Source of the DNA: Candidatus Staskawiczbacteria bacterium RIFCSPHIGHO2_02_FULL_42_22
GTDB taxonomy: Bacteria > Patescibacteriota > Minisyncoccia > Minisyncoccales > Staskawiczbacteraceae
Reading direction: 5' to 3'
Assembly (NCBI GenBank): GCA_001820175.1
Contig: MHOT01000010.1
Location: 8,578 to 72,577 of the forward strand
DNA length: 64,000 nt
Made by a program: the position numbers and the translations under genes. Below, piece by piece: positions 1 through 64,000 of this stretch. The notes beneath the pieces are model-generated. The model did no database searches. It was not told the origin of the DNA and saw only the letters and a program-made list of their open reading frames with translations. Numbering within the stretch: position 1 is the stretch's first letter; every line of letters begins with the position of its first letter.

Positions 1-338
1 AGGTGGCACAGGCGCATATCCTCGGCTTCAATAAGATAGATGGTGTTTTTTCCTCGTTCTTTGCCCTGGACATTGTCATGAAACGAATCAATGCCTTGCA
101 CAAATACCCCCTTAACTTCATATTCTCCCGGGTTTTCTATTAAAAATGGAGTCCCCTTAATAGCTTTGGTTTCGTTGTGGTCCGCATGTCCATGGCTTAC
201 CAGCAAAATGTCAGCCGAAAAATTCGGCATTTTAAGGCCTATCTCGCCAAAGGGATCAATGACCACATCAGCTGAATGATCTTTTCCGTTTGACAGTGAT
301 ATATGGAAGCAGGACTGCCCCGCCCAGGTTATTTTCAT
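1..338 (-). CDS. MBL-fold metal-dependent hydrolase (UPF0173-like); C-terminal part lies outside the window
   Basis: Not in ORF track because it runs off the window. Hand translation from ATG (complement of 336-338): MKITWAGQSCFHISLSNGKDHSADVVIDPFGEIGLKMPNFSADILLVSHGHADHNETKAIKG...; HxHxDH metallo-beta-lactamase motif. Confidence 0.7.
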   Translation of the reverse strand, partial: MKITWAGQSCFHISLSNGKDHSADVVIDPFGEIGLKMPNFSADILLVSHGHADHNETKAIKGTPFLIENPGEYEVKGVFVQGIDSFHDNVQGKERGKNTIYLIEAEDMRLCH

Positions 339-344
339 AGAACA

Positions 345-420
345 TGGAACATGGAACATGGAACAAACGGAACATATTCGTTTGTTATGTGTTCTATGTT
401 ATGTGTTATATTCAACCATT
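345..420. repeat. Word-stutter hairpin (tandem GGAACAT words facing ATGTT-type words; apex aacaaacg/cgtttgtt)
   Basis: Read directly: gaacatggaacatggaacatggaacaaacggaacatattcgtttgttatgtgttctatgttatgtgtt. Confidence 0.6.
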
Positions 421-538
421 TTATCACACCATTTTTTATTATTCAACCATCATACATTTCTATCTATCCACACTTCCATGGTCATCCATCAAAGAAAGAC
501 ACGGGGGCGATAGAAGAAATACCGCTGAAAATTCCATT

Positions 539-574
539 TTCCACAAATTTTCACGATCGTGGAAATTTGTGGAA
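539..574. promoter_or_regulatory. 36-bp near-perfect palindrome centred on CGATCG, each arm carrying a TTTTCCACA word
   Basis: ttccacaaattttcacgatcgtggaaatttgtggaa; one mismatch between arms. Confidence 0.5.
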
Positions 575-585
575 AATAAATTTAA

Positions 586-619
586 ATAAAAAAATCCCGC
601 CGTGATTACACGAGCGGGA
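586..619 (-). terminator. Rho-independent terminator downstream of ORF 631-1242
   Basis: Stem tcccgc/gcggga with an A-run on + strand (T-run on - strand) directly after the stop. Confidence 0.65.
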
Positions 620-630
620 ATGGATCGGCC

Positions 631-1242
631 TTACTGGCCCCGCGGGGTGCCGATACCCTGTTTTTTTATAATATGCGAAATGAGCGCCGGCGTGGGGAAA
701 AAGACGTTGAACGCCCCTTGACCGTCGTGTTCAGGCACAGCATTGAGCAGGTTCCTGTCCAAAAGCTCACGGATGCCGGTAACCACATAGTCCGGCCCGA
801 ACAAGTAAATTCCACTAAAGGGAATGACTTCCGGTTGGTCAAGATCCGACTGACTGAATTTCGGTTTTTCGGCAAACCATCCCCAGATACCGAATGTCAG
901 AACATTCAGCCAGAACCAACGGTCCATCTGATTACCCCAGACGCGCCGACGGCCGGCATGCTTTTCCTTTGAAGCCGAAAATATTTCACAATCTCGCTTC
1001 ATCATTTCAACCAAAACTCTCCCGCTGACCCCGACCCACTGGTCGAGGTGTTGGGAAAACGAAATGATGCGGGCGGCGGCTTCCTCCTGTTCCGATCGCC
1101 CCAGCACACCGGCAATAAAGTAGTGTCCGATACGGATCTGGCGCGGAGTGCAGGGCATTTCTTCTTCTGCTAAATATAGACCGTCTTGAACACAACGCAT
1201 CGCAGTGTCTCCAAAAGGTACTGATTGGCAAAACGTCTCCAC
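631..1242 (-). CDS. Hypothetical protein (GC-rich orphan)
   Basis: 203-aa ORF with own terminator; no motif I recognise; GC visibly higher than neighbours. Confidence 0.5.
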   Translation of the reverse strand: METFCQSVPFGDTAMRCVQDGLYLAEEEMPCTPRQIRIGHYFIAGVLGRSEQEEAAARIISFSQHLDQWVGVSGRVLVEMMKRDCEIFSASKEKHAGRRRVWGNQMDRWFWLNVLTFGIWGWFAEKPKFSQSDLDQPEVIPFSGIYLFGPDYVVTGIRELLDRNLLNAVPEHDGQGAFNVFFPTPALISHIIKKQGIGTPRGQ

Positions 1243-1373
1243 ATTACTACATCAATTATTATTTGTCAATGTTGCACGATGCCAAAATTTAAGGTAGTAT
1301 TTTTGGTATTACTATTAATTAGCCAGCTGGGGAAATTTTAAAAATATTTTCCGCCTGGCTACATATATTTATT

Positions 1374-2525
1374 ATGAAAGAAGCAGTTTCCAAGCAAAAA
1401 ACGAGCGACTCGGTAATTCCCCCATCTATCGGTTCTATTGTAGAGGGAAAATTAATCGCCCGCGACCGGTCTTCTATTTTTATTGATTTAGGGCCGCAAG
1501 GAACCGGCATCATTTTTGGCCGAGAATTTTATGAGGTAAAAGATGCTATTAAAAACCTACAAATTGGCGATATTATCCACGCCAAAATCGTAGAACTGGA
1601 AAACGAAGAGGGCTACCGCGAATTATCACTGCAAGATGCCACTAAAGATATTAACTGGCAGAAATTACGCGAAATGAAAGATAATCAGGAAATTATCAAG
1701 GTGAAAATCACCGGGGTTAACAAAGGAGGACTGCTTACCAACATCAATAATATTGCGGCTTTCTTGCCGGTATCACAGTTATCTCCAGAAAATTATCCTA
1801 GGGTAACCGATGCCGATAAAGCCAAAATATTAAAAGAACTGCAAAAATTTATTGGCAAAACCTTGGAAGTAAAAGTGCTGGATTTGTTGGCTGAAGAAAA
1901 TAAGCTGATTTTGTCGGAAAAAGCCAAGACCGAACAGGCCATCAAGCAAATGCTCAATAACTACAAAAAGGGAGACGTGGTGGATGGAAAAATTACTGGC
2001 ATTGCTGATTTTGGAGTGTTTATTCGTTTTCCGCTCGCAGCGGAAAACGCGCAGAACAATGCGGAAATTAACCCTCCTTCGCCAGATGCTTCGGCGGGGC
2101 AAGGCGCGGAAAAACGCGGAAAAGACGATAGCATTGAAGGATTAATCCATATTTCTGAATTGGACTGGCAACTAGTTCAAAACCCCTCTGAAATTGTAAA
2201 AGTGGGAGAAATAATAAAAGCGCAGATTATTGATATTCACAATAACCAAGTATTTTTGTCGCTTAAATCGCTAAAAGAAAATCCTTGGGAAAAAATTGAA
2301 AAAGAGCATAAAAAGGGAGACATAATTAAGGGAAAAGTCATCAGTTTTAGCCCATTTGGCGCGTTTGTGGAAGTGATGCCAAAAATCCGGGGCCTCTGCC
2401 ACATTTCCGAATTTGCCAGCCAGAAGGAAATGGAGGACTCGCTAAAACCCGGCGAAATGTACGATTTTGAAATTTTGTTGATTGAACCAAAAGAGCACCG
2501 AATGAGCTTGAAATTGGTAAAATAA
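1374..2525 (+). CDS. rpsA: 30S ribosomal protein S1 (multi S1-domain)
   Basis: Repeated S1 RNA-binding domain signatures (G.IV.G.V..I....IFIDLG, GVFIRF...EGLIHISEL, FGAFVEV...GLCHISEF). Confidence 0.9.
   Translation: MKEAVSKQKTSDSVIPPSIGSIVEGKLIARDRSSIFIDLGPQGTGIIFGREFYEVKDAIKNLQIGDIIHAKIVELENEEGYRELSLQDATKDINWQKLREMKDNQEIIKVKITGVNKGGLLTNINNIAAFLPVSQLSPENYPRVTDADKAKILKELQKFIGKTLEVKVLDLLAEENKLILSEKAKTEQAIKQMLNNYKKGDVVDGKITGIADFGVFIRFPLAAENAQNNAEINPPSPDASAGQGAEKRGKDDSIEGLIHISELDWQLVQNPSEIVKVGEIIKAQIIDIHNNQVFLSLKSLKENPWEKIEKEHKKGDIIKGKVISFSPFGAFVEVMPKIRGLCHISEFASQKEMEDSLKPGEMYDFEILLIEPKEHRMSLKLVK
2031..2124 (+). repeat. In-frame repeat insertion inside an S1 domain (partner copy at 12258-12323)
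   Basis: Encodes AENAQNNAEINPPSPDASAGQGAEKRGKD between FIRFP and IEGLIHISEL; shares atgcggaaattaaccct and gcgcggaaa..cgcggaaaa with the copy in the MutY-like gene. Confidence 0.6.
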
Positions 2526-2578
2526 ATTTTAAGCCACCCACCAAAAAATCCGCTTCTGCGGATTTTTTGGTATAATGA
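2428..2578 (+). repeat. Direct repeat, left copy (authentic rpsA 3' end + terminator + TGGTATAAT)
   Basis: About 150 nt repeated at 3880-4029 with roughly 9 in 10 positions identical by eye. Confidence 0.85.
2543..2568 (+). terminator. rpsA terminator hairpin
   Basis: aaaaaatccgc ttct gcggatttttt. Confidence 0.75.
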
Positions 2579-2585
2579 TACATAT

Positions 2586-3446
2586 ATGAAAAATATTGTA
2601 ATTCCAAAGACAAATAACTCATCTCTTATTGCTCAATTAGGATCTTTTTATAATGCTTTTAAAAATATTACATTTGGAGAAAAAGTAATTATTGATGCAT
2701 CCTCATTGAATTGGGCACATCCTCTTTTAATATTACCTATAAGTGCTTATATTAACGAAACTCGAAGCGAAATCAATACGGATGACTGTAATGGTAATAT
2801 AAAATCATATTTAGAAATGATAAAATTCCCTAAGGGTGTGAATTCTATATCTTCTTTTCAAAAACAAATACAAAAATATAAGACATATATACCCATAAGC
2901 GTCTTACATAAGGAAAGCACTGTTGATAGGGAACGACTAGAATCACTATTTTCTGAAAAAATTTATGAAATTCTCGGGAATATACCAGGAGCCGAAAATG
3001 CAGTATTTTACCCAATATCAGAACTCATAACTAATATTTTTGAACATAGTAAAAAGGAACAGGGTTTTATTTTTGGACAATTTTATCCCAGTAAGAAATA
3101 TTTAGATGTCTGCATCGTTGATTGTGGCAGAGGATTTGCTAAGGCATACAAAGAAGAGCAAAACTTAGAATTATCAGATCAAGAAGCAATAATAGAAGCA
3201 ATGAAGGGTAATTCTATCAAAAAAGACAAAGAAAGAGGTTATGGTTTAAGAACTTCGAAAAACGTGATATGTAAGGCATTAAAGGGTGGAGGATTTATTC
3301 TTATTTCCGGTTCTTCTGCCCTTGTTTCTACAGAACAAGGGGAAAGATTAGTCTATTTAAAAGATTTCTATTGGCAAGGGACTATTATCGCCTATAGAAT
3401 ACCAAAACCCAATGGCCCCATTGACATATCTCCATACATAGAATAA
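2586..3446 (+). CDS. GHKL-type ATPase / RsbW-SpoIIAB-like serine kinase fold protein
   Basis: N-box ELITNIFEHS, G1 box DCGRGF, G2 box GYGLRTS in canonical order; about 27% GC over the first 60 nt. Confidence 0.65.
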   Translation: MKNIVIPKTNNSSLIAQLGSFYNAFKNITFGEKVIIDASSLNWAHPLLILPISAYINETRSEINTDDCNGNIKSYLEMIKFPKGVNSISSFQKQIQKYKTYIPISVLHKESTVDRERLESLFSEKIYEILGNIPGAENAVFYPISELITNIFEHSKKEQGFIFGQFYPSKKYLDVCIVDCGRGFAKAYKEEQNLELSDQEAIIEAMKGNSIKKDKERGYGLRTSKNVICKALKGGGFILISGSSALVSTEQGERLVYLKDFYWQGTIIAYRIPKPNGPIDISPYIE

Positions 3447-3489
3447 CAATATCTATTGTGGTATAATAACATTGAGCAATTAAAGATCT

Positions 3490-3858
3490 ATGAAAAATAA
3501 AAGCCATAATTTCATCACAATTAAGATAAGTAAATTATTGGCTCCTATTATAAGTTCTCGTGATGTAGCCAATGTATTGGAGGATAAAATAAATGAAACT
3601 GATACAACATCAGTAGTTTTGGATTTTAATAATATTAAATTCGTTTCTCGTTCAGCAACTCACTCATTGCTTGTATTGAAAGAAAAAATTGAAACCAATA
3701 TACCTAGGAGAGAATTGTCTTTCATTAATGCTAATAATGATGTTAAAGAAATGATTCGTACCGTAGCATCTAATAGGGCTTTCCCAAAAAAAGAAACGCC
3801 GGAATTTAATCCAGAAAAAACCGACATCGCTTCGCTATTAGAAGAAGCTGCCTTCTAA
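3490..3858 (+). CDS. STAS-like domain protein (DUF4325-like)
   Basis: SRDVANVLEDKI....VVLDFNNIKFVSRSATHSLL pattern typical of STAS-like DUF4325; sits directly after the GHKL gene. Confidence 0.55.
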   Translation: MKNKSHNFITIKISKLLAPIISSRDVANVLEDKINETDTTSVVLDFNNIKFVSRSATHSLLVLKEKIETNIPRRELSFINANNDVKEMIRTVASNRAFPKKETPEFNPEKTDIASLLEEAAF

Positions 3859-3879
3859 TTTTAGGACATTTTATTAAGG

Positions 3880-4029
3880 AGATGGAAGAATCCCTAAAAC
3901 CCGGCGAAACGTACGACTTTGAAATTTTATTGATTGAACCCAAAGAACACCGAATGAGCTTGAAATTGGTAAAATAATGCAATCCGCGCACCCAAAAAAT
4001 CCGCTTCTGCGGATTTTTTGGTATAATGA
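3880..4029 (+). repeat. Direct repeat, right copy (pseudo rpsA 3' end EMEESLKPGETYDFEILLIEPKEHRMSLKLVK* + terminator + TGGTATAAT)
   Basis: Aligns to 2428-2578; no upstream S1 coding sequence, so it is a gene-end remnant. Confidence 0.85.
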
Positions 4030-4033
4030 AACC

Positions 4034-4438
4034 ATGGAAAAAGAAATTATGTATACGGCAAAATTTGTAAGAGATCCTGAATTATTATTAAGAAAATTTC
4101 CACCAAAACATGTTCGTATATTTGCCCATCACTCCACAATTGCTTTTAAACCTAAAAATGTCGATGGCATAGAAATAGGTAGAAAATCGTTGATGAAAAT
4201 CATAGGCCGGGCTTACGATGAAAAAGGCGATGCCCTACTAGTTGAAAATCCCATATCAGAAAATGAATATCCCCACATTACTCTTTCCTGTGCCGATAAC
4301 GTGCCCCCTTTTTACTCAAATGAATTATTGAAAAAAGCTAGTGAAAATAACACGATAGAACATTTTGATGCACCGGAAGAAATTGAAGTGATTGAAGGAT
4401 ATTTCGATGGCAAAAACGAGGTTATTGAAAAAAAATAG
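4034..4438 (+). CDS. Possible 2H-phosphoesterase-like protein
   Basis: Two H-x-T/S-x motifs (AHHSTIAF and PHITLSC) spaced as in 2H/LigT-type enzymes. I start at ATG 4034 because the tracked ORF start (3977) lies in the duplicated terminator. Confidence 0.4.
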   Translation: MEKEIMYTAKFVRDPELLLRKFPPKHVRIFAHHSTIAFKPKNVDGIEIGRKSLMKIIGRAYDEKGDALLVENPISENEYPHITLSCADNVPPFYSNELLKKASENNTIEHFDAPEEIEVIEGYFDGKNEVIEKK

Positions 4439-4448
4439 TAAAATAATA

Positions 4449-4480
4449 CCCCGCCGATTCAACCGAATCAGCGGGGTTTT
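4449..4480. terminator. Bidirectional terminator hairpin between convergent genes
   Basis: ccccgc cgattcaaccgaatca gcgggg tttt. Confidence 0.6.
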
Positions 4481-4482
4481 GG

Positions 4483-5361
4483 TTACGAAACCTTCGAAAC
4501 ATTCACTATCTTGGGCGGGCTCCCATGCTTTTTGCCAAAGGAAACCGCTTCAAAGTAGGAGATCACGTCTCCCCTATGAAGTTGGACGATTCCTTCGGCA
4601 TCCGGCGGTTCCATGACGTCGATGCCATGAACCCATGTACTGGAACCGTCGTGGAGCTTGACAATGCCCTGGCCGGTTTGACCGCCAAAGCACGTATACC
4701 AATCCACGACTGCGAAACCACGATCGGGCACCGGCAGTGGCGGATCCAGTTCTTCGGCCACTCTTCTCCATGGCTGAAGTTCAGCGTCTTGCATAAGTTG
4801 CTGAAAATCAGGCACTTCCAAGATCATTTTACGGGATTCAAACGAACCCCACGTATGGTCTTTGGGCCGGCCGACGACACGAACGCCATCCTGGAAAAGC
4901 TTTCCCTTCCAGCGGTACTCACCGTGGAGCCGCCAGGTCTTGCCGTCGTCGTGGGTGATGATCCCTACTTGGAAAAGCCGGATTGAACCATCATGGTCCA
5001 AATGCCAGCAATCCAAACGGTTGGGATTGTCGCTATGCCAGTTGGTCCAGACGTTTTTTCCCGCGCGCTTGACCTGAATGGGATCGTGCATCATGCATAG
5101 ATCATACCGATCCACCAAATCAGGGAAGTCAGTCAAAGCGTTTTTACTGTAACCTCCCTTTTCCTGGCCGACGTTTTTCTGGACGACGACGGTTCTGCCA
5201 TGCTTTGGCAGGAGCACCGCCAGGTAGAACCCTGTGGGGTTGACACCCCTGGGGACCGAAATGATTCCCTGGTCGCTGACTTCAAGATACGTTTCGATCT
5301 TGTTGGCCAGCGAAACCGAAGCCCGAATATTTGGATCAGTAAAAAAGCGAATCGTTTCCAT
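4483..5361 (-). CDS. Hypothetical protein (GC-rich orphan)
   Basis: 292-aa ORF; about 57% GC in a 60-nt sample; no recognised motif. Confidence 0.5.
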   Translation of the reverse strand: METIRFFTDPNIRASVSLANKIETYLEVSDQGIISVPRGVNPTGFYLAVLLPKHGRTVVVQKNVGQEKGGYSKNALTDFPDLVDRYDLCMMHDPIQVKRAGKNVWTNWHSDNPNRLDCWHLDHDGSIRLFQVGIITHDDGKTWRLHGEYRWKGKLFQDGVRVVGRPKDHTWGSFESRKMILEVPDFQQLMQDAELQPWRRVAEELDPPLPVPDRGFAVVDWYTCFGGQTGQGIVKLHDGSSTWVHGIDVMEPPDAEGIVQLHRGDVISYFEAVSFGKKHGSPPKIVNVSKVS

Positions 5362-5484
5362 GGGAAACTCCTTAATGGCAAAAACTTTTTTGCAACAAGC
5401 AGAAAAGAATTTACCAAGCCAATTGTCAACGTGCTTTCATCCCCGCATTTGCATTTTTAAAAATGCAAACGCGGAGATGAAATA

Positions 5485-6453
5485 TTATGCCATATATCTG
5501 GGCAGGGCCTCTCTCATTGCCTCCTTAATTCTTGTAATAGAAATTTTAGTGGGCTCAACCCCTTTGGGATTGGCACCGCCATTCAGCAAGGAATTAGTTG
5601 CCCTATCATAGTACCATTCGGAAACACTTTCCAATTTCCCTGGTTTCATTAACTCAATTGGCGGATATTCTATATTTTTTCCCTTTAATTGCAACTCTTC
5701 GTCTCGTAAATAGGCCGCCAGCCATCGTAAATCAACTCTTTTAAATTGCTTAGTTAAAATATTAGTATAACCCGAAGTTTTTCTTTGGCACACCACATCG
5801 GCTTTTAACCCTATCGATGACTTAAGCCATCCGGGCATGCTTACATTATCGGATTCCAGTGCCACGATTTTTAATTTTTTCCCGCGTTGTTTTACCTCAA
5901 AAATTTCTGCCTTTCCAGCCCGTAAATATTTTTCGAATTCTTGAGGTAATTCGCTGGTTCTTTTTCTTTCTTCTAAGTAATGGGCCTCAAGCAACGGAAA
6001 AACGATATCAAGGATTCTTGCCGGACTTTCCGTGGTTTTATTTAAAGAAGAAATTAAACCCGATAATCCAAACGTTCTATCAAGCTGATCAGTAGAAATA
6101 GTCCCGACACCGTGCTTATCGTCTCGCTCAGCATATGCCAGCAATTTTAAAATGGCTGGATCTTCCATAACACCCACGTCCAAAGACACCAATTCAGAAA
6201 GTATTTTTCCTTTTTGGTGATGATCAAGATCGCCTCCGCCTACGTCCAAGCAGATAATACCCTTTTCTTTCAAAGAATCACTGGTTTCACCTTCTTGCAA
6301 TGCCTGACGTATTTCAATTTCCGCATTTTCAATTCCTGGATACTTGGTGCTACCAAATTTTTTTAGCAGGAAAATGCCCAAAATGGTATCGGGGTGTAGG
6401 GAGCTTGGAATAATGATTTTATAGTAATTGGGAACTGTCATATACTTTAACAT
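5485..6453 (-). CDS. MYG1/UPF0160-like metal-dependent hydrolase (tentative)
   Basis: SSLHPDTILGIFLL and CLDVGGGDLDHHQKG resemble the HxDE and DVGG...DHHQ motifs of the MYG1 family. Confidence 0.4.
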   Translation of the reverse strand: MLKYMTVPNYYKIIIPSSLHPDTILGIFLLKKFGSTKYPGIENAEIEIRQALQEGETSDSLKEKGIICLDVGGGDLDHHQKGKILSELVSLDVGVMEDPAILKLLAYAERDDKHGVGTISTDQLDRTFGLSGLISSLNKTTESPARILDIVFPLLEAHYLEERKRTSELPQEFEKYLRAGKAEIFEVKQRGKKLKIVALESDNVSMPGWLKSSIGLKADVVCQRKTSGYTNILTKQFKRVDLRWLAAYLRDEELQLKGKNIEYPPIELMKPGKLESVSEWYYDRATNSLLNGGANPKGVEPTKISITRIKEAMREALPRYMA

Positions 6454-6525
6454 ACTTTATCAAATAAAATTACTTTTGTCAATACCAAATTATTTGACAA
6501 TACCACTAATTAATTATACTATCAA

Positions 6526-7098
6526 ATGCAAAGAGGCGTTCTTTTACAATTTTTCTGGGGGCAAAAAGTGTCTAACAATATTGTTTTTCTGGGTGACTGG
6601 TCCAACCTCAAAAGAGGAGAACTGGACAATGATTACAAGCCAGCAGAGTATGATAAAGAGGCCGGTTTTAAGCGATTGAAAGATTTTCTTTTTGATATTG
6701 CTACGCCAACATTGTGTAGCATTTACACTCCGTTGCACGACATCTATGGCCATTTTGAGTTTTTGCGGGATCAGGGGTTTACCATTGTATTGTGCCCGAT
6801 AGTATGGTCAACCTCAACTGATACCACTGATCAAAAACTTACCATGGACGCTTTAAATTTAATAGAAAATTACGATATGCAATATCTTTGTTTGGGTAGC
6901 GGAGATGGTCACTTCAAGGATGTGCTCCAAGCCGCCAAAGCCAAAGGCATCAAAGTAGCGGTGGTATATGGAAGTGAACGATCGCTATCTGCAGAAATTC
7001 GGGCTATGGTAGACACATATCCCGAAGGCCATCCAAAAAAAGGGCAGAAAATGCTCCATATGTTTTCTCCCACCCGGCAGCCTTTATTGACAAGGTAG
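6526..7098 (+). CDS. NYN-domain (LabA/DUF88-like) putative ribonuclease
   Basis: TDQKLTMDAL and LGSGDGHFKDVLQAAKAKGIKVAVV motifs; true start may be GTG 6568. Confidence 0.6.
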   Translation: MQRGVLLQFFWGQKVSNNIVFLGDWSNLKRGELDNDYKPAEYDKEAGFKRLKDFLFDIATPTLCSIYTPLHDIYGHFEFLRDQGFTIVLCPIVWSTSTDTTDQKLTMDALNLIENYDMQYLCLGSGDGHFKDVLQAAKAKGIKVAVVYGSERSLSAEIRAMVDTYPEGHPKKGQKMLHMFSPTRQPLLTR

Positions 7099-7155
7099 CG
7101 AAATCGATACTCGCTGCTTTTTTTTGAAAAATATTACAAAAAATTGCACAGGGGA

Positions 7156-7184
7156 TTGACAAGTTATAAAATAAATCATAGAGT
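7156..7184 (+). promoter_or_regulatory. Sigma70-like promoter of the 590-aa orphan
   Basis: TTGACA, 17 nt spacer, TAGAGT. Confidence 0.5.
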
Positions 7185-7210
7185 GTACTTGGTTCTTTGA
7201 AATACTGTAA

Positions 7211-8983
7211 GTGGCTTGGCGCTACCTACAGTTTACACTGTTTTTTAGAAAGCGAAGGTGCTTGATGTCCAAACCGAAAATCCTGGCTGGTGGCCTGAAC
7301 AGCAACAATGGCAACATCCAGGAGGCCTATGACAGGGCCACCTCTGCTGGGGGTAACGCTCCAGTCAACGAGACCGTCTCTCCGCCGAACGGAAGCGTCG
7401 CTCCTACTCAAGGGGAGAGAACTGACACCCAACGCAAAAAAGGGGGTGCTCGCATCAGCGAGGCCCCGGTCTTCCAGATGGTGATTCCCAATATCTCCGT
7501 CACGGAGGATGGGAAAGCGGCATTCCAACTGGCCGCAGAGAAAATCCGACTCCGGGCCGAAGCCCGCGAGGAAGGGAAGCGACAGAAAAAGGCCTTCGTC
7601 CATCGTTTCATCGAATGGATGAATGCCCCTCTCCTGCTCGTCCTCGACATCCAGAACGAATGCAGGCGTCTCCGGGAGGAATACCCGAATCAGACCGCAG
7701 ACCAGGAGTTCCTGAACGAGGTCTACGAAGAGCACGAGAAGGATGGGAGGATGGTGACACTGACGTACCAGCAGCAGTGTGACGAAATCAACGGGGAGAT
7801 CGAGAGGAACGTCAACTGCGGCGACCCGATCATCGCTCTGCCGATCGTGGTAGCGCGAGAGGTCTTCTGGGTTTCGTTCCAGGTCCTGTCAATGAAGGAA
7901 CTGGTCCACAAGGTCCAGATGCTGGAAAAGGATGAAATCCTTCGGGATGATCCTCTGGGCAAGATCCGTCTGTCCGGGAAGCGGCGATTCTCTCTTTCCA
8001 AACGTCTGGAAGTACTAGACAAGGAGACCCAAGCAGAGCTGACTCTCGCCATCAACACAGCCATCCAGAACAAGCTTCTGGATATCCGGAAGAAGGCCGA
8101 ACAGAACAACAAACAGAAGATCGCCGATTGGCTCGCTCTCAAGGTGAGGCCGCTGGACATCTTCGACAATCACTGCGAGGGCAATGCAGATGGGAGCTAC
8201 TATCTGCCGCTCGCCGACAACGGTCATGTGCTCGTGGAGTTCACTCCCGAGTACCTTCACATCAAGGATGCTGTGGGTAGAGATGATCTGGTGGCTACGA
8301 TCCGAAGCCTCGAGGAGCACTACGAGATTCCGGTTCTCGTGGAGCGCCAGAGCATCAAAAACTCTTCGGGCCAACTCCGTCAAAAGAGCAACGCGCCCAA
8401 TTTCGGAGCGCCGAAGGCAGTCCACAGGGACGACCATCGGGACTGGGCGTCTGTCATGGAATTCACTTGGCACACGACCCGCGACGCGATCGAGAGGGTC
8501 CTGGGATACTCCATGAAGAACCCCAACGCCGCCCAGGACAACCTGTCGGATCCGGAGGCCAGTCGGCTCCTGGAACCGGTCAAGGTCAGGGACAAGCCGT
8601 CACCAGTCAAGGGAGGAGTGGCCGGTACTCCAGTGGTGGTCAAGAAAGACATGATCCAGACGCTCAAGGCCCACGAATTCCATGTCGCGTGCCTCGACGG
8701 ACGATACTCGGTAGAGATACCGGAGTGGAACTGGAGATTCGATGACAGTACTGAGGAAACTGTCAAGAATCTTCGAATGACCTTCGAACGGTTCGAAGAC
8801 AGTGACGGTGAGACCCGACTCAGGATAGTCGGATTCTCCCCGGAACACGAGAACTTCCTGAAAAAGGCCGGCTGCCTGAACAAGGACGGCTACCTGGACA
8901 AACCCAGGAAGTACGGCGGACGACTGAAGTTCTTTTCCAACCTACTGACTGCCGACTATAAACGGCACTGCGTAGGAAGATAA
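7211..8983 (+). CDS. Hypothetical large protein (GC-rich orphan); likely start ATG 7265
   Basis: 590-aa ORF; about 58% GC over 120 nt counted; several long antisense ORFs are the usual high-GC artefact. Confidence 0.55.
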   Translation: MAWRYLQFTLFFRKRRCLMSKPKILAGGLNSNNGNIQEAYDRATSAGGNAPVNETVSPPNGSVAPTQGERTDTQRKKGGARISEAPVFQMVIPNISVTEDGKAAFQLAAEKIRLRAEAREEGKRQKKAFVHRFIEWMNAPLLLVLDIQNECRRLREEYPNQTADQEFLNEVYEEHEKDGRMVTLTYQQQCDEINGEIERNVNCGDPIIALPIVVAREVFWVSFQVLSMKELVHKVQMLEKDEILRDDPLGKIRLSGKRRFSLSKRLEVLDKETQAELTLAINTAIQNKLLDIRKKAEQNNKQKIADWLALKVRPLDIFDNHCEGNADGSYYLPLADNGHVLVEFTPEYLHIKDAVGRDDLVATIRSLEEHYEIPVLVERQSIKNSSGQLRQKSNAPNFGAPKAVHRDDHRDWASVMEFTWHTTRDAIERVLGYSMKNPNAAQDNLSDPEASRLLEPVKVRDKPSPVKGGVAGTPVVVKKDMIQTLKAHEFHVACLDGRYSVEIPEWNWRFDDSTEETVKNLRMTFERFEDSDGETRLRIVGFSPEHENFLKKAGCLNKDGYLDKPRKYGGRLKFFSNLLTADYKRHCVGR

Positions 8984-8989
8984 CCCAAA

Positions 8990-9040
8990 GAGCGTTGCGT
9001 GCGCACACACAAGTGTGGCATGCAACGCTCTCTTTTTTTT
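8990..9040 (+). terminator. Terminator of the 590-aa orphan
   Basis: gagcgttgc...gcaacgctc stem followed by T8 run. Confidence 0.7.
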
Positions 9041-9210
9041 GCAAAAAATCGCCGAAACTCCTTCTTGAAATATATTTTTTAACGTGATACGATAATGCTA
9101 ATTCAAAATTTAAAAATCAAAATTCAAAGTTAATGCATCGCCTCCGGCGGTTATTTTTAATTTTACACTGCCATTTTGCATTTTGAGATTTGCATTTTGC
9201 ATTTATCATT

Positions 9211-11094
9211 ATGAAATTAAACCCTTTACTTAAAAATTTTATTTTCGTCATATTAATTCTGCTGGTCATCGGCGGTGTCTTTAGCTTGCTGTATTTACCG
9301 GCCGAAAAACAAAACCAAATATCCATTTCGCAACTAGTCCAAGACATTAATGCCGAAAAGGTGAAAAAAATCGATGTTTCCGGTGATGCCATTAAAATAA
9401 CCTATACCGATGATAAAACCGCCCAGTCCATGAAAGAATCGAATTCGGTCCTAGCCGATGTATTGACTAATTTGGGCGCCGACTCCGCCAAGCTGCAAAA
9501 AGTGGAAATAAGCGCTTCAACGGTTCAAGAAAGCGTTTGGTCATGGTTGCTTCCCGCACTACTGTATGGCATTTTGCCGCTGGTGTTAATTGGGTTTTTC
9601 TTGTGGACCATGATGCGACAGGCACGATCCGGAGCTGGCCAAGTATTTGACTTTACCCGATCAAAAGCTAGAATTTTTGGCGCGGATCCTAACAACAAAG
9701 AAAAAATCACCTTTAAAGATGTGGCGGGACTCAAAGAAGCTAAAGAAGAGTTAATGGAAATTGTGGACTTTTTAAAGTTCCCAAAAAAATACTTGGCCAT
9801 GGGAGCAAAGGTACCAAGGGGTGTTTTATTATTGGGTAGCAGCGGCGTTGGAAAAACAATGCTTGCAAGAGCAGTCGCCGGTGAAGCCAACGTGCCATTT
9901 TTTAGTATTTCCGGATCTGAATTCGTAGAAATGTTTGTGGGGGTAGGTTCGGCCAGAGTACGGGATTTGTTTTCCACCGCTAAAAAGGCCTCTCCTTCCA
10001 TTATTTTCATTGACGAACTAGATGCCATCGGCCGGCACCGCGGAGCCGGCATTGGCGGAGGCCACGACGAACGCGAACAAACCCTCAACATGATTTTAGT
10101 GGAAATGGACGGCTTCCAGAAAGATACGGGCGTTTTGGTGTTTGCAGCAACGAATCGCGGAGATATTTTAGACCCTGCGCTTTTGCGACCCGGGCGGTTT
10201 GACCGAAAAATTATTTTAGATAATCCTGATGTGCACGATCGCGAAGCTATTTTACAAATTCATTCAAAAGAAAAACCACTGGCTTCAAACATTAACTTTA
10301 AAGAAATTGCCGAACGCACACCTGGTTTTTCTGGTGCTGATTTGGCTAATGTAGCCAATGAAGCAGCATTACTAGCCGCGCGGCAAAATAAAACCCAGGT
10401 ATTCCAGGATGACTTTTTGGAAGCGATTGAAAAAGTGCTTTTGGGACCTGAAAGAAAAAGCCATATTTTATCCAAAAAAGAAAAAGAAATTACGGCTTAT
10501 CACGAAGCCGGTCACGCGCTGGTTTCTAGCAGCATTCCCGGAACCGACCCTATCAGAAAAATATCTATTATATCTCGAGGCATGGCGGGCGGATACACAT
10601 TTCAAGTGCCATCGGAAGACAATAAAATGCGCACCAAAACCCAATTTTTGGCTGAAATTGCAACGCTTATGGGAGGGTTTAGCGCCGAACGCCTGGTGTT
10701 TGGAGAAATGAGCACGGGGGCCAGCAATGACTTGGGGAAAGCGTCGCACCTGGCCCGCAAAATTGTCAAAGAATGGGGCATGTCTTCCCTGGGACCCATT
10801 TCATTTGGCGACAAAGAAGAAATGGTATTTTTGGGCCGGGAAATTTCAGAACAAAGAAATTACTCGGAAGCCGTGGCCGAAAAAATTGACAAAGAAATCG
10901 AAACCATTTTACGCAGCGCCGAAAAACGGGCGACTGAAATTGTGGCCAAGCGCCGTGATATGCTGGAAAAAATCGCCAAAATATTAGTGGAAAAAGAAAC
11001 GATAGAACGAGAAGAGTTTGAGAAGATTATCGGAAACGGAAAATCCCAAATTCCAAATCACAAATCCCAAATAAACTCCAAATCCAAAAAATAA
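9211..11094 (+). CDS. ftsH: ATP-dependent zinc metalloprotease FtsH
   Basis: Walker A GSSGVGKT, SRH region, HEAGHA zinc motif. ATG 9211 preferred over TTG 9190. C-terminal tail KSQIPNHKSQINSKSKK is encoded by word repeats. Confidence 0.95.
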   Translation: MKLNPLLKNFIFVILILLVIGGVFSLLYLPAEKQNQISISQLVQDINAEKVKKIDVSGDAIKITYTDDKTAQSMKESNSVLADVLTNLGADSAKLQKVEISASTVQESVWSWLLPALLYGILPLVLIGFFLWTMMRQARSGAGQVFDFTRSKARIFGADPNNKEKITFKDVAGLKEAKEELMEIVDFLKFPKKYLAMGAKVPRGVLLLGSSGVGKTMLARAVAGEANVPFFSISGSEFVEMFVGVGSARVRDLFSTAKKASPSIIFIDELDAIGRHRGAGIGGGHDEREQTLNMILVEMDGFQKDTGVLVFAATNRGDILDPALLRPGRFDRKIILDNPDVHDREAILQIHSKEKPLASNINFKEIAERTPGFSGADLANVANEAALLAARQNKTQVFQDDFLEAIEKVLLGPERKSHILSKKEKEITAYHEAGHALVSSSIPGTDPIRKISIISRGMAGGYTFQVPSEDNKMRTKTQFLAEIATLMGGFSAERLVFGEMSTGASNDLGKASHLARKIVKEWGMSSLGPISFGDKEEMVFLGREISEQRNYSEAVAEKIDKEIETILRSAEKRATEIVAKRRDMLEKIAKILVEKETIEREEFEKIIGNGKSQIPNHKSQINSKSKK

Positions 11095-11101
11095 AACATT
11101 C

Positions 11102-11209
11102 GTCATTGCGAGCCCGCAGGCGTGGCAATCTCCGTCGTTATGAGTGGAGATTGCTTCGCAGGGTGCAGTACTGTACCCTGCTTCGTCGCTGTGGCTCCTC
11201 GCAATGACG
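11102..11209. repeat. GTCATTGCGAG nested-palindrome repeat, copy R1
   Basis: cgtcattgcgag...gattgcttcg...ctcgcaatgacg. Confidence 0.8.
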
Positions 11210-11220
11210 AAAGTGAAAAT

Positions 11221-11292
11221 GCTCCCATAGCTCAACGGCAGAGCACCTCGCTTATATCGAGTAGGTTCCAGGTTCGAATCCTGGTGGGAGCA
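11221..11292 (+). tRNA. tRNA-Ile, anticodon UAU
   Basis: Hand fold: acceptor GCTCCCA/TGGGAGC, D GCTC/GAGC, anticodon stem CCTCG/CGAGT (one C-U pair), loop CTTATAT, T arm CCAGG-TTCGAAT-CCTGG; no encoded CCA. Confidence 0.7.
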
Positions 11293-11318
11293 CTATAACA
11301 ATTTTATCATTAATTATC

Positions 11319-11786
11319 ATGCCAGGAGAGAATCATAAAAACTTACCGGAGGAAAATCCACCAAACTCTGAATCGAGAATTGATGAATATGGACAAATAG
11401 TCCAAGAAGAAGAAAAGTTAGAAAAAAAAGATGAAAATCCGATTTTTAGATTATTGAACTTACGCGAAATAGTTCTTATTCAAAGCATACACCCAAACTA
11501 TGTAAAACAACCTGCCGACGCCTTATATTGGAGACCAGGGAGATTGGAACAAAATAAGAAAATTTTTGAGGAAATGAAAACGATAGCAAACCATTCTGGA
11601 ATTAATGCATTGACTCATCCTGCTACAGGCGAAAACATAGTTTTTAAGGATTTATTTAATCTTCTTGAAAAATCAATTGCATATTCAGAAGATATTAATC
11701 GGCAATTAATAACAGAGCCATCCGAACAAGCTGAAGGAAATACTGATCAAAAAGCCGCTCTAAGAAAAAAATTACTGGAAAAATAA
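11319..11786 (+). CDS. Hypothetical protein
   Basis: 155-aa ORF, no recognised motif. Confidence 0.4.
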   Translation: MPGENHKNLPEENPPNSESRIDEYGQIVQEEEKLEKKDENPIFRLLNLREIVLIQSIHPNYVKQPADALYWRPGRLEQNKKIFEEMKTIANHSGINALTHPATGENIVFKDLFNLLEKSIAYSEDINRQLITEPSEQAEGNTDQKAALRKKLLEK

Positions 11787-11788
11787 TA

Positions 11789-12676
11789 ATGCAAAAAGAA
11801 CGCATTAAAAAATTCCAGAAACTTGTTTGGGATTTTTATCAAAAAAACAAACGTGAGTTTGCCTGGCGCAAAACCCGTGATCCTTACAAAATCCTGGTTT
11901 CCGAAATCATGCTCCAGCAAACCCAGGCCGACAGGGTGATCAGATTCTATGAAAAGTGGATTAACCGCTTCCCTAACTTCAAGGTCCTTGCAAGTGCCAA
12001 ATTTAGCGAAATATACCCCTTCTGGCAGGGACTGGGTTACAACAGGCGCGCGCTTGCACTCAAGCGCGCGGCGGAAAAATCCGTCAAAGAATTTGACGGA
12101 AAACTACCGGCCGAAATTGAAAAACTGGAAGAATTTCCCGGCATTGGGCCATACACTGCCCGTGCCATCAGCATTTTTTCTTTTAATACACCTGTTGCTT
12201 GCATTGAAACGAATATTCGTCGGGTATTTATTCATCATTTTTTCGCTGAAAAAATATCGCGGAAAGATGCGGAAATTAACCCTTCGGCTCCGCTCAGGGC
12301 GAGCGCGGAAACGCGCGGAAAAAAGATAAACGACGAGCAGATTTTAGAAATTGCACAGCGGGCTTTGCCAGCTGGCAAAGCCCGTCAATGGCACTGGGCC
12401 TTAATGGACTACGGCGCTTATTTAAAGTCCACTGTGCCCAATCCCAACCGCCGCCATAAAAACTACAACGTCCAATCAAAATTCGAGGGCTCGTTACGCC
12501 AAATCCGCGGCACTGCGTTAAAGATACTTTCGGCCAAAAAAATGGACTGTGACGAGTTAGTTGAAAGATTAAAAAAAGCAACGTTGCAAACCAAGGAAAG
12601 AATCAAAAAAGTAATTTTAGCGCTAGAAAAAGAAGGGTTAATAAAGTCCCGTAAGAAAATTTATTCTTTAAAATAA
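11789..12676 (+). CDS. HhH-GPD DNA glycosylase, MutY/EndoIII-like
   Basis: DPYKILVSEIMLQQTQ, GLGYNRRA, FPGIGPYTARAI helix-hairpin-helix; no C-terminal Cys cluster visible. Confidence 0.75.
   Translation: MQKERIKKFQKLVWDFYQKNKREFAWRKTRDPYKILVSEIMLQQTQADRVIRFYEKWINRFPNFKVLASAKFSEIYPFWQGLGYNRRALALKRAAEKSVKEFDGKLPAEIEKLEEFPGIGPYTARAISIFSFNTPVACIETNIRRVFIHHFFAEKISRKDAEINPSAPLRASAETRGKKINDEQILEIAQRALPAGKARQWHWALMDYGAYLKSTVPNPNRRHKNYNVQSKFEGSLRQIRGTALKILSAKKMDCDELVERLKKATLQTKERIKKVILALEKEGLIKSRKKIYSLK
12258..12323 (+). repeat. In-frame repeat insertion (partner of 2031-2124)
   Basis: Encodes RKDAEINPSAPLRASAETRGKK; shares a 17-nt identical string atgcggaaattaaccct with the rpsA copy. Confidence 0.6.
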
Positions 12677-12680
12677 TAAC

Positions 12681-12809
12681 CCCTCACTCTCCTGCACGCA
12701 TCCGTCGTCATTGCGAGGAGCCACAGCAACGAAGCAATCTAGAGCAAAGCTATGCACATACCCTAGATTGCCACGCCTGCGGGCTCGCAATGACGAGAAG
12801 CGTGAGGGA
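12681..12809. repeat. GTCATTGCGAG repeat, copy R2 (outer arms ccctcac/gtgaggg)
   Basis: Read directly. Confidence 0.8.
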
Positions 12810-12824
12810 TTACTTAAAATAGGA

Positions 12825-12853
12825 TTGACAAGTACATATCCGTTGTATACACT
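12825..12853 (+). promoter_or_regulatory. Promoter of toxin-antitoxin operon
   Basis: TTGACA, 17 nt spacer, TACACT. Confidence 0.5.
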
Positions 12854-12881
12854 TATGGTATATTATAATTAACCACACATC

Positions 12882-12917
12882 ATACTCTAATTTTAACGAT
12901 CGTTAAAATTAGAGTAT
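12882..12917. promoter_or_regulatory. 36-bp perfect palindrome, probable TA operator
   Basis: atactctaattttaacgatcgttaaaattagagtat, 10 nt upstream of the antitoxin start. Confidence 0.6.
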
Positions 12918-12926
12918 ATCAAAACT

Positions 12927-13199
12927 ATGAAAACTACGATGCATATAAAAGTTGATAAGGATATTAAAGAAAAATCTGCCAAAATAGCCCGTAACTTGGG
13001 ATTATCTTTGAGTACTATTGTTAATGCCTCTTTGCGCAATTTCATTAAAACTGAAACTTTTAGCGTAAGCAATGCGGAACGAATGACTCCCTACATGGAA
13101 AGCTGGATTGCAGAAGTAGAAGAGGATATAAAACACAACAGAAATTTTAGTGGTCCCTTTCATTCTGTTGCTGAAATTAAAAAACACTTTGAAAAATGA
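12927..13199 (+). CDS. RelB/DinJ-family antitoxin
   Basis: N-terminal ribbon-helix-helix-like MHIKVDKDIKEKSAKIARNLGLSLSTIVN; ATGA overlap with the toxin gene. Confidence 0.7.
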   Translation: MKTTMHIKVDKDIKEKSAKIARNLGLSLSTIVNASLRNFIKTETFSVSNAERMTPYMESWIAEVEEDIKHNRNFSGPFHSVAEIKKHFEK

Positions 13200-13456
13200 A
13201 GATTCTATTCAACAAGAGGTTTGATAAAACATTTAAAAAGATGCCGCTAAAGCTGCGTATAAAATTCTATCAACAAATTGAATTATTTCAGGAAAATCCA
13301 ACCAACCAACAGCTAAACAATCACGCACTCTCGGGGCAATACTTTGGTTATCGAAGTATTGATGTAAGCGGTGATGTAAGAGCCATTTTTAAGGAAACAG
13401 ATATTAACACCGTCAGATTTATGGATATTGGCACCCATAGCCAACTATACGGATAA
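13196..13456 (+). CDS. RelE/YafQ-family mRNA interferase toxin
   Basis: 86 aa; F.K.FKK.P..L..K......F..NP....L..H.L.G....RSIDVSGDVRAIF pattern. Confidence 0.7.
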   Translation: MKILFNKRFDKTFKKMPLKLRIKFYQQIELFQENPTNQQLNNHALSGQYFGYRSIDVSGDVRAIFKETDINTVRFMDIGTHSQLYG

Positions 13457-13488
13457 AACTTACGGCTAATTCGTGCGAATTAGCCCAT

Positions 13489-13564
13489 GCGCGGTTAGCT
13501 CATTTAGCAGAGCGCATCGTTGACGTCGATGAGGTAATAGGTGCAATTCCTATACCGCGCACCA
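13489..13564 (+). tRNA. tRNA-Val, anticodon GAC (CCA encoded)
   Basis: Acceptor GCGCGGT/ACCGCGC, anticodon stem CATCG/CGATG, loop TTGACGT, T loop TGCAATT. Confidence 0.8.
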
Positions 13565-13584
13565 AAAAATATTTTTATAAAAAG

Positions 13585-14205
13585 ATGGAACACAATCTTT
13601 CAGAACCAAAATCAGAATTAGAAACACCGGAAAATTTCTTTTCGATAGATGAATTGGAAAAATTTCGAGAAGAGTTTTTTGAGAAAAATGACGTTCATTC
13701 GCAAGAGAATTCAAGAAAAGTGCATTTGGATTTCATAAAAGACCTCATTGATAATCGAGAAAGGTTTCAATACATTTTTGAAACGGAAAAGGGTTCCATT
13801 TATTTCGTTTTGCATTCAGGGGAAACAATGAGAATTAAAAAACACAAACCCGGTATTTGGCCAGGCGATTATCAAATTCAAAATTTCACGAAAAGAATAT
13901 TTTTTATTGATGCTTCAGAGGAAAATCGCTTAAAAGCAATGATATTGGAAGATAATAAAAAAGAAAACATCAACAAATTAGTCGGGAAAAAAATATTTTT
14001 AACAGAGCTGCGCGAAGGAGTTATCCCAATTGAAGTAGATGTAGTAGATTTATGGGAGGATGAAGAGCATGGAAGAAGGGCTATATTTGAATTTCGCGAT
14101 AATAAGATCGTTTTTAAGGGTGATAAAATCGGAGGTAGTATTAATGAAAAAAGCATTGGGCTTGTACACTTTGGTCATCCCATTTTTAAGATTATAAAAC
14201 AATAA
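13585..14205 (+). CDS. Hypothetical protein
   Basis: 206-aa low-GC ORF. Confidence 0.45.
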   Translation: MEHNLSEPKSELETPENFFSIDELEKFREEFFEKNDVHSQENSRKVHLDFIKDLIDNRERFQYIFETEKGSIYFVLHSGETMRIKKHKPGIWPGDYQIQNFTKRIFFIDASEENRLKAMILEDNKKENINKLVGKKIFLTELREGVIPIEVDVVDLWEDEEHGRRAIFEFRDNKIVFKGDKIGGSINEKSIGLVHFGHPIFKIIKQ

Positions 14206-14242
14206 GAAATATGTTAACCGGGTCGCAACAAATTAATATCCC

Positions 14243-14443
14243 ATGAAAACAACGTTTAAAAACCCAAAATTGGACTGGTGCAAGGATGAATTAAAGACAC
14301 TCTTAGAAAAACTAATCGAGAATAATTACCATACCACGGCGGAATTTGTGTTTGACCATATTGCCCACACCGGCGTGGACACTGACCTGCAGCCCGAATT
14401 AAAAAAAGAACCAGCGCTCGAAGAATTTTTAAAAAGCGAGTAA
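14243..14443 (+). CDS. Hypothetical small protein
   Basis: 66-aa ORF. Confidence 0.3.
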   Translation: MKTTFKNPKLDWCKDELKTLLEKLIENNYHTTAEFVFDHIAHTGVDTDLQPELKKEPALEEFLKSE

Positions 14444-14448
14444 GCACT

Positions 14449-14574
14449 ATGGATCTTCAAATACTATACGAAGATAGTGAAGCGATGGTAATATATAAGC
14501 CAGCGGGAGTGGTTTTTGAAGAAGGGGAAAATCCTTCGACAAACTTAAGTATAAACCAGGGGAAATTATTTTGA
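14449..14574 (+). pseudogene. Orphan 5' fragment of an RluA-family pseudouridine synthase gene
   Basis: Hand translation MDLQILYEDSEAMVIYKPAGVVFEEGENPSTNLSINQGKLF* parallels the N-terminus of the intact gene at 15860 (MELQIPYEDNDMLAIEKPAGVV). Confidence 0.6.
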
Positions 14575-14584
14575 CTCTAACTAT

Positions 14585-14746
14585 TAGACCTGTTGCGTAA
14601 TAAGATTAACAAGCGAAATGAAGCAATTTTGGCTAAAAAATCAGAAAAATAAGGAGGTTTGCCTAGAGGGCAAGCCGACGCATTTTTATGGTTTTTTAGA
14701 CGAAATTGCAAATTACAGCGTAAATTCTTATTACGCAACAGGTCTA
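14585..14746. mobile_element. MITE, TAGACCT family (A1)
   Basis: TIRs tagacctgttgcgtaataag / cttattacgcaacaggtcta; core gaggtttgcctagagggcaagccg shared in reverse with 19656-19862. Confidence 0.8.
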
Positions 14747-14764
14747 TTAAATAATAATTAAATT

Positions 14765-15682
14765 ATGAATCCGGAAAATCTAGAAACTAGAGACCGAAAT
14801 GAGTCCGACTTGGGGGTTATAGTATTTGAAATAGAAAATTTATTGCCTACTCAAAAATTTGATAAAAAAATATTTCCCAGGAACGAAAAACCGATTGGAG
14901 AAATGATGAAGCTTTCAAATGGACTAAGAGAATCAATACTGCCAGAGGGTGGGCTAAACATATCTTCTGCTGATCAGATAGATGAAATAACTTTAGACCT
15001 TTATAATTTATGGAGGGATGCCCAGTTTTCATTGGGATTTCAAAAAATATTAGAAAACAAAAAAATAATTCCACGGGAATCTTTTTTTATCGGAGATATT
15101 GGTTCAGCTCATTGCATATCAGTGGGATTGGCCATGATGAATAACAATATACCTTGTAATTTTGTTTTTAAAAAAGATATAGGACCCAGAGTAAAAGATA
15201 TGATGTTACTTATCGGTGACGAATTAAATAATAGAAATAAAATAACTGTTCCCGCAGGCGCCGCTACATTAACGGATTGCCATCGAAATGAACCCTATAA
15301 ACCGAGGGAGAAAAAATATAGTATTCAACCCTCGGATTTCCCTGCGCCAGAAGAATTAAAAAATAAGGGTATTACACAGATTGTGCTTCTTAAAGAAGTA
15401 GAAACTGGAAGGGAATTTCATAACTTTGAATATCCATCAGACGATAATTCGGTATTGAATCCATATAAATTAAGTGGAATGGAAATTATTACTATAGGAA
15501 TTGATGAGGTATGGCGATACAATTCCGTGCATGGCGGTGAAAAGGATCGCGAACTATTTGGAAGGGACATAAATTCACAGCGTTCTCTTAAAGAAGCATT
15601 AAAATCTATAATTACAGTAGGGGATCGCAAAAAATTATGTGATTTATTGTCTGGTAGAAATATTGAAAAAATTAATCCTTAG
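14765..15682 (+). CDS. Hypothetical protein (low-GC, bracketed by two MITEs)
   Basis: 305-aa ORF; stop codon lies inside the TIR of the next MITE. Confidence 0.5.
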   Translation: MNPENLETRDRNESDLGVIVFEIENLLPTQKFDKKIFPRNEKPIGEMMKLSNGLRESILPEGGLNISSADQIDEITLDLYNLWRDAQFSLGFQKILENKKIIPRESFFIGDIGSAHCISVGLAMMNNNIPCNFVFKKDIGPRVKDMMLLIGDELNNRNKITVPAGAATLTDCHRNEPYKPREKKYSIQPSDFPAPEELKNKGITQIVLLKEVETGREFHNFEYPSDDNSVLNPYKLSGMEIITIGIDEVWRYNSVHGGEKDRELFGRDINSQRSLKEALKSIITVGDRKKLCDLLSGRNIEKINP

Positions 15683-15840
15683 GCCTCGTCCGTAAATAAC
15701 GTCCACCTTTTCATCCAATCTGCCCGCCATCTTGGCTCCAAAAAATGCTCGGCATAACTTTATTATGCCTCACATTTTTTTGAGCCAAGGCGACAGGCAT
15801 CTTGGCGAAAATCCTGGACGTTATTTACGGACGAGGCCTT
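15681..15840. mobile_element. MITE (AGGCCTCGTCCGTAAATAACGTCC TIRs)
   Basis: aggcctcgtccgtaaataacgtcc...ggacgttatttacggacgaggcct. Confidence 0.75.
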
Positions 15841-15859
15841 AGATATTGAAGATATATAA

Positions 15860-16606
15860 ATGGAACTTCAAATACCATATGAAGACAATGATATGCTCGC
15901 CATAGAAAAGCCGGCGGGGGTGGTGGTTTTTAATGAAGCCGCCGCGCCCGCTGGCGCGGCGGCTAAAACAGTCATTGATATGCTTTTAGAAGCGCGTCCT
16001 AACCTAAAAAATGTAGGCGAAGCGCCGCGGTATGGGGTCGTGCATCGGCTCGATAAAGACACCTCCGGCATCCTTTTGGTGGCAAAAACGGCCGATGCCT
16101 TGATTTTTTTGCAAAAACAGTTTAAAAATAGAGAGGTAGAAAAGAAATACACCGCCTTGGTAGAGGGTATCATAAAAGAACCATGGGGTACCATTCATAC
16201 CTTGATGGGTAGGGCTAAAGGGGATCCGCGAAAGCAAAAGGCCTACGCATTGGAATTACCAATATCCAATACCCAATTTCCAAAAAATGTGGCGGGAAAA
16301 AGAGAAGCCATTACCGATTATAACGTATTGAAAAAATTTACTGGTTATGCGTTACTGGAAGTTAAGATAAAAACTGGCCGAAAACACCAGATACGCTGCC
16401 ATTTAGCGTATATTCATCATCCGGTAGCCGGAGACACATTGTATGGATTTAAAGATTCACCGGTGCCAAAGGGGTTAGCAAGACAATTTCTGCATGCATC
16501 ATATTTAAAAATTACATTACCAAGCGGAGAAACTAAAGAATTTAAGTCGGAATTACCAGAAGAGTTGCAAACAATAATTAAGAATATGGAATCTGGTATC
16601 TTGTAG
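15860..16606 (+). CDS. RluA-family pseudouridine synthase (no S4 domain)
   Basis: KPAGVVV, catalytic HRLDKDTSG, GRKHQIRCHL. Confidence 0.85.
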   Translation: MELQIPYEDNDMLAIEKPAGVVVFNEAAAPAGAAAKTVIDMLLEARPNLKNVGEAPRYGVVHRLDKDTSGILLVAKTADALIFLQKQFKNREVEKKYTALVEGIIKEPWGTIHTLMGRAKGDPRKQKAYALELPISNTQFPKNVAGKREAITDYNVLKKFTGYALLEVKIKTGRKHQIRCHLAYIHHPVAGDTLYGFKDSPVPKGLARQFLHASYLKITLPSGETKEFKSELPEELQTIIKNMESGIL

Positions 16607-16688
16607 CTGGAATAGAATGCGGAATAAAGAATTCTGAATTCAACATTCGATTCAAGCTACCAGATACAAGATTCAAGATACAAGTTTT

Positions 16689-17117
16689 ATGTCAATAAAA
16701 TTACAAACATTTAATAAGGCACAAGAAAAACAAATGCCGGATATCCGCCCTGGCGATACGGTTCGCGTACACCAAAAAATAAAAGAAGGCGACAAGGAAA
16801 GAATCCAAATTTTTGAAGGCATCGTTATTGCCCGAAAACATGGCAAGGGAATTTCCAGCACCATTACTGTGCGAAAAGTGGTTGACCAAGTTGGCGTGGA
16901 ACGGATTTTCCCAGTACACTCGCCATCGCTTGCCAAAATAGAAGTGACAAAATCCAGCAGCGTGCGCAGGTCAAAACTGTACTACCTCAGAACCGCCAAA
17001 GGCGCTAAAGGAAAATTAAAGAATAAAGAATTAGCCGCGGCTATTGCACCGGAAGAAAAACCGGTTATGGAAACACTTATGGAAGCTCCACAAGAATCAG
17101 CTCCAGAAACAAAATAA
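16689..17117 (+). CDS. rplS: 50S ribosomal protein L19
   Basis: [30 protein letters not shown]...T.TVRK. Confidence 0.9.
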
Positions 17118-17169
17118 ATAGCGGAGTCTGGTATACGCCGACACCTTGAGGTATAATAGAATAATATCT

Positions 17170-17814
17170 ATGAAACCTTTAGGAAAAGTTAAAATTATAT
17201 GGACGCCACAGTTTGCTTATGCGATAGGGTTATTGACTACTGATGGCAGTCTTTCAATTGACGGACGCCATATAAGTTTTACATCTAAAGACAAACAGCA
17301 GGTTGATAATTATAAGCTTTGCTTTGGTCTTGAAAATAAAATTGGAAAAAAGGCGAGAGGAGGAGAAACGGAAAAAAAATACTATGTATTACAGTTCGGA
17401 GATGTGAATTTTTACCGGTTTTTATTAGGCATTGGATTGACGCCAAACAAATCTAAAACACTTGGAAGTTTAAAGGTTCCCGAAAGATATTTCTTTGACT
17501 TTCTAAGAGGACATTTGGATGGGGACGGTTATTTTTATTCCTATTGGGATCCACGCTGGAAGTCGAGCTTCATGTTTTACATAGGTTTTATTTCTGCAAG
17601 TAAAAATCATATTGAATGGCTCAGGGATAATATTGCAAAAAAGTTGGGAATAAAGGGCCATATTACAGCGAGTATTAGTAGTTCAGTTTATCAGTTAAAG
17701 TACGCTAAAACTGAAACGCTAAAATTATTACCCAAATTATACTATAGCGAAAATGTCGTCTGTTTAGATAGGAAACGTAAAAAGATTGAAAAAGCTTTGT
17801 TGATTGTGAGATAA
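17170..17814 (+). CDS. LAGLIDADG homing endonuclease (free-standing)
   Basis: YAIGLLTTDGSL and LRGHLDGDGYF motifs; ATG 17170 preferred because GGTATAAT (-10) lies inside the tracked 5' extension. Confidence 0.8.
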   Translation: MKPLGKVKIIWTPQFAYAIGLLTTDGSLSIDGRHISFTSKDKQQVDNYKLCFGLENKIGKKARGGETEKKYYVLQFGDVNFYRFLLGIGLTPNKSKTLGSLKVPERYFFDFLRGHLDGDGYFYSYWDPRWKSSFMFYIGFISASKNHIEWLRDNIAKKLGIKGHITASISSSVYQLKYAKTETLKLLPKLYYSENVVCLDRKRKKIEKALLIVR

Positions 17815-17825
17815 AAATAAAATGC

Positions 17826-17910
17826 GCGCGGGTGGAGAAATTGGTAAACTCGCCAGCTTGAGGTGTTGGTGCCGCAAGGCATGCAGGTTCGACTCCTGTC
17901 CCGCGCACCA
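17826..17910 (+). tRNA. tRNA-Leu, anticodon GAG (CCA encoded)
   Basis: Acceptor GCGCGGG/CCCGCGC, anticodon stem CCAGC/GTTGG, loop TTGAGGT, long variable arm. Confidence 0.8.
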
Positions 17911-17959
17911 CGAATAGAACTTGGTACAATAAAGACACATGTTCTCCTATAAAATTTAC

Positions 17960-18032
17960 GGACGATTAGCTCAATTGGCAGAGCGACTGATTTACACTCA
18001 GTAGGTTGCAGGTTCGAGTCCTGCATCGTCCA
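17960..18032 (+). tRNA. tRNA-Val, anticodon UAC
   Basis: Acceptor GGACGAT/ATCGTCC, anticodon stem ACTGA/TCAGT, loop TTTACAC, T arm GCAGG-TTCGAGT-CCTGC. Confidence 0.85.
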
Positions 18033-18035
18033 CAA

Positions 18036-18162
18036 ATGCAGGAATCGAACCCAAATCACCCCGTGTAGGAAAATATTAAAAACCGAGGGTTTTTAAAGTC
18101 GGGGGTCGGGGTGATTTGAAAAGGTTCTAGCGAAGCGGAGTCCTGCATCGTCCACCCTTTTA
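18036..18162. repeat. Inverted-repeat element built from tRNA-Val T-arm/acceptor-like ends
   Basis: tgcaggaatcgaacccaaatcaccccg ... cggggtgatttgaaaaggttctagcgaagcggagtcctgcatcgtccac; the right end repeats the last 18 nt of the tRNA. Confidence 0.6.
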
Positions 18163-18215
18163 TTGTTAAACCGCTATGTTATAATATAAGCATAATATAA
18201 CTAACAGGTTTGATT

Positions 18216-18878
18216 ATGAAACTTGAAGAAAAAAATTTAGCAATACATTTACGAAAACTAGGATGGTCAATGAATGAAATCAAAAGTAAAATAGGGGTTT
18301 CCAAAAGTAGTGTTAGTTTGTGGGTAAGAGATATACAGCTCACCGATAATCAAAAAATGAAACTGTCCCAAAAAGGACTAACAAAAGAGTCAATTGAAAA
18401 AAGGAGAACAACCAGACTTGGCAGAGAAAACGCACGAAGACAAATTATTGTTGATGGTGCTAAAAAAGAAATACCTGGTTTATCAGACCAAGAGTTAAAG
18501 CTTGTAGGAATAGCTTTATATTGGGGAGAGGGAGGAAAAGCTAATCGTGGGTCGGTCCAATTATCAAACGGAGACCCCCGGATTATACAGTTGATGATGA
18601 AGTTTTTCAAAAGAGTTTGCAAAGTACCTAAAGAAAAATTTAGAGGACACATCCATATACATCCCCACCTTAACGTAAAAAAATCAGAACATTACTGGTC
18701 GTCCATCTCCGGCATTCCGTTAAACCAATTTTATAAAACCTACTCTAAGCCAAATAAAAGTAGTCAAAGCAAAAAGAATTCATTGCCATTTGGAACATTT
18801 GATATTTACGTACACAACACTGAACTATTTTTGAAAATTAAAGGGTGGATCGAAGCTGTATATGATAATGTTATTTAG
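18216..18878 (+). CDS. HTH + LAGLIDADG-like (GLYWGEGGK) endonuclease-like protein
   Basis: N-terminal HTH (LGWSMNEIKSKIGVSKSSVSLWV), LVGIALYWGEGGK motif; paralog at 52223-52912. Confidence 0.45.
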   Translation: MKLEEKNLAIHLRKLGWSMNEIKSKIGVSKSSVSLWVRDIQLTDNQKMKLSQKGLTKESIEKRRTTRLGRENARRQIIVDGAKKEIPGLSDQELKLVGIALYWGEGGKANRGSVQLSNGDPRIIQLMMKFFKRVCKVPKEKFRGHIHIHPHLNVKKSEHYWSSISGIPLNQFYKTYSKPNKSSQSKKNSLPFGTFDIYVHNTELFLKIKGWIEAVYDNVI

Positions 18879-18884
18879 AAATCC

Positions 18885-18956
18885 GCCGTGGTAGCTCATT
18901 GGTAGAGCAGACGCCTGAAGAGCGCCTGGTAGGGAGTTCGATTCTCCCCCGCGGCA
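18885..18956 (+). tRNA. tRNA-Phe, anticodon GAA
   Basis: Acceptor GCCGTGG/CCGCGGC, loop CTGAAGA, T arm GGGAG-TTCGATT-CTCCC; one A-C mispair in the anticodon stem. Confidence 0.7.
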
Positions 18957-19002
18957 CCCTTATTTTATAAGTGGATAGATTTATAAAAGAATTTTAGATA
19001 AT

Positions 19003-19073
19003 GCGGGTATAGCACAATGGTAGTGCATTTGGTTGCCAATCAAAGTACAGGGGTTCGATTCCCCTTACCCGCT
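19003..19073 (+). tRNA. tRNA-Gly, anticodon GCC
   Basis: Acceptor GCGGGTA/TACCCGC, loop TTGCCAA, T arm AGGGG-TTCGATT-CCCCT. Confidence 0.8.
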
Positions 19074-19174
19074 CAAAATTTTCCGAGAAAATTTTGAGCG
19101 AGGTTCGCCCTTTTTGGGCGACCCGCTCTCAATTAAAAAATTTGAGCACAAATTTTTGACCGAGAATTGTACTA

Positions 19175-19337
19175 TAGACCTACTGCGTAAAGATTTTTCT
19201 ACTGCGCCGCGCATATTTTGGCTGCGAAAAGCCAATCGCTCATCGACAGATTTAAGTTCAATATGCCTCTTCGCGCTTTGCTTTTCTCGCTACAAAATAT
19301 GCGCGGCTCGCTACGAAAACCTTTACGCAGTAGGTCT
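19175..19337. mobile_element. MITE, TAGACCT family (B1)
   Basis: tagacctactgcgtaaag...ctttacgcagtaggtct; reverse-oriented near-identical copy at 38291-38454 (both yield the same 40-aa pseudo-peptide in the ORF track). Confidence 0.85.
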
Positions 19338-19351
19338 TATCTATTTCCTGT

Positions 19352-19609
19352 ATGTTTTATATTTATATTCTCCAAAGTCTCAAAGATAGTAAAACTTACG
19401 TTGGATATACGAATAACCTGGAAAGAAGATTAGTTGAACATAATTCTGGAAAAAATATTACTACGAGAAATCGCACACCATTAGAATTGCTATTTTCTGA
19501 AAATTTTGAAACCTCAAAAGAGGCAAGAGAAAGAGAATTGTATTGGAAAAGCGGAGGCGGAAGAAGAAAGTTAAAAGAGTTTTTTGAAAAAGGTTTTCCA
19601 GTCACTTGA
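19352..19609 (+). CDS. GIY-YIG nuclease domain protein
   Basis: FYIYILQS..DSKTYVGYTNNLERRLVEHN. Confidence 0.8.
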   Translation: MFYIYILQSLKDSKTYVGYTNNLERRLVEHNSGKNITTRNRTPLELLFSENFETSKEARERELYWKSGGGRRKLKEFFEKGFPVT

Positions 19610-19655
19610 GTCGCCTTTTGGGCGATTTTTTAGTGGTTATTCTAAAATTTTACAA

Positions 19656-19862
19656 TAGACCTGTCCCTAAATAAGAATTTACGCTGCAATTTGCAGTTTT
19701 GGCCCGAGACGCAGGCGTAATTGGCCGCGGCCAATTCGCCCCGTCTGGAGCAAACCTGCTAAAATTCATCGGCTTGCCCTCTAGGCAAACCTCTTCATTT
19801 TATCAGATTTTCGCTCAAAACTGCTGCGTTTCGCTTGTTAATTTTATTTAGGGACAGGTCTA
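19656..19862. mobile_element. MITE, TAGACCT family (A2)
   Basis: tagacctgtccctaaataag...cttatttagggacaggtcta. Confidence 0.8.
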
Positions 19863-19983
19863 ATGTAAAACCGCGAGGCGCGACTTTTCGGAACGGACGG
19901 AACGGTTCCCCCCTTACAAAAACAATGGGCCGCGCTTCGCGCGGCCGTCCAACTCGTCGGTCGAAAATCAAAAAGTTTTATAG

Positions 19984-21539
19984 TGGAGTACATTTACAAC
20001 GAGGATCGAACCCATTTTATGGAGAACGAGTGAAGAACGCCGCGCGCCTGCGGGCGCGCGGCACGACGAACGAACGGCAACCGCACGGACAGGCAAAAAT
20101 TTTCTCCCCCAGACCAGAATTTTTGCGTGCTTGCCAAAAAACTTTTTGTGATTTTATGTTTTTTATGATAGTATCAAGGTAAAATTATGCCAGAAAATAT
20201 TGGGGAAAAATTGTCATCCGCGGACGAAAAAGAACCAACTACGAAAGAGTTGGAAATTCCAAAATCAGCTTCCGATGAAGTAAATCCGCGCAAAAAACGC
20301 ACAACCGATCTTGCCCCGCCCGTAGAAATACAGGCGAAATTGGAAAAGGAAGTAGAAGATCTTTCTAAAGAAGAAATAGAGAGGATTATGGAAAAGGTGG
20401 AAGACATTAATTCTATGGGAACAACGAGCCATGCAGTGCGAGAGGGTAGCGGTTATGTCTCAGCCAAATCTCCTGAGAGCAAAAAAAGGAGAAATTTTAA
20501 TATCCTTTCTAATATCCTTAACCATGGCATTATTGGTGGTCCAAGGAACTGGAATGATGCGGATTTTTTGAGTAACGAAAAAAGTATAAAAGCTATTTTT
20601 AAAAACCTATCATATGCTAGACGCGCGGGTCATGGTTGGCCTACTTTCGTTGTCGATATAAATGAATTGCCTTCCGATAGGCCATTTTCTAGAGTTGGGT
20701 GGATAGGAGAAAATGGTATTGCACTTATTGTTGATAAAGAATTTGCAAAAACCAAACGAGATAGGTTGTATAAAAAACGTATCTATAGTAGGGGTGGAAA
20801 GGAAAAGAGCGGTAATACTACAACTTCAACAAGAATTCCCCCGAGGTTTATTAAGGGTATTGTTATTAATCCCGTGGCCAGTGTTAAAGCTATAGAAGAA
20901 GAGTCAAAAATTTTAGAAAAACGAGAAAATATTATCAATGAAATATTGGAATTGCGAAAATTTCTGTATTCACAAGTAGAGAAGCAACTTGGAGATAAAA
21001 CAAAATTTATTGTATCTATCACGGATGAGGTCAAAAAAAGTCATAGTGATGTTATGTTGAAATTAAAGGAGTTAAATTTGCAAATTGCATTAGTTTATAA
21101 GGAAATTGAAAAGATTAACCCTGATCTCTATCATCAATTACATTATCCAAAAATTCTAAATCCGTTCACGCAGCCAGAAAATAAAGATGTACAGTCCTTT
21201 TTTGAGGAAGTTATAAAAACGGAACGACAAAGCAATGTACTGTTACCCATTTATAGTCTGGATGGTGATTTATTGTGGCCAAAAAAGATGAATTATGAAG
21301 AAGTAAAAAAGTTTGTTGAAGAAAGAGAAAAAGTAAAAGAGAAAGGCGAGCAGTAGAATAATTCCATAAAATCACAAAAAGTTTTTTGGCAAGCACGCAA
21401 AAATTCTGGTCTGGGGGAGAAAATTTTTGCCTGTCCGTGCGGTTGCCGTTCGTTCTTCGTGCCGCGCGCCCGCGGGCGCGCGGCGTTCGTCACTCGTTTT
21501 CCATAAAATGAGTTCGATCCTCGTTGTAAATGTACTCCA
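19984..21539. mobile_element. Single-ORF element bounded by 175-bp terminal inverted repeats (19984-20158 and 21365-21539)
   Basis: Arms differ at about 5 internal positions by eye; each arm holds the palindrome gccgcgcgcc(t/c)gcgggcgcgcggc; spurious ORFs 19835-20182(+) and 21293-21493(-) share the peptide ERQPHGQAKIFSPRPEFLRACQKTFCDFM. Confidence 0.8.
20187..21356 (+). CDS. Hypothetical protein carried between the 175-bp inverted repeats
   Basis: 389-aa ORF, acidic/lysine-rich N- and C-termini, no transposase motif I recognise. Confidence 0.55.
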   Translation: MPENIGEKLSSADEKEPTTKELEIPKSASDEVNPRKKRTTDLAPPVEIQAKLEKEVEDLSKEEIERIMEKVEDINSMGTTSHAVREGSGYVSAKSPESKKRRNFNILSNILNHGIIGGPRNWNDADFLSNEKSIKAIFKNLSYARRAGHGWPTFVVDINELPSDRPFSRVGWIGENGIALIVDKEFAKTKRDRLYKKRIYSRGGKEKSGNTTTSTRIPPRFIKGIVINPVASVKAIEEESKILEKRENIINEILELRKFLYSQVEKQLGDKTKFIVSITDEVKKSHSDVMLKLKELNLQIALVYKEIEKINPDLYHQLHYPKILNPFTQPENKDVQSFFEEVIKTERQSNVLLPIYSLDGDLLWPKKMNYEEVKKFVEEREKVKEKGEQ

Positions 21540-21571
21540 GTTTCTTTGTCATTTTACGATGAGGAAAAAAT

Positions 21572-21913
21572 ATGAAAATTCCAGAAAAAGTTCCACAAAA
21601 AGGTTTTTACTATCATTACAAGCACAATCAAAATGGCTTAGTGAATAACTACGCCTACGAGGTGATTGGTGTGGGTTGCCATACCGAAGATGAGTGTCGG
21701 CCAGAAGATGCCAATATGGTTGTTTATCGTCCACTCTACGAAACTTTTGTTTACACTGCAGGGAAATTGTTTGACCTGCGCCCCTTGGAAATGTGGATGG
21801 GTAATGTTTCCAAGGATGGAGCTACCGCTCCTCGATTCACAAAAATTACGGATCTTTCGGTAATTGGAAAACTTGAAGAAATAAAGAAACAAATGTACGG
21901 TTCTCATAATTAG
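21572..21913 (+). CDS. DUF1653-like protein
   Basis: GFYYHYKH......YEVIGVG.HTE.....MVVYRPLY pattern. Confidence 0.55.
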   Translation: MKIPEKVPQKGFYYHYKHNQNGLVNNYAYEVIGVGCHTEDECRPEDANMVVYRPLYETFVYTAGKLFDLRPLEMWMGNVSKDGATAPRFTKITDLSVIGKLEEIKKQMYGSHN

Positions 21914-22214
21914 ACCTGTTGCGTATTAAGGATTTGCTGCAAATTGCATATTGCACCTGCGGGGATGCCCTGCGGGTCAAGGGCTGAAAATTTGCTATAC
22001 CTAGTATAATTTGTCGCTCGTTCGAAAAAGAATAATTGCTATTCTTCTTTTTCTCTCTCGCTTAGCAAATTATAATTTTTCGGTCAAGATGTGGGTAAAT
22101 TTGTAGCAACAAATTTCCCCATCTCCGGGCCTATGGGCAAGCCGAAAAATTCTATCAAATTTGCAGCTCGAAATCTTGAATTTTCGTAACAAACCTTATT
22201 TAGGGACAGGTCTA
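21911..22214. mobile_element. Chimeric/nested MITE, TAGACCT family (A3)
   Basis: Left TIR of the gttgcgtattaag type, right TIR of the ccctaaataag type; carries an extra about 80-nt module that recurs inverted at about 44360-44440. Confidence 0.75.
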
Positions 22215-22223
22215 ATACTGTTT

Positions 22224-24911
22224 ATGAATACCATTTTCCCTCACACGCTTTCGGTTCCTGAAGTAATTGAGGCACTGCAAACTAATACCGCCACTGGGTT
22301 ATCTTCGCAAGAAACCCAATTACGGCTGGAAAAATTCGGCCCCAATCAACTGGTTGCCGCAGTTCGCGTTTCTCCCTTTGCGCTTCTTCTGGGGCAATTT
22401 AAAAATTCTCTTATCATTATTTTGCTAGCCGCTACGGTATTTTCAGGGGTTTTGGGGCACACCGTTGAAGCAATCGCCATAGGAGTCATTATTTTATTTT
22501 CCGTAATTCTGGGGTTTGTTCAGGAATTTCGGGCGGGGAGAGCCATGGAAGCCCTATCGAAACTTGCATCTCCCACAGCATTGGTGTTTCGCGATGGGCT
22601 TGAATTGGAAATCCTTGCTGGCGACATTGTTCCGGGAGATATTATTATTATTTCTACCGGAGACCGTTTTCCAGCCGATGCCCGATTAATTAAAAAAACA
22701 AATTTAAAAGCCGATGAAGCGTTGCTGACCGGAGAATCACTGCCCGTGGAAAAAGAAAGCGATATGGTGTGCAAAAAAGATGCTGCGCTGGGTGACCAGC
22801 GTAACATGGTATTTGCCGGCACCAGTTGCAGTTACGGCCGCGGTCTTGCGGTGGTTACCACTACCGGCATGCAGACGGAATTTGGACGCATCGCTGGCAT
22901 GCTGGAGAGCGTTAAAAAAGAAGAAACGCCACTGGAAAAAAACTTGGATGACTTAGTAAGATCGCTTACTAAAGTAGCTTTTGTGGTAGTAACCATCGTG
23001 GTGCTTCTGGGGGTGTTTCGGGGCCAGCCGCTCTTGGAAATGATCATATTTGGCATTGCCCTGGCCGTGGCGGTGGTTCCGGAAGCGCTACCGGCTGTGG
23101 TGACTATTTCCCTGGCTATTGGCGTTCAGCGCATGATTAGGCGCCATGCCTTGGTGCGGCATTTGCCCGCTGTAGAAACGCTGGGGTGCACCAGTATTAT
23201 TTGTTCTGATAAAACAGGAACGATCACCAAAGACGAAATGACCGTAAAAAATATTTTTGTGGACGGGAAGGTAATTATGGTTGGCGGCAGTGGATATGAA
23301 CCGGTGGGAGAATTTTTATTTGATAATGCCCCGTACCCTTTTACAGAAGCGTTCCGGCTACTGCTTCAATCAGCGGTTCTTGCCTCTGACGCCCGGGTTT
23401 TGGAAAAAGACGGTGTCTGGCATATAAACGGAGATCCTACCGAAGGCGCCTTGATAGTTGCCGCCCAAAAAGCGGGTATTAAAAAAGAAATTCTGGACGA
23501 ACAATTTGTGCGGCTTGCCGAAATATCTTTTACATCCGAAAGCAAACGCATGACGGTGCTATGCCAAGGAAAAGAGGAAACCGCAGCTTACTCAAAAGGA
23601 GCTCCTGAAATACTATTGCAATCGTGCAATCGCCACTACACCAATGATGGAGTACAGCCGCTCACTAAAGAAATGCGCGAGGCGGTTTTAGGGACCGCTC
23701 ATCAATTTGCCGGCCAGGCCCTGCGGGTTATTGGCGTGGCTTTCGCGCCGGCAGACGATATTAATAAAGCCCAGCACGATATGATTTTCTTGGGCCTGTT
23801 TGGAATGATAGACCCTCCGCGAAGCGAAGCCAAACCGGCCATTGCACTGTGCCGCCAAGCGGGGATAAAACTCATGATGATTACCGGAGACCACCCACTG
23901 ACCGCCAAGGCCATTGCAACCCAGGTAGGTCTTTTGTCTGAAGGAGGAAGGGTGATTACCGGCAGCGAATTATTCGATTTAACCGATGACGAGTTGGAGG
24001 AAGAAGTTGATCATATTGTCGTGGCCGCCCGGGTCTCGCCCGAACATAAGTTACGCATCGTGCAAGCCCTGCAAAAACACGGCCACATTGTGGCCATGAC
24101 CGGCGACGGGGTGAATGATGCGCCCGCCATTAAAAAAGCCAATATTGGAATAGCCATGGGAATTGCCGGAACCGATGTTTCGCGGGAAGCCGCCGCCATG
24201 ACACTGGTTGACGATAATTTCGCCTCCATCGTTGCGGCTGTGGAAGAGGGAAGGATTATCTTCGACAATATTAAAAAATACCTGATGTACCTATTATCTT
24301 CAAATATTGGGGAAATCGGGCTGATGGTGGCGGCCTCATTAGTTGGTTTGCCACTGCCCCTTTCTGCTGTGCAAATTTTGTATGTCAACCTTGCCACCGA
24401 TGGCTTGCCTGCTCTGGCCCTTGCCATGGATCCTCCCTCACACGATGTAATGAAAAAGTCCCCCCGGAAACTAGACCAAGGTATTTTTACGCGTTCCGTG
24501 GTATTGTTAATGGTAGTGGGAGGAGCGTGGTCTGCTTTAGTTAATGTGTTACTATTTGCATGGTCTTTACGCACCGGATACACCTTGAAAGAAAGCATGG
24601 CACTGGTGTTTGTTTCACTGATTTTAATTCAATTTTTTAAGGCCTATAATTTCCGTTCTGATAAAAATTCGGTTCTCCGCCGCCCCTTTGCCAATCATTG
24701 GCTTAACATGGCCATTGCTTGGGAATTACTCATATTAATACTGGTGATATATATTCCTTTCTTGCAAATACCTTTCAAGACGCACTCTTTTTCATATTAC
24801 GAATGGTTGCTGGTGGTTGGCATCGCCCTTACGATTATACCAGTATTAGAAGCAACCAAATGGTTTTTACGTAAAAAAACAAAAAACATGACCTTAATAA
24901 CAAAATCCTAA
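22224..24911 (+). CDS. Cation-transporting P-type ATPase (type IIA Ca2+-ATPase-like)
   Basis: CSDKTGTIT, MITGDH, MTGDGVNDAPAIKKA; ATG 22224 chosen because the tracked 5' extension lies in the MITE. Confidence 0.9.
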   Translation: MNTIFPHTLSVPEVIEALQTNTATGLSSQETQLRLEKFGPNQLVAAVRVSPFALLLGQFKNSLIIILLAATVFSGVLGHTVEAIAIGVIILFSVILGFVQEFRAGRAMEALSKLASPTALVFRDGLELEILAGDIVPGDIIIISTGDRFPADARLIKKTNLKADEALLTGESLPVEKESDMVCKKDAALGDQRNMVFAGTSCSYGRGLAVVTTTGMQTEFGRIAGMLESVKKEETPLEKNLDDLVRSLTKVAFVVVTIVVLLGVFRGQPLLEMIIFGIALAVAVVPEALPAVVTISLAIGVQRMIRRHALVRHLPAVETLGCTSIICSDKTGTITKDEMTVKNIFVDGKVIMVGGSGYEPVGEFLFDNAPYPFTEAFRLLLQSAVLASDARVLEKDGVWHINGDPTEGALIVAAQKAGIKKEILDEQFVRLAEISFTSESKRMTVLCQGKEETAAYSKGAPEILLQSCNRHYTNDGVQPLTKEMREAVLGTAHQFAGQALRVIGVAFAPADDINKAQHDMIFLGLFGMIDPPRSEAKPAIALCRQAGIKLMMITGDHPLTAKAIATQVGLLSEGGRVITGSELFDLTDDELEEEVDHIVVAARVSPEHKLRIVQALQKHGHIVAMTGDGVNDAPAIKKANIGIAMGIAGTDVSREAAAMTLVDDNFASIVAAVEEGRIIFDNIKKYLMYLLSSNIGEIGLMVAASLVGLPLPLSAVQILYVNLATDGLPALALAMDPPSHDVMKKSPRKLDQGIFTRSVVLLMVVGGAWSALVNVLLFAWSLRTGYTLKESMALVFVSLILIQFFKAYNFRSDKNSVLRRPFANHWLNMAIAWELLILILVIYIPFLQIPFKTHSFSYYEWLLVVGIALTIIPVLEATKWFLRKKTKNMTLITKS

Positions 24912-24982
24912 ATTCTAAACTCTAAATCCTAAACTCTAAAACGACGTTCGTTTAGAATTTAGATTTTAGTATTTAGAGTTTC
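24903..24982. repeat. Word-stutter hairpin (CTAAAYY words)
   Basis: aaatcctaaattctaaactctaaatcctaaactctaaaacgacgttcgtttagaatttagattttagtatttagagtttc. Confidence 0.75.
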
Positions 24983-25000
24983 TTTTACGAAGTAAAAGCT

Positions 25001-26038
25001 ATGGATAACAAAAAAATACGGCACTATTTTCTACTCACGCTATTGGGCGGCGCCATAATTGCCACGTTCTTTGTATTACGCCCCATTATGTATGCTACGA
25101 TATTGGCTCTGGTATGTGCCATCGTCTGCTATCCTGTCCACCAAAAAATATTGCATCTGGCGGGTAATCGCCAGCGCTTGGCGGCCCTTGTGACGACCCT
25201 GTTAATTGTTGTCATTGTTTTGGTGCCACTCATTTTTTTAGGGATAAAGGTGTTTGCAGAGGCCCAGCAGCTCTACCTGTTTCTTGCGCGGGGTACCGGA
25301 AAGCACGCATTGGTGAATATTTCAGAAGGCCTTTTACATGGCCTTAAAAACTATGTTCCTTTTGGGCAATGGGCCTCCGCTGATATCGACCAATACGTCC
25401 AGCAAGGATTGCGGTGGCTCCTTAACCACCTGGGGTATATTTTTGGGAGCGCCGCCAAATTATTGCTGAACTTTTTTATCTTTATCATGGTGGTCTATTA
25501 TGCGCTCAAAGATGGCCATATGTTTAAGAAAGGCCTGATGGAATTAAGCCCCTTAACTGCCGATGAAAACGCGGTGATTCTCAAAAAAATTAACTTGGCC
25601 ATTCACTCTGTTATTAAAGGCAGTTTGATTATTGCCCTTATCCAAGGGATATTGACGGGGATAGGGTTTGCGTTATTTGGAGTTCCTAATGCGATGCTGT
25701 GGGCGATCCTGGCCACCATAACCTCGCTGATTCCGGGTATTGGGACTACCATTGTATTATTGCCGGCGGTCGCCTTTGTATTTGCCACAAAAAGCATCTT
25801 TTTAGCGCTGGGTCTTCTGGCTTGGGGAGGGTTTCTGGTGGGCCTTATTGATAACTTTTTAAAACCCAACCTCATTGGCAAGGGGGCACATATCCACCCT
25901 TTAATCATCTTTCTTTCGGTATTAGGAGGCATAGCATTTCTAGGCCCGATAGGGTTTTTACTGGGCCCTTTAACCATAAGTATCCTCCTTGCGCTCTTGG
26001 AAATTTATACCTCGTGGAGAAATAACCAAGAGGAATAA
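25001..26038 (+). CDS. AI-2E family transporter (PerM/UPF0118)
   Basis: Multi-TM profile with the characteristic long C-terminal GxxG-rich TM bundle. Confidence 0.7.
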   Translation: MDNKKIRHYFLLTLLGGAIIATFFVLRPIMYATILALVCAIVCYPVHQKILHLAGNRQRLAALVTTLLIVVIVLVPLIFLGIKVFAEAQQLYLFLARGTGKHALVNISEGLLHGLKNYVPFGQWASADIDQYVQQGLRWLLNHLGYIFGSAAKLLLNFFIFIMVVYYALKDGHMFKKGLMELSPLTADENAVILKKINLAIHSVIKGSLIIALIQGILTGIGFALFGVPNAMLWAILATITSLIPGIGTTIVLLPAVAFVFATKSIFLALGLLAWGGFLVGLIDNFLKPNLIGKGAHIHPLIIFLSVLGGIAFLGPIGFLLGPLTISILLALLEIYTSWRNNQEE

Positions 26039-26064
26039 TAATTCTAAAATTTCATAAAATCACT

Positions 26065-26093
26065 AAAAAAAGCCCTAAATTAAGGGCTTTTTT
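26065..26093 (+). terminator. Rho-independent terminator
   Basis: aaaaaagccctaaattaagggctttttt. Confidence 0.75.
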
Positions 26094-26104
26094 AGGCAGT
26101 TTCG

Positions 26105-26292
26105 AGGGTAACCCCTCTGTTCACCACCGTCATTGCGAGGAGTCCTGAACCGGAGACGGGGCGAATTTGTTGCGACAAATTACGCCTCGCGTCTGGACAG
26201 TGAAGGGCGACGTGGCAATCTCGTCGTTGTGTACGGAGATTGCTTCGTCATCTGCGCCTTCCTCGCAATGACGGTAGGTGCGAGGGGGTTAC
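26105..26292. repeat. GTCATTGCGAG repeat, copy R3 (outer arms gggtaacccctc/gagggggttac)
   Basis: Read directly. Confidence 0.8.
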
Positions 26293-26353
26293 TTTTGAAG
26301 TAGTTGACACCTGTGGATAACCGTGGCATAACTATTGACAAGCTTGCTTATAT

Positions 26354-26917
26354 ATGCTAGTATTAAGGTATGCTCCAGAAATGGAGTTTTTAAGTGAAAA
26401 AGAGGCATTTGGTCATATTATTAATAGTAATTATATGTATAAATCCCTTATTATTCGCTCTATTATTACCAGCATTATATCCTTTATTGTTGTGGTGCTT
26501 GCGCTGGCTATTCCCCATACTATCCATGCCGACCTAAATAACCTAAAGCCCGAAGCAAAACAACCAACCCTGGTCCACAATGGCCATCTAACTCTTTGCA
26601 AGTTAAATAAGGAAAATTACCATGTGGTCAAAACCATTAAAACCATAGTGACCGCTTATTCAAGCACTCCCGATCAAACCGATGATACGCCATTTATTAC
26701 TGCTTCAGGAAAGCATGTGGCAAATGGTGTTATTGCCTATAATAAGTTACCATTTGGAACCAAGGTGAGGATTCCGGAACTCTACGGTAATAAAATTTTT
26801 ACCGTATGGGACCGGATGCACCAGAGGATGAAACACTTTGATATATGGTTTGCCGATACTCAGGAAGCAAAAAACTTCGGAGCTAAAATTACTACCATAG
26901 AAGTGGTAGAAAGCTAA
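26354..26917 (+). CDS. 3D (DPBB) domain protein, membrane anchored
   Basis: TAYSSTPDQTDDTPFITASG....G.IA.N.LPFGTKVRIP; start uncertain (ATG near 26436 also possible). Confidence 0.65.
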   Translation: MLVLRYAPEMEFLSEKEAFGHIINSNYMYKSLIIRSIITSIISFIVVVLALAIPHTIHADLNNLKPEAKQPTLVHNGHLTLCKLNKENYHVVKTIKTIVTAYSSTPDQTDDTPFITASGKHVANGVIAYNKLPFGTKVRIPELYGNKIFTVWDRMHQRMKHFDIWFADTQEAKNFGAKITTIEVVES

Positions 26918-27000
26918 GAATCAAATAAAAAAACCCGCTCAACATGCGGGTTTTTGGTTGCGAGAATCTTCAGAAACCGTGGGTGATTTCTGAAGATGCG

Positions 27001-27357
27001 CTAGAATTCTCTCAGGGCGTCTGCCTGAGTAGCGACGATCTTGAAGAGGTGGTGAAAACGAGTTATTTCAAAGACCTCATAGATTTGAGGAGGAATTTGG
27101 CACAATACCAATTTGCCTCCGCGATCCGAAATTCTTCTTTGAATCCTGATGAATTTGGCGATTGCGGCGCTGGACATGTATTCAATATTTTCAAAATTGA
27201 CCACCATTTCGTGGGCACCAACATCAATAAGTTTGACCAATTCTCGACCCATGGCGTCAATATCTTCCTTTTTCATGATTTGATTATCAGGAAAGATCAG
27301 GGTAACCAGAGCCACATTTCCATTAAAGGCACATTCGGTAAATCGTGGTGGCGCCAT
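27001..27357 (-). CDS. STAS-domain anti-sigma-factor antagonist (SpoIIAA/RsbV-like)
   Basis: VALVTL.........D.MGRELVKLID.GAHEMVVNFENIEYMSSAAIAKFIRIQRRI...GGKLVLC.I.PQIYEVFEIT. Confidence 0.7.
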   Translation of the reverse strand: MAPPRFTECAFNGNVALVTLIFPDNQIMKKEDIDAMGRELVKLIDVGAHEMVVNFENIEYMSSAAIAKFIRIQRRISDRGGKLVLCQIPPQIYEVFEITRFHHLFKIVATQADALREF

Positions 27358-27399
27358 GTACAGTACCTCGCTTTCTTGGTTGTTAAAGGACAGAGCTAG

Positions 27400-27471
27400 T
27401 GTCCTCAGCAGGATTCGAACCTACATTACAAGATCCGGAATCTTGCGTCCTATCCATTGGACGATGAGAGC
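27400..27471 (-). tRNA. tRNA-Arg, anticodon CCG
   Basis: Anticodon stem CAAGA/TCTTG, loop TTCCGGA, T arm GTAGG-TTCGAAT-CCTGC; one C-A mispair in the acceptor stem. Confidence 0.7.
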
Positions 27472-27499
27472 TGTTAAAATAAGAAATTTTTTTCTGAGA

Positions 27500-27585
27500 T
27501 GGTGCCGAGGGAGGGACTTGCACCCTCAAGAGCTTTCACTCGCAGGATTTTAAGTCCTGTGCGTTTTCTATTTCGCCACCCCGGC
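27500..27585 (-). tRNA. tRNA-Leu, anticodon UAA (CCA encoded)
   Basis: Acceptor GCCGGGG/CCTCGGC, stem CAGGA/TCCTG, loop CTTAAAA, long variable arm. Confidence 0.8.
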
Positions 27586-27602
27586 AATAATTTAAAATCC
27601 TG

Positions 27603-27673
27603 AGGCCCGGATGGGAATTGCACCCATGTACACGGTTTTGCAGACCGTTCTCTGGCTACTTGAGTACCGGGCC
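27603..27673 (-). tRNA. tRNA-Cys, anticodon GCA
   Basis: Acceptor GGCCCGG/CCGGGCC, stem ACGGT/ACCGT, loop CTGCAAA, T loop TGCAATT. Confidence 0.8.
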
Positions 27674-28438
27674 ATACATTTTTAATGTTTCGAGTATGTT
27701 GTTATCAATTTTTCGATTACGATTTTGAAAATACTTTATAAAATTATCTCTTTTTCTCTTAAGAAACAAAGTATCTCCTAATTGATTGCCATAAAAAACT
27801 TGAAACCATCGCATGCTTTCTGAGGTTGAGTATTTTAGACGATACGCTCGACTACCAAAATACATCTTTCCACTTCTAAATCCCATACTTTCAAATTTAT
27901 TACGTAATCCTTCTAAGAATACTTTGCTGCCACTGGTAAAAATAACTGCTAGTCCCCTAGAAATTTCTTGGCCGTACTTTCCCTTTCCTTTCATAATATG
28001 CACACAACCATCTCCATCAAAATATCCTCTGACAAAATGACTTAAGCAATCCACGGGAATATCGTGGGGGAACTCAGTTATTAAAGATTTTCTAGGTGTT
28101 AAACCTAGCTTTAATAAATCTGCAAACATTTCTCGACTGCCAATCCTTAACCTAAAAGCTTCTCTACTTTTGTATGCTCCATTTAAATGGACGGCTATTC
28201 TCTCGGGCTTAATTTGGATCTTGTGATTCGAAGACAATGCTATCTTTATCTTTTCTATAATCTCCTTATCGGCACTATCAAAACTTACATATTGGGTTCT
28301 GGAAATAACTGAATCCATAATATTTCCATCCGCATACATAAATCCTAAAACATACGCCATTTCTGGTGTCCATGTTTTGAAAAAATCCTTATTGAATTGA
28401 TAACGATTGTGACCTCCGCGATGGTCTAAAGAAAACAT
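27656..28438 (-). CDS. LAGLIDADG homing endonuclease (two motifs), 3' end overlaps tRNA-Cys
   Basis: MAYVLGFMYADGNI and VRGYFDGDGCV; the last codons GPVLK* are the tRNA-Cys 5' acceptor/D-arm. Confidence 0.8.
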   Translation of the reverse strand: MFSLDHRGGHNRYQFNKDFFKTWTPEMAYVLGFMYADGNIMDSVISRTQYVSFDSADKEIIEKIKIALSSNHKIQIKPERIAVHLNGAYKSREAFRLRIGSREMFADLLKLGLTPRKSLITEFPHDIPVDCLSHFVRGYFDGDGCVHIMKGKGKYGQEISRGLAVIFTSGSKVFLEGLRNKFESMGFRSGKMYFGSRAYRLKYSTSESMRWFQVFYGNQLGDTLFLKRKRDNFIKYFQNRNRKIDNNILETLKMYGPVLK

Positions 28439-28469
28439 AATAGTGTATTATATTTTCTTTAATTCTAAC

Positions 28470-28853
28470 TTATTTTTCCTCTTTTTTCAAGGTTGCTAAG
28501 ATTCCTTCAATCTTGGCGGCACTGGCGATTTGGGTGTCCTTTACAAACCTGATGCGTGGAATAGGGCGCATATTCAGCTTTTTATTAATCTGTTGCTGGA
28601 TATCGTACACCTGACCATTAAGTATCTTAATTACCTGGTCAGTTTTTTCCTCGGGTAATACAGAAATATACCCCTTAGCTTCAATTAAATTTGGGGTGGT
28701 TTCAACTTTAGTTAGGGTAATTATGGTTCCATGAAAATCCCGCCCATCTTTGGATGGGCGAGGCTCGCCAAGGGCGGCAAAATCCCGCACCATAATCTGG
28801 CTGATTTCTTGCTCCAGGAGGGAATTGACTTTGTCGGTGCGATTCCTTGACAT
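28470..28853 (-). CDS. rbfA: Ribosome-binding factor A
   Basis: R..KVNSLLEQEISQI......ITLTKVE.T.NL.EAKGYISV. Confidence 0.8.
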   Translation of the reverse strand: MSRNRTDKVNSLLEQEISQIMVRDFAALGEPRPSKDGRDFHGTIITLTKVETTPNLIEAKGYISVLPEEKTDQVIKILNGQVYDIQQQINKKLNMRPIPRIRFVKDTQIASAAKIEGILATLKKEEK

Positions 28854-28885
28854 ATAATGTAATTTATACTATAATTATATCGTGT
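28814..28885. repeat. Direct repeat, copy 1 (authentic rbfA 5' end + promoter region)
   Basis: ccaggagggaattgactttgtcg...tttgacata...attatat repeated at 29348-29417. Confidence 0.7.
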
Positions 28886-28929
28886 CAATTTTCGTCTGCT
28901 TTCAGGCACCTTCTGTGTAGGAAAAAGAA

Positions 28930-29289
28930 ATGAGTGAACTCAGGAAATGGATCGTAACGATCGGAATCGCACTGGGAGCGATTTTGATCTATGTGTTGTT
29001 CTGCACAACAATGATGTTGGCCCTAAGTTTTCATAAGGGTCACTGGATTATGGCGGCTTTGATGGTCGCTATAGCTGTGCTCATTGGATATCAGGGCTAC
29101 AGATACGCCATCATGACCTATGGGGCTTGGAGGGCAGAAAAATCGCCTGACTACGAGCCATGGATCTTCTACGCATCGTTCATTTTCGAAAAATGGTCGT
29201 GGCGGAAATGCCTCATGCGTGCCGTACTTTATAGCGCTGTGAGTGTGGTCATTATCGGACTTGCCGCTGCGCTGGTCATTTTCATGTAA
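28930..29289 (+). CDS. Small integral membrane protein (GC-rich orphan)
   Basis: 119 aa, about 4 hydrophobic spans; followed by hairpin gcccgagattggtatatctcgggctttt. Confidence 0.5.
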   Translation: MSELRKWIVTIGIALGAILIYVLFCTTMMLALSFHKGHWIMAALMVAIAVLIGYQGYRYAIMTYGAWRAEKSPDYEPWIFYASFIFEKWSWRKCLMRAVLYSAVSVVIIGLAAALVIFM

Positions 29290-29347
29290 CGAAAATTCTC
29301 CGCTCTGACCATTGCCCGAGATTGGTATATCTCGGGCTTTTCTTTTT

Positions 29348-29417
29348 CCAAGAGGGAATTGACTTTGTCGATACGGTTTGACATAATATTTAATTTTTGC
29401 TATTATATATCCGTGTT
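29348..29417. repeat. Direct repeat, copy 2 (pseudo rbfA 5' end: MSNRIDKVNSLLEKE on - strand)
   Basis: Aligns with 28814-28885. Confidence 0.7.
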
Positions 29418-29452
29418 ACACCCCTCCTTTCTCAATTTCGGAGTTCTGTATC

Positions 29453-29653
29453 ATGAAAACGATTTATGAAAACCGTCTCCTTTCGGTGAGAATTGAAGAA
29501 GATAATCCCGGCATTGTTTTCGTTCACACGGCCGGAAAGGAACAACTCTATGTGATGGTATGTGCTGTTCCCAATGGGCTAATGGTTCAGATACCCCAAG
29601 AGTCCAAGATGGAACAATTAAGTAAAACGCAGCTCATTATCGAAGAAAAATAG
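29453..29653 (+). CDS. Hypothetical small protein
   Basis: 66-aa ORF followed by hairpin gatccgtttcgctcgaacggatc. Confidence 0.35.
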   Translation: MKTIYENRLLSVRIEEDNPGIVFVHTAGKEQLYVMVCAVPNGLMVQIPQESKMEQLSKTQLIIEEK

Positions 29654-29794
29654 ATGATGCCAAAGTAAGATCCGTTTCGCTCGAACGGATCTTTTATATT
29701 ACTTGTCTAAATGTAAATTTTAAAGATTGCTTCGCTGCGGCTCGCAATGACGGTTTAGAATAATTAGGTCAATTAGTATAATTAGAATAATTCG

Positions 29795-31360
29795 CTACAA
29801 AACTCCCTTCTGCCTCTCCTCCACATACGCCACCAAAATATCTTGCGGTTCCACTTTTACGTTACCTTCAAATAAAATGCCGCATTCGTCGCCTTTGACT
29901 AGGCGATCCATATCTTTCTTATCGCGCTGTAAATTGATAATTCTGCCTCCGCCCACTTTTTCAACTCCGCGCATGACATCAAGTTTTAACCCTTTTTTAA
30001 TTTCACCCTCGGTAATTTTACCGCCCACAATCTGGCGGTTTTTTTCGGCAAAAAAGATGATAATCGCTTTGATTTTGCCAATATCGCGGCGCACCGTTTC
30101 GGCTTCCAGCGATTTTTCCATGCCACTGCGAATTTCCTGAATAAGTTCATAAATAATGTCAAATGTTTTAATTCTGACGCGCTTGGTAGAATCTTTGCTT
30201 AAAATTTGCGAAACCTTAGGTGTAATTTTGACCCTAAAACCAATAATCACCGCTTTTGAATATTCGGCCAATTTCACATCGGTTTCGTTAATATCCCCCA
30301 CTTCGGTTTTTAATATCCGCAAGATAACTTGGTCTTGGGGCAAACTTTTTAACATGCCTTCAATGGCTTCAATGGACCCAGCCACATCGCCTTTCAAAAT
30401 AACATTGACGATTTTTTTGTCACCGGCAACTTCAAGAACTGTTCCGGCACCAGCCCTTTTTTGCGCTTGATTTTTAAGGTGCAAAGCCGCATCTTCAGCG
30501 AATTTGTAAGTGGCAAATGTTTCCCCCACCGCCGGCACTTTTTCAAATCCAAGTACCACCACCGGTTGGCTTGGAAGTGCTTTGTCTATGATTTTACCCG
30601 AAAAATCCTGGAGTAATTTGATTTTGGCCATGGCCAAATCCGTGGCAATAATGTCTTTGCCATGCAAGGTGCCTTTTTCGACAATCACCGTGGCAATCGG
30701 GCCTTTTAGGGCGTCCATGCGCGATTCTATTACTAATCCTTGGGCCGGTACATCAAGGTCGGCGCTTAAGCCCTGCATGTCGGCTACCAGTAAAATCATT
30801 TCCAGTAATTCGTCAATGCCGGTTTTATCTTTGGCAGAAACCTCCACTGAAGGAATAACACCGCCCATGCTTTCTACTAACACATCAATTTTTGCCAATT
30901 CCCGTTTTATTTTTTCCGGATCGGCGGTGGGTAAATCAATTTTGTTGAGCACCACGATCATGGGAATTTCTGCTTTTTTAATGGCGTTAATGGCTTCTTT
31001 AGTTTGGGGCTGGACACTTTGGGCGGCATCAACTACCAGCAGGGCAATGTCGGCGACGGAAGCCCCGCGTGTGCGCATAGCCGAAAACGCTTCGTGACCA
31101 GGGGTGTCAATAAAGGTAATTTTTTTACCAGTGTGTTCTACTTCGTAAGCCCCAATATGCTGGGTAATCCCACCCGATTCTTTTTTGGTGATATTAAAAT
31201 CCTTAATGGCTTCCAGGAGCGAGCTTTTGCCATGATCCACGTGCCCCAAAACCACCACTACGGGTGGCCGTTGCCATACCTGCTCAATTATTTTTTTTTC
31301 CGTGGCAGTAGGACGTTTTGGTTTTGCTGCGGGTTTTTGTTTTACCTGTTTTTTAACCAT
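29795..31360 (-). CDS. infB: Translation initiation factor IF-2 (short form)
   Basis: G-domain VVVLGHVDHGKSSLL, DTPGHEAF, NKID. Confidence 0.95.
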   Translation of the reverse strand: MVKKQVKQKPAAKPKRPTATEKKIIEQVWQRPPVVVVLGHVDHGKSSLLEAIKDFNITKKESGGITQHIGAYEVEHTGKKITFIDTPGHEAFSAMRTRGASVADIALLVVDAAQSVQPQTKEAINAIKKAEIPMIVVLNKIDLPTADPEKIKRELAKIDVLVESMGGVIPSVEVSAKDKTGIDELLEMILLVADMQGLSADLDVPAQGLVIESRMDALKGPIATVIVEKGTLHGKDIIATDLAMAKIKLLQDFSGKIIDKALPSQPVVVLGFEKVPAVGETFATYKFAEDAALHLKNQAQKRAGAGTVLEVAGDKKIVNVILKGDVAGSIEAIEGMLKSLPQDQVILRILKTEVGDINETDVKLAEYSKAVIIGFRVKITPKVSQILSKDSTKRVRIKTFDIIYELIQEIRSGMEKSLEAETVRRDIGKIKAIIIFFAEKNRQIVGGKITEGEIKKGLKLDVMRGVEKVGGGRIINLQRDKKDMDRLVKGDECGILFEGNVKVEPQDILVAYVEERQKGVL

Positions 31361-31443
31361 GCCATCATATTACTTCAATGCGGACCAAAATTCAACCTTG
31401 AACTGCTCCCTCTCTGTAATAATGCATTTAGGGGCCTAAGAAT

Positions 31444-31478
31444 AAAAAAGCCCCTCTCTGTTTTAGTACAGCGAGGGG
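31444..31478 (-). terminator. Rho-independent terminator of ORF 31494-31817
   Basis: cccctc...gagggg stem with T-run on the - strand. Confidence 0.7.
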
Positions 31479-31493
31479 TCTGCTGGAGTATGT

Positions 31494-31817
31494 CTAGAAC
31501 AATCCATAGTTTTCTTTCCATGTGGTAAGTGACTCACCATCAAGAACGGTAATAACATCCATCCGCCTTTTTTTAAGGACAATTAAGTATATTGGGTATG
31601 GCTTCCCATTGCTTTGAAGAGTTGCTTTTATAATTACCGTGGATCTTTTGGGGGATGGAAACTCTCGGGTAGCATTACGGACAAGACCACGTATCATTCG
31701 TCGAATTTCTTCATTGGTGAGATCGTCACCACCAAGGCACTGAAACCTCTCGCGAAACCTCATAACGGCGTGATCTGAGACAACAATTCCTCTCGGGTGT
31801 CGCGGAATACTTCTCAT
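31494..31817 (-). CDS. Hypothetical protein (GC-rich orphan)
   Basis: 107-aa ORF with own terminator; SDHAVMRFRER is faintly DUF4258-like, not asserted. Confidence 0.4.
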   Translation of the reverse strand: MRSIPRHPRGIVVSDHAVMRFRERFQCLGGDDLTNEEIRRMIRGLVRNATREFPSPKRSTVIIKATLQSNGKPYPIYLIVLKKRRMDVITVLDGESLTTWKENYGLF

Positions 31818-31892
31818 TGGAACTCCCTACTGAGTTTGAAAGGGCTAAAACAACTATATAATAAAATTATAAATTAGTCAAATTGCTCGGCG

Positions 31893-33340
31893 GTAACTGC
31901 TCACAACCCCGAGTGAAATCACAGGCAAATATGTGGATAAAAAAACGTCATTTTCCCTCGTAAAACGTGGTAAAATGAAGCCATGCCACGAGGTAAATTA
32001 AGCAACGAAAGCAGGCTTCAAATCAGGGTTACCAGACTCCAGAATAGTGTTAGAATCCTCCAAGAAAAAGTATCAAACCTGCAACGTCAAAACAAAGTTA
32101 AGGATAGAAAAATCGAAATCCTGGAAGCATTGCTGGTCAACAAAGAAGCCCAGCGCAAGGAGTTGCTTTCGTATTTGTACAAACCAGGCAAGAAAGATGG
32201 CCCAGTCAAACCCAAAGGCAAAAAACCTGGCAGTCCCGCCCATCACCGCCCAATTCCCAAAGAAGAAGATGTCAGTGAGCGCCATGAGTACCGCCTTAAC
32301 AAATGTCCCATGTGCACCCACCCTGTTGGCGATGCGGTTGATACGGTAGTTAAGTGGGAAGAAGATATCGACTTAAAACCCCGGCCGATCATCAAAAAAC
32401 ATACCATCACTCGCCACTGGTGCGGCCACTGTGAAACATATGTGAAAGCCAAGAATATTCCCGACACCTCCCGTATCGGTATCAATGTGATGGGGTACAT
32501 TTTGTACGCAAGGTATAGGCTCCGCCTGCCACTCAACAAAATCCAAGAAAGTTTAAGGGATTTGTATAACTTCAAGATATCTGAAAATGAAATCGTCCAA
32601 AAACTCAAAGAAACCCAAACCCTGTTCGGTAAAGACTACGAAGCCATCACCATTTTAATCCAAGAGGCCACGAAGGTTTATGCCGATGAAACTGGTTGGA
32701 AGATGGAAGGAAAAAGCTGGTGGCTGTGGGTGTTTGTCACTAACCGGGGCGTCCAATACGTCATTGAAGACACGCGTGGCAAAGGCGTGGTTCAAAAAGC
32801 TTTGGGAGACAAGAAAGACCGAGTTATCATTTCTGACGGTTATGCTGCTTACCAAAACCTCCCCGGCGACAAACAGCAGTGCTGGGTGCACCTGTTGCGA
32901 AAAGCCAAACTGCATTCCTTGATGCTCTACGAAGATTTAGTGGTTTTGTACAAGAAACTACTCCTTGAATTGGAAAAACCGATACCAGAAAGACAATCTG
33001 AAAAATTACTCCAAGACTTCGACCTTCTTTTAAAAAAAGAGTATTCAGATATTGAAGTCCACCTAGTCAAACAACGAATGCAAAAACACCGGCCATTTCT
33101 TTTCACGTGCTTAAAGTACGAAGGAGTTTTGCCCGAAAACAATACAGCTGAACGTGCTATTCGATTGCAGGTGGTCATGCGAAAAATCTTTGGGAGCTCA
33201 CGTTCGCTGGCAGGCGTGCAAGCACATCAAGTCAATTCTTCGGTCGTTGAAACTCTGCGCCGCCAGAATCCAGACGCTTCTTTTTTCGATGTAGTCCTGC
33301 CCTTGCTTCAGAAACGTCGCTCGGGGTTGTGAGCAGTTAC
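31893..33340 (+). mobile_element. IS66-family insertion sequence (single-ORF type) with 8-bp target-site duplication
   Basis: IRL gtaactgctcacaaccccgag / IRR ctcggggttgtgagcagttac; gctcggcg at 31885-31892 and 33341-33348. Confidence 0.85.
31983..33332 (+). CDS. IS66-family DDE transposase
   Basis: Zn-finger CPMC...CGHC, YADETGW, ISDGYAAY, QQCWVHLLR, NNTAERAIR. Confidence 0.85.
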   Translation: MPRGKLSNESRLQIRVTRLQNSVRILQEKVSNLQRQNKVKDRKIEILEALLVNKEAQRKELLSYLYKPGKKDGPVKPKGKKPGSPAHHRPIPKEEDVSERHEYRLNKCPMCTHPVGDAVDTVVKWEEDIDLKPRPIIKKHTITRHWCGHCETYVKAKNIPDTSRIGINVMGYILYARYRLRLPLNKIQESLRDLYNFKISENEIVQKLKETQTLFGKDYEAITILIQEATKVYADETGWKMEGKSWWLWVFVTNRGVQYVIEDTRGKGVVQKALGDKKDRVIISDGYAAYQNLPGDKQQCWVHLLRKAKLHSLMLYEDLVVLYKKLLLELEKPIPERQSEKLLQDFDLLLKKEYSDIEVHLVKQRMQKHRPFLFTCLKYEGVLPENNTAERAIRLQVVMRKIFGSSRSLAGVQAHQVNSSVVETLRRQNPDASFFDVVLPLLQKRRSGL

Positions 33341-33365
33341 GCTCGGCGGTAACTGCTCACTGGCC

Positions 33366-33550
33366 AAATCGTCATTGCGGGGTGCACCGAAGCAGGGTAC
33401 AATACTGCACCCTGCGAAGCCAGGCATAGTATTGTGCCTGGCGAAGCAATCCCATCGTCACTCTTGTTTAGATTGCCGCGTCGTCCACGATTGCGATCGG
33501 GACTCCTCGCAATGACGGCCGGAAGGCGCACGAGGTGTGAGGGGTTACGC
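33366..33550. repeat. GTCATTGCGAG repeat, copy R4
   Basis: cgtcattgcgggg...cgaagcaatc...ctcctcgcaatgacgg. Confidence 0.75.
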
Positions 33551-33814
33551 TCGGCGGACGTTATCTTATTGAATTGTTTTCCACATAAATACTTTTCTTA
33601 TTGTAAAGGGTATGTGGTACAATTAATAAAAGTGGCGATCCGAATAATCCGAATTTGCATCCGAATGTTCCGAATACGTCGTTACGTTATTAGGATCATT
33701 CGGATGATATTCGTCCCGATGTCCCGACTTCGGTCGCGGACATACGGGATCCCGTATAAATTTAATGAAATTAAATTTATCGGGATAAATTAGGATCGCC
33801 CTCGCGAAGCGACT

Positions 33815-35569
33815 ATGAAGGTTGACCCTGACAAATTATTAAAATTTATTTTGGAAGCGGGCCTCATTACCGAAAAGCAGTTTGCCGATGTCCTGGCAAA
33901 GAGCAAAAAGTCCAACCAAGAAGTGGCAGACATCTTGGTTTCTGACAAATTAATTACCCAAAAAGAACTGATAAAAATAGAGGCCTATATTTTGGGAATT
34001 CCTTTTATCAATTTGGAAGGCGAAGTCATCGCCCCCGCTATTTTAAAAATTATTCCCGAATCCATTGCCCGGGCCCACAACATTGTGGCGTTTCGAAAAA
34101 ATGACAACAACTTGGAAGTGGCCATGGTAGACCCCGAGGATTTACGCACCATTGCCTTTATTGAAAAAACCATGCCGTCGATAAAAATTCTGCCCCGATT
34201 AACTACTCCAGAAAGCATTAAAAATGTCTTGGGCCAGTACCAAAAAACCCTGGAAACGGAATTTAAAGATATTATCCAGTCAAGCGACCAAACGGAAATT
34301 AAGCACATTAAGGAGGGGGACCTATACGAGGGGAAAGAAGAAATAAAAAAAGCGGCTGAAGATGTGCCAATTATAAAAATTGTCGATACCCTACTCAAGC
34401 ACGCTATTTTGCAAGATACCTCCGATATCCATATTGAGCCGCTCGAAAAAGAAGTAATCGTGCGTTACCGGGTTGACGGCATTTTGCACGATGTGATGAC
34501 TTTGCCCATTTCCACGGCGCTTGGCATTGTGGCCCGCATCAAAGTGCTTTCCAATTTAAAGCTCGACGAACATCGCCTACCCCAAGACGGCCGTTTTAAA
34601 ATTGAAACTAATGAATTTAAATATTCAGTGAGGGTTTCGGTATTGCCGGTGTTTAATGGTGAAAAAATTGTGATGCGGCTCTTGGCTGAAAACACCAAGT
34701 CCGCCTCGTTGGATAAATTGGGTTTTTCAGGGAAGGTATTAAAACAAATTCAGGATAACTTACAAAAATCCTCAGGTATGATATTGATTACCGGTCCTAC
34801 GGGGTCGGGAAAAACCACTACCTTGTATGCCATGATGGAAATTCTTAATACCCCCGAGGTGAATATTTCCACCGTAGAAGACCCCATTGAATACCGAATG
34901 CCTCGGGTTAATCAAACCCAGGTCAATGCCCAGATTGGCTTGACGTTTGCGGCGGGACTGCGTGTTTTGGTGCGGCAAGACCCGGATATTATCATGGTGG
35001 GAGAAATCAGAGACGATGAAACCGCGGGCCTGGCCATTAACGCCGCGCTGACCGGGCACCTGGTGCTTTCTACCCTGCACACCACTGAAGCGGCGGGTGC
35101 CATTCCGCGCCTGATTGACATGAAAGCTGAGCCATTTTTAATTTCCTCAACCGTGGATTTAATTATTGCCCAGCGACTGGTACGGAAATTCGCCGGTGAA
35201 AAAGAAAAATATACATTAAATGCTTCTGAATTAGCCAATGTGCAAAAATATTGCAACCTGGAAAAGATTTTGAAAATTTTAAAAGAGGATAAAATAGTAA
35301 AACCAAAGGCGGCCGTAAAAGACATTGAATTTTATCGGCCCAAGCCGGGAAAGGATTCAAGCGATGGATACAAAGGGCGGCTGGGGATTGTGGAGGTTTT
35401 GAGGGTGAGTGAGCCCATTCGCGAATTAATTATAAAAAGATCCAGCACCCGCGAAATTGCCAATCAGGCCATACAAGAGGGCATGCGTACCATGGTGGAA
35501 GACGGATTTGTTAAAGCGGCGCTGGGACTGACATCGATTGAGGAAATCTTGAGAGTGATCACCGAATAA
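33815..35569 (+). CDS. pilB: Type IV pilus assembly ATPase PilB/GspE
   Basis: Walker A GPTGSGKTTT, Asp box, His box, Walker B IIMVGEIRD. Confidence 0.9.
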   Translation: MKVDPDKLLKFILEAGLITEKQFADVLAKSKKSNQEVADILVSDKLITQKELIKIEAYILGIPFINLEGEVIAPAILKIIPESIARAHNIVAFRKNDNNLEVAMVDPEDLRTIAFIEKTMPSIKILPRLTTPESIKNVLGQYQKTLETEFKDIIQSSDQTEIKHIKEGDLYEGKEEIKKAAEDVPIIKIVDTLLKHAILQDTSDIHIEPLEKEVIVRYRVDGILHDVMTLPISTALGIVARIKVLSNLKLDEHRLPQDGRFKIETNEFKYSVRVSVLPVFNGEKIVMRLLAENTKSASLDKLGFSGKVLKQIQDNLQKSSGMILITGPTGSGKTTTLYAMMEILNTPEVNISTVEDPIEYRMPRVNQTQVNAQIGLTFAAGLRVLVRQDPDIIMVGEIRDDETAGLAINAALTGHLVLSTLHTTEAAGAIPRLIDMKAEPFLISSTVDLIIAQRLVRKFAGEKEKYTLNASELANVQKYCNLEKILKILKEDKIVKPKAAVKDIEFYRPKPGKDSSDGYKGRLGIVEVLRVSEPIRELIIKRSSTREIANQAIQEGMRTMVEDGFVKAALGLTSIEEILRVITE

Positions 35570-35570
35570 A

Positions 35571-35643
35571 ACATTTGACAATTGACATTTGACAATTGAC
35601 CAGCGTTTCGTTGGTCAAATGTCAATGGTTAATGGTCAATGGT
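35571..35643. repeat. Word-stutter hairpin (TTGACA/ATTGAC words)
   Basis: acatttgacaattgacatttgacaattgaccagcgtttcgttggtcaaatgtcaatggttaatggtcaatgg. Confidence 0.8.
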
Positions 35644-35651
35644 AGTTTAAC

Positions 35652-36866
35652 GTGCCCAACTATTTTTACACCGCCAAATCATTTGACGGCCAAACCAAAA
35701 CCGGAACCCTATTTGCCAACGATATTATGCAGCTTGCCAAGGCCTTAAAAGCCGAAAATATGCTGCTGATTAAGGCAATTTCTTCTGACCAAAAAAAGAA
35801 GGGGTCTTGGAATATGCTAATCCCCTCGTTTGGCGTAAGCACCAAGGAAAAAATCATGATGACAAGGAATTTATGGATCATGTTTTCAGCGGGACTGTCT
35901 TTGGTAAAAATTTTCGACATTTTATCGGCTCAAACAAAAAACACCAAGTTAAAAAATATTATGCTCAATGTGAATGTTATGCTTAATAAAGGGGAATCGT
36001 TTTCTGACGCTTTGGCAAGGTATCCCAAGGTCTTCAATGACTTTTTTTTAAGCATGGTAAAGATTGGGGAAGAATCAGGAACGCTTGAGGCAACATTTGA
36101 AATATTGTCCAACCACATGGACCGCGACTGGGAACTAAAATCGAAAATACGGGGGGCGCTCATTTATCCTTGCATCATTTTAATTGTCATGGGCGGAATT
36201 GGCATTGTGGTCTCAACTTTCGTGTTGCCGAAATTTTCTTCTTTTTTACTGGGCATGAATATCCCCCTGCCTCTTTACACTAGAATTTTAATTGGCCTTG
36301 GCACCTATTCACAGCGGTATTGGTATTTGTCGCTGGTGATTCCCGTGGTTTTGGCATACGCCTTTTTTATGGCCATGAAGACCCGGACGGGGCGATTGAC
36401 CCGGGATACCATACTCTTGCGCGTACCACTGCTTTCTTCTTTTATTAAAAAGTCCAACGCTACAATCATTATAAGATCCTTAAGTTCATTGAATAGTTCT
36501 GGCATTTCTTTGGTGCGGTCATTGGAAATTACGGGTGCTACGGCACCAAACATTTACTTTAAAAATGCCCTCAATAATGCCATAGAAAAAGTAAAAAAGG
36601 GAGAAAAATTATCCAATGCGTTAAAACCCTACGCAAAAATTTTTCCTTTTGGGGCGATTGATATGATGGAGGTGGGTGAAGAAACGGGAAAAACGTCACT
36701 GGTATTAAAAAAACTGGCTGAATTTTATGAGCAAGAAGTGATTGAAGAGACCAAGAATTTTTCTGTTATCATTGAGCCGCTCTTGTTGATTTTTCTGGGG
36801 CTCGTAGTGGCCTTCTTTGCCATTTCAATTATTGAACCGATGTATTCGTCATTAAAAAGCATTTGA
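35652..36866 (+). CDS. pilC: Type IV pilus platform protein PilC/GspF
   Basis: Two T2SS-F repeats, 3 TM segments, GTG start. Confidence 0.85.
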   Translation: MPNYFYTAKSFDGQTKTGTLFANDIMQLAKALKAENMLLIKAISSDQKKKGSWNMLIPSFGVSTKEKIMMTRNLWIMFSAGLSLVKIFDILSAQTKNTKLKNIMLNVNVMLNKGESFSDALARYPKVFNDFFLSMVKIGEESGTLEATFEILSNHMDRDWELKSKIRGALIYPCIILIVMGGIGIVVSTFVLPKFSSFLLGMNIPLPLYTRILIGLGTYSQRYWYLSLVIPVVLAYAFFMAMKTRTGRLTRDTILLRVPLLSSFIKKSNATIIIRSLSSLNSSGISLVRSLEITGATAPNIYFKNALNNAIEKVKKGEKLSNALKPYAKIFPFGAIDMMEVGEETGKTSLVLKKLAEFYEQEVIEETKNFSVIIEPLLLIFLGLVVAFFAISIIEPMYSSLKSI

Positions 36867-36935
36867 CCATTGACATTTGACTTTTGACTGACGAAAACGA
36901 GCAGCATTTGATAATTGACATTTGGCTTATGGCTT

Positions 36936-37310
36936 ATGAAAAAATTTAGATTCCGACAATTTCAAATCTATAAAGATGCCCTACAATTTCAAAAAGAATT
37001 AAAGAATTTGAGCCGGGAAAAATTTCCAAGGGAGGAGCAATTTTGTTTAACTTCTCAATTATGGCGCGCATTAGATTCTATTATTTTAAATATCGCGGAG
37101 GGCGCCGATAGAGGAACCGATAAAGACTTTGCGCATTTTTTAAATATTTCACATACCTCGCTAAATGAAGTTGTGGCTTGTTTGGACTTAGCAGTGAGTA
37201 ACAGTTATATTCCCGAAAATGAAAATAATATCTTCTTAATAAGAGCAGAGAATCTGGCAAATCAAATTACCGCCTTTAGAAGAAAATTATTAAAAGAACC
37301 CACTAAATAG
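36936..37310 (+). CDS. Four-helix-bundle protein (23S rRNA intervening-sequence protein family)
   Basis: F.IYKDAL.F......L.....FP.EE...LTSQL.RA..SI.LNIAEG...GTDKDF..FL.IS..SL.E. Confidence 0.75.
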   Translation: MKKFRFRQFQIYKDALQFQKELKNLSREKFPREEQFCLTSQLWRALDSIILNIAEGADRGTDKDFAHFLNISHTSLNEVVACLDLAVSNSYIPENENNIFLIRAENLANQITAFRRKLLKEPTK

Positions 37311-37358
37311 AAGATAACAATTGACGTTTAACTATTAACAGGTGACTAAAAAACATCT

Positions 37359-38276
37359 GTGAATAGTCAAAGGTCGATTGTCAAAGGTCAAATGTCAAAT
37401 GTCAAATGTTCCATGTTTTATGCGTCTGGTTTTACCTTACTTGAGTTAATGATTGTCTTAACTATTTTAGTCACGGTGGGGGCCGTTGTTATTCCTTCCG
37501 TCGCGCTGCTGCAAAAAAACCCAAAACTGACCAATACGGCCGAGGAGGTCATTGGCGCACTAACAACGGCTCAAAATAAAACCGTATCATCGGAGGGAAA
37601 TAGCCAATACGGTGTTTTCATTAAAACCACGGCCTCTCCTCACCAATATATTTTATTTAAGGGAGCAAGCTATGCTTCACGCGAGACCTCTTTTGATCAA
37701 CCGTTTTCTATTCCTGCCACAGTTGAATTTTATACGATTGACGGAGGAGTCGGGGAGGTGGTATTTGATAAATTAACTGGCGCTACTGCCAATGTTGGAA
37801 ATATTTCTTTACGCTTAAAGGATGCGCCCGCTCAAACCAAAATTATTTACATAAGCGAAGCAGGGACGACAAGTTATACGGCGCCTTCAATTCCCTTGGA
37901 TACCCGCACCAAGGATTCCCGCCATGTGGATTTTAATTATAGTCGAACTATCAATACTGTTACTGAAAATATCGTCCTAACATTCAATGGTAATTTTGTG
38001 CAAACTATTCCTGTGAATGATAACATAAACGATGGTCAGATTGACTGGCAAGGGACTTTTAATATTGGTGGACAAAACCAAACGGTGGTAATTCATACCT
38101 TAAGATTAAACAATCCCGACACCCGTTTTTCGGTATTTCGAGATCGAAGATTGAACACCAAAACCCTTGCTATAACCCTTTCTGGCGATGCAACAGGCAC
38201 TTTGGCAGAATATTCGGCCGATGGTTTAACCACCAGCTTCGATTCCATTTACGTTGATAATTTTGAGTGGCAATAA
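37359..38276 (+). CDS. Prepilin-type N-terminal domain protein (pilin-like 1)
   Basis: G|FTLLELMIVLTILVTVGAVV class III signal; real start probably an ATG in the word repeat (MSNVKCSMFYASG). Confidence 0.75.
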   Translation: MNSQRSIVKGQMSNVKCSMFYASGFTLLELMIVLTILVTVGAVVIPSVALLQKNPKLTNTAEEVIGALTTAQNKTVSSEGNSQYGVFIKTTASPHQYILFKGASYASRETSFDQPFSIPATVEFYTIDGGVGEVVFDKLTGATANVGNISLRLKDAPAQTKIIYISEAGTTSYTAPSIPLDTRTKDSRHVDFNYSRTINTVTENIVLTFNGNFVQTIPVNDNINDGQIDWQGTFNIGGQNQTVVIHTLRLNNPDTRFSVFRDRRLNTKTLAITLSGDATGTLAEYSADGLTTSFDSIYVDNFEWQ

Positions 38277-38290
38277 CACCATTTTTACTA

Positions 38291-38454
38291 AAGACCTACT
38301 GCGTAAAGGTTTTCGTAGCGAGCCGCGCATATTTTGTAGCGAGAAAAGCAAAGCGCGAAGAGGCATATTGAACTTAAATCTGTCGATGAGCGATTGGCTT
38401 TTCGCAGCCAAAATATGCGCGGCGCAGTAGAAAAATCTTTACGCAGTAGGTCTT
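38291..38454. mobile_element. MITE, TAGACCT family (B2), inverted copy of 19175-19337
   Basis: aagacctactgcgtaaag...ctttacgcagtaggtct, begins 15 nt after the pilin stop. Confidence 0.85.
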
Positions 38455-38553
38455 AAGTAAAAATGAAATTTCAAATTTCTAATTTCTAATTTCTAATAAT
38501 AAGGTGTCGAAATTTTCACAAAGGAAAATTTCGACGGATTTAATCATTTCAAA

Positions 38554-39069
38554 TTGATTTCAAATTTCAAATTTCAAATTACAAATTCCAGCAGAGGGTC
38601 TATTCTTTTGGAGGCGTTCATTGCCGTGATGGTCATCGGTATTGTTTTTGCGCTGCTGCTGGATGTCGCCGCCCTGTCACTTAAAACATCCACATTTGTG
38701 CGCCAGAGCAGCCAGGCCAATTTTATGGCCAAGGAGTCCATGGAAACCGTGCGGAGCTTTCGAGATGGAACAACTTGGGCCTCAAATGGTCTTGGAACTT
38801 TAAACACCGGAGCTGCCAATCCGTACTATTTTATCCTTAACACTGGGACAAACCCCGCAACCTGGACATTATCATCCGGAACAGAAACCGTAGGAATTTT
38901 TACCCGGAACATTGTTTTTGACAAAGTGTCGCGCGATCCTACCACTCAACACATTGAAAGCATCTATAATGCTTCTCATGATGACCCTAATACCCGGAGG
39001 GCTACCGTTACCGTCAGTTTTTTGTCAAAAACACTGACGTTAGTTAGCTATTTTACTAATTGGAAATAA
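38554..39069 (+). CDS. Pilin-like protein 2
   Basis: RG|SILLEAFIAVMVIGIVFALLL hydrophobic N-terminal helix with Glu5. Confidence 0.6.
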   Translation: MISNFKFQITNSSRGSILLEAFIAVMVIGIVFALLLDVAALSLKTSTFVRQSSQANFMAKESMETVRSFRDGTTWASNGLGTLNTGAANPYYFILNTGTNPATWTLSSGTETVGIFTRNIVFDKVSRDPTTQHIESIYNASHDDPNTRRATVTVSFLSKTLTLVSYFTNWK

Positions 39070-39070
39070 C

Positions 39071-39197
39071 AAAATAACCATTAACAATTAACATTTGACA
39101 ATTAACCATTAACCGAAAGCGAAGTCGGTGTTAAAGGTCAAATGTCAATGGTTAAATGTTTTAATGGTCAATGGTCAAATGTCAAAGGTTAAATGTT
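39071..39197. repeat. Word-stutter hairpin (TTAAC/TTGAC words)
   Basis: Left arm aaccattaacaattaacatttgacaattaaccattaacc; right arm ggtcaaatgtcaatggttaaatgttttaatggtcaatggtcaaatgtcaaaggttaaatg. Confidence 0.8.
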
Positions 39198-39697
39198 CAC
39201 AAAGCGGGTTTACCTTGCTGGAAATAATTATTTACTTTGCCGTTGTTTCATTGGTACTACTATTAACTAGTTCTTTTATCTTTTACTTTATGCGGGCCGA
39301 CTACCAAACTCAGGGCAATCGGGAAGTGCTGGACAACGCCAGGCGGGCCTTGGAGATAATATCCTTTGAAGTCAACGGCGCCACCGGCATTTATACCCCC
39401 ACTACCGCCGCCACCCAGCTTTCCCTGGAAACACCCCGCTATTTGCCCCAAGGAGAAACCACTACATACATTGATTTTTTTGTATGTGGCACACGCCTTT
39501 GTTTAAAAAAAGAGTCACAAAGTCCCATATTTTTAACTTCAGATACCGTCCAGGTCAACAGCATTGCCTTTACCCAAATTTCTATTAATGGCGCCATGTC
39601 AATTAGAACAAACCTTGCCCTTCAATACAAAAATACCCTCGGCGCTCTTCAACCAGCAGTAACGTTGTATTCGACGGCCTCGTTAAGAAAATATTAA
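39128..39697 (+). CDS. Prepilin-type N-terminal domain protein (pilin-like 3)
   Basis: MSKVKCSQSG|FTLLEIIIYFAVVSLVLLL. Confidence 0.7.
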   Translation: MLKVKCQWLNVLMVNGQMSKVKCSQSGFTLLEIIIYFAVVSLVLLLTSSFIFYFMRADYQTQGNREVLDNARRALEIISFEVNGATGIYTPTTAATQLSLETPRYLPQGETTTYIDFFVCGTRLCLKKESQSPIFLTSDTVQVNSIAFTQISINGAMSIRTNLALQYKNTLGALQPAVTLYSTASLRKY

Positions 39698-39698
39698 A

Positions 39699-39900
39699 TA
39701 GACCTGTTGCGTATTAAGGATTGTCGCGAAAATTGAAGATTTTGGATCAGAAATTTGATAGAATTTTTCGGCTTGCCTCCAGGCCCGGAGATGGGGAAAT
39801 TTGTTGCTACAAATTTACCCACATCTTGACCGAAAAATTATTGAAAATTTCTGGCCAAAAGATGCAATTTGCAGCAAATCCTTAATACGCAACGGGTCTA
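39699..39900. mobile_element. MITE, TAGACCT family (A4); inverted relative to A3 and lacking its nested module
   Basis: tagacctgttgcgtattaagg...ccttaatacgcaacgggtcta; starts 2 nt after the pilin stop. Confidence 0.8.
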
Positions 39901-39998
39901 ATATAGGACTTGCGCGCTTGCGCCGCTCCTTGAGATTGCTTCGCTGCGGCTCGCAATGACGCAAATACGCAAACCCCAAAATCGTAACATCGTGAATT

Positions 39999-41249
39999 AT
40001 GTTCAACAACACACTAAAAAATCAGCGAGGGTTTATTGCTTCTATTACCACCTTATTGGTTTTGATATTTATATTAAGCATTGCCACAAGTATGAGCGTA
40101 TTGGTGTTTGGCCGCCAACGAATTTCCACCAATACCGTAAACTCCACCCAGTCATATTACACCGCCGAGGCGGGTGTCGAGGATTCACTGTTGCGGCTAA
40201 AAAACAATCCCCAAATGTCCCCCTTGTCGTATAGTTTAACCATTAATAATTCGACGGCCAATGTGGTTATTCCCGCTATTGTGGGGGGGTCCCGAACCAT
40301 TTCTTCTCTGGGGAGCAAGATTGGCCTCACTAAAAAAACCGAGGTGGTGTATACCCTAGATAGCGAAGGCGTTTCTTTCTTTTACGGTGCTCAAATAGGC
40401 GAAGGAGGGTTGCAAATGTCCAATAGCAGCCGGATCAATGGCAGCGTATTTTCTAATGGCAACGTTGCGGGCTCGGGAAGCGCAACCATTGAAAATGATG
40501 TCATTGTTGCCGGTAATGGACACACCTTAAGCGGCATGCGCGTAAAAGGAAATGCCACGGTATACAGTTGCCTTAATTCTACGATTGACGGCAATTTAAC
40601 GTATGTCAGCGGAGGAACCAATACCTGTACCGTAGGTGGCAGCATTGTGGTGCAAAGCGATGAAATTGAGTCGCAGCCCATGCCGATTTCCCAGAGCCAA
40701 ATCACCGAATGGAAAAACGATGCCCTTGCCGGCGGCACCATGGGAAACGTCACCCTTTCAGGGAGCCAAACCATGTCGTTGGGCCCTAAAAAAATTAACG
40801 GCAATTTATCTATTAGCAATAGCGCGGTACTCACCTTGACGGGAACTGTGCATGTTACCGGTAACATTACCATAAGCAATAGCGCAAAAATAAAGTTAGC
40901 CAGTTCCTATGGCTCTTTGAGCGGGGTTATTATTGCCGATGGAACTATTTCCCCCAGTAACTCTTCTGCATTGCAAGGGTCCGGCCAAACCGGAAGCTAC
41001 CTATTAGTGCTTTCCACCAATACATCGAATTCAGCCATTGCGGTGGGCAATAGTGCTTCGGGAGCCATTTTTTACACCTCCGCCGGAGGCATTAGCGTAT
41101 CTAACAGTTTCAGCGCCCGCGAAGTAACGGGTTATAAATTAATTATGAGCAACAGCGCTACCATTACCTACGAAAGCGGACTAGCAAATGTCTTTTTCTC
41201 TAGTGGACCGACTGGCGGTTGGAAGGTCACTGATTGGCAGGAAAAGTGA
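39999..41249 (+). CDS. PilX-like minor pilin / pilus tip-associated protein
   Basis: QRGFIASITTLLVLIFILSIA N-terminus, YYTAEAGVEDSL, Gly/Ser/Asn-rich beta-helix-like C-terminus. Confidence 0.55.
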   Translation: MFNNTLKNQRGFIASITTLLVLIFILSIATSMSVLVFGRQRISTNTVNSTQSYYTAEAGVEDSLLRLKNNPQMSPLSYSLTINNSTANVVIPAIVGGSRTISSLGSKIGLTKKTEVVYTLDSEGVSFFYGAQIGEGGLQMSNSSRINGSVFSNGNVAGSGSATIENDVIVAGNGHTLSGMRVKGNATVYSCLNSTIDGNLTYVSGGTNTCTVGGSIVVQSDEIESQPMPISQSQITEWKNDALAGGTMGNVTLSGSQTMSLGPKKINGNLSISNSAVLTLTGTVHVTGNITISNSAKIKLASSYGSLSGVIIADGTISPSNSSALQGSGQTGSYLLVLSTNTSNSAIAVGNSASGAIFYTSAGGISVSNSFSAREVTGYKLIMSNSATITYESGLANVFFSSGPTGGWKVTDWQEK

Positions 41250-41298
41250 CATTCCCCGGATTTCTTTATCAAGTATTTTAATGGTACAATAAAAAGAA

Positions 41299-41483
41299 AC
41301 TCTAAATTCTAAATCCTAAACTCTAAACAAATCACAAATTCCAATGTTCTAAATTTCAAACCGTTTTAGAATTTAGAGTTTAGAATTTAGAATTTCGTTT
41401 TCTTTTTAGGATTTAGAGTTTAGAATTTAGAATTTCGTTTTCTTTTTAGGATTTAGAGTTTAGAATTTAGGATTTCTTTTACG
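41299..41483. repeat. Word-stutter hairpin whose right arm is a roughly 40-bp unit repeated three times
   Basis: ttagRatttagagtttagaatttagRatttc(gttttc)ttt x3 facing ctctaaattctaaatcctaaactctaaac. Confidence 0.8.
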
Positions 41484-41486
41484 AAT

Positions 41487-42578
41487 ATGGCTAGATTTTT
41501 ATCATTGGAAAAAGAAGTATTTGGGTTGGACATCAGTGATTTGTCGTTGAAAATTATAAAACTTAAAAAAAGGGGGGATTTTTTTAGTGTAACATCATAT
41601 AACCACATGGATATACCGTCCGGAATCATAGAAAAAGGGGTGATTAAAAAAGAAGACGACTTAGTGAAAATAATTATCGCGGCATGTAAAAACGCGAAGG
41701 GGCAAAAACTGAATACGCGCTACGTTATATCTTCCTTGCCGGAAGAACGATCTTTTTTACAGGTAATCCAGATGCCAACCATGGAGCCGGAAGAATTGCG
41801 TCTGGCTGTTCCCTTTGAAGCGGAAAATTACATCCCTTTGCCAATGGACGATGTGTACCTTGATTTTGAAATTACTACCCCTGCTAAAAATCACGTAAAC
41901 CACCTTGATGTGCTGATTGCCGCCATGCCAAAAAAAATTGTAAATTCGTACGTATCGTGCCTTAAAAAAGCGGGCCTGGTGCCCGTGGCGCTTGAGGTTG
42001 AAGGGGAAGCAATCGCTCGCGCCCTAATAAAAGATGACAACAGCATTGCCCCGGTAGTCCTCATTGATTTTGGAAAAAACGGTACCGATTTTATTGTCTT
42101 TGCGGGGCACTCCATACAATTTACCTGCTCAATTCCTATTTCAAGCCACCAACTGACCCAAGTCATTGCCAAAGCGCTGCAGATAGAAACCAGAAAGGCC
42201 GAAAAATTAAAAATGAAATTTAACCTTGATATACCGGCCAAAGATGCCCGATCAAAAAAAATCTTTCTTGCCATGGAGCCGATACTTAACGAATTAACAA
42301 ATCAGATTAAAAAATACCTTAATTTTTACCAGGAACACGCTTCCCACGGACACCGCGATGTGCCGGAAACAATACAAAAAATTTTTATTTGCGGTGGCGG
42401 AGCAAACTTGCAGGGCTTAACCGGATTCCTCTCCCAAAAGTTGCACGTTACTGCGGAGCTTAAGGATTTTTGGGCCAATGTTTCTTCTCGACAACTGCAA
42501 GACGGGGTAAATAAAAATTTTTTATCGTTTGCCACTGCGCTAGGGCTTGCCCTGCGGGGCTTCAAGAATAGCGAATAG
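41487..42578 (+). CDS. pilM: Type IV pilus assembly protein PilM (actin-like ATPase fold)
   Basis: FGLDISDLSLKIIKLKK start, size and position before the PilN-like gene. Confidence 0.75.
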   Translation: MARFLSLEKEVFGLDISDLSLKIIKLKKRGDFFSVTSYNHMDIPSGIIEKGVIKKEDDLVKIIIAACKNAKGQKLNTRYVISSLPEERSFLQVIQMPTMEPEELRLAVPFEAENYIPLPMDDVYLDFEITTPAKNHVNHLDVLIAAMPKKIVNSYVSCLKKAGLVPVALEVEGEAIARALIKDDNSIAPVVLIDFGKNGTDFIVFAGHSIQFTCSIPISSHQLTQVIAKALQIETRKAEKLKMKFNLDIPAKDARSKKIFLAMEPILNELTNQIKKYLNFYQEHASHGHRDVPETIQKIFICGGGANLQGLTGFLSQKLHVTAELKDFWANVSSRQLQDGVNKNFLSFATALGLALRGFKNSE

Positions 42579-42631
42579 TAAATTAGTGAGTAGTTTGTAC
42601 TCGTTCTACTCACTACCAACTACCAACTAAC

Positions 42632-43177
42632 ATGATCAACCTTCTTCCTCCCGGGGAAAAACAAAAATTAATCACCGAAACCAACCAGAAAGTGATTATT
42701 ATTCTGGGTCTTGTCGCCCTAGTGCCTTTAGTGTGCGTTATGTTGGTACTGTTATCACTGAACTTTTATCTGTTGGGAGAAATTAATTCAAAAAACATTA
42801 TTTTGGCTCAAGCCCAAAAAACCTACCAGACCCCGGATTTTTTAATGGTTACAAATGAGATGAAAAAAAAGAATGCCACCATGATTTGGTTATCATCTTT
42901 TTATAATAAAGAAATGAATATGTCAGATGTTTTACAGCAAGTATCGGGATTTGCTTTTCCCGAAGAAGTATACTTAACCAACCTTTCTATCATCCGTCAA
43001 GACGATGAAATATTAAAAATATCGGCAACGGGCTTTAGCCAATCCCGGGACGATCTTTTGGTATTCCAAAAAAAGATCCAAGAACATCCGGCCATTAAGG
43101 AACTCTCTTTTTCCCCTGAAAGCTGGGTAAACGCGCAAAACGCCACGTTTCAATTAACATTTCAAGTACAACAATAA
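42632..43177 (+). CDS. pilN: PilN-like fimbrial assembly protein
   Basis: MINLLP motif followed by a single TM segment. Confidence 0.65.
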   Translation: MINLLPPGEKQKLITETNQKVIIILGLVALVPLVCVMLVLLSLNFYLLGEINSKNIILAQAQKTYQTPDFLMVTNEMKKKNATMIWLSSFYNKEMNMSDVLQQVSGFAFPEEVYLTNLSIIRQDDEILKISATGFSQSRDDLLVFQKKIQEHPAIKELSFSPESWVNAQNATFQLTFQVQQ

Positions 43178-43215
43178 TTCTTTTTTCACTAATTGAGTTT
43201 GGTAGATAATGCGAT

Positions 43216-43306
43216 GTCGTCATTGCGAGGAGTCCCGATCGCAATCGTGGACGACGAAGCAATCTTAAGGGCGAACTGAGATTGCTTCGCTGTGGCTCGC
43301 AATGAC
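43216..43306. repeat. GTCATTGCGAG repeat, copy R5
   Basis: gtcgtcattgcgaggagtcccgatcgcaatcgtggacgacgaagcaatc...gattgcttcgctgtggctcgcaatgac. Confidence 0.8.
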
Positions 43307-43337
43307 AAGGAAAAACTATTATTTTAAGCCCATAATT

Positions 43338-43880
43338 ATGCGTACGTTATCGCTTAGTAAAATACGTATTACCTTGATTGCATGTTGCCTTGCAATGCTT
43401 CTTGCAGTGTTTTTTATTTGGCTACTGTGGATCAATGTTTCCAAGAACACCGGTCAGTTAGTTGCCATAAAAAATAGTACCGTAGAGCTGCAAATGCAAA
43501 ATGACGAAATTGAACGTTTTAAGAAAAATTACAACACCTATAAACCAAATCTGGATGCGATTGAAAAGTTGTTTGTGGATCCAAGAAATCCGGTGGATTT
43601 TATTGAATTCTTGGAAGATACTGCCGCGTCCTCCAATTTACAGTTTTATGTTTCCCTGGCAAAAGACGCCAAACTTGAGGCAAACGGCATTGGGTTTCGA
43701 ATTTCAGTGTCCGGTAATTTTTTTGATATAGTACGTTTTACCAATAACATGGAACATGGGCCGTACCTTATTAGTATTAAAACCGTCACTTTGGGCCAGC
43801 TTTCAGGCAAAGATGAGGCAACGCAGTTGTCGGGAAACATAGACGCTAATTTTTTAATACAGGTATTTACATCAATATGA
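43338..43880 (+). CDS. pilO: PilO-like pilus assembly protein
   Basis: TM + coiled-coil + C-terminal ferredoxin-like region, position after pilN; ATG 43338 chosen because the tracked start lies in repeat R5. Confidence 0.5.
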   Translation: MRTLSLSKIRITLIACCLAMLLAVFFIWLLWINVSKNTGQLVAIKNSTVELQMQNDEIERFKKNYNTYKPNLDAIEKLFVDPRNPVDFIEFLEDTAASSNLQFYVSLAKDAKLEANGIGFRISVSGNFFDIVRFTNNMEHGPYLISIKTVTLGQLSGKDEATQLSGNIDANFLIQVFTSI

Positions 43881-44188
43881 AATTCAACGTGTCAGAATTA
43901 TTTAAAGCAAAAAAAGATGCTATACGGAAAATTCCCTTTACTTTGGCATCCCATGCTTTTTTAATCATGGTATTTTTTATTTTTTTAGTTATAATGGTAG
44001 GAGCGCTTTTATTTTACCAACACGGCGTATGGTTGGCGCGAAAAGTACCGGAACCTGCCGGAACTATTGTTCGGTTCAACGAAGCGGCATACAAAGCCAT
44101 ATTGCAAGAATGGCAGGGTCGCCAACAATCCCTTGGCGAGCCCCTGGGCGAGAAATATATAAATCCTTTCTATAGCGTCACGCCATAA
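43877..44188 (+). CDS. Small membrane protein, pilus-cluster associated
   Basis: 103 aa, one TM segment, ATGA overlap with the preceding gene. Confidence 0.45.
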   Translation: MKFNVSELFKAKKDAIRKIPFTLASHAFLIMVFFIFLVIMVGALLFYQHGVWLARKVPEPAGTIVRFNEAAYKAILQEWQGRQQSLGEPLGEKYINPFYSVTP

Positions 44189-44261
44189 TAGAAAATCTAA
44201 ATCCTAAATTCTAAACTCTAAATTCTAAAACGGTTAGAGTTTAGAATTTGTTTGCAAACCG

Positions 44262-44498
44262 TGAATCACGAAATGCTTTCGAGGGATTTTCTCCAAATTT
44301 TGAGCGAAAATGTGATAGAATTCTGAGGCATAGCAAGCTCTGCCGAAGAATTATAATTTGCTAAGCGAGAGAGAAAAAGAAGAATAGCAATTATTCTTTT
44401 TCGAACGAGCGACAAATTATACTAGGTATAGCGCATTTGCAGCCAAAATTTGGAGAAAAGACCCGAAAAGTCTTTTCAAACTGGCATTTCGTGATTCA
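44262..44498. mobile_element. MITE (TGAATCACGAAATGC TIRs) sharing an internal module with 21911-22214
   Basis: tgaatcacgaaatgc...gcatttcgtgattca; the internal ataatttgctaagcgagagagaaaaagaagaatagcaattattc... is the reverse complement of 22000-22080. Confidence 0.75.
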
Positions 44499-44517
44499 AG
44501 GTTTAAGCAAAAGTATT

Positions 44518-44892
44518 ATGAATAAAGTCAATAAAAAAGTGTTAATTGTAGAAGACGATGAGGACTTCATTTTTATCCTTGAAAAAAAGTTTACCATGGA
44601 GGGGTTTTCGGTTCTGAAAGCAAAAGATGGCGAAGAAGGGATGGCGGTGGCTAAAAAAGAAAAACCGGATTTGGTTATCACCGATATCTTAATGCCTAAA
44701 ATGGACGGCATCGTTATGGCAAAAAAAATACGGGAAACAGATCCTGATGTACCCATTATTTTTTTAACCAACATTAAGGATGTTGACTACACTATCCCTG
44801 TGCAAAAGTCAGACAAATTTGAATACCTAATCAAGTCCGACACCCGGATTGACGACATCGTTGCCAAAGCAAAAGCCACCCTGAAAGTATAA
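44518..44892 (+). CDS. Single-domain response regulator (CheY-like receiver)
   Basis: VLIVEDDED....DLVITDILMPKMDG....K; ATG 44518 because the tracked 5' extension is MITE sequence. Confidence 0.8.
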   Translation: MNKVNKKVLIVEDDEDFIFILEKKFTMEGFSVLKAKDGEEGMAVAKKEKPDLVITDILMPKMDGIVMAKKIRETDPDVPIIFLTNIKDVDYTIPVQKSDKFEYLIKSDTRIDDIVAKAKATLKV

Positions 44893-45174
44893 CAAAAAAG
44901 ACATTCGCAAAATGTCTTTTTTGGTACATGGCCGGCGGACTTTGTCTGTCGAGCCCACTATGGCAGTCGAAGGCGGAGAGTAGTGGATGACGTTAGAACC
45001 TATTTCCAAAGCACCACCGACCGCTTCTTTATTCCAATGCTATCATTGGAAACAGCTAAAATCAATTAGAATTTTTACTATCCTACGCTACTACTCACTA
45101 TTGTTTTGTAATAAAAAGCCCCAGAAGTCCAAAGGACGACTGGGGTCTATTGTTTTTATTATTTTGAAAGGACT

Positions 45175-45402
45175 TTATTTGCTCTGCTGCATTTTTTCCT
45201 TCGCCTCTTTAAGGTAGCCATCGTAAGTGGCAAGTTCAATGGTGCTATACAGAGTTGCGGAAACTTCGGGCAGCTCATTCTTAATCAGAGTGAGCATAGC
45301 AATGAGGCAGGCTTCGGGGTTTTCTCGTGCCTTTTTCATTTTTTCTTCACCAAAGTGTCCCATCACTTCTTCCACCAGTTGAGCTGTCGCTTTGGTAAGC
45401 AT
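45175..45402 (-). CDS. Hypothetical protein (third gene of GC-rich 3-gene operon)
   Basis: 75 aa; followed by - strand terminator ccccag...ctgggg with T-run near 45115-45150. Confidence 0.45.
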   Translation of the reverse strand: MLTKATAQLVEEVMGHFGEEKMKKARENPEACLIAMLTLIKNELPEVSATLYSTIELATYDGYLKEAKEKMQQSK

Positions 45403-45436
45403 AGCGTTCTCCTTTCAGAGTGGGTTGGAAACCTGA

Positions 45437-45823
45437 TTAAACAGGTTTGGTCGGTTTGACCACATTCAACACTAAATCAAACAAGCTCGTAACCCAGATT
45501 TCGTCTTCTCTCATTTCCTCTCTCACTACCCTTTTCCAAAAATTCCTAACAAGGTAGCAAAAGACGAATATCTCCCGATTGTCTAACCACTTACCCGTTT
45601 CAATCGCAATGTCGGGGTAGTATTTTTTAGCAAAGATTTCTTTCTTTTTCGGCCAAGGCTTGTGCCTTGCCATAAACTGGGCTTGTTCCTCTTTGCCCCA
45701 CACCTTGTGGTCATAAAGACGACCGTGCTGGGAGATAATCCAGAAGAGAATGGCTCGCAAAACATCAGAGCACTCTTCGTCAGCCGCTTGCTTGGCGAAC
45801 GAACTCTCAAAGCGGAACATCAC
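45437..45823 (-). CDS. Hypothetical protein (second gene of the operon)
   Basis: 128 aa, no recognised motif. Confidence 0.45.
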   Translation of the reverse strand: MMFRFESSFAKQAADEECSDVLRAILFWIISQHGRLYDHKVWGKEEQAQFMARHKPWPKKKEIFAKKYYPDIAIETGKWLDNREIFVFCYLVRNFWKRVVREEMREDEIWVTSLFDLVLNVVKPTKPV

Positions 45824-45855
45824 CCGAACTACTTGGGTCGCCTCCTCTATGAGTT

Positions 45856-46218
45856 CTACCGGGTTTTACTTTCGTCAAACCATACGCCGTCAACGGAGTA
45901 GGTTGACCAACCCGTGAAAGGAGATTTATACATCTCAATTCTTTCAAGGGCTTCGTCCACAGAGGGCAAGGTGCGACTAAACTTAGGAAAAGTATAGCGA
46001 CTGGGCTTGAACAAATCGGGAAAAGCCTGAAATTCATTTATCAGTTTTTCCACATTGTCTTGCAAATATCTTTTGACCAGATTTTCGTCGTGTCCTTTGC
46101 GTAGAGCATTAAAGATTGCTCCGTAGTAAGCCGCTCTCTTGGGAAAGTAAATTTCAACAAACAATCCTCGTTCGCTTGAATTGAAGAAATAAACCTTTTC
46201 TGGTGCTGGCATACACAC
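45856..46218 (-). CDS. Hypothetical protein (first gene of the operon)
   Basis: 120 aa; upstream on the - strand TTGACT, 17 nt spacer, TATAAG and an AAAGGA RBS. Confidence 0.45.
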   Translation of the reverse strand: MCMPAPEKVYFFNSSERGLFVEIYFPKRAAYYGAIFNALRKGHDENLVKRYLQDNVEKLINEFQAFPDLFKPSRYTFPKFSRTLPSVDEALERIEMYKSPFTGWSTYSVDGVWFDESKTR

Positions 46219-46302
46219 ATCCTTTCTTTGGGAAAAGTGAATTTCACTATGTCAAAGACCTGCCTGTCTTATATCAATTTTATAGCATAAAGTCAAAAAT
46301 GG

Positions 46303-46716
46303 CTATGCGATTTTATTTAAGTCGCCATTTAGAACCATATTGGTCATAGCACTGATTTCATCGGAATAAGAAAGGTATGGCACAGGATTAAGTAAAAATA
46401 CTTTCTTGTTATGGACGTGAGCAAACCCCATTTCCATTAAAGAATTTCCACCGATATAGTTTTTAACACCTTTTTTATCGTAATTTAACACTAAAATAGC
46501 ATCTGAATTAGTTATGAGTTCATAATGCTTACGGATAAAATTATTGGCTATTTTCCTTTCTGCACTTTCAGAACCGCTTACTTTTTCCATTTTGCCTTCC
46601 GCATAGTTATCAGTGCTTTCGGGGATAAAACAAATATGCCCCAGTTTTTCTAATTGGTTTTTTGTGTCCAACATTTCTTTAGCAAAAGCCATACTACCGC
46701 AAATGGTTATTTTCAT
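46303..46716 (-). CDS. Nucleoside 2-deoxyribosyltransferase-like protein
   Basis: ITICGSMAF N-terminus and IGGNSLMEMGFAHVHNKKVFLL C-terminal motif. Confidence 0.5.
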   Translation of the reverse strand: MKITICGSMAFAKEMLDTKNQLEKLGHICFIPESTDNYAEGKMEKVSGSESAERKIANNFIRKHYELITNSDAILVLNYDKKGVKNYIGGNSLMEMGFAHVHNKKVFLLNPVPYLSYSDEISAMTNMVLNGDLNKIA

Positions 46717-46724
46717 AGTTTCTT

Positions 46725-47174
46725 TTAGCTATCCAGAGATTTATTAGCGTAAAATTTTACCGCATTATTGATATTAAATTCTGCTTTTTCTAAATCATCC
46801 TTGCTAAACCAGCGAATATCGTTATGCTCTTCTTTGTTATGGATAAATTTATCTGATTTGGCTTTTGCAAAATACACCAGCCCGATGTGCTTGTGGGTGT
46901 CTGATATTTTATGGATGTCTAAAAAGGATGGTGTGTATAAAAACTTAGTATCTTGTGCTTCAATCGTTGGTTTTTCATTTAATACTTCTATTTCTAATCC
47001 GCATTCTTCCTGCACTTCCCTAAATAGTGCTTGGTCAGTATCTTCATTAAGTTCTATGTGCCCGCCGATTGCCAGCCATCTGTTGAGTTTCTTGTGGTGT
47101 ATCAAAAGAACCTTATCGTTGTAGATGATAAATACATTAACCACAAAATCTATTTGCTCGTGGATGTGTGCCAT
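46725..47174 (-). CDS. NUDIX hydrolase
   Basis: Nudix box GGHIELNEDTDQALFREVQEECGL. Confidence 0.85.
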   Translation of the reverse strand: MAHIHEQIDFVVNVFIIYNDKVLLIHHKKLNRWLAIGGHIELNEDTDQALFREVQEECGLEIEVLNEKPTIEAQDTKFLYTPSFLDIHKISDTHKHIGLVYFAKAKSDKFIHNKEEHNDIRWFSKDDLEKAEFNINNAVKFYANKSLDS

Positions 47175-47223
47175 ATATTGTTTTACTATACTATAACAAA
47201 AATCTCCCGTTTCTGGGAGTTTT

Positions 47224-47446
47224 TATGGAGTAGCACTCTTGGTGCACCCGTAAGCCACCGCCCTTTGCGGAGGGTGGGATTTCCCTCCGGTAAATTTCCT
47301 GACGGAAATTTCCTTCGGGTCTGCCCTCACAGCCCTCGCCTTTCGTCCCGTCCCCAGGCGGGACTCAAACTCGCGCTTTGCTCCGGGCTTCAAATCCCAC
47401 CAATTTAAAATGTTAGCCAGAAAAAATCTGGCTAACATTATTAAAG
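47224..47446. other. GC-rich structured non-coding segment containing a pseudo 3' end of tRNA-Ser
   Basis: gcggagggtgggatttccctccgg (47268-47290) mimics the tRNA-Ser 3' end; ggtgggattt/aaatcccacc long-range pairing; hairpin aatgttagccag...ctggctaacatt. Confidence 0.4.
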
Positions 47447-47531
47447 CGGAGAGGGTGGGATTTGAACCCACGAGACCCTTGCGGGCCATAGTTTTCGAAA
47501 CTATTCCGTTAAGCCGCTCCGGCACCTCTCC
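47447..47531 (-). tRNA. tRNA-Ser, anticodon CGA
   Basis: Acceptor GGAGAGG/CCTCTCC, stem ATAGT/ACTAT, loop TTCGAAA, long variable arm, T arm GTGGG-TTCAAAT-CCCAC. Confidence 0.8.
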
Positions 47532-47602
47532 ATTATCATAGATAATACTACATTGTTAACAAAAAACGGCAGAGAGCCGTATTTTTGTTGAAAATTCGAA
47601 AT

Positions 47603-47992
47603 TTAATTTGTAGCGGTTTCCTCTTTTTTTGTAATTACCTTATACCAATCGTTGTAGTCATAAATATCCTGAATAATAATGCCAGAAATAATTCCTAAAA
47701 GAAATGTGGGCAGGTAATAGCGATCAATAACCCATATAATTCCCAAAAGGACAATTCCAATGATCCAGTGGTGGAGGTGAATTTCCCATTTGCCAAAGTC
47801 CAAAAATATTCCGTCTATTTTGCCATTGTGAACAAACGCGGTGCAAAAAACCTTGCAAAGGAGATATCCGATGATAACCCCCCCCGTAAAAGATAGAGAG
47901 TAGTAAAAAGAGGTGACAAGAACGACGGCCGGCAGCATCATTTTAACTTTCGGCCGCTTATTTTCAGAAGAATAATGATTGAGTTCGGTCAT
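47603..47992 (-). CDS. Small integral membrane protein
   Basis: 129 aa, 4 hydrophobic spans. Confidence 0.5.
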   Translation of the reverse strand: MTELNHYSSENKRPKVKMMLPAVVLVTSFYYSLSFTGGVIIGYLLCKVFCTAFVHNGKIDGIFLDFGKWEIHLHHWIIGIVLLGIIWVIDRYYLPTFLLGIISGIIIQDIYDYNDWYKVITKKEETATN

Positions 47993-48251
47993 AATTATTG
48001 CTTTGTTGATCTCCTAAAAATGCTGTAAATTAATCTATTTTAAGCTCAAAATCGAGTATTTTCAAGATATCCACTATTCCTTAATGATACTCATTTTTGG
48101 GGACTAAGTCAATATTGGCAAGATCACTTATCCACAAGGCCAAAAACCCCGCTTTTTTGGTAAAAAAACGGGGTTTTTAGGATAGCAAATGACATTAAGA
48201 GTTGTGCCCGAGTCCAAATCTTATCACGATTTTTAAGGACCTAAACCATAT

Positions 48252-48312
48252 ATGGAACAAACATTATGAAACCGCACTAAAGTTGCCCGCGGTTTCATAA
48301 TGTTTGTTCCAT
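48252..48312. repeat. Perfect 24-bp-stem hairpin with GAAACCGCACTAAAGT core
   Basis: atggaacaaacattatgaaaccgc / gcggtttcataatgtttgttccat. Confidence 0.85.
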
Positions 48313-48365
48313 AGCTATAGTAAAGGAGAAGTTGACTGAAATAAGGCAATTGAGAGTTTAATTTC

Positions 48366-49748
48366 TCACAATCCTTCATAATCGGGATCATCAGTAAAAA
48401 ATCTTTTTCTGACTTCCTGATTTGGCATTGAGAAAAGCTTTTCCCATTTTTTTATTTTACTCAAATCTACTTTCAAAGCCCACTCATACCCACGTTGATG
48501 AATTAAAGCTTCTGATCGTCTGTCGCGCACCATCTGGATTACTCTTTCTGCCTTGATAATATTAGGATCATTTTCCGACATTGATTGCTTCCAGTCGCCC
48601 ACAATATCTTCCATAAGCTCGGCATTTTTACGTAAGGCTCCTGTTAATTTTAGGGCTTGTTTTTTTGGCATGACCTTTCTTTGATTATCTTCATACATTG
48701 CTAAGCTAGAATGATCTTTTACTGATTGTTCGAATAGTCTTCTGCCCAAAAAACCAAAGAACTCTTCGGTTATTAGTTCATCAGTTACCTTATCTGATTC
48801 AGGACGAAGATGCTCTCTATAAAAATGAGCTAACTCTTCTGACATTGAACTACCTCTCACTATATCTTCCAGATCTCTCGCGGCAATGATATTTGCTTCC
48901 ACTACTTCGCCAGTATCTCTGTCCATACCCTTTCTTGCATACATTGTTCGTCCTTTTGCATTAGCTTCATTTTTTGAATCAACAATAACTCTTGGTAAAT
49001 CTTCAGCGGAAAATGAAAAACCATAACGTTCAGTGAAATCCATATTAATTTGATCTATAACAATTGTTCCCACCTGACCAGATGCGGTATCAACATCGAT
49101 TCCTCGGCTTTCAGATTCTTTTCTAATTTTTTCAACAAGTAAAGACTGTAAAGGAGATAGCGGCTCTTCCCCATAATCTTTCTCAATATCAGTGCTCATT
49201 CTTTCTATTTTTGCACTTTGATTTTGCCACTCCTCAAGTTTTGATTTTTTATCTTTTTCTCTAACTATTACTGGTTCTTGTTCCAATACCTTCACCTCTC
49301 CCTTATTTTTCATTGCTTGAACTACCGTCTCGTTTCTATCATCAATATCCTGTCTCTCCTCATCAGTTAATCCTTGATACCAATCATAGTATTTATTAAT
49401 TTCTTCTTGAGTCGCATTTTCATTAAGACCCAATCCTAAAGCAGCTCTTCTGCGCGATTCCTCCCTATCCGCATCAACTCGCTGCCTATCCTCATCGGAT
49501 AAATTCTTATACCACTCAAGCGTTTTATTGATTTGTTCTTCGGTTGCATTTTTGTAGAGACCGAACCCCAGAGCTTTTTCCCTGAACTCATTTTCAGCTT
49601 GTTCTTTTTCAATTCTTTTTTTAATTTCTTGTGGGATTTCCTCATTTTCTGCGTTTGCAGCTATCTTCTTCAATTCTTCCGATATTTTTCTTTGTTCAGG
49701 CGTTTCTTCTTCATGGCCTTCATTTTCTAATTTTTCTATATTTATCAT
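48366..49748 (-). CDS. Hypothetical protein with internal tandem motif
   Basis: 460 aa; repeated GLG(L/F)..NAT.E.INK...WY..L.DE.RQ..D unit twice in the N-terminal third. Confidence 0.5.
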   Translation of the reverse strand: MINIEKLENEGHEEETPEQRKISEELKKIAANAENEEIPQEIKKRIEKEQAENEFREKALGFGLYKNATEEQINKTLEWYKNLSDEDRQRVDADREESRRRAALGLGLNENATQEEINKYYDWYQGLTDEERQDIDDRNETVVQAMKNKGEVKVLEQEPVIVREKDKKSKLEEWQNQSAKIERMSTDIEKDYGEEPLSPLQSLLVEKIRKESESRGIDVDTASGQVGTIVIDQINMDFTERYGFSFSAEDLPRVIVDSKNEANAKGRTMYARKGMDRDTGEVVEANIIAARDLEDIVRGSSMSEELAHFYREHLRPESDKVTDELITEEFFGFLGRRLFEQSVKDHSSLAMYEDNQRKVMPKKQALKLTGALRKNAELMEDIVGDWKQSMSENDPNIIKAERVIQMVRDRRSEALIHQRGYEWALKVDLSKIKKWEKLFSMPNQEVRKRFFTDDPDYEGL

Positions 49749-49826
49749 ATTCCTATATTATTACTTTCATTGAAATTATACCAAAAAATCGCCCGAAAGG
49801 CGATTTTTATACTAACAATCAGGTGA

Positions 49827-49898
49827 TGCCCTCGGTAGGAATCGAACCTACATCAGAGATTTAGGAAACCTCCGTCCTGTCCATTGAACGACGAGGGC
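49827..49898 (-). tRNA. tRNA-Arg, anticodon CCU
   Basis: Acceptor GCCCTCG/CGAGGGC, stem GAGGT/ATCTC, loop TTCCTAA. Confidence 0.8.
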
Positions 49899-49910
49899 CA
49901 GTTATGATGG

Positions 49911-50086
49911 AATTATTCTAATTGCTCTAATTAACCTAATTATTCTAATCAATCCGCCGGCTGGCGGACCAAATAAGTGAATGCCTAATTTCTAAACCGT
50001 TTTAGAATTTAGAGTTTAGAATTTAGAGTTTCAAACTTGGGATTTGATTAGGTCAATTAGTATAATTAGGTTAATTAGAAATTAAC
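49911..50086. repeat. Nested word-stutter hairpin (AATTAG words outside, CTAAA words inside)
   Basis: aattattctaattgctctaattaacctaattattctaatc ... gattaggtcaattagtataattaggttaattagaaatt. Confidence 0.8.
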
Positions 50087-50156
50087 TATACTCTATCCCA
50101 AAAATTGTATATTTTCAATAAAGTTGATAAAATATAAGTAATCCAAAGTAAATAGT

Positions 50157-51191
50157 ATGTCAAGATTTCCCATTATAAAAATTGCCAAGAAAGTGTGTCC
50201 GGCGGTAATTAGCGTTATCGTTTCCAAAGATCTTCCCAAGGTGGAGGACTTTTACAGTTTTCCCTATGGCGGCAAAGAGTACATTATGCCCATGATCCAA
50301 AAAGATGGTTCCGGGGTGGTGGAAAAAACTCAAATTGGCGGCGGTTCGGGGTTTATTATCTCTTCCAACGGCTATGTATTAACTTCAAATCATGTGGTGG
50401 CCGATATGACCGCTGAATACACGGTAATTGTTGATCCGGAACACAAATATCCGGCCAAAATTTTGTCACGAAACCCCATTAATGATGTGGCAGTGTTAAA
50501 AATAGAAGGAAAGAACTTTCCGTTTATCCCGCTTGCTAATTCCGACCATATTCAAATAGGTGAAGACGTGGTGGCCGTAGGTAACCCTTTGGGAGAATTT
50601 ACCGATACCTTGTCGGCTGGCATTGTTTCTGGCCTTTCCCGCTACATTACCGCTTTTGGGGGAACTGATCACCAAATGCAAAACCTGCGGGGATTAATAC
50701 AGACCGATGCGGCTATAAATCCTGGTAATTCTGGAGGGCCGCTGGTAAACATGAAAGGGCAGGTCATTGGCATTAACACCGCCATGATTATGGGTGCGCA
50801 AAATATTGGTTTTGCTATTCCTATTAATTATGCCAAAAAGGATTTAGACCAAGTAAGAAAATATGGCAAAATTGTGGTGCCTTTCCTAGGTATAAAATAC
50901 GTGATTATTTCCAAGGAAATGGCCAAGGCCAACAAATTATCTGTTGAGGATGGCGCTTTGGTGGTACGCGAGGCCTTGGGTGAGCATCCGGTCATTAAGG
51001 GTTCGGCTGCTGATAGGGCTGGCATTAAGGAATTTGATATTTTAGTGGAATGCAACGGAGAAAAAATTACGACTCAAAATCCGCTGATGCAAGCATTACA
51101 AAAATGCAAAATTGGGGAAGAGACCGTATTTAAGGTCTTGCGCGATGGGAAGGAGTTAATACTGAAGGCGGTGCTTTCGGAAAAGGAGTAG
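50157..51191 (+). CDS. HtrA/DegP-family serine protease with PDZ domain
   Basis: GSGFIISSNGYVLTSNHVV, D.AVLKI, GNSGGPLVN. Confidence 0.9.
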   Translation: MSRFPIIKIAKKVCPAVISVIVSKDLPKVEDFYSFPYGGKEYIMPMIQKDGSGVVEKTQIGGGSGFIISSNGYVLTSNHVVADMTAEYTVIVDPEHKYPAKILSRNPINDVAVLKIEGKNFPFIPLANSDHIQIGEDVVAVGNPLGEFTDTLSAGIVSGLSRYITAFGGTDHQMQNLRGLIQTDAAINPGNSGGPLVNMKGQVIGINTAMIMGAQNIGFAIPINYAKKDLDQVRKYGKIVVPFLGIKYVIISKEMAKANKLSVEDGALVVREALGEHPVIKGSAADRAGIKEFDILVECNGEKITTQNPLMQALQKCKIGEETVFKVLRDGKELILKAVLSEKE

Positions 51192-51200
51192 AAAGGTTTT

Positions 51201-51252
51201 AGGCCAGCCGAGGCAAAGAAATGTTGCAACATTTCTTTGCCTCGGCTGGCCT
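51201..51252 (+). terminator. 24-bp perfect hairpin after the protease gene
   Basis: aggccagccgaggcaaagaaatgt tgca acatttctttgcctcggctggcct. Confidence 0.6.
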
Positions 51253-51295
51253 TTGCAAACCTTGGTGGCTCATTAACAATGAAAGAGGGTTAACT

Positions 51296-51790
51296 GTGAT
51301 ACAAAATCTCAAAAGGGCGCCGTATATTTGCGGAGGATTAACCGGATTACGCGAGGGAATAAAAAAATCAGCGAAAGTATTTTACGAAAGAGTCGCAGAG
51401 GCGCTTGAGGACATTACCGGACAAAGGCCGTTTGTGCCCCATAAGCATTATGATCCCGAAGAACATAAGGATTTTACTCCGGCCCAAGTGGATGCGGCAG
51501 AGCGGCAACAGGTATGCTGTCATACTTCGGTGGTAATCGCCGTAACTCTGGCGCCTTCATGGGGTGGTGGCATTGAGGTGGAAATGGCCAATCACGCCGG
51601 AGTACCGGTCATTTTGCTATGCCAGGAATACATGCTCGACCAACGGTTAATTTCGCGGCTCTTGCGTGGAAACCCCGCCGTCAAAATGGTTATATTATAC
51701 GCCAACGAAAGTCAAGCGATTGCCAAGTTGCTACTTGCCCGAGAAGAAATAAACGCCCTTATCAATCACAACAATGCGGTAGTTATTTAA
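51296..51790 (+). CDS. Nucleoside 2-deoxyribosyltransferase-like protein (GC-rich)
   Basis: APYICGGLTG and SWGGGIEVEMANHAGVPVILL; GTG 51296 with GAAAGAGGG RBS; the tracked 5' extension is the hairpin. Confidence 0.45.
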   Translation: MIQNLKRAPYICGGLTGLREGIKKSAKVFYERVAEALEDITGQRPFVPHKHYDPEEHKDFTPAQVDAAERQQVCCHTSVVIAVTLAPSWGGGIEVEMANHAGVPVILLCQEYMLDQRLISRLLRGNPAVKMVILYANESQAIAKLLLAREEINALINHNNAVVI

Positions 51791-51914
51791 ACAAAACAGC
51801 CCAACCGAAAGGTCGGGCTATTTTTTGGATAATTCTTTATACTCTATACCTTGAATTACGAAATTCCAAACGAAATTGTCATGCCGCCCGCCGCGGCGGG
51901 CGGCTCGCAATGAC

Positions 51915-52098
51915 ATATGGACATCACATCCAGAAACCGCACTAAAGTCGCCGGCGGTTTGGCAATCTTGGGCGGCTTGGAACAAAAAATATGCGAGGCG
52001 TAGCCGAATCTACGCCGAACATATTTTTTGTGAAAACTGCCCAAGATTGGCAAATCCGGCAAGAGTTGGAGTGCGGTTTCTGGATGTGATGTCCATAT
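51915..52098. repeat. 184-bp nested palindromic element with GAAACCGCACTAAAGT core
   Basis: Outer 28-bp perfect arms atatggacatcacatccagaaaccgcac / gtgcggtttctggatgtgatgtccatat; inner nested inverted repeats. Confidence 0.85.
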
Positions 52099-52148
52099 TT
52101 ACCTAAATCAACCAAAAATCGCCTTAAAAAAGGGCGATTTTTTATTTG

Positions 52149-52220
52149 AGCGGGTAAGGAGAGTCGAACTCCTATCTACTGGTTGGAAACCAGTAGTAAT
52201 GGCCGTTATACTATACCCGC
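52149..52220 (-). tRNA. tRNA-Gly, anticodon UCC
   Basis: Acceptor GCGGGTA/TACCCGC, stem ACTGG/CCAGT, loop TTTCCAA. Confidence 0.8.
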
Positions 52221-52222
52221 AA

Positions 52223-52912
52223 TTATGTTATATTTAATTTATTTACTTGATTTAAACTAGATTCTATCCATCCCATTATTCGTCTATGAAGCATTCTCCC
52301 AAATTCTTTTTCGCCACAACTTCTGATACATACATGCATTGTTCCATAAGGCAAGGTTTTTCTTTTTACCGTTGATTTATTATCCCTCCTATCAATGTAG
52401 ATTTTGGCGAACTGTTTTTCATGAATTCCGGTTACCCTTGACCAATAATTAAGGGTTTCTTCGATATTGTTATCTGGATAACAATGAATAGCTAGACTGA
52501 AATTCTCATCTTTTAGTTTGCAAATTTCCCTAAACCATACCATAGCAACTTTTATCATTTCTGGGTTAGAATTAGAAAACCTAATCTGCTCAAACGCTTT
52601 AGTTCCTTCTCCTAAATAAAGCCCGATCCCTAAAAGCCACAAATCTCTTTTTGTTAATGTTCCCAGTTCCTCACGAGCCAATTCTCTCATTTCATTTATT
52701 TCTGAAATCTTCTGATTGTGCTTAAATGAAGCTGACTTTAATTTTGCCAACCCGATTCTTTTTATAAGTTCTGCATTGGGAGAAAAGGGGATTCCACTGA
52801 GCCAATTGCTCAACGTACTTTTATTTACCTCTATTTTACTGCTAATCATGTTATAAGAATAACCCTTTTTCCTGTAATATATAGCCTTTTCTTTAATGCT
52901 TAAATTTTTCAT
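52223..52912 (-). CDS. HTH + LAGLIDADG-like (GLYLGEGTK) endonuclease-like protein, paralog of 18216-18878
   Basis: KGYSYNMISSKIEVNKSTLSNWL HTH, LLGIGLYLGEGTK; stop codon 2 nt from the tRNA-Gly 5' end. Confidence 0.45.
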   Translation of the reverse strand: MKNLSIKEKAIYYRKKGYSYNMISSKIEVNKSTLSNWLSGIPFSPNAELIKRIGLAKLKSASFKHNQKISEINEMRELAREELGTLTKRDLWLLGIGLYLGEGTKAFEQIRFSNSNPEMIKVAMVWFREICKLKDENFSLAIHCYPDNNIEETLNYWSRVTGIHEKQFAKIYIDRRDNKSTVKRKTLPYGTMHVCIRSCGEKEFGRMLHRRIMGWIESSLNQVNKLNIT

Positions 52913-52977
52913 GGTTGTATTAAACCTACAACTATATTATATCAAACAATGCATAGGGGTTCAATCCACAACCCTTC

Positions 52978-54507
52978 CTACAACTCTTTGGCCGTTAGAT
53001 ATTCTACCGGGGAAAAGTCGTCGGTCAGCAAGGGAAACAGCGAAAGGTCAAATTGACCGATATTAATCTCTTTTTGAGATAAACCGGCGATGATGGGGTT
53101 TGAATTGCCCCGTACCCTTGACGAGGCAACATCTATCTTCTCCGTGCCATTATAACCAATAAAAATGATATTTTGCAAGTCCGTGCCGTGGGGCGAGCGG
53201 ACGGCAAAAAAGTAACTGTTATCAAACACCCTTTTAAATGTTTTTATTTCGGACAACAATAAAGAAGGTGGGGTTTTCGATAAACTTCCAATGACATTAG
53301 CCACAAATACGCCGTTGGCGCTTAATTTACTTTTGGCAAGAGAAAAAAATTCCCGGGTAGTCAAATGGCTGGGCGTTGAATACACCGAAGAAAAAGCGTC
53401 GGAAAATATGAGATCGTATTTTTTTGGGGAATCATGTAACAACCTTCTGCCATCCTCGACCACATTATGAATCCTTGTATCATCGGGTACGCTAAAGTAT
53501 TGCCGGGCCAAATCAAACAGCGACGGTTCTATTTCAGCCACATCAATTTGTACATTTGGCGCATCTTCCAACAATGCTTTCGGCACAGAATATGCCCCGC
53601 CCCCTATCATGAGCGCATTTTGTATATTAGGATTAAAAATTTTATACGCTGCGTAATATTTAGTGTATTCAAACACCAGATCATCTGATGTTAAAAACCC
53701 TGCCGCGGAGGGATTGCGATCTTGCATCAAAAACCTGGCGCCTTGGCCGCTATATAATCCGTCGTATATGACAATTCGTTGGTAGAGGCCGTCTTGGCTA
53801 TACACCGCATTTTGTATTGTAGGCCCACTCAACGAAATAGTGCGGTGCAAGTAAAAAAAGAAGCTGGTAAGCAAAAGAACCAAGAGTATTTTATACCAGA
53901 TAGATATCTTAAATAAAAAAATGAGGCCCAGGCACATCAGTAAAAAACCCACCCCTATCATGATGGTATTAATTCCCAGGCGCGGAATCAGAAAAAACCC
54001 GGCCGACAAGCTGCCGGCAATACTCCCCAGGGTTGACCAAAAAAATATCACTCCCGATGCGCTCCCCACGCCAATGCTTTCTTGGCGCATGGTTTGGAGT
54101 TTTATGGCAAAGGGAGACAACATACCCAATAAAAAACTTTGGAAAAAGAATAGAAGGAGCGAAGAAACCATAGGCCCTTCTACCATGGAAAGCGAGTAAC
54201 CAAAGGTTGGTAAGAAAAGAGCGCCCACAAGGTGTAAAAAAATAATACTGGCGCCACTGACAACAATAATACCGTAAAATAGTGTTTCGCGGGGATATGT
54301 GTCAGACAGTTTGCCGCCCACATAGTACCCCAAACTCAACGCCGCTAATACCACGCTAATGACGCTGGAAACCGCAAAAATGGTGTTGCCAAAATAGGGA
54401 GCCAAAATACGGATGGCCAATATTTCGACAATCAACACACAGGCCCCGGTAATAAATACCACAAAAGGGAGGGTGGATTTTTTAAAAAAAAGAGAAAAAA
54501 AATACAT
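52978..54507 (-). CDS. Fused membrane domain / spermidine synthase-like aminopropyltransferase
   Basis: About 7 N-terminal TM segments; GGGAYSVPK, DVAEIEP, DLIFSDAF methyltransferase-fold motifs. Confidence 0.7.
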   Translation of the reverse strand: MYFFSLFFKKSTLPFVVFITGACVLIVEILAIRILAPYFGNTIFAVSSVISVVLAALSLGYYVGGKLSDTYPRETLFYGIIVVSGASIIFLHLVGALFLPTFGYSLSMVEGPMVSSLLLFFFQSFLLGMLSPFAIKLQTMRQESIGVGSASGVIFFWSTLGSIAGSLSAGFFLIPRLGINTIMIGVGFLLMCLGLIFLFKISIWYKILLVLLLTSFFFYLHRTISLSGPTIQNAVYSQDGLYQRIVIYDGLYSGQGARFLMQDRNPSAAGFLTSDDLVFEYTKYYAAYKIFNPNIQNALMIGGGAYSVPKALLEDAPNVQIDVAEIEPSLFDLARQYFSVPDDTRIHNVVEDGRRLLHDSPKKYDLIFSDAFSSVYSTPSHLTTREFFSLAKSKLSANGVFVANVIGSLSKTPPSLLLSEIKTFKRVFDNSYFFAVRSPHGTDLQNIIFIGYNGTEKIDVASSRVRGNSNPIIAGLSQKEINIGQFDLSLFPLLTDDFSPVEYLTAKEL

Positions 54508-54514
54508 TTTTTTG

Positions 54515-54585
54515 TCGGGGTGCCGAGATTCGAACTCGGACTAAATCGTCCCAAACGATTCGTGCTACCGTTGCACTACACCCCG
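54515..54585 (-). tRNA. tRNA-Pro, anticodon UGG
   Basis: Acceptor CGGGGTG/CACCCCG, stem AATCG/CGATT, loop TTTGGGA. Confidence 0.8.
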
Positions 54586-54687
54586 TATTTTTGAAATCCT
54601 AAATCCTAGATACTAAATCGCTTTAATACTATCTAAAAAAACGTAACTTGTCAAAGGGTAAAATTCGTGATAGGATTCCAGTTGATT

Positions 54688-54764
54688 GTCCCCGTAGCTC
54701 AACTGGATAGAGCGACTCTCTTCTAAGGAGTAGGTTGTGTGTTCGACTCACACCGGGGACACCA
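54688..54764 (+). tRNA. tRNA-Arg, anticodon UCU (CCA encoded)
   Basis: Acceptor GTCCCCG/CGGGGAC, stem ACTCT/GGAGT, loop CTTCTAA. Confidence 0.8.
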
Positions 54765-54827
54765 CCTCAGATTTATTCCACAGATTGATTGATTGCCCTT
54801 CCCTGACTGGCATAATATAATAATCCT

Positions 54828-55325
54828 ATGCCAATAGTTAAATGTAAAAAATGCCAAAAGGAATTTTATGCAAAACCCCATTGGTTAAAAAGGGGGTGGG
54901 GGAAATACTGTTCTCGCAATTGCCAATACAAAGGTCAATTAACAGGAGAATTTGTAAAATGCTACATTTGCAAAAAGAAGACTTGGAAAACCCCGCGCCA
55001 ATTAAAAAACTCCAAAAGTGGTAAATATTTTTGCAATAAATCATGCCAGACCTTATGGCGCAATAGCATCGTTTATGTCGGCCAAAACCACCCTAATTGG
55101 AAAAACGGCGATAGTGTGTACAGGAAAACTTTAAAAAGAAGCCAAAGAAAAGAAGTTTGTTCTTTATGTAAGACAGTGGATAAGCGAATACTAGCAGTTC
55201 ATCATTTGGATAAAAATAGAAAAAATTCCAAATTAGAAAATCTTATATGGCTTTGCCATAATTGTCACTTTTTAGTTCATCACGACCCAGAAACAACAAA
55301 AAAACTTATGGAGGCCATAGTGTAG
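54828..55325 (+). CDS. HNH endonuclease with N-terminal zinc ribbons; 3' end overlaps tRNA-His
   Basis: CKKC..., CSLCK...VHHLDKNRKNSKLENLIWLCHNCHFLVHH. Confidence 0.8.
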   Translation: MPIVKCKKCQKEFYAKPHWLKRGWGKYCSRNCQYKGQLTGEFVKCYICKKKTWKTPRQLKNSKSGKYFCNKSCQTLWRNSIVYVGQNHPNWKNGDSVYRKTLKRSQRKEVCSLCKTVDKRILAVHHLDKNRKNSKLENLIWLCHNCHFLVHHDPETTKKLMEAIV

Positions 55326-55384
55326 CAGCAACACAACACTCTGTGGCAGTGTTATCGGGAGTGCAACTCTCCTTGGCCTCCCCA
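55310..55384 (+). tRNA. tRNA-His, anticodon GUG, with G-1 and encoded CCA
   Basis: 8-bp acceptor GGAGGCCA/TGGCCTCC, stem ACACT/AGTGT, loop CTGTGGC, T loop TGCAACT; the D loop lacks GG, so somewhat atypical. Confidence 0.7.
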
Positions 55385-55474
55385 AAAGCACAGTTACAAA
55401 GACACCTATCTTTTAAAAGATGGGTGTTTTTGTTATAATAAGATACAATATAGATATATTAATATACACGACCT

Positions 55475-55990
55475 ATGAATGAATTTAATGCACTCTACGA
55501 ATTTATCAATTTAGCCCAGAAAAATAGGAAATATCCCGCCAATACCGCCCATGGGAGGAGGGCGGCTTTAAAGTTATTTGAAACAGTATTGCATCCCGAT
55601 GAACTAGAAGACCTGCGCTTAATAGAAGAAAAAATGAAGGAGATTTATCTGGATTTAATCAGTAAACACAGAGACACTTTTAGCATTGCATCGTTAAATA
55701 CCTACAAAGGAAGATTCTTAAAAGTTATATCTGACTACAAAAAATACGGTAATCCTCAATCTTTTGCCCATTGGGAAACAAAAATCCGCAGGTACAAGAA
55801 TAAAAACACAGAAAAAGATAGTAAAAAAGATATATATTTATCTGACGTATCTTTGCCAATTCACAGCCCTGTGAATAAGATTAAGATATCTTTTGATAGC
55901 GAAAGAAATTGCGTCATAGAATTACCACCTAAGCTCACCAAAGAAGATGCCTCTATCATAATAAAGATTATCGAATCATTGGCCGATTAG
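55475..55990 (+). CDS. Hypothetical protein
   Basis: 171-aa low-GC ORF. Confidence 0.4.
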   Translation: MNEFNALYEFINLAQKNRKYPANTAHGRRAALKLFETVLHPDELEDLRLIEEKMKEIYLDLISKHRDTFSIASLNTYKGRFLKVISDYKKYGNPQSFAHWETKIRRYKNKNTEKDSKKDIYLSDVSLPIHSPVNKIKISFDSERNCVIELPPKLTKEDASIIIKIIESLAD

Positions 55991-56087
55991 ATAATCTGTG
56001 GAAAACTTTCTTTAATTTAAATTGACAAATGAGGAAAATATGATAAATTACTTATAGTTCGTTGACATCAGGATATCACCCGTTTCA

Positions 56088-57197
56088 ATGGAGGAAAATA
56101 TGGAAAACTTCCATGACATTCAAGACACATGGAAAAAATTGAAAGAGCAGGAGCAACGCATCGCCTCCCAGCAAGGTAATCTGCACCACGAACTTTCCAA
56201 GATTGACGGTAATCAGCATGCCATTGAAAAAAGGCGACTGAAAAAAAGCTGCAAAGAACTGCGGAATCAAATTGATCACCACGAAGAGTGCATCCGCCGA
56301 AGGATTGTCTTTATCAATCGATGGGATCGTTTCTTTGGGGAAATGTGGAGAGCTTTCATATTTTCCTTTGTGTACATTCTGGAATGGATCAAAGGAAGCG
56401 CAGAAAATGTTGTGAACGAACAATGTGATGACTTGATTGTAGCCCAGCAAGTAGCCGCCTACAAAAGAAAGAATGCAAAAGAAAGAAAAGAAATAGAAAA
56501 CCTGACAGCCGTGCTTCATGCTGCCGTAGAAAAAATCGCTGAAATTGATAAAACCCAAGATCGAGCGCGAGAATCTTTAGAAAAAACGCTACTAGAGGTT
56601 CGCCAAGCAATGGCAATACACCGAGAAGCTATGCTGCAATGGGCAACCGAATATGAAGAAAATCTTCGTTGGGTGCTCGAACACAATCCTTCTTGGCGCC
56701 AGGCGCTTGAAAATCATTGGCGACAATTCAGAGGCGGCAATTTACCCGGGTTCCTCTTAAAAGGTATTCCCGAGCCACAAAGCTCAAAAATGGCGCCCAA
56801 AAAACCTGTGAGAAGGAACGTGAAACCTGAAAACAGCCGCGTAAAAGATGATGTAAAGCTACAGCAACAACCATGGACGTTTCTTGTAGCGGTTAACACA
56901 CAGGAAAACTATTTCCTATTAACCCAAGACCGCGCTCAGTTCACCGGGAAATTAAGCGCGATGTTCCAAAAAAATAACTACCATGGACTCGGGGCTAACA
57001 CGGTGTATAAAAAAATCATTGCCATCAGCAATATGGGCGTTCAGCGGCGCCAACACATAAAAGAGGTTTCCCACAACCCCGAATTTGCAGGTTGGAAAAT
57101 TGTAAGAATCGGCCGGCATCGTATTTTATTTTCCATTGATGAAACGAATCGCCAAATACGTCTGGTCATCCGCCCTCGGAAAAAGGCATACGATTGA
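56088..57197 (+). CDS. Coiled-coil protein with RelE/ParE-like C-terminal domain
   Basis: The C-terminus WKIVRIGRHRILFSIDETNRQIRLVIRPRKKAYD matches the RelE/ParE beta-sheet signature; the N-terminal 270 aa are charged and helical. Confidence 0.5.
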   Translation: MEENMENFHDIQDTWKKLKEQEQRIASQQGNLHHELSKIDGNQHAIEKRRLKKSCKELRNQIDHHEECIRRRIVFINRWDRFFGEMWRAFIFSFVYILEWIKGSAENVVNEQCDDLIVAQQVAAYKRKNAKERKEIENLTAVLHAAVEKIAEIDKTQDRARESLEKTLLEVRQAMAIHREAMLQWATEYEENLRWVLEHNPSWRQALENHWRQFRGGNLPGFLLKGIPEPQSSKMAPKKPVRRNVKPENSRVKDDVKLQQQPWTFLVAVNTQENYFLLTQDRAQFTGKLSAMFQKNNYHGLGANTVYKKIIAISNMGVQRRQHIKEVSHNPEFAGWKIVRIGRHRILFSIDETNRQIRLVIRPRKKAYD

Positions 57198-57301
57198 ACC
57201 AATCCACAACACCAATTTATTTTGGTGTTTTTTTATACAAACGCCGCGGGCTGCAGCCCGCGGCGTTTTGGTTCTATTCACTACTCACTATCAACTACAA
57301 A

Positions 57302-58834
57302 CTAGCGCGCGTACTCCACCACCCGGTTTTCCCGAATCACCGTCACCTTAATCTCTCCTGGATACTTTAATTCTTCTTCAATATTGGCGGCAATTTGACG
57401 GGCCATTTTTTGCACAGCTAAATCATCTACTTTGTCGGCCTTCACAAACACGCGAATCTCCCTGCCGGCCTGAATGGCATACGCCCGGTCTATTCCTTCA
57501 AATTTATTAGCAATGTCTTCAAGGGCTTTTAATCGTTGTAAATAATTTTCGATGCTATCTTTGCGGGCCCCCGGACGGCTAGCCGAAATAGAATCCGCCA
57601 CAATCACAATGGCGCCTTCAACCGAATCCACCGGATAGTCGCCATGATGGGCTCGCATGGCATGAATAATTTCTTCTTTTTCGCCAAACTTTTCTAAAAT
57701 TTTAATACCAATTTCAATGTGACTTCCCTCCATTTGCTGATCCAGGGCCTTTCCAATATCGTGAAATAACCCTGCACGTTTGGCAATCGGAGCATTAGCT
57801 CCAATTTCTTCAGCAATGGTCTCGGCAATTAATGCCACCTCCATGGAATGCTGCAAGACATTTTGGCCATACGAAGTCCTATAATAGAGCCGTCCTAAAA
57901 TTTGCACCAATTTATCTTGTACGCCCAAGATATTCATGTCATATAGGGTTTTTTCCCCTGCATCTTTTATCACCTTTGAAATCTCCTGCTTTGCCTCTTC
58001 TACCTTTTCCTCAATTTTTGCCGGCTGAATTCTACCATCCTGGATTAATTTATTAAGCGCCATGGTGGCAATTTGACGGCGCACCGGATTAAAGCAGGAA
58101 ATGACCACGGAATCGGGCGTATCATCAATTAATACTTCGACTCCCGTTATTTTTTCAAAGGTTTTAATATTCCGGCCTTCCTTGCCGATAATTCTTCCTT
58201 TAATATCTTCGCTGGCCAAGTGAATGGTGGTGGTAGAAAGTTCCAAGGTGTGATTGATCGCGCATTTTTGAATGGCCAGCGTTACAATTTCCCGGGCCTT
58301 TACAGCCAAGGCATCCTGTCCCGACTGCTCTAATTTTTTTATTCTTTCCAAAATGTCTTTTTCTGAGTCCTTTTCTACCAGCACCAGCAATTCTTTTTTA
58401 GCATCTTCGCGGGATAAGCTGGCCACTTTTTCTAATTTCGTTTCGGCTTCCTGGCGCAACGCTTCTAAATTTTCTTTTACCGTTTTTAATTTTTCAACTT
58501 TTTCTTCAAGCTCGACTTCTTTTTTATCAAAACCGGCTATTTTTGTTTCCAGCAGTTTTTCCCGGTCCAATAATACTTGCTGGGCTTTCAAAAATTCTCG
58601 TCGCCGCTGGTCAATTTCTTTTTGGGCGGCCTCGATAATTTGAGCGGCCTTGGTTTCAGAGGTCTTTAGCAATTCCGTGGTTTCTTCTTTGGTTTGCTGG
58701 ACTTTTTTGACAAGTTTAGCCTCCAAAGAACCGGCCCGTTTTTTGGCCAGTGATTGACGCACATAGTAGCCAGTAATACATCCGATTATCAGCGCCACCG
58801 TGGCACCGATAAATGTGATAATTATTTGATCCAT
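57302..58834 (-). CDS. rny: Ribonuclease Y
   Basis: N-terminal TM, coiled coil, KH (IIGKEGRNIK), HD domain (HDIGKA). Confidence 0.9.
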   Translation of the reverse strand: MDQIIITFIGATVALIIGCITGYYVRQSLAKKRAGSLEAKLVKKVQQTKEETTELLKTSETKAAQIIEAAQKEIDQRRREFLKAQQVLLDREKLLETKIAGFDKKEVELEEKVEKLKTVKENLEALRQEAETKLEKVASLSREDAKKELLVLVEKDSEKDILERIKKLEQSGQDALAVKAREIVTLAIQKCAINHTLELSTTTIHLASEDIKGRIIGKEGRNIKTFEKITGVEVLIDDTPDSVVISCFNPVRRQIATMALNKLIQDGRIQPAKIEEKVEEAKQEISKVIKDAGEKTLYDMNILGVQDKLVQILGRLYYRTSYGQNVLQHSMEVALIAETIAEEIGANAPIAKRAGLFHDIGKALDQQMEGSHIEIGIKILEKFGEKEEIIHAMRAHHGDYPVDSVEGAIVIVADSISASRPGARKDSIENYLQRLKALEDIANKFEGIDRAYAIQAGREIRVFVKADKVDDLAVQKMARQIAANIEEELKYPGEIKVTVIRENRVVEYAR

Positions 58835-58840
58835 GGTCGT

Positions 58841-58982
58841 GAATTTGAAATTTGAAATTTACAATTTGAAATCAATACTAAATGTTTCAATGTTTTAATT
58901 TGAAAACACGACGTATTTAAACATTTTAAATTTCAAATATTTCAAATTGACTTCAAATTTCAAATTGTAAATTTCAAATTTT
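58841..58982. repeat. Word-stutter hairpin (GAAATTT/CAAATTT words)
   Basis: gaatttgaaatttgaaatttacaatttgaaatc ... gacttcaaatttcaaattgtaaatttcaaatt. Confidence 0.8.
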
Positions 58983-59054
58983 AATATTTTGTAAACAAAC
59001 AAAACTCAACTAACATGGTGAGTTTGACATACTTTCACGAATCTTAGAAAGATT

Positions 59055-59639
59055 TTATTTACTAGCTCCTATAACTTCATCAATAAGCCCGTACTTCTGG
59101 GCTTCAACAGCGGTCATATAAAAATCGCGGTCGGTATCTCTTTCAATCGTTTCCTTTGGCTGACCGGTGTGGCTGGCCAAAATCTCATTTATCTTGCCTT
59201 TGATTTTTAATATTTGCTTAGCCGCAATTTCAATTTCCGTAGCTTGACCTTGGGCTCCGCTAGAAACTTGGTGGAGCATTATTTCGGCATTTGGCAGAGC
59301 AAATCGCTTGCCCTTACTGCCGCACGCCAACAAAACCGCACCCATGGAAGCCGCCAAACCTATGCAAATGGTTGACACCGGACACTTGATAAACTGCATG
59401 GTGTCGTAAATTGCCAAGCCAGCCGTAACCGAACCGCCGGGGCTGTTGATGTAAAGCTTAATGTCTTTTTTCGGGTCCTTTGATACCAAATACAGCATTT
59501 GTGCAATAACCACATTTGCATTCATATCGGTAACGGAACCCGCCAAAAAAACGATCCGCTCTTCTAAAAGCCGTGAAAATATGTCATATACGCGCTCACC
59601 GCGTTGTGATTTTTCTACAATAGTTGGTACTATTGGCAT
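59055..59639 (-). CDS. clpP: ATP-dependent Clp protease proteolytic subunit
   Basis: [15 protein letters not shown], catalytic GLAASMG, MLHQ. Confidence 0.95.
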
Positions 59640-59646
59640 CTTTGTA

Positions 59647-59777
59647 AATTATTCTAATTATTCTAATTTCTAATTGACCTAAATAAATCCCAAAAAACTA
59701 AGCCCCGAAACGTCTTAGAAATTAGACATTTTCGCATTGGGATTTGATTAGAATAATTAGGTTAATTAGTATAATTA
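59647..59777. repeat. Word-stutter hairpin (AATTAG/TTCTAA words)
   Basis: aattattctaattattctaatttctaattgacc ... gattagaataattaggttaattagtataattagaa. Confidence 0.8.
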
Positions 59778-61043
59778 GAAATTCGAAAGATTTTCCAAAA
59801 ATTTGAAAATCTTTTCGTTAAATATCGCACCTTTACTATACTCCTTTAACTGATTGATGTCAATTTTCGCCAATTGTTCTTGGGTGTAATTTTTTATGAG
59901 TTTTGGCAGATCTTGGGCTATTTCCTCTTGGGTTACTTCAATATGTTCGGCTTTGCCAATTTGGCGCAATACCAAGAAGTTTTTAATCCTTTTTTCCGCT
60001 TCCAGACGATACGATTTTTTAATTTCTTCCTCGGTTTTTTTTACCTGGGCCAAATATTCTTCAAAGGGAATTTTAAATTGGCTTTGCACCTGTTGTTTCA
60101 ATTCTTCAAATAGCCGCGCCTCTTCAAAATCCACCATTTTTTGCGGAATATCAAATGTAATTTGGCTAGAAATCTTTTCCAACATTTCACCCCGAACACG
60201 CTGTTTTTCTGTTTCTTTTTTCTCCAACGCTATGCCTTCTTTTAAGTTTTCCTTTAAAGCAACCAAGGTATCGAATGCCCCCAACGCCTTGGCGAATTCA
60301 TCATTTAATTCGGCTAATTCCATCTTTTGCACCGATAGCATTTTTACCTTAAAGTTTCCTTCCTTTCCACCTAAATTATTTGGGGTATTTTCGGGGAATT
60401 TAGCCATGAAGTCCTTTTGATCACCGGCTTTCATACCCAAAATGTTATTTTCAAAATCCGGTAAAAATCCGGCTTCACCTAAAATAAAGCGATCTTTAAT
60501 AACTTTACCGCCATTAATGTGTTCGTTTTGGTATTCAATTTCCACAAAATCCTTATCTTCAGCACCGCGCAGAACTTCTGAAAACTTCGCGCGGCTTTTT
60601 TGCAAATAATCCAAGGTGTCTTGCAGTTCTTTTTGGTCAACCGAAATTTCTTTACTCTTCACCTTGCCGGCAATTCCTTTGTAATCGGGTAACTTAATAT
60701 CCGGCAGCACCGTCACCTTCACGGTAAACAAAAATTCACTGCCTTTTGCTATCTTTTTAATTTGCACTTCCGGATCGCCAATGGGTTCTAGTTTTTGCTC
60801 TTCAATAAATGCGGGGTAAACAGCTTTTACGGCAATATCTCCGGCTTCCATGAGCACATTTTCTTTGCCAATTCTTTCTTCCACCATATTAGCTGGCACG
60901 TGTCCCTTGCGAAATCCATCCATTTTTACATGGTCCTTTAAATGCAGCAATGCCTTCTCAAAATGCTTAGCAAACTCTTCGGCCGTTAATTCAAATTCAA
61001 TCCCAATTTCCGAATTCTTAAGTTTTTTTAGTTCAGTTTTCAT
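59775..61043 (-). CDS. tig: Trigger factor
   Basis: N-terminal ribosome-binding GFRKGHVP motif, FKBP-like middle domain, C-terminal arm. Confidence 0.9.
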   Translation of the reverse strand: MKTELKKLKNSEIGIEFELTAEEFAKHFEKALLHLKDHVKMDGFRKGHVPANMVEERIGKENVLMEAGDIAVKAVYPAFIEEQKLEPIGDPEVQIKKIAKGSEFLFTVKVTVLPDIKLPDYKGIAGKVKSKEISVDQKELQDTLDYLQKSRAKFSEVLRGAEDKDFVEIEYQNEHINGGKVIKDRFILGEAGFLPDFENNILGMKAGDQKDFMAKFPENTPNNLGGKEGNFKVKMLSVQKMELAELNDEFAKALGAFDTLVALKENLKEGIALEKKETEKQRVRGEMLEKISSQITFDIPQKMVDFEEARLFEELKQQVQSQFKIPFEEYLAQVKKTEEEIKKSYRLEAEKRIKNFLVLRQIGKAEHIEVTQEEIAQDLPKLIKNYTQEQLAKIDINQLKEYSKGAIFNEKIFKFLENLSNF

Positions 61044-61091
61044 ATAAAAGTAAAACTCAGATAAATCTGAGGCATGAATAATTATTGCTAA

Positions 61092-61454
61092 CTATTTCTT
61101 TAAAGAAACGATACTTGCGGGAAAATTAATTGTCAGAATATAGCCAAATTTTTTCAATAATCCAACTCCAATAATAGGCATTCCATCACTAATGAGAACT
61201 TCCATCGTTTTTTGAGTGCCTTCCATGGAAACCAAAGCTAGTCCCGCAGCCATATCCACCATTTTTTCGTCAGCTAAAGTTACCGGTTCAGTATGGGTAA
61301 CCTGAACGCCTAGTTCGTTAGCTTCTTTTTGAGATATCTTCAACTCTCCTGTAAAGCCGGTATCTATTAACGCGGTAACATCTTGAGTTTTTGACTTCCA
61401 ACCTATGGTCAAGGATACTAGGGGCCTATTATTGTAAACTGCTCCATGAATCAT
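61092..61454 (-). CDS. Retropepsin-like aspartyl protease
   Basis: ALIDTGFTG (D-T-G active-site motif), IIGVGLL flap-like motif, 120 aa. Confidence 0.65.
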   Translation of the reverse strand: MIHGAVYNNRPLVSLTIGWKSKTQDVTALIDTGFTGELKISQKEANELGVQVTHTEPVTLADEKMVDMAAGLALVSMEGTQKTMEVLISDGMPIIGVGLLKKFGYILTINFPASIVSLKK

Positions 61455-61723
61455 ACATTATCTCTCTTTAATCTAGAAAAAATTTCGTTCACAGAAAAGC
61501 CAATTTTTACCACATAAAAAACTTTGCGGGGATATTTCTTTTTTGCGGTTTCCACGGCCTCGACACTTGAGTCCGCCAAAAAAACATCTTTGCTATCAAC
61601 CTCTATGGCCAAAAACTTACCATTATATTGTGGTTGATATTTAGATTTTATCTTTTTGTATATCCTCTTCCCCTTATCGGCGATTTTCCCTATATCAACA
61701 GTTTTTACTAAATTTTCTTCCAT
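61451..61723 (-). CDS. DUF5678-like small protein
   Basis: YNGKFLAIEVDSKDVFLADSSVEAVETAKKKYPRKVFYVVKIG; ATGA overlap with the protease gene. Confidence 0.45.
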   Translation of the reverse strand: MEENLVKTVDIGKIADKGKRIYKKIKSKYQPQYNGKFLAIEVDSKDVFLADSSVEAVETAKKKYPRKVFYVVKIGFSVNEIFSRLKRDNV

Positions 61724-61732
61724 AATTATTTT

Positions 61733-61870
61733 CTAAATTAATTGAGTTTTCGATTTTTCAAATTCCTTGAGAATGGAAAATTCTTTCGCATTCCAACGAT
61801 TATCCCCACCCATTTTATGGGGTTTGCATAAGGGACAACTTCTTTTTTTATGTTTTAATCTTTTACGCAT
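61733..61870 (-). CDS. Possible 45-aa basic protein with CPLCKPHK motif
   Basis: Hand translation MRKRLKHKKRSCPLCKPHKMGGDNRWNAKEFSILKEFEKSKTQLI*; below the ORF-track cutoff; 9 nt upstream of the next gene. Confidence 0.3.
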   Translation of the reverse strand: MRKRLKHKKRSCPLCKPHKMGGDNRWNAKEFSILKEFEKSKTQLI

Positions 61871-62182
61871 GACTAATTTAATAGTATAACTTACGACGTT
61901 AAAAATCAAACTTAATTACCATTAGACCTGTTTTTGCCTTATCTTTTTTGGGCACTCAGATCATTTTCCCGACGTCGGGAAAATGATAATTTATATCGTT
62001 TTGTTGGCGTCGGCAAAACGATTAAGGGCGTGGCACAATCCTCAAAATTTTTATGTAATTTGACGATTATTTCCTTGTCCATACATTTTAGCCAACTATT
62101 TTAAAATGGTGGCTGTCCCCCATTTACCATTTACTTGTCCCCATTTACTCCATTTACTCGACTTCATTTTCCTTTTAATCTT

Positions 62183-62605
62183 TTATTTTTGTTTAACTGG
62201 AAATCTTTTAGCTAACCAAAAACCAAGCAAAACACAGAGAATGCCAAATATAAAAGTAAAAATTAGAGAAACTACTGCAATCTGCCAATTCTCAGATAAA
62301 CGATAAAACCAGTTTGCAATAACTTCAAATAGCCATGAACAAAGTGAGAATATTTCTTTCCGATATATAATGACAAGCAATAGAGCGTAGAATTCAAAAA
62401 TTAAAAAAATAATTCTATTAATAGTCCTTAGTAAATATTTAAATGTATTATCAATCCAATCAAAGCGGTCCCCAACTCTACTTGTAAATGTTTCCATAAT
62501 GCTAACCATTTCACTAGTTACTTCAACGTGCTTCCCCGTCGCCTCAATAGTTGTTTCAGCGGCTTTTTCTAGTATTTTTATTCTTTCTTCGTAACTATTT
62601 TCCAT
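62183..62605 (-). CDS. Hypothetical membrane protein
   Basis: 140 aa, soluble N-terminus followed by 3 TM segments. Confidence 0.45.
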   Translation of the reverse strand: MENSYEERIKILEKAAETTIEATGKHVEVTSEMVSIMETFTSRVGDRFDWIDNTFKYLLRTINRIIFLIFEFYALLLVIIYRKEIFSLCSWLFEVIANWFYRLSENWQIAVVSLIFTFIFGILCVLLGFWLAKRFPVKQK

Positions 62606-62609
62606 AAAT

Positions 62610-62954
62610 TTACCAACTTAATATCTTTATAATCGCCATAATCCAAATAATAAAATTTCCTGTAGCAGCTATATAAAACTTAACTTGTTCTTTTTTTAAA
62701 ATTTTATTTGCTTCTTGAATATCATCTGAATCCATTGAGTTATCCTTCCCTTCAGAGATTTTCCCGTACATAAAAAATATTTGTTTCGCACTATTAAGAG
62801 CGACACCTGCAAATCCCTGATTAACGCTAGACCAAATTATAACCAATACAGCCACAACAACAATTTCAAAGTAGCCATCGAATTGATTCATTAAACCTAT
62901 TGAGAAAAGGACAGAAACTATTGTCCAAATAATTGTGCCAATATATTTCACCAT
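62610..62954 (-). CDS. Hypothetical membrane protein
   Basis: 114 aa, 3 TM segments. Confidence 0.45.
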   Translation of the reverse strand: MVKYIGTIIWTIVSVLFSIGLMNQFDGYFEIVVVAVLVIIWSSVNQGFAGVALNSAKQIFFMYGKISEGKDNSMDSDDIQEANKILKKEQVKFYIAATGNFIIWIMAIIKILSW

Positions 62955-62997
62955 ATTAAGTTAAGCGGCGGGCGAGAGCCCGCCGCAGAAATAATTA

Positions 62998-64000
62998 CTA
63001 GACTAAGAACGTGACAATAAGCAGGGCGACAATATTCAACACTTTAATCATCGGGTTAATGGCTGGGCCGGCGGTGTCTTTGTATGGGTCTCCCACGGTA
63101 TCTCCTGTAACCGCTGCCTGGTGCGTGAAACTGCCCTTCCCGCCGTGGTTGCCTTCTTCAATGTACTTTTTAGCATTATCCCAAGCAGCTCCTCCCGTGG
63201 TCATAGAAATGCCTACAAACAGGCCCGTAACCGTGGCTCCAATTAATAGCCCCCCGAGCGCTTCAACCCCCAAAAAGAGGCCCACTAAAATGGGTGCGGC
63301 CACGGGAATTAACGCCGGAACCATCATTTCTTTAATGGCGGCCTTGGTTACAATATCAACGCATTTTCCGTATTCTGGTTTTGCGGTGCCCTCCATTAAA
63401 CCGGTAATCGTTTTAAATTGTCGGCGCACTTCTTCCACTACTTTGCCAGCCGTTTTTCCTACCGCGCCCATTAAAAAGCTGGCAAATAAATAGGGGAGCA
63501 GTCCTCCGATCAACAACCCCGCAACTACTTTAGGATCAGATAAAATAAAGGTTGCGACGCTACCTGATATATTGGTAACTTCTTGAGTATAAGCAGAAAA
63601 TAATACCAATGCCGCCAATCCCGCCGAAGCAATGGCATACCCTTTCGTTACGGCTTTAGTGGTATTACCAACCGCATCCAATGCATCGGTAATTTTTCTG
63701 ACCTCTTCTGGCATACCGGACATTTCGGCAATTCCACCGGCATTATCGGTAATGGGCCCGTAGGCGTCAACTCCTACAACAATACCCGAAATTGACAACA
63801 TGGATACAACAGCAAGCGCTACGCCATAAATTCCTGCCAGCCAAAAACTGATAATCGTGCCAAAAGCAATTAATAAAATAGGAAAGGCCGTGGATTGCAT
63901 GCCAAGTCCAATGCCGCGGATAATATTAGTGGCGTGCCCCGTTTCAGAGGCCTTGGCAATTGACCGCACCGGCATATACTTTTTTGAGGTGTAGTATTCG
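62998..64000 (-). CDS. hppA: Membrane-bound proton/sodium-translocating pyrophosphatase, C-terminal part (N-terminus outside the window)
   Basis: [34 protein letters not shown]; the reading frame continues past 63975 to the window edge. Confidence 0.9.

Follow-up and report, generated by a model that had tools for sequence, protein, structure and literature searches.

Short repeats in bacterial genes

Among the described systems, the closest analogue in behaviour of the repeat reported here is the palindromic element of Rickettsia (RPE; Ogata et al., 2000). As summarised in a later account (PMC10969869), RPEs are palindromes of about 100–150 bp, with a single conserved peptide for each family. 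The likeness lies in a short repeat that is found both between and inside unrelated housekeeping genes, is translated in frame, is apparently tolerated through its position on the protein surface, and does all this in a small, reduced genome. The present repeat differs in being 24–90 nt long, in having non-palindromic coding copies, and in consisting of separable modules with a core whose frame varies; the two have zero sequence similarity and come from different phyla, ours from the candidate phyla radiation (CPR).

Other small elements share single traits with it. Intragenic MITEs, such as QMITE1 of Coxiella, the ERIC/RU elements and the MITEs of Anabaena (PMC5896051, PMC2759123, PMC10969869), are likewise small and non-autonomous, and now and then become fused in frame to a host ORF. 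A MITE is bounded by terminal inverted repeats, is flanked by target-site duplications and usually exceeds 100 bp; in the present repeat, terminal inverted repeats and a consistent target-site duplication were not seen. The BIMEs of E. coli (PMC3733652) are, like our repeat, mosaics of a GC-rich unit and short accessory motifs, and CGTC-tagged hairpins with a core-like apex occur in the same genomes as the present repeat. REP/BIME sequences are, however, extragenic palindromes with a GTAG/CGTC foot (PMC3733652), while the present repeat is untagged and intragenic, and its coding copies form no hairpin. PARCELs (PMC2996958) resemble it as horizontally scattered repeat-coding DNA with symmetry at the DNA level, but consist of tandem domains of 25 residues each, carried by surface proteins of unknown function, where ours are single insertions in housekeeping enzymes. 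For CPR genomes we found no description of such elements in the literature searched, mostly without subscription journals, in agreement with the first-pass annotation of this DNA, which was aware of no equivalent.

The mitochondrial genome of yeast, which is AT-rich, contains GC clusters and byp elements, short GC-rich mobile sequences that can lie within coding regions. Both are organellar, and byp elements are skipped by the ribosome, in contrast to the present repeat, which is a continuous open frame and needs no bypass signals.

Two host genes in one window

The window, by which we mean the whole 64-kb stretch of DNA analysed, is AT-rich (GC = 41%) and belongs to the Parcubacteria/CPR genome of a groundwater bacterium. 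The first-pass annotation had placed one short repeat in two of its genes, rpsA and a MutY-like glycosylase, and both assignments are upheld:

1374..2525, + strand: host gene 1, rpsA, ribosomal protein S1, 383 aa (four Pfam S1 domains, E 7e-42)
11789..12676, + strand: host gene 2, HhH-GPD adenine-glycosylase-like protein, 295 aa (Pfam HhH-GPD)

For the ORF at 1374–2525, the top NCBIfam models are those of 30S ribosomal protein S1, each under its curated cut-off, and the JGI and NCBI names of its homologs are S1. The best NCBIfam model for the ORF at 11789–12676 is mutY (167.6 bits, below the cut-off of 286.5 bits), and the closest solved homolog is an adenine DNA glycosylase (PDB 8uuc_A, E 8e-57). 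The glycosylase is 100% identical to protein P0121, whose NCBI name is Candidatus Staskawiczbacteria RIFCSPHIGHO2_02. Because P0121 was found on 18 contigs, and because P0001 and P0074 were independently assembled, an assembly artefact is excluded. Gene GC in the window spans 34–48%, and a GC-island scan of the window for other in-frame GC-rich inserts was for this reason too noisy.

Similarity of the two segments

The 17-mer ATGCGGAAATTAACCCT, which had been noted as common to both genes, occurs exactly twice in the window, at 2059–2075 and 12267–12283, both on the + strand. The motifs noted at the far ends are present as well: gcgcggaaaaacgcggaaaag at 2104–2124 in rpsA and gcgcggaaacgcgcggaaaaaag at 12303–12325 in the glycosylase. 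Both peptides had been translated correctly from starts that were slightly off, AENAQNN...KD of rpsA being encoded by 2040–2126 and RKD...KK of the glycosylase by 12260–12325.

The assertion that an identity of this length cannot be chance does not stand for the 17-mer by itself, which is no proof since a shared 17-mer appears in about 35% of first-order Markov simulations of a 64-kb window of the same composition. It does stand for the segments as wholes. A whole-window search with the segment gave a gapped alignment of the rpsA and glycosylase copies over about 105 nt (78/115 identities, E 8.7e-9), the second-best match in the window having an E of 0.18, and all five CGCGGAAA octamers of the 64-kb window lie within the two segments. 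Given this alignment, the confinement of the octamer and the copies found elsewhere, the similarity is not a product of chance: rpsA and the glycosylase each contain a copy of the same dispersed DNA repeat, which is read through in frame.

Copies elsewhere

A search for further copies, in coding and intergenic DNA alike, had been suggested in the first-pass annotation and was productive for both. In a genome-collection scan, in-frame copies turned up in the C-terminal tail of NusA (L001; ...KNAEINPSTSSGQGAKSRGK) and in an unannotated 472-aa ORF (L004; ...NDAEINPSTSSGQGGEPRGN), both in MAG CAZREI01, which is labelled Saccharibacteria yet is syntenic with the window at 72–80% nucleotide identity. 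A metagenome scan added an in-frame copy in KsgA/RsmA (L016; IIPRNYAEINPSAPLRASAKQRGNK), whose central 45 nt are identical to the glycosylase copy of the window, and an intergenic copy that directly follows the stop codon of an ftsW/rodA-like gene (L007). With an nhmmer profile, six copies (the two of the window and four from other genomes) score at E 1e-16 to 3e-21.

Further intergenic sequence of this kind comprises a partial copy behind pnp (L016, 12040–12135), which runs into inverted TTCCGC units and forms a strong hairpin (z -4.7), and a four-unit array without a core in CAZREI01 (L023, 7070–7121; CCGCGGAATCACGCGGAAATTTACGCGGAATCACGCGGAAAAAAA). A copy in a Mur ligase of L007 has an 18-nt palindrome as its core, enclosed by arms of the CGCGGAT type that are almost exact direct repeats. 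Roughly 220 kb of related loci and the two public scans yielded only about 10 composite or arm copies, so the repeat family is small; L007 and L016 may be of the same species as the window, which would leave fewer independent genomes.

A composite of arms and core

The composite copies share a layout of 5' arm, (C)CGCGGAAnnn(n)GCGGAAATTAAC, followed by a GC-rich core and a 3' arm, GCG..AA..CGCGGAAA. Core length is 33 nt for rpsA and 24 nt for the glycosylase; the arms are two pairs of 10–12-nt CGCGGAA units in direct orientation:

2050..2072, + strand: rpsA 5' arm CGCAGAACAATGCGGAAATTAAC, two units; arm also in orthologs L018, L021 and L022 and in the copies in other genes
2073..2105, + strand: rpsA 33-nt GC-rich core CCTCCTTCGCCAGATGCTTCGGCGGGGCAAGGC; missing from the nearest orthologs whose DNA was compared
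2106..2124, + strand: rpsA 3' arm GCGGAAAAACGCGGAAAAG, two units
12258..12280, + strand: glycosylase 5' arm CGCGGAAAGATGCGGAAATTAAC; same arm at the same site in ortholog L019
12281..12304, + strand: glycosylase 24-nt core CCTTCGGCTCCGCTCAGGGCGAGC, read PSAPLRAS; identical core in the KsgA copy (L016)
12305..12325, + strand: glycosylase 3' arm GCGGAAACGCGCGGAAAAAAG

The first-pass annotation had taken what was inserted to be a single repeat unit. The copies speak instead for a mosaic of separable modules, as arms occur without a core (rpsA orthologs L018, L021 and L022), cores without arms (L026, L101), and the same arms with another core (L019). The arms, and only they, qualify as tandem repeats or iterons, with units CGC[G/A]GA[A/T] at a spacing of 10–12 nt and 2–4 in a row; as such a spacing is not divisible by three, the unit falls into each of the three reading phases (SRK / AE / RGK). 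Among the coding composites, all five (rpsA, glycosylase, NusA, KsgA and L004) share the frame AEINP...RG[KN] though four of the six frames are open, a bias that could mean that the peptide itself matters. A profile search with the two window peptides against 1.84 billion representative proteins matched three unrelated repeat proteins only, and the composite peptide is therefore rare among cluster representatives, a statement that leaves the members inside clusters uncounted. The arms pattern had zero matches in viral contigs. Arrays of 11-nt CGCGGAA units also occur in IMG/VR contigs, and from their sequence the 11-nt CGCGGAA/CGCGGAT arrays of phage contigs look like ordinary iterons.

Insertion site in the glycosylase

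Comparison with orthologs had been proposed as a check that the segments are lineage-specific insertions. For the glycosylase, where the following features mark the site, the outcome was positive:

12238..12254, + strand: T-run/A-run mini-palindrome TTTTTTC-gct-GAAAAAA, codons F-F-A-E-K, directly 5' of the insert; recurrent insertion site
12254..12319, + strand: putative 66-nt (22-codon) insertion, as judged against insert-free orthologs and 8uuc; the ends slide by a few bases in the A-run

Most of about 100 parsed orthologs are insert-free and read FFxDKxxIxDxEIL. The 22 residues are also missing from 8uuc, and in the HMMER alignment with 8uuc_A there are breaks around query residues 165 and 178. 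An insert at the exact position is found in 14 orthologs, in at least six sequence types, and on an NJ tree of conserved columns the insert-bearing glycosylases are scattered, each beside insert-free sisters. The 22 residues are a lineage-specific insertion, for which the orthologs are polymorphic.

Empty glycosylase sites are T-run/A-run junctions made of Phe and Lys codons, and the one in L025 is a perfect 10-bp palindrome (GAATTTTTTC-cgaa-GAAAAAATTC). At the same site, the glycosylase of L019 has the same arms with a different, hairpin-forming core of 51 nt; that of L026 has the 24-nt core only (FFP-LRHSSGQA-KK); and four other orthologs have a CGCGGAT sister array (RINADKNADLRGY). That the site was used repeatedly may be due to tolerance alone and need not mean targeting.

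The loop of ribosomal protein S1

The rpsA copy lies in a loop whose history appears to be different from that of the glycosylase site:

2031..2138, + strand: expanded loop of S1 domain 3, residues 220–255, holding the repeat copy, between strands FGVFIRF and EGLIHI
2025..2049, + strand: perfect 11-bp palindrome CGTTTTCCGCT-cgc-AGCGGAAAACG; left arm = host codons R-F-P-L, right arm = first GCGGAAA unit

All of the parsed orthologs (116/116) have 10–48 extra residues in this loop, between FG[AV]FI[RK]F and IEGLIHISE. Because the loop is enlarged in every ortholog, it is an old, hypervariable landing zone and not a fresh insertion, and for rpsA the idea of a lineage-specific insert is borne out only in part. 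Loop content varies among the orthologs and includes several recognisable repeat peptides; the CGCGGAA/CGCGGAT unit array is common to a subclade, and in the rpsA of CAZREI01 (L023) the same loop is filled by a sister CGCGGAT array (QPQINADSTQIDAD). Orthologs L018, L021 and L022 have the arms with the 33-nt core missing (AEINAEERGN and similar), and P0074, which is 96% identical, carries the 33-nt core too. Only this core is polymorphic, by gain here or loss in relatives, the AEIN arms being subclade-wide.

The DNA at 2025–2130 folds at -25.8 kcal/mol (z -2.8) into a stem that consists partly of host codons. The palindrome is kept perfect in three orthologs through two compensated positions (12 bp in L021, 11 bp in L018), synonymous changes in the host arm being mirrored by amino-acid changes in the loop arm, and is missing in orthologs L022, L023, L100 and L101. 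This compensation is a pattern that would be expected of intrastrand template switching.

Modelling had been proposed to establish whether the inserts are surface loops. AlphaFold models were built with about 90 homologs each for the glycosylase and S1. In the AF2 model of the glycosylase, the mean pLDDT is 91.6, dropping to 58–65 over residues 151–180, between helices 141–151 and 182–192; in that of S1, residues 225–249 have a pLDDT < 50 and lie between strands E214–219 and E254–259 of domain 3. Both inserts, with which the dips in pLDDT coincide exactly, are thus predicted to be low-confidence loops flanked by confidently modelled elements.

Comparison with RPEs, MITEs and REP sequences

The comparison with in-frame palindromic insertions of the RPE type, drawn already in the first-pass annotation, holds for location and fails for palindromy. 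As with RPEs, copies lie both in frame in genes (rpsA, glycosylase, NusA, KsgA, L004) and in spacers (L007, L016, L023). The five in-frame or full copies are non-palindromic, with DNA folds at z -0.02 to -1.35 relative to shuffles (in round figures, 0 to -1.4); those that fold well are only the rpsA flank (z -2.8) and the intergenic variant of L016 (z -4.7). Nor do size and coding follow the RPE scheme of a single peptide, the composite being 66 nt long (about 90 in rpsA) and its modules 24 and about 22 nt.

Terminal inverted repeats of the kind that define MITEs were not found: the ends, CCGCGGAA... and ...CGCGGAAA, are in direct orientation, and the self-complementary CCGCGG at the left end makes merely a trivial inverted match of 5–6 nt. 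Similar A-rich flanks are seen in the window (GAAAAAATAT/GAAAAAAGAT) and L016 (AAAATAATA/AAAAATAACA), not in L001, L004 or L007, and A-runs are common in these genomes. The GTAG/CGTC tag of REP/BIME sequences is at neither end, the copies are intragenic, and the core alone forms a stem of at most 4–5 bp. In an Rfam search of the window, tRNAs alone reached the gathering score. Since its in-frame copies are non-palindromic and without terminal inverted repeats, the element is neither an RPE nor a MITE, yet it acts like an RPE.

Two further candidates were considered and rejected. Programmed ribosomal bypass between two CGCGGAAA repeats fails as their 56-nt spacing shifts the frame, and the open frame makes bypass needless. 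Ectopic CRISPR spacer integration, in the form repeat-spacer-repeat, does not fit core lengths that vary from 18 to 51 nt and units of only about 11 nt.

The 24-nt core as a module

The core has the consensus CCTTCGnCnnnGCTCAGGGCrrGC, amounts to exactly 8 codons and is stop-free in five of the six frames. In L101 it forms two exact 8-residue insertions, NPSDPLRT in HSP20 (not in the L100 ortholog) and PSTSLGAS in RluA (not in four orthologs), and the about 218 kb of lineage loci include further occurrences in UvrC and at a second glycosylase site. Its frame differs among copies (PSAPLRAS in the window, LRHSSGQA in L026), and the conserved entity is therefore the DNA, not the peptide. Core-like motifs also sit at the apex of CGTC-tagged hairpins (L007, 199–217; L016, 2337–2355). 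With a degenerate core pattern (CCTTCGRCNNNGCTCAGGGCRRGC), 77 matches were obtained in 71 IMG/VR contigs of 47–70% GC, where we estimate a chance expectation of about 0.1, and the module occurs well outside the present lineage, in many unrelated bacterial and viral contigs; the frames of these matches are uninformative, as the contigs have about 62% GC and many long open frames.

An attractive but doubtful extension of these observations is to see in the 24-nt core a mobile cassette of its own, compatible with coding, which has repeatedly entered A/T-run sites of CPR housekeeping genes. For such a cassette, the CGCGGAA arms might serve as a carrier or as a landing pad specific to the lineage.

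Origin of the repeat

We consider it probable that the repeat is a small, non-autonomous mosaic, dispersed at the DNA level within a Parcubacteria lineage and translated as a disordered surface loop. Its modules would land at hairpin-prone A/T-run sites, for example the Phe-Phe...Lys-Lys codons TTTTTCC...GAAAAAA, and would leave the gene unbroken because their lengths are multiples of three and free of stops; module lengths of 24 and 66 nt together with the lack of stops would explain their persistence. Selection would then retain those copies that lie in permissive loops and are read in a hydrophilic frame, the insert peptide itself being most likely functionless.

We are more tentative about the copying step. 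To templated repair or template switching, with another copy as donor and hairpin-prone A/T-run sites as its location, we would give somewhat less than even chances. It would be favoured over cut-and-paste transposition by several features: each host site is a small palindrome, compensated changes preserve that of rpsA, the modular ends are ragged, and there is no transposase signature. No donor, enzyme or intermediate of copying was identified.

Among the alternatives, movement of a MITE-like or REP-like element by a trans-acting transposase (an IS DDE enzyme or a Y1 REP-associated one), with the arms as its recognised ends, seems unlikely. In its favour, other dispersed repeats (90–180 nt, 85–97% identity), CGTC-tagged GC hairpins among them, abound in the window and its relatives, and in L007 and L016 the apex of such hairpins contains the core-like motif. 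The GTAG/CGTC tag is missing from the element itself. The left end CCGCGG, being self-complementary, does provide a trivial inverted terminus of 5–6 nt; the ends are nonetheless direct rather than inverted, and the in-frame copies have no significant fold. A consistent target-site duplication was not seen, sizes vary (24, 44, 66 and about 90 nt), modules are found separately, and no transposase was identified within the window.

Still less likely, in our judgement, is a local origin, in which the right arm of a host palindrome slipped or was duplicated on the spot to give the CGCGGAA arrays, and the similarity between genes is due to convergence or occasional gene conversion. Such a process would agree with the unit period of 10–12 nt, with the first rpsA unit as the exact complement of host codons R-F-P-L, and with a number of units that differs among orthologs, one of which (L023) has the sister CGCGGAT array in the same loop. 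It is harder to reconcile with the recurrence, in unrelated genes and spacers, of 12–17-nt strings (GCGGAAATTAAC(CCT)), of the unit order and of the core position. Slippage also leaves the GC-rich cores, which occur elsewhere alone, unexplained, and arms without any TTTTCC host sequence are partly seen already in KsgA, NusA and L004.

We attach very little probability to selection for the peptide, by which AEINP...RG[KN] would be a functional linear motif of the nucleic-acid-handling proteins S1, NusA, KsgA and the glycosylase. Every host protein does bind RNA or DNA, and the single frame of the five coding composites points the same way. Against this, some copies are intergenic, nucleotide identity exceeds what conservation of a peptide needs, and copies elsewhere use other frames of the core; pLDDT is low for both inserts, the 1.84 billion representative proteins hold no real match, and most orthologs are without the insert. 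Chance similarity or an assembly artefact, in whose favour the simulated 17-mers might be cited, is refuted by the E-value of the extended alignment, by copies in other assemblies and data sets, by the identical glycosylase on 18 contigs and by P0074 with the same rpsA insert.

Implications for CPR genomes and proteins

CPR bacteria have very small genomes, which are assumed to be streamlined. In-gene selfish DNA, known from Rickettsia, is present here too, in a different, modular form, and translated repeat DNA is found in essential or repair proteins: S1, NusA, KsgA, adenine glycosylase, HSP20 and RluA. If the 24-nt core is mobile, few known mobile DNA units would be as small, and the lower size limit of mobile DNA would shift downwards; the core would then need an unconventional vehicle, such as an intermediate in the form of an oligonucleotide or single strand, or template switching that starts from REP-like hairpins. 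For comparative work, the inserts make CPR proteins look more diverged than they are, and alignments, marker-gene phylogenies and domain calls can be led astray by them. The single codon position of the glycosylase, with its at least six insert types, is a natural experiment on the tolerance of insertions and on the spread of short repeats without obvious transposase signatures.

Repeat families of the window

The genome represented by the window is unusually rich in repeats for its size class; several sets of them are listed below.

Repeats and enclosed ORF in the window
19984-20158 and 21365-21539: 175-nt inverted repeats, 97% complementary
20187-21356: ORF of 389 aa, enclosed by the 175-nt inverted repeats
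51916-52097, 22126-22216, 26138-26287, 39693-39787 and 19167-19338/38291-38462: further dispersed repeats of 90-180 nt
24897-24982, 41288-41480, 44186-44250, 49985-50050, 38468-38589 and 58841-58984: AT-rich periodic repeats, period 7-8 nt
12706-12726, 26128-26148, 33370-33390, 43218-43268, 29722-29751, 39931-39960 and 43277-43306: CGTC-tagged GC-rich hairpin repeats

Together with the ORF that they enclose, the 175-nt inverted repeats may form a mobile unit. Some of the 90-180-nt repeats are 85-96% identical to sequences on two metagenome contigs, L007 and L016, which have no genes in common with the window apart from such repeat sequences. The AT-rich periodic repeats, which are of TTTAGAAT/TTTAGAGT and ATTTCAAA types with imperfect palindromes in several spacers, are common to these two contigs and to L001, a locus of the metagenome-assembled genome CAZREI01.

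The CGTC-tagged hairpins (reading CGTCATTGCGAGGAG... / ...CTCGCAATGAC) are REP-like. In relatives, the apex of hairpins of this type (L007 199-217, L016 2337-2355) is similar to the 24-nt core, the central module in the glycosylase copy of the mosaic repeat that rpsA and the glycosylase gene carry in frame. The S1 loop of one rpsA ortholog, P0008, contains the peptide VIASEAKHS, which, from the protein sequence alone, we take to be typical of the CGTC-tagged repeat.

Variation within and downstream of rpsA and the glycosylase gene

A perfect 11-12-bp palindrome lies within the rpsA coding sequence (window 2025-2049) and in the orthologous loci L021 (784-808) and L018 (4589-4613), kept perfect in all three through two compensated positions; changes in the arm encoding R-F-P-L are synonymous, and the matching changes in the opposite arm alter amino acids. 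Four more distant rpsA orthologs lack it. With only three sequences, the palindrome could be a conserved mRNA or DNA hairpin, or the footprint of quasi-palindrome correction.

Downstream, window 2424-2580, which holds the final ~100 nt of rpsA, the hairpin of its terminator (AAAAAATCCGCttctGCGGATTTTTT) and also a TATAAT box, is directly duplicated 1452 nt further on (3876-4035; ~90% identity). Between the duplicates lie two ORFs:

2586-3446: ORF with a weak HATPase_c_2 match
3490-3858: ORF with no match

The whole looks like a ~1.45-kb two-gene insertion with ~155-nt direct repeats on either side. The cargo 3' of rpsA differs in relatives, with AbiEii genes at this place in L021.

Glycosylase orthologs have a second variable site, aligned to window 12368-12390 (LPAGKARQ), where, for example, P0138 has LPADGRSGKAGLARVSPGNARK, P0129 and P0148 have CPAKPWRSRE, and P0160 has an extra segment of 17 residues. 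At a third, after GAYLK, the ortholog locus L025 carries the core-like PLRDPRGR.

Inteins and taxonomic label of CAZREI01

CAZREI01 (L001, L004, L023) is labelled 'uncultured Candidatus Saccharibacteria'. Since it is syntenic with the window, which is from Staskawiczbacteria (Parcubacteria), at 72-80% nucleotide identity, its label looks erroneous from these sequences. At L023 3192-7067 and 12755-15946, on its contig 6, gyrA and ftsH contain inteins (Intein_splicing, LAGLIDADG), whereas neither ftsH of the window (9190-11094) nor gyrA of two further relatives, L100 and L101, contains one. The CAZREI01 inteins are another layer of selfish insertion in the same housekeeping genes.

Follow-up and report, generated by a model that had tools for sequence, protein, structure and literature searches.

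A persistently GC-rich, fast-diverging gene slot upstream of ftsH in Candidatus Staskawiczbacteria and its relatives is probably not a recent import

The stretch of DNA analysed here (the window; 64,000 nt from a Candidatus Staskawiczbacteria genome of the CPR/Parcubacteria, with a GC content of 41.2%) carries a GC-rich gene for a 572-aa protein between an NYN-domain gene and ftsH. The features of this locus, and of two further GC-rich genes upstream, are collected in Table 1. Judged from the sequence, the segment at 7156-9040 has all the parts of a transcription unit for one gene, namely a predicted promoter, a ribosome-binding site, the coding sequence, and a terminator. The promoter sits within the AT-rich spacer that separates the NYN gene from the GC-rich coding sequence. 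The main gene starts at ATG 7265, in agreement with the public annotation, and not at the alternative GTG 7211, upstream of which no Shine-Dalgarno-like element of comparable kind was seen; the start of ftsH was set by alignment with its homologues. The terminator of the 572-aa gene folded at -33.5 kcal/mol (z = -6.7), and none of 200 shuffled sequences folded equally well. GC content steps sharply with the coding sequence and the terminator stem, from approximately 0.29-0.44 before 7265 to 0.5-0.65 inside, and to 0.28 past 9030.

Table 1. Positions of the annotated and predicted features in the window
Feature	Position	Strand	Details
Terminator hairpin of the 189-aa gene	595..619	-	-17.3 kcal/mol, z = -3.3
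189-aa CDS (203 aa from GTG 1242)	631..1200	-	52% GC; the third GC-rich gene
Intrinsic terminator of the 292-aa gene	4448..4477	-	13-bp stem with 8 GC pairs; -24.6 kcal/mol, z = -5.9
292-aa CDS, beta-rich protein with predicted C-terminal cold-shock-like OB fold	4483..5361	-	52.8% GC
322-aa conserved partner gene	5485..6453	-	39.7% GC (normal); directly upstream of the 292-aa gene, same strand
NYN-domain gene (LabA-like, PIN-like nuclease)	6526..7098	+	Pfam NYN, 5e-10; 42% GC (normal)
Predicted sigma-70-type promoter, TTGACA-17 nt-TAGAGT	7156..7184	+	10 of 12 consensus matches
Shine-Dalgarno-like GAAGGTG	7254..7260	+	4 nt ahead of ATG 7265; read from the sequence
572-aa CDS	7265..8983	+	56.3% GC, GC3 0.72; same as a public Staskawiczbacteria hypothetical protein
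Intrinsic terminator of the 572-aa gene	8989..9040	+	interrupted 19-bp stem, then T run (RNA fold)
ftsH, conserved right-hand anchor of the slot	9211..11094	+	start at ATG 9211; Pfam FtsH_ext, AAA, Peptidase_M41

The first-pass annotation had described scattered GC-rich single genes, each with its own promoter and terminator. The TTGACA-17-TAGAGT promoter that it named is present, and its hairpins fold well, both those behind the three genes of Table 1 and a further one at approximately 31449-31481 (-), for which the fold z was -2.7. The reading of these genes as single, self-contained units with foreign-looking composition is upheld. Its class of nine GC-rich ORFs was re-examined by computing sliding-window GC, codon usage, and tetranucleotide frequencies across the window, and the deviation proved real and strong for three ORFs only (the 572-, 292-, and 189-aa genes). 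The strongest was the 572-aa gene, with a robust GC3 z of 3.8 and the largest tetranucleotide deviation in the window (L1 distance z = 6.9); its GC-normalised tetranucleotide signature correlation was 0.09 against a mean of 0.72. In this gene, the share of C-ending two-fold codons was 0.76 (median 0.36), that of G-ending Lys/Glu/Gln codons was 0.66 (0.245), and ATC made up 0.86 of the Ile codons (0.18). The 292-aa ORF (GC3 0.60) and the ORF at 631-1242 (-) (52.3% GC, GC3 0.57) were also clear outliers. The deviation of all three lies mostly in two-fold codons and amino-acid composition, as at four-fold degenerate sites (0.62-0.69) they are non-outliers.

Two other ORFs, 28930-29289 and 45437-45823, deviated only mildly in codon choice. 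The remainder of the supposed class fell within the range of the backbone: 31494-31817 (43.5% GC), 45856-46218 (42.4%), 51221-51790 (47.5%), 56088-57197 (44.1%), and the IS66 transposase at 31983-33332 (45.6%). The backbone range is illustrated by conserved genes, for example ftsH with 43.8% and a P-type ATPase gene with 47.3%. No mutual relatedness was detected among the three GC-rich proteins, and an Rfam scan of the GC-rich regions returned no RNA family.

An exhaustive phmmer search recovered 19 relatives of the 572-aa protein, with identities of up to 37% and alignable along its length; this search was needed because a word-based homologue search had returned only the protein itself. No match was found in Pfam, PHROG, PADLOC, NCBIfam, PDB, or BFVD, and the 292- and 189-aa proteins were likewise without matches in Pfam, PHROGs, PADLOC, and NCBIfam. 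The AF2 model of the 572-aa protein had a pLDDT of 77 and scored at least 90 in 264 residues; Foldseek comparison of this model with PDB and BFVD gave nothing at E ≤ 0.001. The protein and its relatives form a small, fast-evolving, and previously undescribed family, seen so far in Patescibacteria or on metagenome contigs only.

A degenerate ftsH DNA pattern served to recover comparison loci, and most of the comparison contigs are short metagenome fragments; loci are given below by their L numbers. The ftsH of the window shared 61-90% identity with that of every compared locus. The gene immediately ahead of ftsH belongs to the 572-aa family in the window and in L012, L014, L018, L019, and L031, and a family member lies near ftsH in L023. 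The NYN gene adjoins the family gene in all five loci with upstream context (window, L012, L014, L018, and L031) and is missing from loci whose slot carries another type of gene. In PADLOC the NYN protein had only a weak match (E 9e-4), the model being a candidate one for LabA-like NYN proteins, and neither a signal peptide nor a hydrophobic segment was evident on reading the 572-aa sequence by eye. We suggest, with low confidence, that the 572-aa protein acts in the cytoplasm, probably as partner to the NYN nuclease encoded next to it, and that the two belong to a conflict-type module (e.g., defence or immunity) that evolves rapidly. A diversity-generating retroelement was also considered as a source of the divergence and was rejected, there being neither a repeat pair in 1-12000 nor a reverse transcriptase domain among the scanned neighbouring ORFs.

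Across approximately 16 loci, a GC-rich gene occupied this slot in nearly all; the two without a clear one were L026 and the ambiguous L021. In 14 loci the GC content of the slot gene was above that of ftsH by a mean of 12.8 points (sd 2.7; range 6.4 to 16.9), and its GC3 was higher by an average of 24 points. Slot genes are long (520-575 aa). Their RSCU correlated with one another at 0.53 on average (0.60 among backbones), as compared with -0.24 to +0.18 between a slot gene and its own backbone (-0.19 for the window gene). Slot-gene GC tracked backbone GC weakly (r = 0.56, p = 0.04, the points being non-independent), and for GC3 the correlation was not significant (r = 0.29). Runs of A/U of at least 5 nt were eightfold fewer in slot genes (12.8 per kb) than in backbone genes (100.7 per kb), and UA-containing trinucleotides were about twice as depleted when normalised for each gene's own base composition. 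The slot genes therefore have a common codon usage, GC-ending and UA-poor, that is unrelated to that of the host backbone. In the literature searched, no account of such a pattern in CPR genomes was found.

These comparisons bear on whether the GC-rich segment is real. Long ORFs arise by chance in GC-rich DNA, and the 572-aa gene is overlapped by several antisense ORFs (148-169 aa), which would fit an artefact, whether a non-coding segment with a chance ORF, a contaminant, or a chimeric assembly. At least seven samples, assembled independently, gave identical DNA in the same arrangement, which rules out a chimeric assembly. Apart from a few differences at contig ends in L005, no variation separated the available copies of the window locus, and clusters at 90% held no informative variants. 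Fourteen further genomes, obtained in different studies, show the same pattern, and the protein is conserved in sequence and has a confident predicted fold. An artefact is refuted by the repeat assemblies, the recurrence in other genomes, and the conserved protein, and its probability is negligible.

Slot proteins were only 24-39% identical between genomes, as compared with 72-82% for rpsA, mostly 57-80% for ftsH (lowest 53%), and 39-63% for the NYN protein; orthologues in the slot shared 25-37% identity. The slot genes of L008, L010, L020, and L022 had no demonstrable homology to the 572-aa family. For L008 and L010, comparison of the slot gene with the family profile gave this result in BLASTP, HMM, and hhalign alike, and the only mosaic links found between differing types of slot gene ran via L023, L033, and L027. 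Divergence of a single family in place is shown for part of the slot-gene set only.

One close pair, L018 and L019, is informative about how slot genes are exchanged. The two share 88% DNA identity (97% in protein) over a stretch that begins at the T-tract of the terminator, takes in the ftsH promoter, and reaches into the 5' part of the ftsH coding sequence, whereas their slot genes are without DNA similarity and share approximately 27% protein identity. DNA similarity resumes precisely at the T-tract that matches the terminator at 8989-9040. This break at the terminator indicates that whole-gene replacement occurs, on the evidence of one pair and of its right-hand junction, as the L019 contig ends at the left side. 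The proposed horizontal exchange of a gene as a whole unit is borne out, at least for the unit upstream of ftsH. The nearest relatives of the window by ftsH (L030, 90%; L027, 87%; L022, 87%; L033, 86%) have slot genes that do not match the 572-aa family, and genomes more distant by ftsH carry it. Slot content appears not to follow backbone similarity, and a GC-rich slot gene persists in 14 loci.

The 292-aa gene shows the same persistent GC-richness at a second position. Its protein had 35 homologues with 41-51% identity, and the family is syntenic in L008, L010, L014, and L032, where it is 46-51% identical and has 51-53% GC against flanks of 36-44%. The AF2 model was of high confidence (pLDDT 95.3, pTM 0.91) and matched cold-shock proteins of the CspB type in Foldseek (probability 1.00, target TM 0.72-0.83), superposing with an rmsd of 1.9-3.6 over approximately 76 residues. 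A profile search against PDB placed the cold-shock match at about residues 218-284, below threshold (E = 0.09-1). By its five-stranded barrel, superposable on CspA/CspB, the modelled protein belongs with the OB folds; Pfam CSD was not detected, so it falls outside that Pfam family. From the model, the 292-aa protein is predicted to be an OB-fold, cold-shock-like nucleic-acid binder. What it shares with CSD/OB-fold proteins is this C-terminal part, which superposes on the CspB type, and it differs from them by approximately 215 extra residues in beta-rich domains. Orthologues of the 322-aa partner (59-70% identical) adjoin the 292-aa family in L008, L010, and L014, and are one gene away in L032. 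The 322-aa protein itself matched no family or PDB entry, and a tentative assignment as MYG1/DHH-like was dropped, as no tool supported it.

The third gene probably starts at ATG 1200, giving 189 aa as in the public annotation. Its protein had 35 homologues with 36-57% identity, mostly of 187-188 aa. The homologue in L017 lies between recR and dnaB and that in L016 within a polysaccharide locus; both copies are GC-rich (48.6% against 32-34% and 51.8% against 37-45%, respectively), and the L020 copy is not (39.5%). The 189-aa gene is accordingly placed, on sequence comparison, as an apparently mobile member of the same compositional class, whose family moves between contexts.

The first-pass annotation had explained the GC-rich genes as repeated single-gene acquisitions, the donor (a host organism or a phage, for example) being of higher GC. 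In the form weighed here, each acquisition would be recent, independent, and not yet ameliorated. Foreign-like composition with sharp borders, expression signals belonging to each gene, the whole-gene replacement between close relatives, and the finding of the 189-aa family in unrelated contexts would all fit this account. A donor was sought without success. Searches by tblastn of the three proteins against 50,697 phage records, IMG/VR motif scans, a BFVD structure search, and a family-alignment subset search of genome, metagenome, and viral collections returned nothing, and no high-GC donor lineage of matching composition was found in the phage records, IMG/VR, or BFVD. Taxonomically named homologues of all three families are from Patescibacteria only, most homologues being from metagenome contigs without a name, and none sits on a uniformly GC-rich contig; homologues are thus largely absent from organisms or elements of at least 50% GC after exhaustive search. 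At the 7156-9040 unit itself, no integrase, transposase, tRNA, or direct-repeat junctions were found (the neighbours are NYN and ftsH, and the closest tRNA is at 11221), and a repeat search of 1-12000 found no repeats bracketing it. The NYN partner, co-inherited with the 572-aa family, has normal GC, and six of the nine ORFs originally listed counted as non-outliers in composition.

Persistence also argues against import. The same slot is in the same GC-rich state in 14 genomes whose flanking proteins are 57-87% identical. The 572-aa and 292-aa families keep to the same rpsA-ftsH interval and are GC-rich throughout, and at this degree of divergence of the flanking orthologues synonymous sites must be saturated, so the GC-richness cannot be an un-ameliorated relic. 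With no donor found, and with slot and GC-richness persisting across diverged genomes, recent acquisition from a higher-GC host or phage is not supported, and we consider it unlikely. As the source of the enrichment, either mRNA/codon selection or a recombination-linked GC bias is in our view more likely than foreign origin, although the shared codon usage would also be expected from a common external reservoir (e.g., an unsampled CPR plasmid or virus).

One candidate cause is GC-biased gene conversion, by which the slot would be a recombination hotspot with repeated conversion tracts pushing GC3 up. An elevated GC3 has been reported for recombining genes in 11 of 14 bacterial groups, where it is due mainly to GC-ending codons that are non-optimal (Lassalle et al. 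2015, PMC4450053), and the direction seen here fits that elevation. Recombination at the slot is evident, and the rise in both C- and G-ending codons points to GC pressure of a general kind, as opposed to optimisation for matching tRNAs. The step is limited to the coding sequence, however, and the flanks in which crossovers would fall (the ftsH 5' end, NYN, and the spacers) are not GC-enriched; alleles of 27% identity would also be unable to form the heteroduplex that conversion requires. An excess of 24 GC3 points looks much larger than the effects reported for biased conversion in bacteria. Taken together, conversion is an improbable explanation.

Translational selection, by which very high expression would favour optimal codons, is consistent with the near-consensus promoter, the Shine-Dalgarno-like element, and the strong terminator, and C-ending pyrimidine codons fit GNN anticodons. 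The signals lose weight in that near-consensus -35 boxes are frequent before ordinary genes of the same region, and ribosomal protein genes go the opposite way in purine-ending codons, with a G-ending Lys/Glu/Gln share of 0.10 in rplS and 0.22 in rpsA against 0.66 in the 572-aa gene. We regard this explanation as very improbable.

A more speculative and rather unlikely possibility is that a second codon and mRNA usage (GC-ending, UA-poor, with almost no A/U runs) is kept for a few fast-evolving conflict genes. Such mRNAs would stay stable and translatable while a partner nuclease acts, or while translation of A/U-ending codons stops during phage attack. The adjacent NYN RNase would be a candidate partner, as would the HD and 2H enzymes elsewhere in the interval, and ACA-less mRNAs that escape MazF offer an analogy. 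The lead for this idea is the scarcity of A/U runs and UA trinucleotides in slot genes; the NYN gene itself is of ordinary composition. If true, GC-richness would have been selected for its function in the module, and would not record the module's history.

The reading that we favour, and hold to be probable, is a long-lived hypervariable slot in which GC-richness persists while the gene diverges in place and is occasionally replaced, and not a recent import. Because a GC-rich gene is found in a fixed slot in nearly all relatives, its odd composition is best read as a lasting trait. Across Staskawiczbacteria-like CPR genomes, the slot is nearly always filled by one large gene, about 13 GC (about 24 GC3) points above its neighbours and evolving far faster than they do. 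Change would proceed in two modes, rapid divergence in place and, now and then, a swap of the whole unit among related genomes that breaks at the terminator, the latter perhaps by recombination in the conserved flanks following DNA uptake. GC-richness would then be a stable property of the family, maintained by some gene-specific force, and the 292-aa gene would obey the same rule at a second position of the same interval.

Compositional deviation is routinely taken as a sign of recent horizontal transfer, which at this locus is a mistaken or, at best, an incomplete interpretation. A deviant, GC-rich codon usage has lasted at a single chromosomal slot throughout a CPR clade, although the slot genes diverge or are replaced more quickly than anything in their surroundings. 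Caution is advised both in composition-based transfer calls and in discarding such stretches as contamination during CPR metagenome curation. At least three new CPR-restricted protein families are added, one with a cold-shock-like predicted fold and one constantly paired with NYN. The rpsA-ftsH locus may also serve as a compact site at which to separate mRNA selection, biased conversion, and a hidden mobile reservoir in streamlined genomes.

Among known phenomena, the GC3 elevation of recombining genes (PMC4450053) shares with the slot its direction and its excess of non-optimal GC-ending codons, but the slot enrichment is confined to the coding sequence, and heteroduplex formation is precluded by the divergence of the slot alleles. 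Horizontally acquired genes and islands are likewise marked by deviant GC, codons, and tetranucleotides with sharp borders, by patchy distribution, and by exchange. Recent acquisitions are usually AT-rich, whereas slot genes are GC-rich inside an AT-rich genome. The slot also differs in lacking mobility genes, a tRNA target, repeat junctions, and a donor, and in keeping the same position and deviant composition in relatives diverged past synonymous saturation. A recently acquired island would be expected to be absent from the same site in relatives, or to have the donor's composition in the recipient only, but the 572-aa family occupies, with the same GC excess, the slot of L012, L014, L018, L019, and L031.

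Bacterial ORFans are typically short, AT-rich, and fast-evolving. Narrow taxonomic range, absence of annotated domains, and rapid divergence are shared with them, but the slot genes are long, and they and the 292-aa gene are rich in GC, have confident predicted folds, and keep their synteny throughout the clade. O-antigen and capsule loci are hypervariable loci between conserved flanks, flexible islands of the replacement type that consist of multigene surface-structure clusters. Conserved flanks, divergent or unrelated alleles in close relatives, and whole-unit exchange are common to these loci and the slot, and the L018/L019 pair, one pair as it is, has the conserved flank with divergent alleles of a replacement-type hypervariable locus. 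Unlike them, the slot is a single gene, with a distinct and conserved codon usage, paired with a nuclease gene.

The source genome belongs to the CPR/Parcubacteria and was assembled from aquifer metagenomes. Chimeric assembly was ruled out for the arrangement around the 572-aa gene, since at least seven independent samples and pipelines yielded the same sequence over the window's first 19 kb. The gene product (572 aa) was 100% identical to a protein annotated as hypothetical in Candidatus Staskawiczbacteria bacterium RIFCSPHIGHO2_02. The promoter and the four hairpin terminators described by the first-pass annotation were all located (the promoter by its consensus), and 7156-9040 is a complete monocistronic unit.

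Features in their order along the contig
Feature	Position	Strand	GC	GC3
gyrA, metallo-beta-lactamase-fold gene	upstream of window start
189/203-aa ORF	631-1242	-	52.3%, GC-rich	0.57
rpsA
Duplication, first copy	2424-2581
GHKL ATPase and STAS-like pair	2586-3858		31%, very low
Duplication, second copy	3876-4032
2H-phosphoesterase-like ORF
292-aa ORF	4483-5361	-	52.8%, GC-rich	0.60
Inverted repeat	5435-5482
322-aa ORF	5485-6453	-	normal
NYN nuclease gene			normal
572-aa ORF	7265-8983	+	56.3%, GC-rich	0.72
ftsH
tRNA-Ile gene	11221-11293
LAGLIDADG-domain ORF	27656-28438	-
ORF	28930-29289		mild deviation
ORF	31494-31817		not an outlier
IS66-family DDE transposase	31983-33332		45.6%, not an outlier
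23S-rRNA-intervening-sequence-protein family ORF	36915-37310	+
ORF	45437-45823		mild deviation
ORF	45856-46218		not an outlier
ORF	51221-51790		not an outlier
ORF	56088-57197		not an outlier

The window has a GC content of 41.2%, and three of its 65 ORFs were GC outliers. A larger class of scattered GC-rich genes had been proposed; by GC, codon and tetranucleotide statistics it held for these three, most strongly for the gene within 7156-9040, but was over-extended to the remainder, which deviated only mildly (28930-29289 and 45437-45823, in codon choice) or not at all (the transposase, Pfam 1e-34, lies in the upper backbone range). By tetranucleotide content, the 572-aa gene was the most deviant segment in the entire window (L1 distance z = 6.9), and its GC-normalised signature correlation with the window was 0.09 against a mean of 0.72. 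It deviated mainly at two-fold degenerate codons, with C-ending codons at 0.76 (median 0.36) and G-ending Lys/Glu/Gln codons at 0.66 (versus 0.245); ATC made up 0.86 of Ile codons (versus 0.18) and CTG+CTC 0.86 of Leu codons (versus 0.20). At four-fold sites, none of the three genes was an outlier among the window ORFs. The edges of the GC step in the 572-aa unit were the start codon and the end of the terminator stem.

Further observations concern the local gene order. The GHKL-type ATPase (weak DrmA-like match in PADLOC) and STAS-like pair is flanked by a ~158-bp duplication (89-98% identity) of the rpsA 3' end with its terminator and a promoter. This pair is absent from the same interval in relatives and therefore looks recently inserted, creating or using the long duplication. 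An ORF at 3977-4438 runs too far into the repeat (its homologue at comparison locus L032 has 131 aa). The inverted repeat between the 322-aa and 292-aa genes (24+24 nt, perfect-centred, 92% complementary) could be a terminator or operator that sets the 322-aa gene, of normal GC, apart from its GC-rich neighbour. The gyrA of the window's population (L001:1-1545, just upstream) contains an intein (product of 1255 aa, Intein_splicing domain present); those of relatives L008, L010 and L014 are without intein (832-870 aa). The tRNA-Ile gene has the anticodon TAT, an uncommon means of reading AUA in bacteria, and the LAGLIDADG-domain ORF is free-standing and adjoins a tRNA cluster.

The 572-aa unit sits in a conserved slot directly upstream of ftsH. 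The family was immediately 5' of ftsH wherever the locus gave context (window, L012, L014, L018, L019 and L031), and L023 has a member near ftsH. Upstream, an NYN gene was present in five of five loci with that side visible, and because this pairing is constant we infer that the two genes form a two-gene functional module. By using a degenerate ftsH pattern, 15 further species-representative genomes were obtained. Across the clade, slot genes are rich in GC and alike in codon usage: over 14 loci they exceeded ftsH by 6.4 to 16.9 GC points (mean 12.8, sd 2.7), and their third-position GC was 24 points higher. For L020, the slot gene counted was the second gene from ftsH (273 aa); the first, of 211 aa and adjoining ftsH, was also 9 GC points richer. 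Exceptions were L026, without a GC-rich slot gene, and L021, which was ambiguous. RSCU correlations averaged 0.53 among slot genes versus 0.60 among backbones, and each slot gene was uncorrelated or anticorrelated with its own backbone (-0.24 to +0.18).

The 292-aa family was found within the rpsA-to-ftsH interval in L008, L010, L014 and L032, in each case at 51-53% GC versus 36-44% for its neighbours; it adjoined the normal-GC 322-aa orthologue in the first three and was one gene apart in L032. The 322-aa family itself has two compositional states, the normal-GC version, as in the window (59-70% identical between genomes), and a divergent one (L012:1217-2140, L018:1159-2190 and a 396-aa ORF in L030) that is ~30% identical to it and GC-rich (45-55%), GC-richness accompanying divergence within a single family. 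The 189-aa family, by contrast, occurred between recR and dnaB (L017) and inside a polysaccharide locus (L016), GC-rich in both; the L020 copy was not GC-rich.

The three proteins had been called orphans, and indeed none matched Pfam, PHROG, PADLOC or NCBIfam, and the three are unrelated to each other. Homologues do exist, however (19, 35 and 35 for the 572-, 292- and 189-aa proteins), and the named ones, a minority of all homologues, were exclusively Patescibacteria. The 572-aa protein was an apparent singleton in a word-indexed search of 5.8 billion proteins; its 19 relatives (≤37% identity) came from exhaustive phmmer against 1.84 billion representatives, align over the full length and have a conserved C-terminal beta module in common. 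So far, members of this family come only from Patescibacteria or metagenome contigs. The module (residues ~470-545, motif ...FERF.D..G..RLR...FSPEH..FL...GCL) is duplicated in some members (proteins P0081 and P0088, and L023) and was matched 10 times in one 2516-aa protein from the exhaustive search. AlphaFold2 with the relatives' alignment gave pLDDT 77 (264 residues ≥90), and the model had no significant structural neighbour in PDB or BFVD. Homologues of the 292-aa protein were 41-51% identical and those of the 189-aa protein 36-57%. The very confident 292-aa model (pLDDT 95, pTM 0.91) superposes in its C-terminal part (~residues 218-284) on CspB-type cold-shock proteins (probability 1.00, target TM 0.72-0.83), so this is probably a nucleic-acid-binding OB-fold protein.

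Slot genes evolve far faster than their flanks. Between compared genomes, rpsA was 72-82% identical, ftsH mostly 57-80% (lowest 53%), the 322-aa gene 59-70% and NYN 39-63%; the 292-aa family was 46-51% identical versus just 24-39% for the 572-aa family. At this flank divergence synonymous sites are saturated, so a merely inherited foreign GC excess would be expected to have faded, but it is found throughout. We infer that GC-richness is upheld by a gene-specific force and is no relic.

A whole unit has been replaced between close relatives at least once. L018 and L019 share 88% DNA (97% protein) identity from the terminator T-tract through the ftsH promoter into the ftsH 5' coding region; upstream of the T-tract, DNA similarity is absent and the slot proteins are ~27% identical. 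The nearest ftsH relatives of the window (L030 90%, L027 87%, L022 87% and L033 86%) have slot genes that do not match its 572-aa family, and more distant genomes carry that family. Slot genes of differing types are connected by mosaic similarity only: L023 has one module in common with the 572-aa family and a second that recurs in L033 and L027, and the L008 slot gene resembles that of L032. Profile-profile comparison did not unite the types, and the L008 and L010 genes gave no profile match to the 572-aa family. Replacement probably proceeds by homologous recombination within the conserved flanking sequences. Genes for a type IV pilus and secretion ATPase apparatus lie in the window, and in CPR bacteria such machinery has been linked to DNA uptake; the 23S-rRNA-intervening-sequence-protein family ORF is embedded in the pilus operon. 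Of the earlier proposal of repeated single-gene acquisitions from a higher-GC host or phage, the discrete, exchanged units were borne out but not the donor or timing: no phage match and no family member on a GC-rich contig were found, and the genes are long-term residents of the conserved slot.

Biased gene conversion, attractive as a cause of GC enrichment in light of PMC4450053, fits poorly with an enrichment that ends at CDS borders and with slot alleles whose divergence precludes heteroduplex formation. Translational selection is contradicted by the codon usage of ribosomal protein genes. Exploratory counts pooled over 12 loci are compatible with selection acting on mRNA stability or on resistance to nucleases: A/U runs ≥5 nt were ~8-fold rarer in slot than in backbone genes and UA-containing trinucleotides (TAG, ATA, TAA, TAT and TTA; normalised for the genes' own base composition) about twice as depleted, although both could equally be by-products of codon usage.

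No description of such a GC-rich slot pattern was found in the searchable literature. Among known systems, replacement-type hypervariable loci and compositionally atypical islands come closest. Unlike both, the polarity here is inverted (GC-rich genes within an AT-rich genome), the distinct codon usage lasts across the clade, each unit is one gene, apparently for a cytoplasmic protein, and the 572-aa family is always paired with a nuclease gene.

Follow-up and report, generated by a model that had tools for sequence, protein, structure and literature searches.

A truncated, probably xenologous rluD 5' end ahead of an intact rluD gene as a probable recombination scar in a CPR bacterium

Tyrosine-integrase elements target the ends of genes (tRNA, dusA, fda, rpsI) and carry a surrogate end; CIMEs are their integrase-less derivatives. 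The minimal mobile elements of Neisseria (Saunders and Snyder) are said to be slots between conserved genes that hold strain-specific cassettes, exchanged through transformation with the help of flanking homology. Homology-facilitated illegitimate recombination (HFIR), in which one side joins homologously and the other illegitimately, has been shown experimentally in Acinetobacter, Streptococcus and Pseudomonas (de Vries & Wackernagel 2002, PMC122324; Prudhomme et al. 2002, PMC122325; summarised in PMC3240628). For HFIR and displacement arrays, a comparable architecture is described in PMC5361080, which cites PMC122324 and PMC122325. Finally, insertion with long target duplication yields repeats that exceed 30 bp and occur only once in a genome with the empty site, and has mostly been found in competent species (Nobusato et al. 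2000; Furuta et al. 2010, PMC2853133).

Here we analysed a stretch of 64,000 nucleotides (the window) from a CPR bacterium of groundwater, in which part of an rluD gene precedes a complete one (Table 1). The intact synthase scored 184.9 bits with the NCBIfam model rluA_subfam, its best named match being RluD, and its position upstream of rplS is kept in the relatives L011, L012, L024 and L025. Ahead of it, and parted from it by palindromic element 1, ORF305 and palindromic element 2, lies the short ORF whose resemblance to the N-terminus of the synthase had been pointed out in a preliminary description. The resemblance is significant. At the nucleotide level, 14449-14513 is repeated directly at 15860-15924 (65 nt, 75% identity). 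Six-frame translation of the window aligned the two at 14/22 identical residues (E = 3.6e-5), and hmmsearch with an RluD-like profile, made from 119 homologues with the window's own gene left out, matched the ORF over profile positions 1-31 (E = 2e-6). This profile recovered the intact gene and the remnant, and no third match in the window. The KPAG motif is kept in the remnant, one conserved Val codon is deleted, and a Tyr stands in place of the usual acidic residue ahead of KPAG. A Pfam search of the ORF gave no match, and both the HRLD aspartate and the PF00849 core are absent. Since the ORF ends after 41 codons without the catalytic core, its predicted product cannot act as an enzyme. The segment is a true 5' remnant of an RluA-family (RluD-like) pseudouridine synthase gene, the orphan 5' end that the preliminary description had seen in it; the coordinates given there for the locus were also essentially correct.

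Table 1. Features of the rluD locus and of the two parallel loci (positions in the window)
Feature	Position	Strand	Remarks
Parallel case 1, rpsA	2424..4032	+	3' end, terminator and promoter 2424-2581 repeated at 3876-4032
tRNA-Val(gac), conserved left border of the slot ending at rluD	13489..13564	+	ARAGORN, Rfam
206-aa orphan ORF, low-GC3 slot cargo	13585..14205	+	GC3 0.28
66-aa small gene, natively abuts the rluD start	14243..14443	+	GC3 0.48, native-like
rluD' remnant	14449..14574	+	41 codons, second RluA-family allele, NPST-loop type, ends before the catalytic HRLD motif
Putative illegitimate junction, end of rluD homology	14568..14582		Alignment to L011 rluD fades after ~14568; placement tentative
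Palindromic MITE-like element 1	14582..14749		TIR TAGACCTGTTGCGTAATAAG, TA/TATTA flanks
ORF305, uncharacterised real gene, cargo; predicted Rossmann-like alpha/beta fold	14765..15682	+	Homologues, AF2 model
Palindromic MITE-like element 2, at the ORF305 stop codon	15678..15842		Central hairpin at 15751-15769
Intact RluA-family pseudouridine synthase gene, RluD-like, no S4 domain	15860..16606	+	PF00849 E = 5e-31
Perfect GC-rich palindrome, in frame (AAAPAGAAA), in the hypervariable loop of intact rluD	15937..15964	+	Allele type common to L012 and P0004
rplS, conserved right-hand neighbour, possible homologous anchor	16689..17117	+	PF01245; synteny with relatives
Parallel case 2, rbfA	28805..29420	-	Promoter and first 16 codons repeated around a membrane ORF

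An arrangement of gene end, low- or odd-GC cargo and second copy of the gene end occurs at three loci in the 64 kb. The rluD locus had been counted as the third at which inserted DNA is bracketed by duplicated ends of a housekeeping gene, and the repeats at rpsA and rbfA are indeed real. Those at rpsA measure 158 nt with an identity of 91-98%, and both copies stop at the same base. An unalignable spacer lies between flanks of 91% and 98% identity; the latter flank is the terminator-promoter (40/41 positions identical), which is not conserved in the relatives L016 and L017. The rpsA cargo consists of two genes, encoding proteins of 286 aa (phrog_3364, HATPase-like, with only a weak DrmA-like match in PADLOC) and 122 aa (STAS-like). 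At rbfA, about 85 nt recur at ~29339-29420 on the minus strand and include an identical core of 19 nt; the cargo is an ORF of 119 aa at 28930-29289 on the plus strand, without a PADLOC match. All three repeat pairs hold a near-identical core inside otherwise diverged repeats. The inserts measure 0.45-1.3 kb, their cargos are unrelated, and no MITEs were found at the rpsA and rbfA loci. The cargos are foreign in composition: GC3 is 0.26 in ORF305, 0.22-0.24 in the insert at rpsA and 0.59 in that at rbfA, whereas housekeeping genes have ~0.38-0.48.

The remnant had been described as a diverged duplicate of the adjacent gene, but the comparison with homologues does not support this. Among 120 homologues its best match was P0012 (score 104), while its own neighbour ranked 84th (score 79), and over the first 63 nt the neighbour and L011 each reached 75% identity with it, and L014 73%. 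Furthermore, the loop of the remnant is of the NPST type found in L011 (AATCCTTCGACA), and that of the intact gene is of the L012 type (GCCGCGCCCGC.GGCGCGGCGG) with a GC palindrome. The remnant is closer to orthologues elsewhere than to its neighbour. Third codon positions account for 10/17 of the differences between the repeats at rluD, for 8/9 of the coding differences at rpsA and for 3/6 at rbfA; pooled, this amounts to 21/32 (P = 1.9e-4), the bias of the rluD pair alone being modest (P = 0.03). Such a bias over three repeat pairs implies that both copies diverged as working genes, and fits divergence as functional genes rather than pseudogene decay after in-situ duplication. Based on neighbour rank, loop types and codon-position bias, we infer that the remnant and the intact gene are different alleles united by transfer, xenologues and not the product of a duplication in situ.

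According to the competing explanation, a gene terminus was duplicated in tandem by slippage or unequal exchange during the capture of foreign DNA, and the redundant copy then decayed. The first 20 nt of the rluD repeat, which match at 18/20 positions and contain a rare Gln4 codon common to both copies, would suit such a history, as would the high identity and the common end base of the rpsA repeats. However, the synonymous third-position bias is unlike decay, the remnant is nearer to the family consensus and to other orthologues than to its neighbour, each of the two loop types is common to a different relative, and the rpsA spacer cannot be aligned between its highly identical flanks. At rluD, the two copies could still, though less probably, stem from an ancient duplication in situ with later replacement of the loop. 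Overall, we regard in-situ duplication as improbable and transfer of a second allele as the better account of the two copies.

The remnant lies in a stretch of variable gene content. The order FtsH, HhH-GPD, YafQ toxin-antitoxin pair, tRNA-Val, slot, rluD and rplS is kept in most relatives, and tRNA-Val(gac) precedes the slot also in L011, L012 and L014. The six related Parcubacteria compared each have a different content of the slot, which is empty in one of them and elsewhere holds a NUDIX gene, the 66-aa gene, a gene of 99 aa, one for a membrane protein of 100 aa, or a 119-aa gene together with a 40-aa ORF that we read as HicA-like. Directly upstream of rluD, five of the six relatives have a differing small gene or gene pair, and L024 has none. 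Thus, the stretch from tRNA-Val(gac) to rluD is a hypervariable slot between two conserved anchors, the right one being rluD-rplS. Homologues of the 66-aa gene at 70-76% identity were found in L013-L015. In L014 the order is tRNA-Val(gac), 66-aa gene, 2 nt, rluD; the adjacency that the preliminary description proposed to look for in relatives is there, it is native, and the remnant occupies the native place of rluD. At the slot, L011, L012, L014, L024 and L025 each have one start of rluD and lack a remnant; all of them are other species and none is a sibling strain. Further remnants were absent from L011, L012, L024 and L025, and from the part of L014 covered by its sequence, namely the slot plus the opening 63 nt of rluD. 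Both flanks showed about equal blastn identity to L011 and L012, and the GC3 values were likewise ambiguous as to the direction of transfer. The 206-aa ORF had no match in Pfam, NCBIfam or PHROG and no relative in a scan of the genome contig collection. Likewise, neither an empty site nor a donor was found when this collection was scanned with the 206-aa ORF and ORF305.

Exact-protein look-ups returned the same strain with the same arrangement and nothing else. Contigs from at least six independent samples (JGI, ENA), some of them 20-78 kb long, carry the arrangement at 99.9-100% identity, and it is not an assembly artefact. A metagenomic chimera joining the rluD alleles of two strains is accordingly scarcely credible: the junction from the fragment to ORF305 is unique sequence and is among what these samples reproduce, although a locus switch by the assembler does occur inside element 2 on L006. 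This contig had been considered as a variant without rluD and was rejected, as it switches inside element 2 to another locus, which may reflect a second copy of the element or a chimera.

Both palindromic elements form hairpins over their whole length (z = -14.1 for element 1 and -15.5 for element 2), and the central hairpin of element 2 is bidirectional and terminator-like. Both families are multi-copy. Relatives of element 1 lie in the window at 19647-19864, from 21909 onward and at 39692-39902, and a further copy of element 2 exists elsewhere in the community, on L006, with a different flank. An Rfam search at the gathering threshold returned tRNAs only and no known RNA family for the palindromes. 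A 389-aa ORF with 175-nt inverted repeats was considered as the MITE transposase and discarded, its termini being unlike those of the MITEs.

The preliminary description had treated MITE, ORF and MITE as one insertion between fragment and gene. Both elements are present, but the evidence does not support a single unit. They have different sequences, each with its own TA/TTA flanks in its own short spacer, and in silico removal of both left spacers of 27 nt and 17 nt. Copies were found in unrelated contexts, and the close homologue of ORF305 in L001, where the same MITEs might have been expected, has neither MITEs nor rluD nearby. The elements therefore look independent of the insertion and are probably later arrivals. 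A composite transposon that jumped into rluD is thus largely refuted, and very unlikely in our view. In its favour, the elements bracket ORF305 and have related terminal cores (AGRCCTSKTSCGTAA) and TA-type flanks; yet transposition makes no diverged target copy of 66-120 nt, the elements differ internally, the ORF305 homologue in L001/L002 lacks them, and the rpsA and rbfA cases do without MITEs altogether.

ORF305 had been noted as a low-GC orphan ORF of 305 aa, which agrees with its composition and with the absence of matches in Pfam, NCBIfam, PADLOC and PHROGs. When 1.84 billion representatives were scanned in full with HMMER, 28 relatives came up, all uncharacterised. Only one of them is close (58% identity, in L001, in another genomic context) and 27 are distant; ten of the 28 were tested against Pfam and had no domain. 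Residues G113, H116, H173, R174 and E211 are invariant in the family. Foldseek of the AF2 model (pLDDT 74.7) against the PDB gave no match below E = 0.04, with TM ~0.25. No nuclease domain (LAGLIDADG, GIY-YIG, HNH or similar) was detected, and nothing suggests that ORF305 is a nuclease or recombinase. A free-standing homing endonuclease that duplicates gene ends was discarded on these grounds, given the predicted Rossmann-like fold and the lack of such domains and PDB matches.

The insert at the rluD locus contains no mobility gene that we could find, and integrases and recombinases were absent from the ORFs of the inserts and from the other window ORFs tested. This bears on a further possibility, a dedicated homology-addressed or site-specific cassette system. 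In such a system, cargo would travel together with a housekeeping-gene end and be inserted through one crossover at a short core, either as a Campbell-type circle or with an integrase acting in trans, so that the displaced or surrogate end forms the second repeat. CIME-like remnants of elements directed at gene ends behave in this manner. Three occurrences of one architecture in 64 kb would suit it, and so would the near-identical core within each diverged repeat pair, the 98% identity of an rpsA terminator-promoter that L016 and L017 do not conserve, and the likeness of xenologous gene-end copies to the surrogate ends that elements bring to tRNA, dusA, fda or rpsI targets. On the other hand, none of the inserts encodes an integrase or recombinase, the three cores have no common motif, the cargos are unrelated and tiny, and no cassette with its arm was found a second time elsewhere. 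At rluD, moreover, it is the outer end of the repeat (its first 20 nt) that carries the high-identity core, whereas an att core that regenerates the 5' end is expected at the inner boundary; the inner ends showed no similarity, and the longest identical run, of 10 nt, is at the outer end. We hold a dedicated system to be unlikely. A specific version of it, doubtful as well, would be an unrecognised recombinase-free class of homology-addressed cassettes, with an arm derived from a conserved gene end. After circular excision through the flanking repeats and uptake into related genomes, these would re-insert by single crossover at the near-identical core, regenerate the essential gene and leave a xenologous end as footprint.

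We favour another reading, to which we give a probability of about 60%: the locus is a recombination scar in which two slot alleles were stacked by HFIR. We infer the pathway, its direction (that is, the resident allele) and the order of events as follows. The alternative slot alleles [66aa-rluD(A)] and [ORF305-rluD(B)] would have come from different but related genomes and been stacked in this lineage. Incoming DNA would have recombined homologously within the conserved gene on one side, and on the other would have been joined illegitimately inside one rluD allele, ~41 codons from its start; the resident allele may have been rluD(A) as well as rluD(B). Survivors would be limited to products with one intact gene copy, so that a complete rluD and a truncated xenologous 5' end would be left. 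Later, the MITE-like elements would have transposed into TA/TTA sites, one in each short spacer. By this reading, rpsA and rbfA bear scars of the same origin. As a handle for integration, homology to a conserved gene is the most plausible candidate. Bacteria of this group could plausibly use the pathway: type IV pilus genes are present in the window, Patescibacteria have genes for competence and homologous recombination, and Saccharibacteria are naturally transformable (PMC10633639, PMC12455944). For the near-identical repeat cores, simple HFIR needs an additional later conversion, whereas a single-crossover or att-like mechanism explains them directly. The distinct recurrent integration mode postulated earlier is not required, because known recombination pathways give the same pattern.

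Mechanisms of this class have already been described in Acinetobacter, Streptococcus, Helicobacter, Vibrio and Rhs loci, and the pattern is ordinary in kind. The locus is a sequence-level example of how streamlined CPR genomes may gain accessory genes with housekeeping and tRNA genes as recombination handles. Short xenologous gene ends persist as datable scars, and mining genomes for them could map donor-recipient relations and recombination hotspots in uncultivated bacteria. For annotation, the locus is a warning: the called 41-aa gene is a pseudogene remnant and the called 47-aa gene an ORF internal to a MITE. The value of the case is illustrative, and it would be conceptually new only if the dedicated-cassette reading were true; in CPR bacteria, a RecA-dependent cassette system would then use conserved ribosome-related genes as its attachment sites.

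How does the locus compare with the described systems? It resembles the minimal mobile elements of Neisseria in having differing cassettes in a slot between two conserved genes, but exchange there is clean and leaves no gene-end remnant. Like gene-end integrative elements, it has a duplicated, slightly different housekeeping-gene end on each side of the insert and an intact gene; however, it has no integrase and no att core in the right position, and inserts of 0.45-1.3 kb stand against many kilobases. As in displacement arrays (Rhs C-terminal, V. cholerae T6SS effector-immunity; PMC5361080), successive modules on a conserved gene displace earlier ones and orphan ends are the scars. Those arrays lie in polymorphic toxin loci, where 3' toxin tips and immunity genes are shifted, whereas the scars found here are ends of ribosome-related housekeeping genes, namely the 5' end in rluD and rbfA.

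The rluD locus belongs to the same class as insertion with long target duplication. It has in common with it a small insert, cargo of deviant GC and direct repeats longer than 30 bp: the repeats measure 65-120 nt at rluD, 158 nt at rpsA and ~85 nt at rbfA, and the inserts, below 20 kb, have no mobility gene. The repeat is single-copy in five genomes without the insert (L011, L012, L014, L024 and L025), which represent other species and no sibling strain. Described cases carry restriction-modification genes and the cargo here does not; their repeats are usually 90-100% identical, unlike the 75% of the apparently xenologous rluD repeats, and the rpsA case (91-98%) fits best. In comparison with HFIR, the present case was deduced from sequence and in a CPR bacterium, and near-identical repeat cores are no standard feature of that pathway. 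The likeness lies in one homologous anchor in conserved DNA, one illegitimate joint and foreign cargo trapped beside the anchor, with transfer between related, naturally competent bacteria; and the gene piece at rluD, judged by neighbour rank, loop type and codon-position bias, probably comes from another lineage than the intact gene, as HFIR would predict.

The locus lies in a genome of Candidatus Staskawiczbacteria (CPR/Patescibacteria) from the Rifle aquifer, and every element listed in the preliminary description was recovered in the same order between 14243 and 16606. We refer to the intact pseudouridine synthase gene as rluD, because RluD was its best named NCBIfam match and the protein lacks an S4 domain. 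The proposed kinship between the 41-codon fragment and rluD is significant. Their starts form a 65-nt direct repeat of 75% identity, and an all-against-all comparison of the six-frame translated window paired them at E = 3.6e-5. A profile built from 119 homologues, with the window's own gene left out, matched the fragment at E = 2e-6 as its sole extra match in the window. The fragment ends ahead of the catalytic HRLD motif and therefore cannot encode an enzyme. Public gene calls include this remnant and a 47-aa "gene" wholly within element 1; both are almost certainly not genes.

Features of the rluD locus and of other regions of the window
Feature	Position	Remark
66-aa gene	14243-14443	
Fragment (41-codon ORF)	14449-14574	5 nt past 66-aa gene; publicly called, 41 aa
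Element 1, palindromic	14582-14749	168 nt
47-aa public call	14618-14761	within element 1
ORF305	14765-15682	305 aa
Element 2, palindromic	15678-15842	165 nt
rluD, RluA-family pseudouridine synthase	15860-16606	248 aa; 17 nt past element 2; then rplS
Palindrome in rluD	15937-15964	
rpsA end repeats	2424-2581; 3876-4032	
rbfA insert with repeats	28805-29420	minus strand
tRNA-adjoining ORF a and paralogue	17146-17814; 27656-28438(-)	
tRNA-adjoining ORF b and paralogue	18210-18878; 52223-52912(-)	
GIY-YIG gene	about 19352-19609	
389-aa ORF	20187-21356	region 19984-21539
Further palindromes, first set	19167-19338; 38291-38462	
Further palindromes, second set	21982-22214; 39699-39841; 44343-44444	
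Type IV pilus cluster	33815-42578	

The fragment had been taken for a diverged duplicate of the adjacent gene, a view that the comparisons speak against. When 120 RluD-like proteins were ranked against it, orthologues from other Parcubacteria came first (P0012, score 104), and the adjacent rluD reached only rank 84 (score 79). Over its first 63 nt, the fragment is about as distant from its neighbour (75% identity) as from the related loci L011 (75%) and L014 (73%). The two copies also differ in the hypervariable loop that directly follows the KPAGVVVF motif in this family: the fragment carries an 'NPST' type loop and has 12 identical bases (AATCCTTCGACA) in common with L011, while rluD carries a perfect GC-rich palindrome there (AAAPAGAAA) and has over 20 bases in common with L012. 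Finally, 10 of the 17 differences between the copies fall at third codon positions (P = 0.03). Together with the end repeats of rpsA (8/9) and rbfA (3/6), the figure is 21 of 32 (P = 1.9e-4). In-place decay of a redundant copy would spread changes evenly over codon positions and is therefore disfavoured; the bias indicates that both copies were still functional as they drifted apart, and thus in separate lineages.

The palindrome in the rluD loop has a 12-bp GC stem and lies in frame. Among the 120 homologues, this loop holds many unrelated short inserts (for example NPSTGSGQF, PSFAKASEGKAN, ESLKSEEKT and STRPSLVGKT), a pattern suggesting that short elements insert here in frame with unusual frequency, recalling the Rickettsia palindromic elements.

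We compared six related loci (L011, L012, L014, L024, L025 and the P0017 contig). In most of them the common gene order is FtsH, HhH-GPD, a YafQ toxin-antitoxin pair, tRNA-Val(gac), a variable slot, rluD, rplS and a tRNA cluster. The slot, corresponding to 13565-15859 of the window, differs in every relative: it contains a NUDIX gene in L011, a 100-aa membrane protein in L012, nothing in L024, a 99-aa gene in the P0017 contig, and in L025 a 119-aa gene accompanied by a 40-aa ORF read as HicA-like. Enclosed by the conserved anchors tRNA-Val(gac) and rluD, the slot is a recombination hotspot. In L014, a homologue of the 66-aa gene (73% identity) is followed after 2 nt by the rluD start. This bears out the expected synteny and places the fragment at the native rluD position. 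None of the relatives contained an rluD remnant within the sequence sampled. The 66-aa gene is itself positionally mobile: it occurs between rpsG and fusA in L013 (4003-4201) and directly after tRNA-Met in L015 (4001-4201). One relative (L012, 1-2220, and L016) carries inteins in FtsH and GyrA, the former with a LAGLIDADG domain; no intein interrupts the FtsH of the window.

ORF305 is a real gene. Its GC3 is 0.26 versus about 0.38-0.48 in neighbouring housekeeping genes, and in about 27 distant representatives certain Gly/His, His-Arg and Glu positions are invariant. The predicted fold is Rossmann-like, with no PDB neighbour below E = 0.04. Pfam, NCBIfam, PADLOC and PHROG yielded no family match, and neither these nor the fold comparison gave any sign of nuclease or recombinase character. 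Its only close homologue (58% identity, in a CPR genome of about 1 Mb) is flanked by a LysE-family gene and an acetyltransferase gene; neither MITEs nor rluD occur nearby.

Nor does MITE-ORF-MITE hold as the inserted unit. Both elements form hairpins over their whole length (z = -14 and -15) and have related termini (AGRCCTSKTSCGTAA), but their interiors differ and each has its own TA/TTA borders. Removing them in silico leaves the fragment, 27 nt, ORF305, 17 nt and rluD; spacers are similarly short in the relatives, in which the slot gene and rluD overlap or are only a few nucleotides apart. We conclude that the elements probably inserted independently into two spacers and were not the vehicle. 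Element 1 has several relatives in unrelated contexts of the window, and the centre of element 2 is a bidirectional terminator-like hairpin. In the public contig L006 (3299-3460), the sequence switches within element 2 from the ORF305 locus to that of a PEGA-domain gene, either because element 2 occurs a second time beside another flank or because the assembly is chimeric at this repeat.

Further long palindromic MITE-like families share the terminus AGACCTnnTGCGTAA; since some pairs are 96-98% identical, recent activity is suggested. The 389-aa ORF, without a family match, is flanked by 175-nt inverted repeats (97% identical) whose tips resemble a tRNA T-arm, and may be an uncharacterised IS-like element. 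Two paralogous pairs of free-standing ORFs adjoin tRNA genes. Only ORF a matched LAGLIDADG_3 in Pfam; ORF b and its paralogue gave no LAGLIDADG match, only a weak HTH. ORFs a and b, next to rplS, are absent from the syntenic position of L011; L012 lacks a counterpart of a and has a 220-aa ORF where b is expected. A GIY-YIG gene is also present.

Inserts bracketed by gene ends do recur, as had been proposed. At rpsA, the last 34 codons, terminator and promoter are repeated around two genes (GC3 0.22-0.24) for a 286-aa protein (phrog_3364, weakly HATPase-like, weak DrmA match) and a 122-aa STAS-like protein. Identity is 91% in the coding parts and 40/41 positions in the terminator-promoter, with a 15-nt spacer that cannot be aligned; terminators of relatives here are unrelated. 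The phage-family gene (phrog_3364) and its STAS-like partner may form a pair that acts in defence or regulation. At rbfA, the promoter and first 16 codons are repeated around a 119-aa membrane ORF with high GC3 and its own terminator.

The simplest account of the rluD locus is homology-facilitated illegitimate recombination (HFIR), by which two alternative slot alleles, [66aa-rluD(A)] and [ORF305-rluD(B)], would have been stacked upon recombination with DNA of a related genome. One side would have joined by homology in a conserved anchor and the other illegitimately, some 41 codons inside one of the rluD alleles; products without an intact rluD would have been lost to selection. A search for the empty site and donor sequence found neither. 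Each repeat pair also holds a near-identical core (the first 20 nt of rluD, including a rare Gln4 codon; the rpsA terminator-promoter; 19 nt of rbfA), for which plain HFIR needs later conversion added. Such cores are the expected trace of a single-crossover (Campbell-type) or att-like mechanism, that is, of a dedicated system inserting homology-addressed cassettes. We consider this unlikely: no recombinase was found in the inserts or in the other ORFs tested, the three cores share no motif, that of rluD is misplaced for a core that would restore a 5' end, the cargos have no kinship with one another, and a cassette together with its arm was not seen to recur elsewhere.

HFIR is plausible in Patescibacteria, given the type IV pilus genes of the window (PilC-like T2SSF, a pilin with N-methylation motif, PilM), a cluster consistent with DNA uptake, and the competence and recombination genes of the phylum, in which Saccharibacteria have been shown to undergo natural transformation (PMC10633639, PMC12455944). 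The preliminary observation stands, and its interpretation only in part. On present evidence the locus does not represent a new element class. Its use lies in cautioning annotators and in marking gene flow in CPR bacteria. It is a recombination scar of a familiar type, well preserved, in a phylum that has received little study. HFIR is a pathway described in PMC3240628 and in PMC122324 and PMC122325 as cited in PMC5361080, and its footprint is the same as that of Rhs and T6SS displacement arrays (PMC5361080) and of insertion with long target duplication, reported for restriction-modification genes of mostly naturally competent species (PMC2853133).
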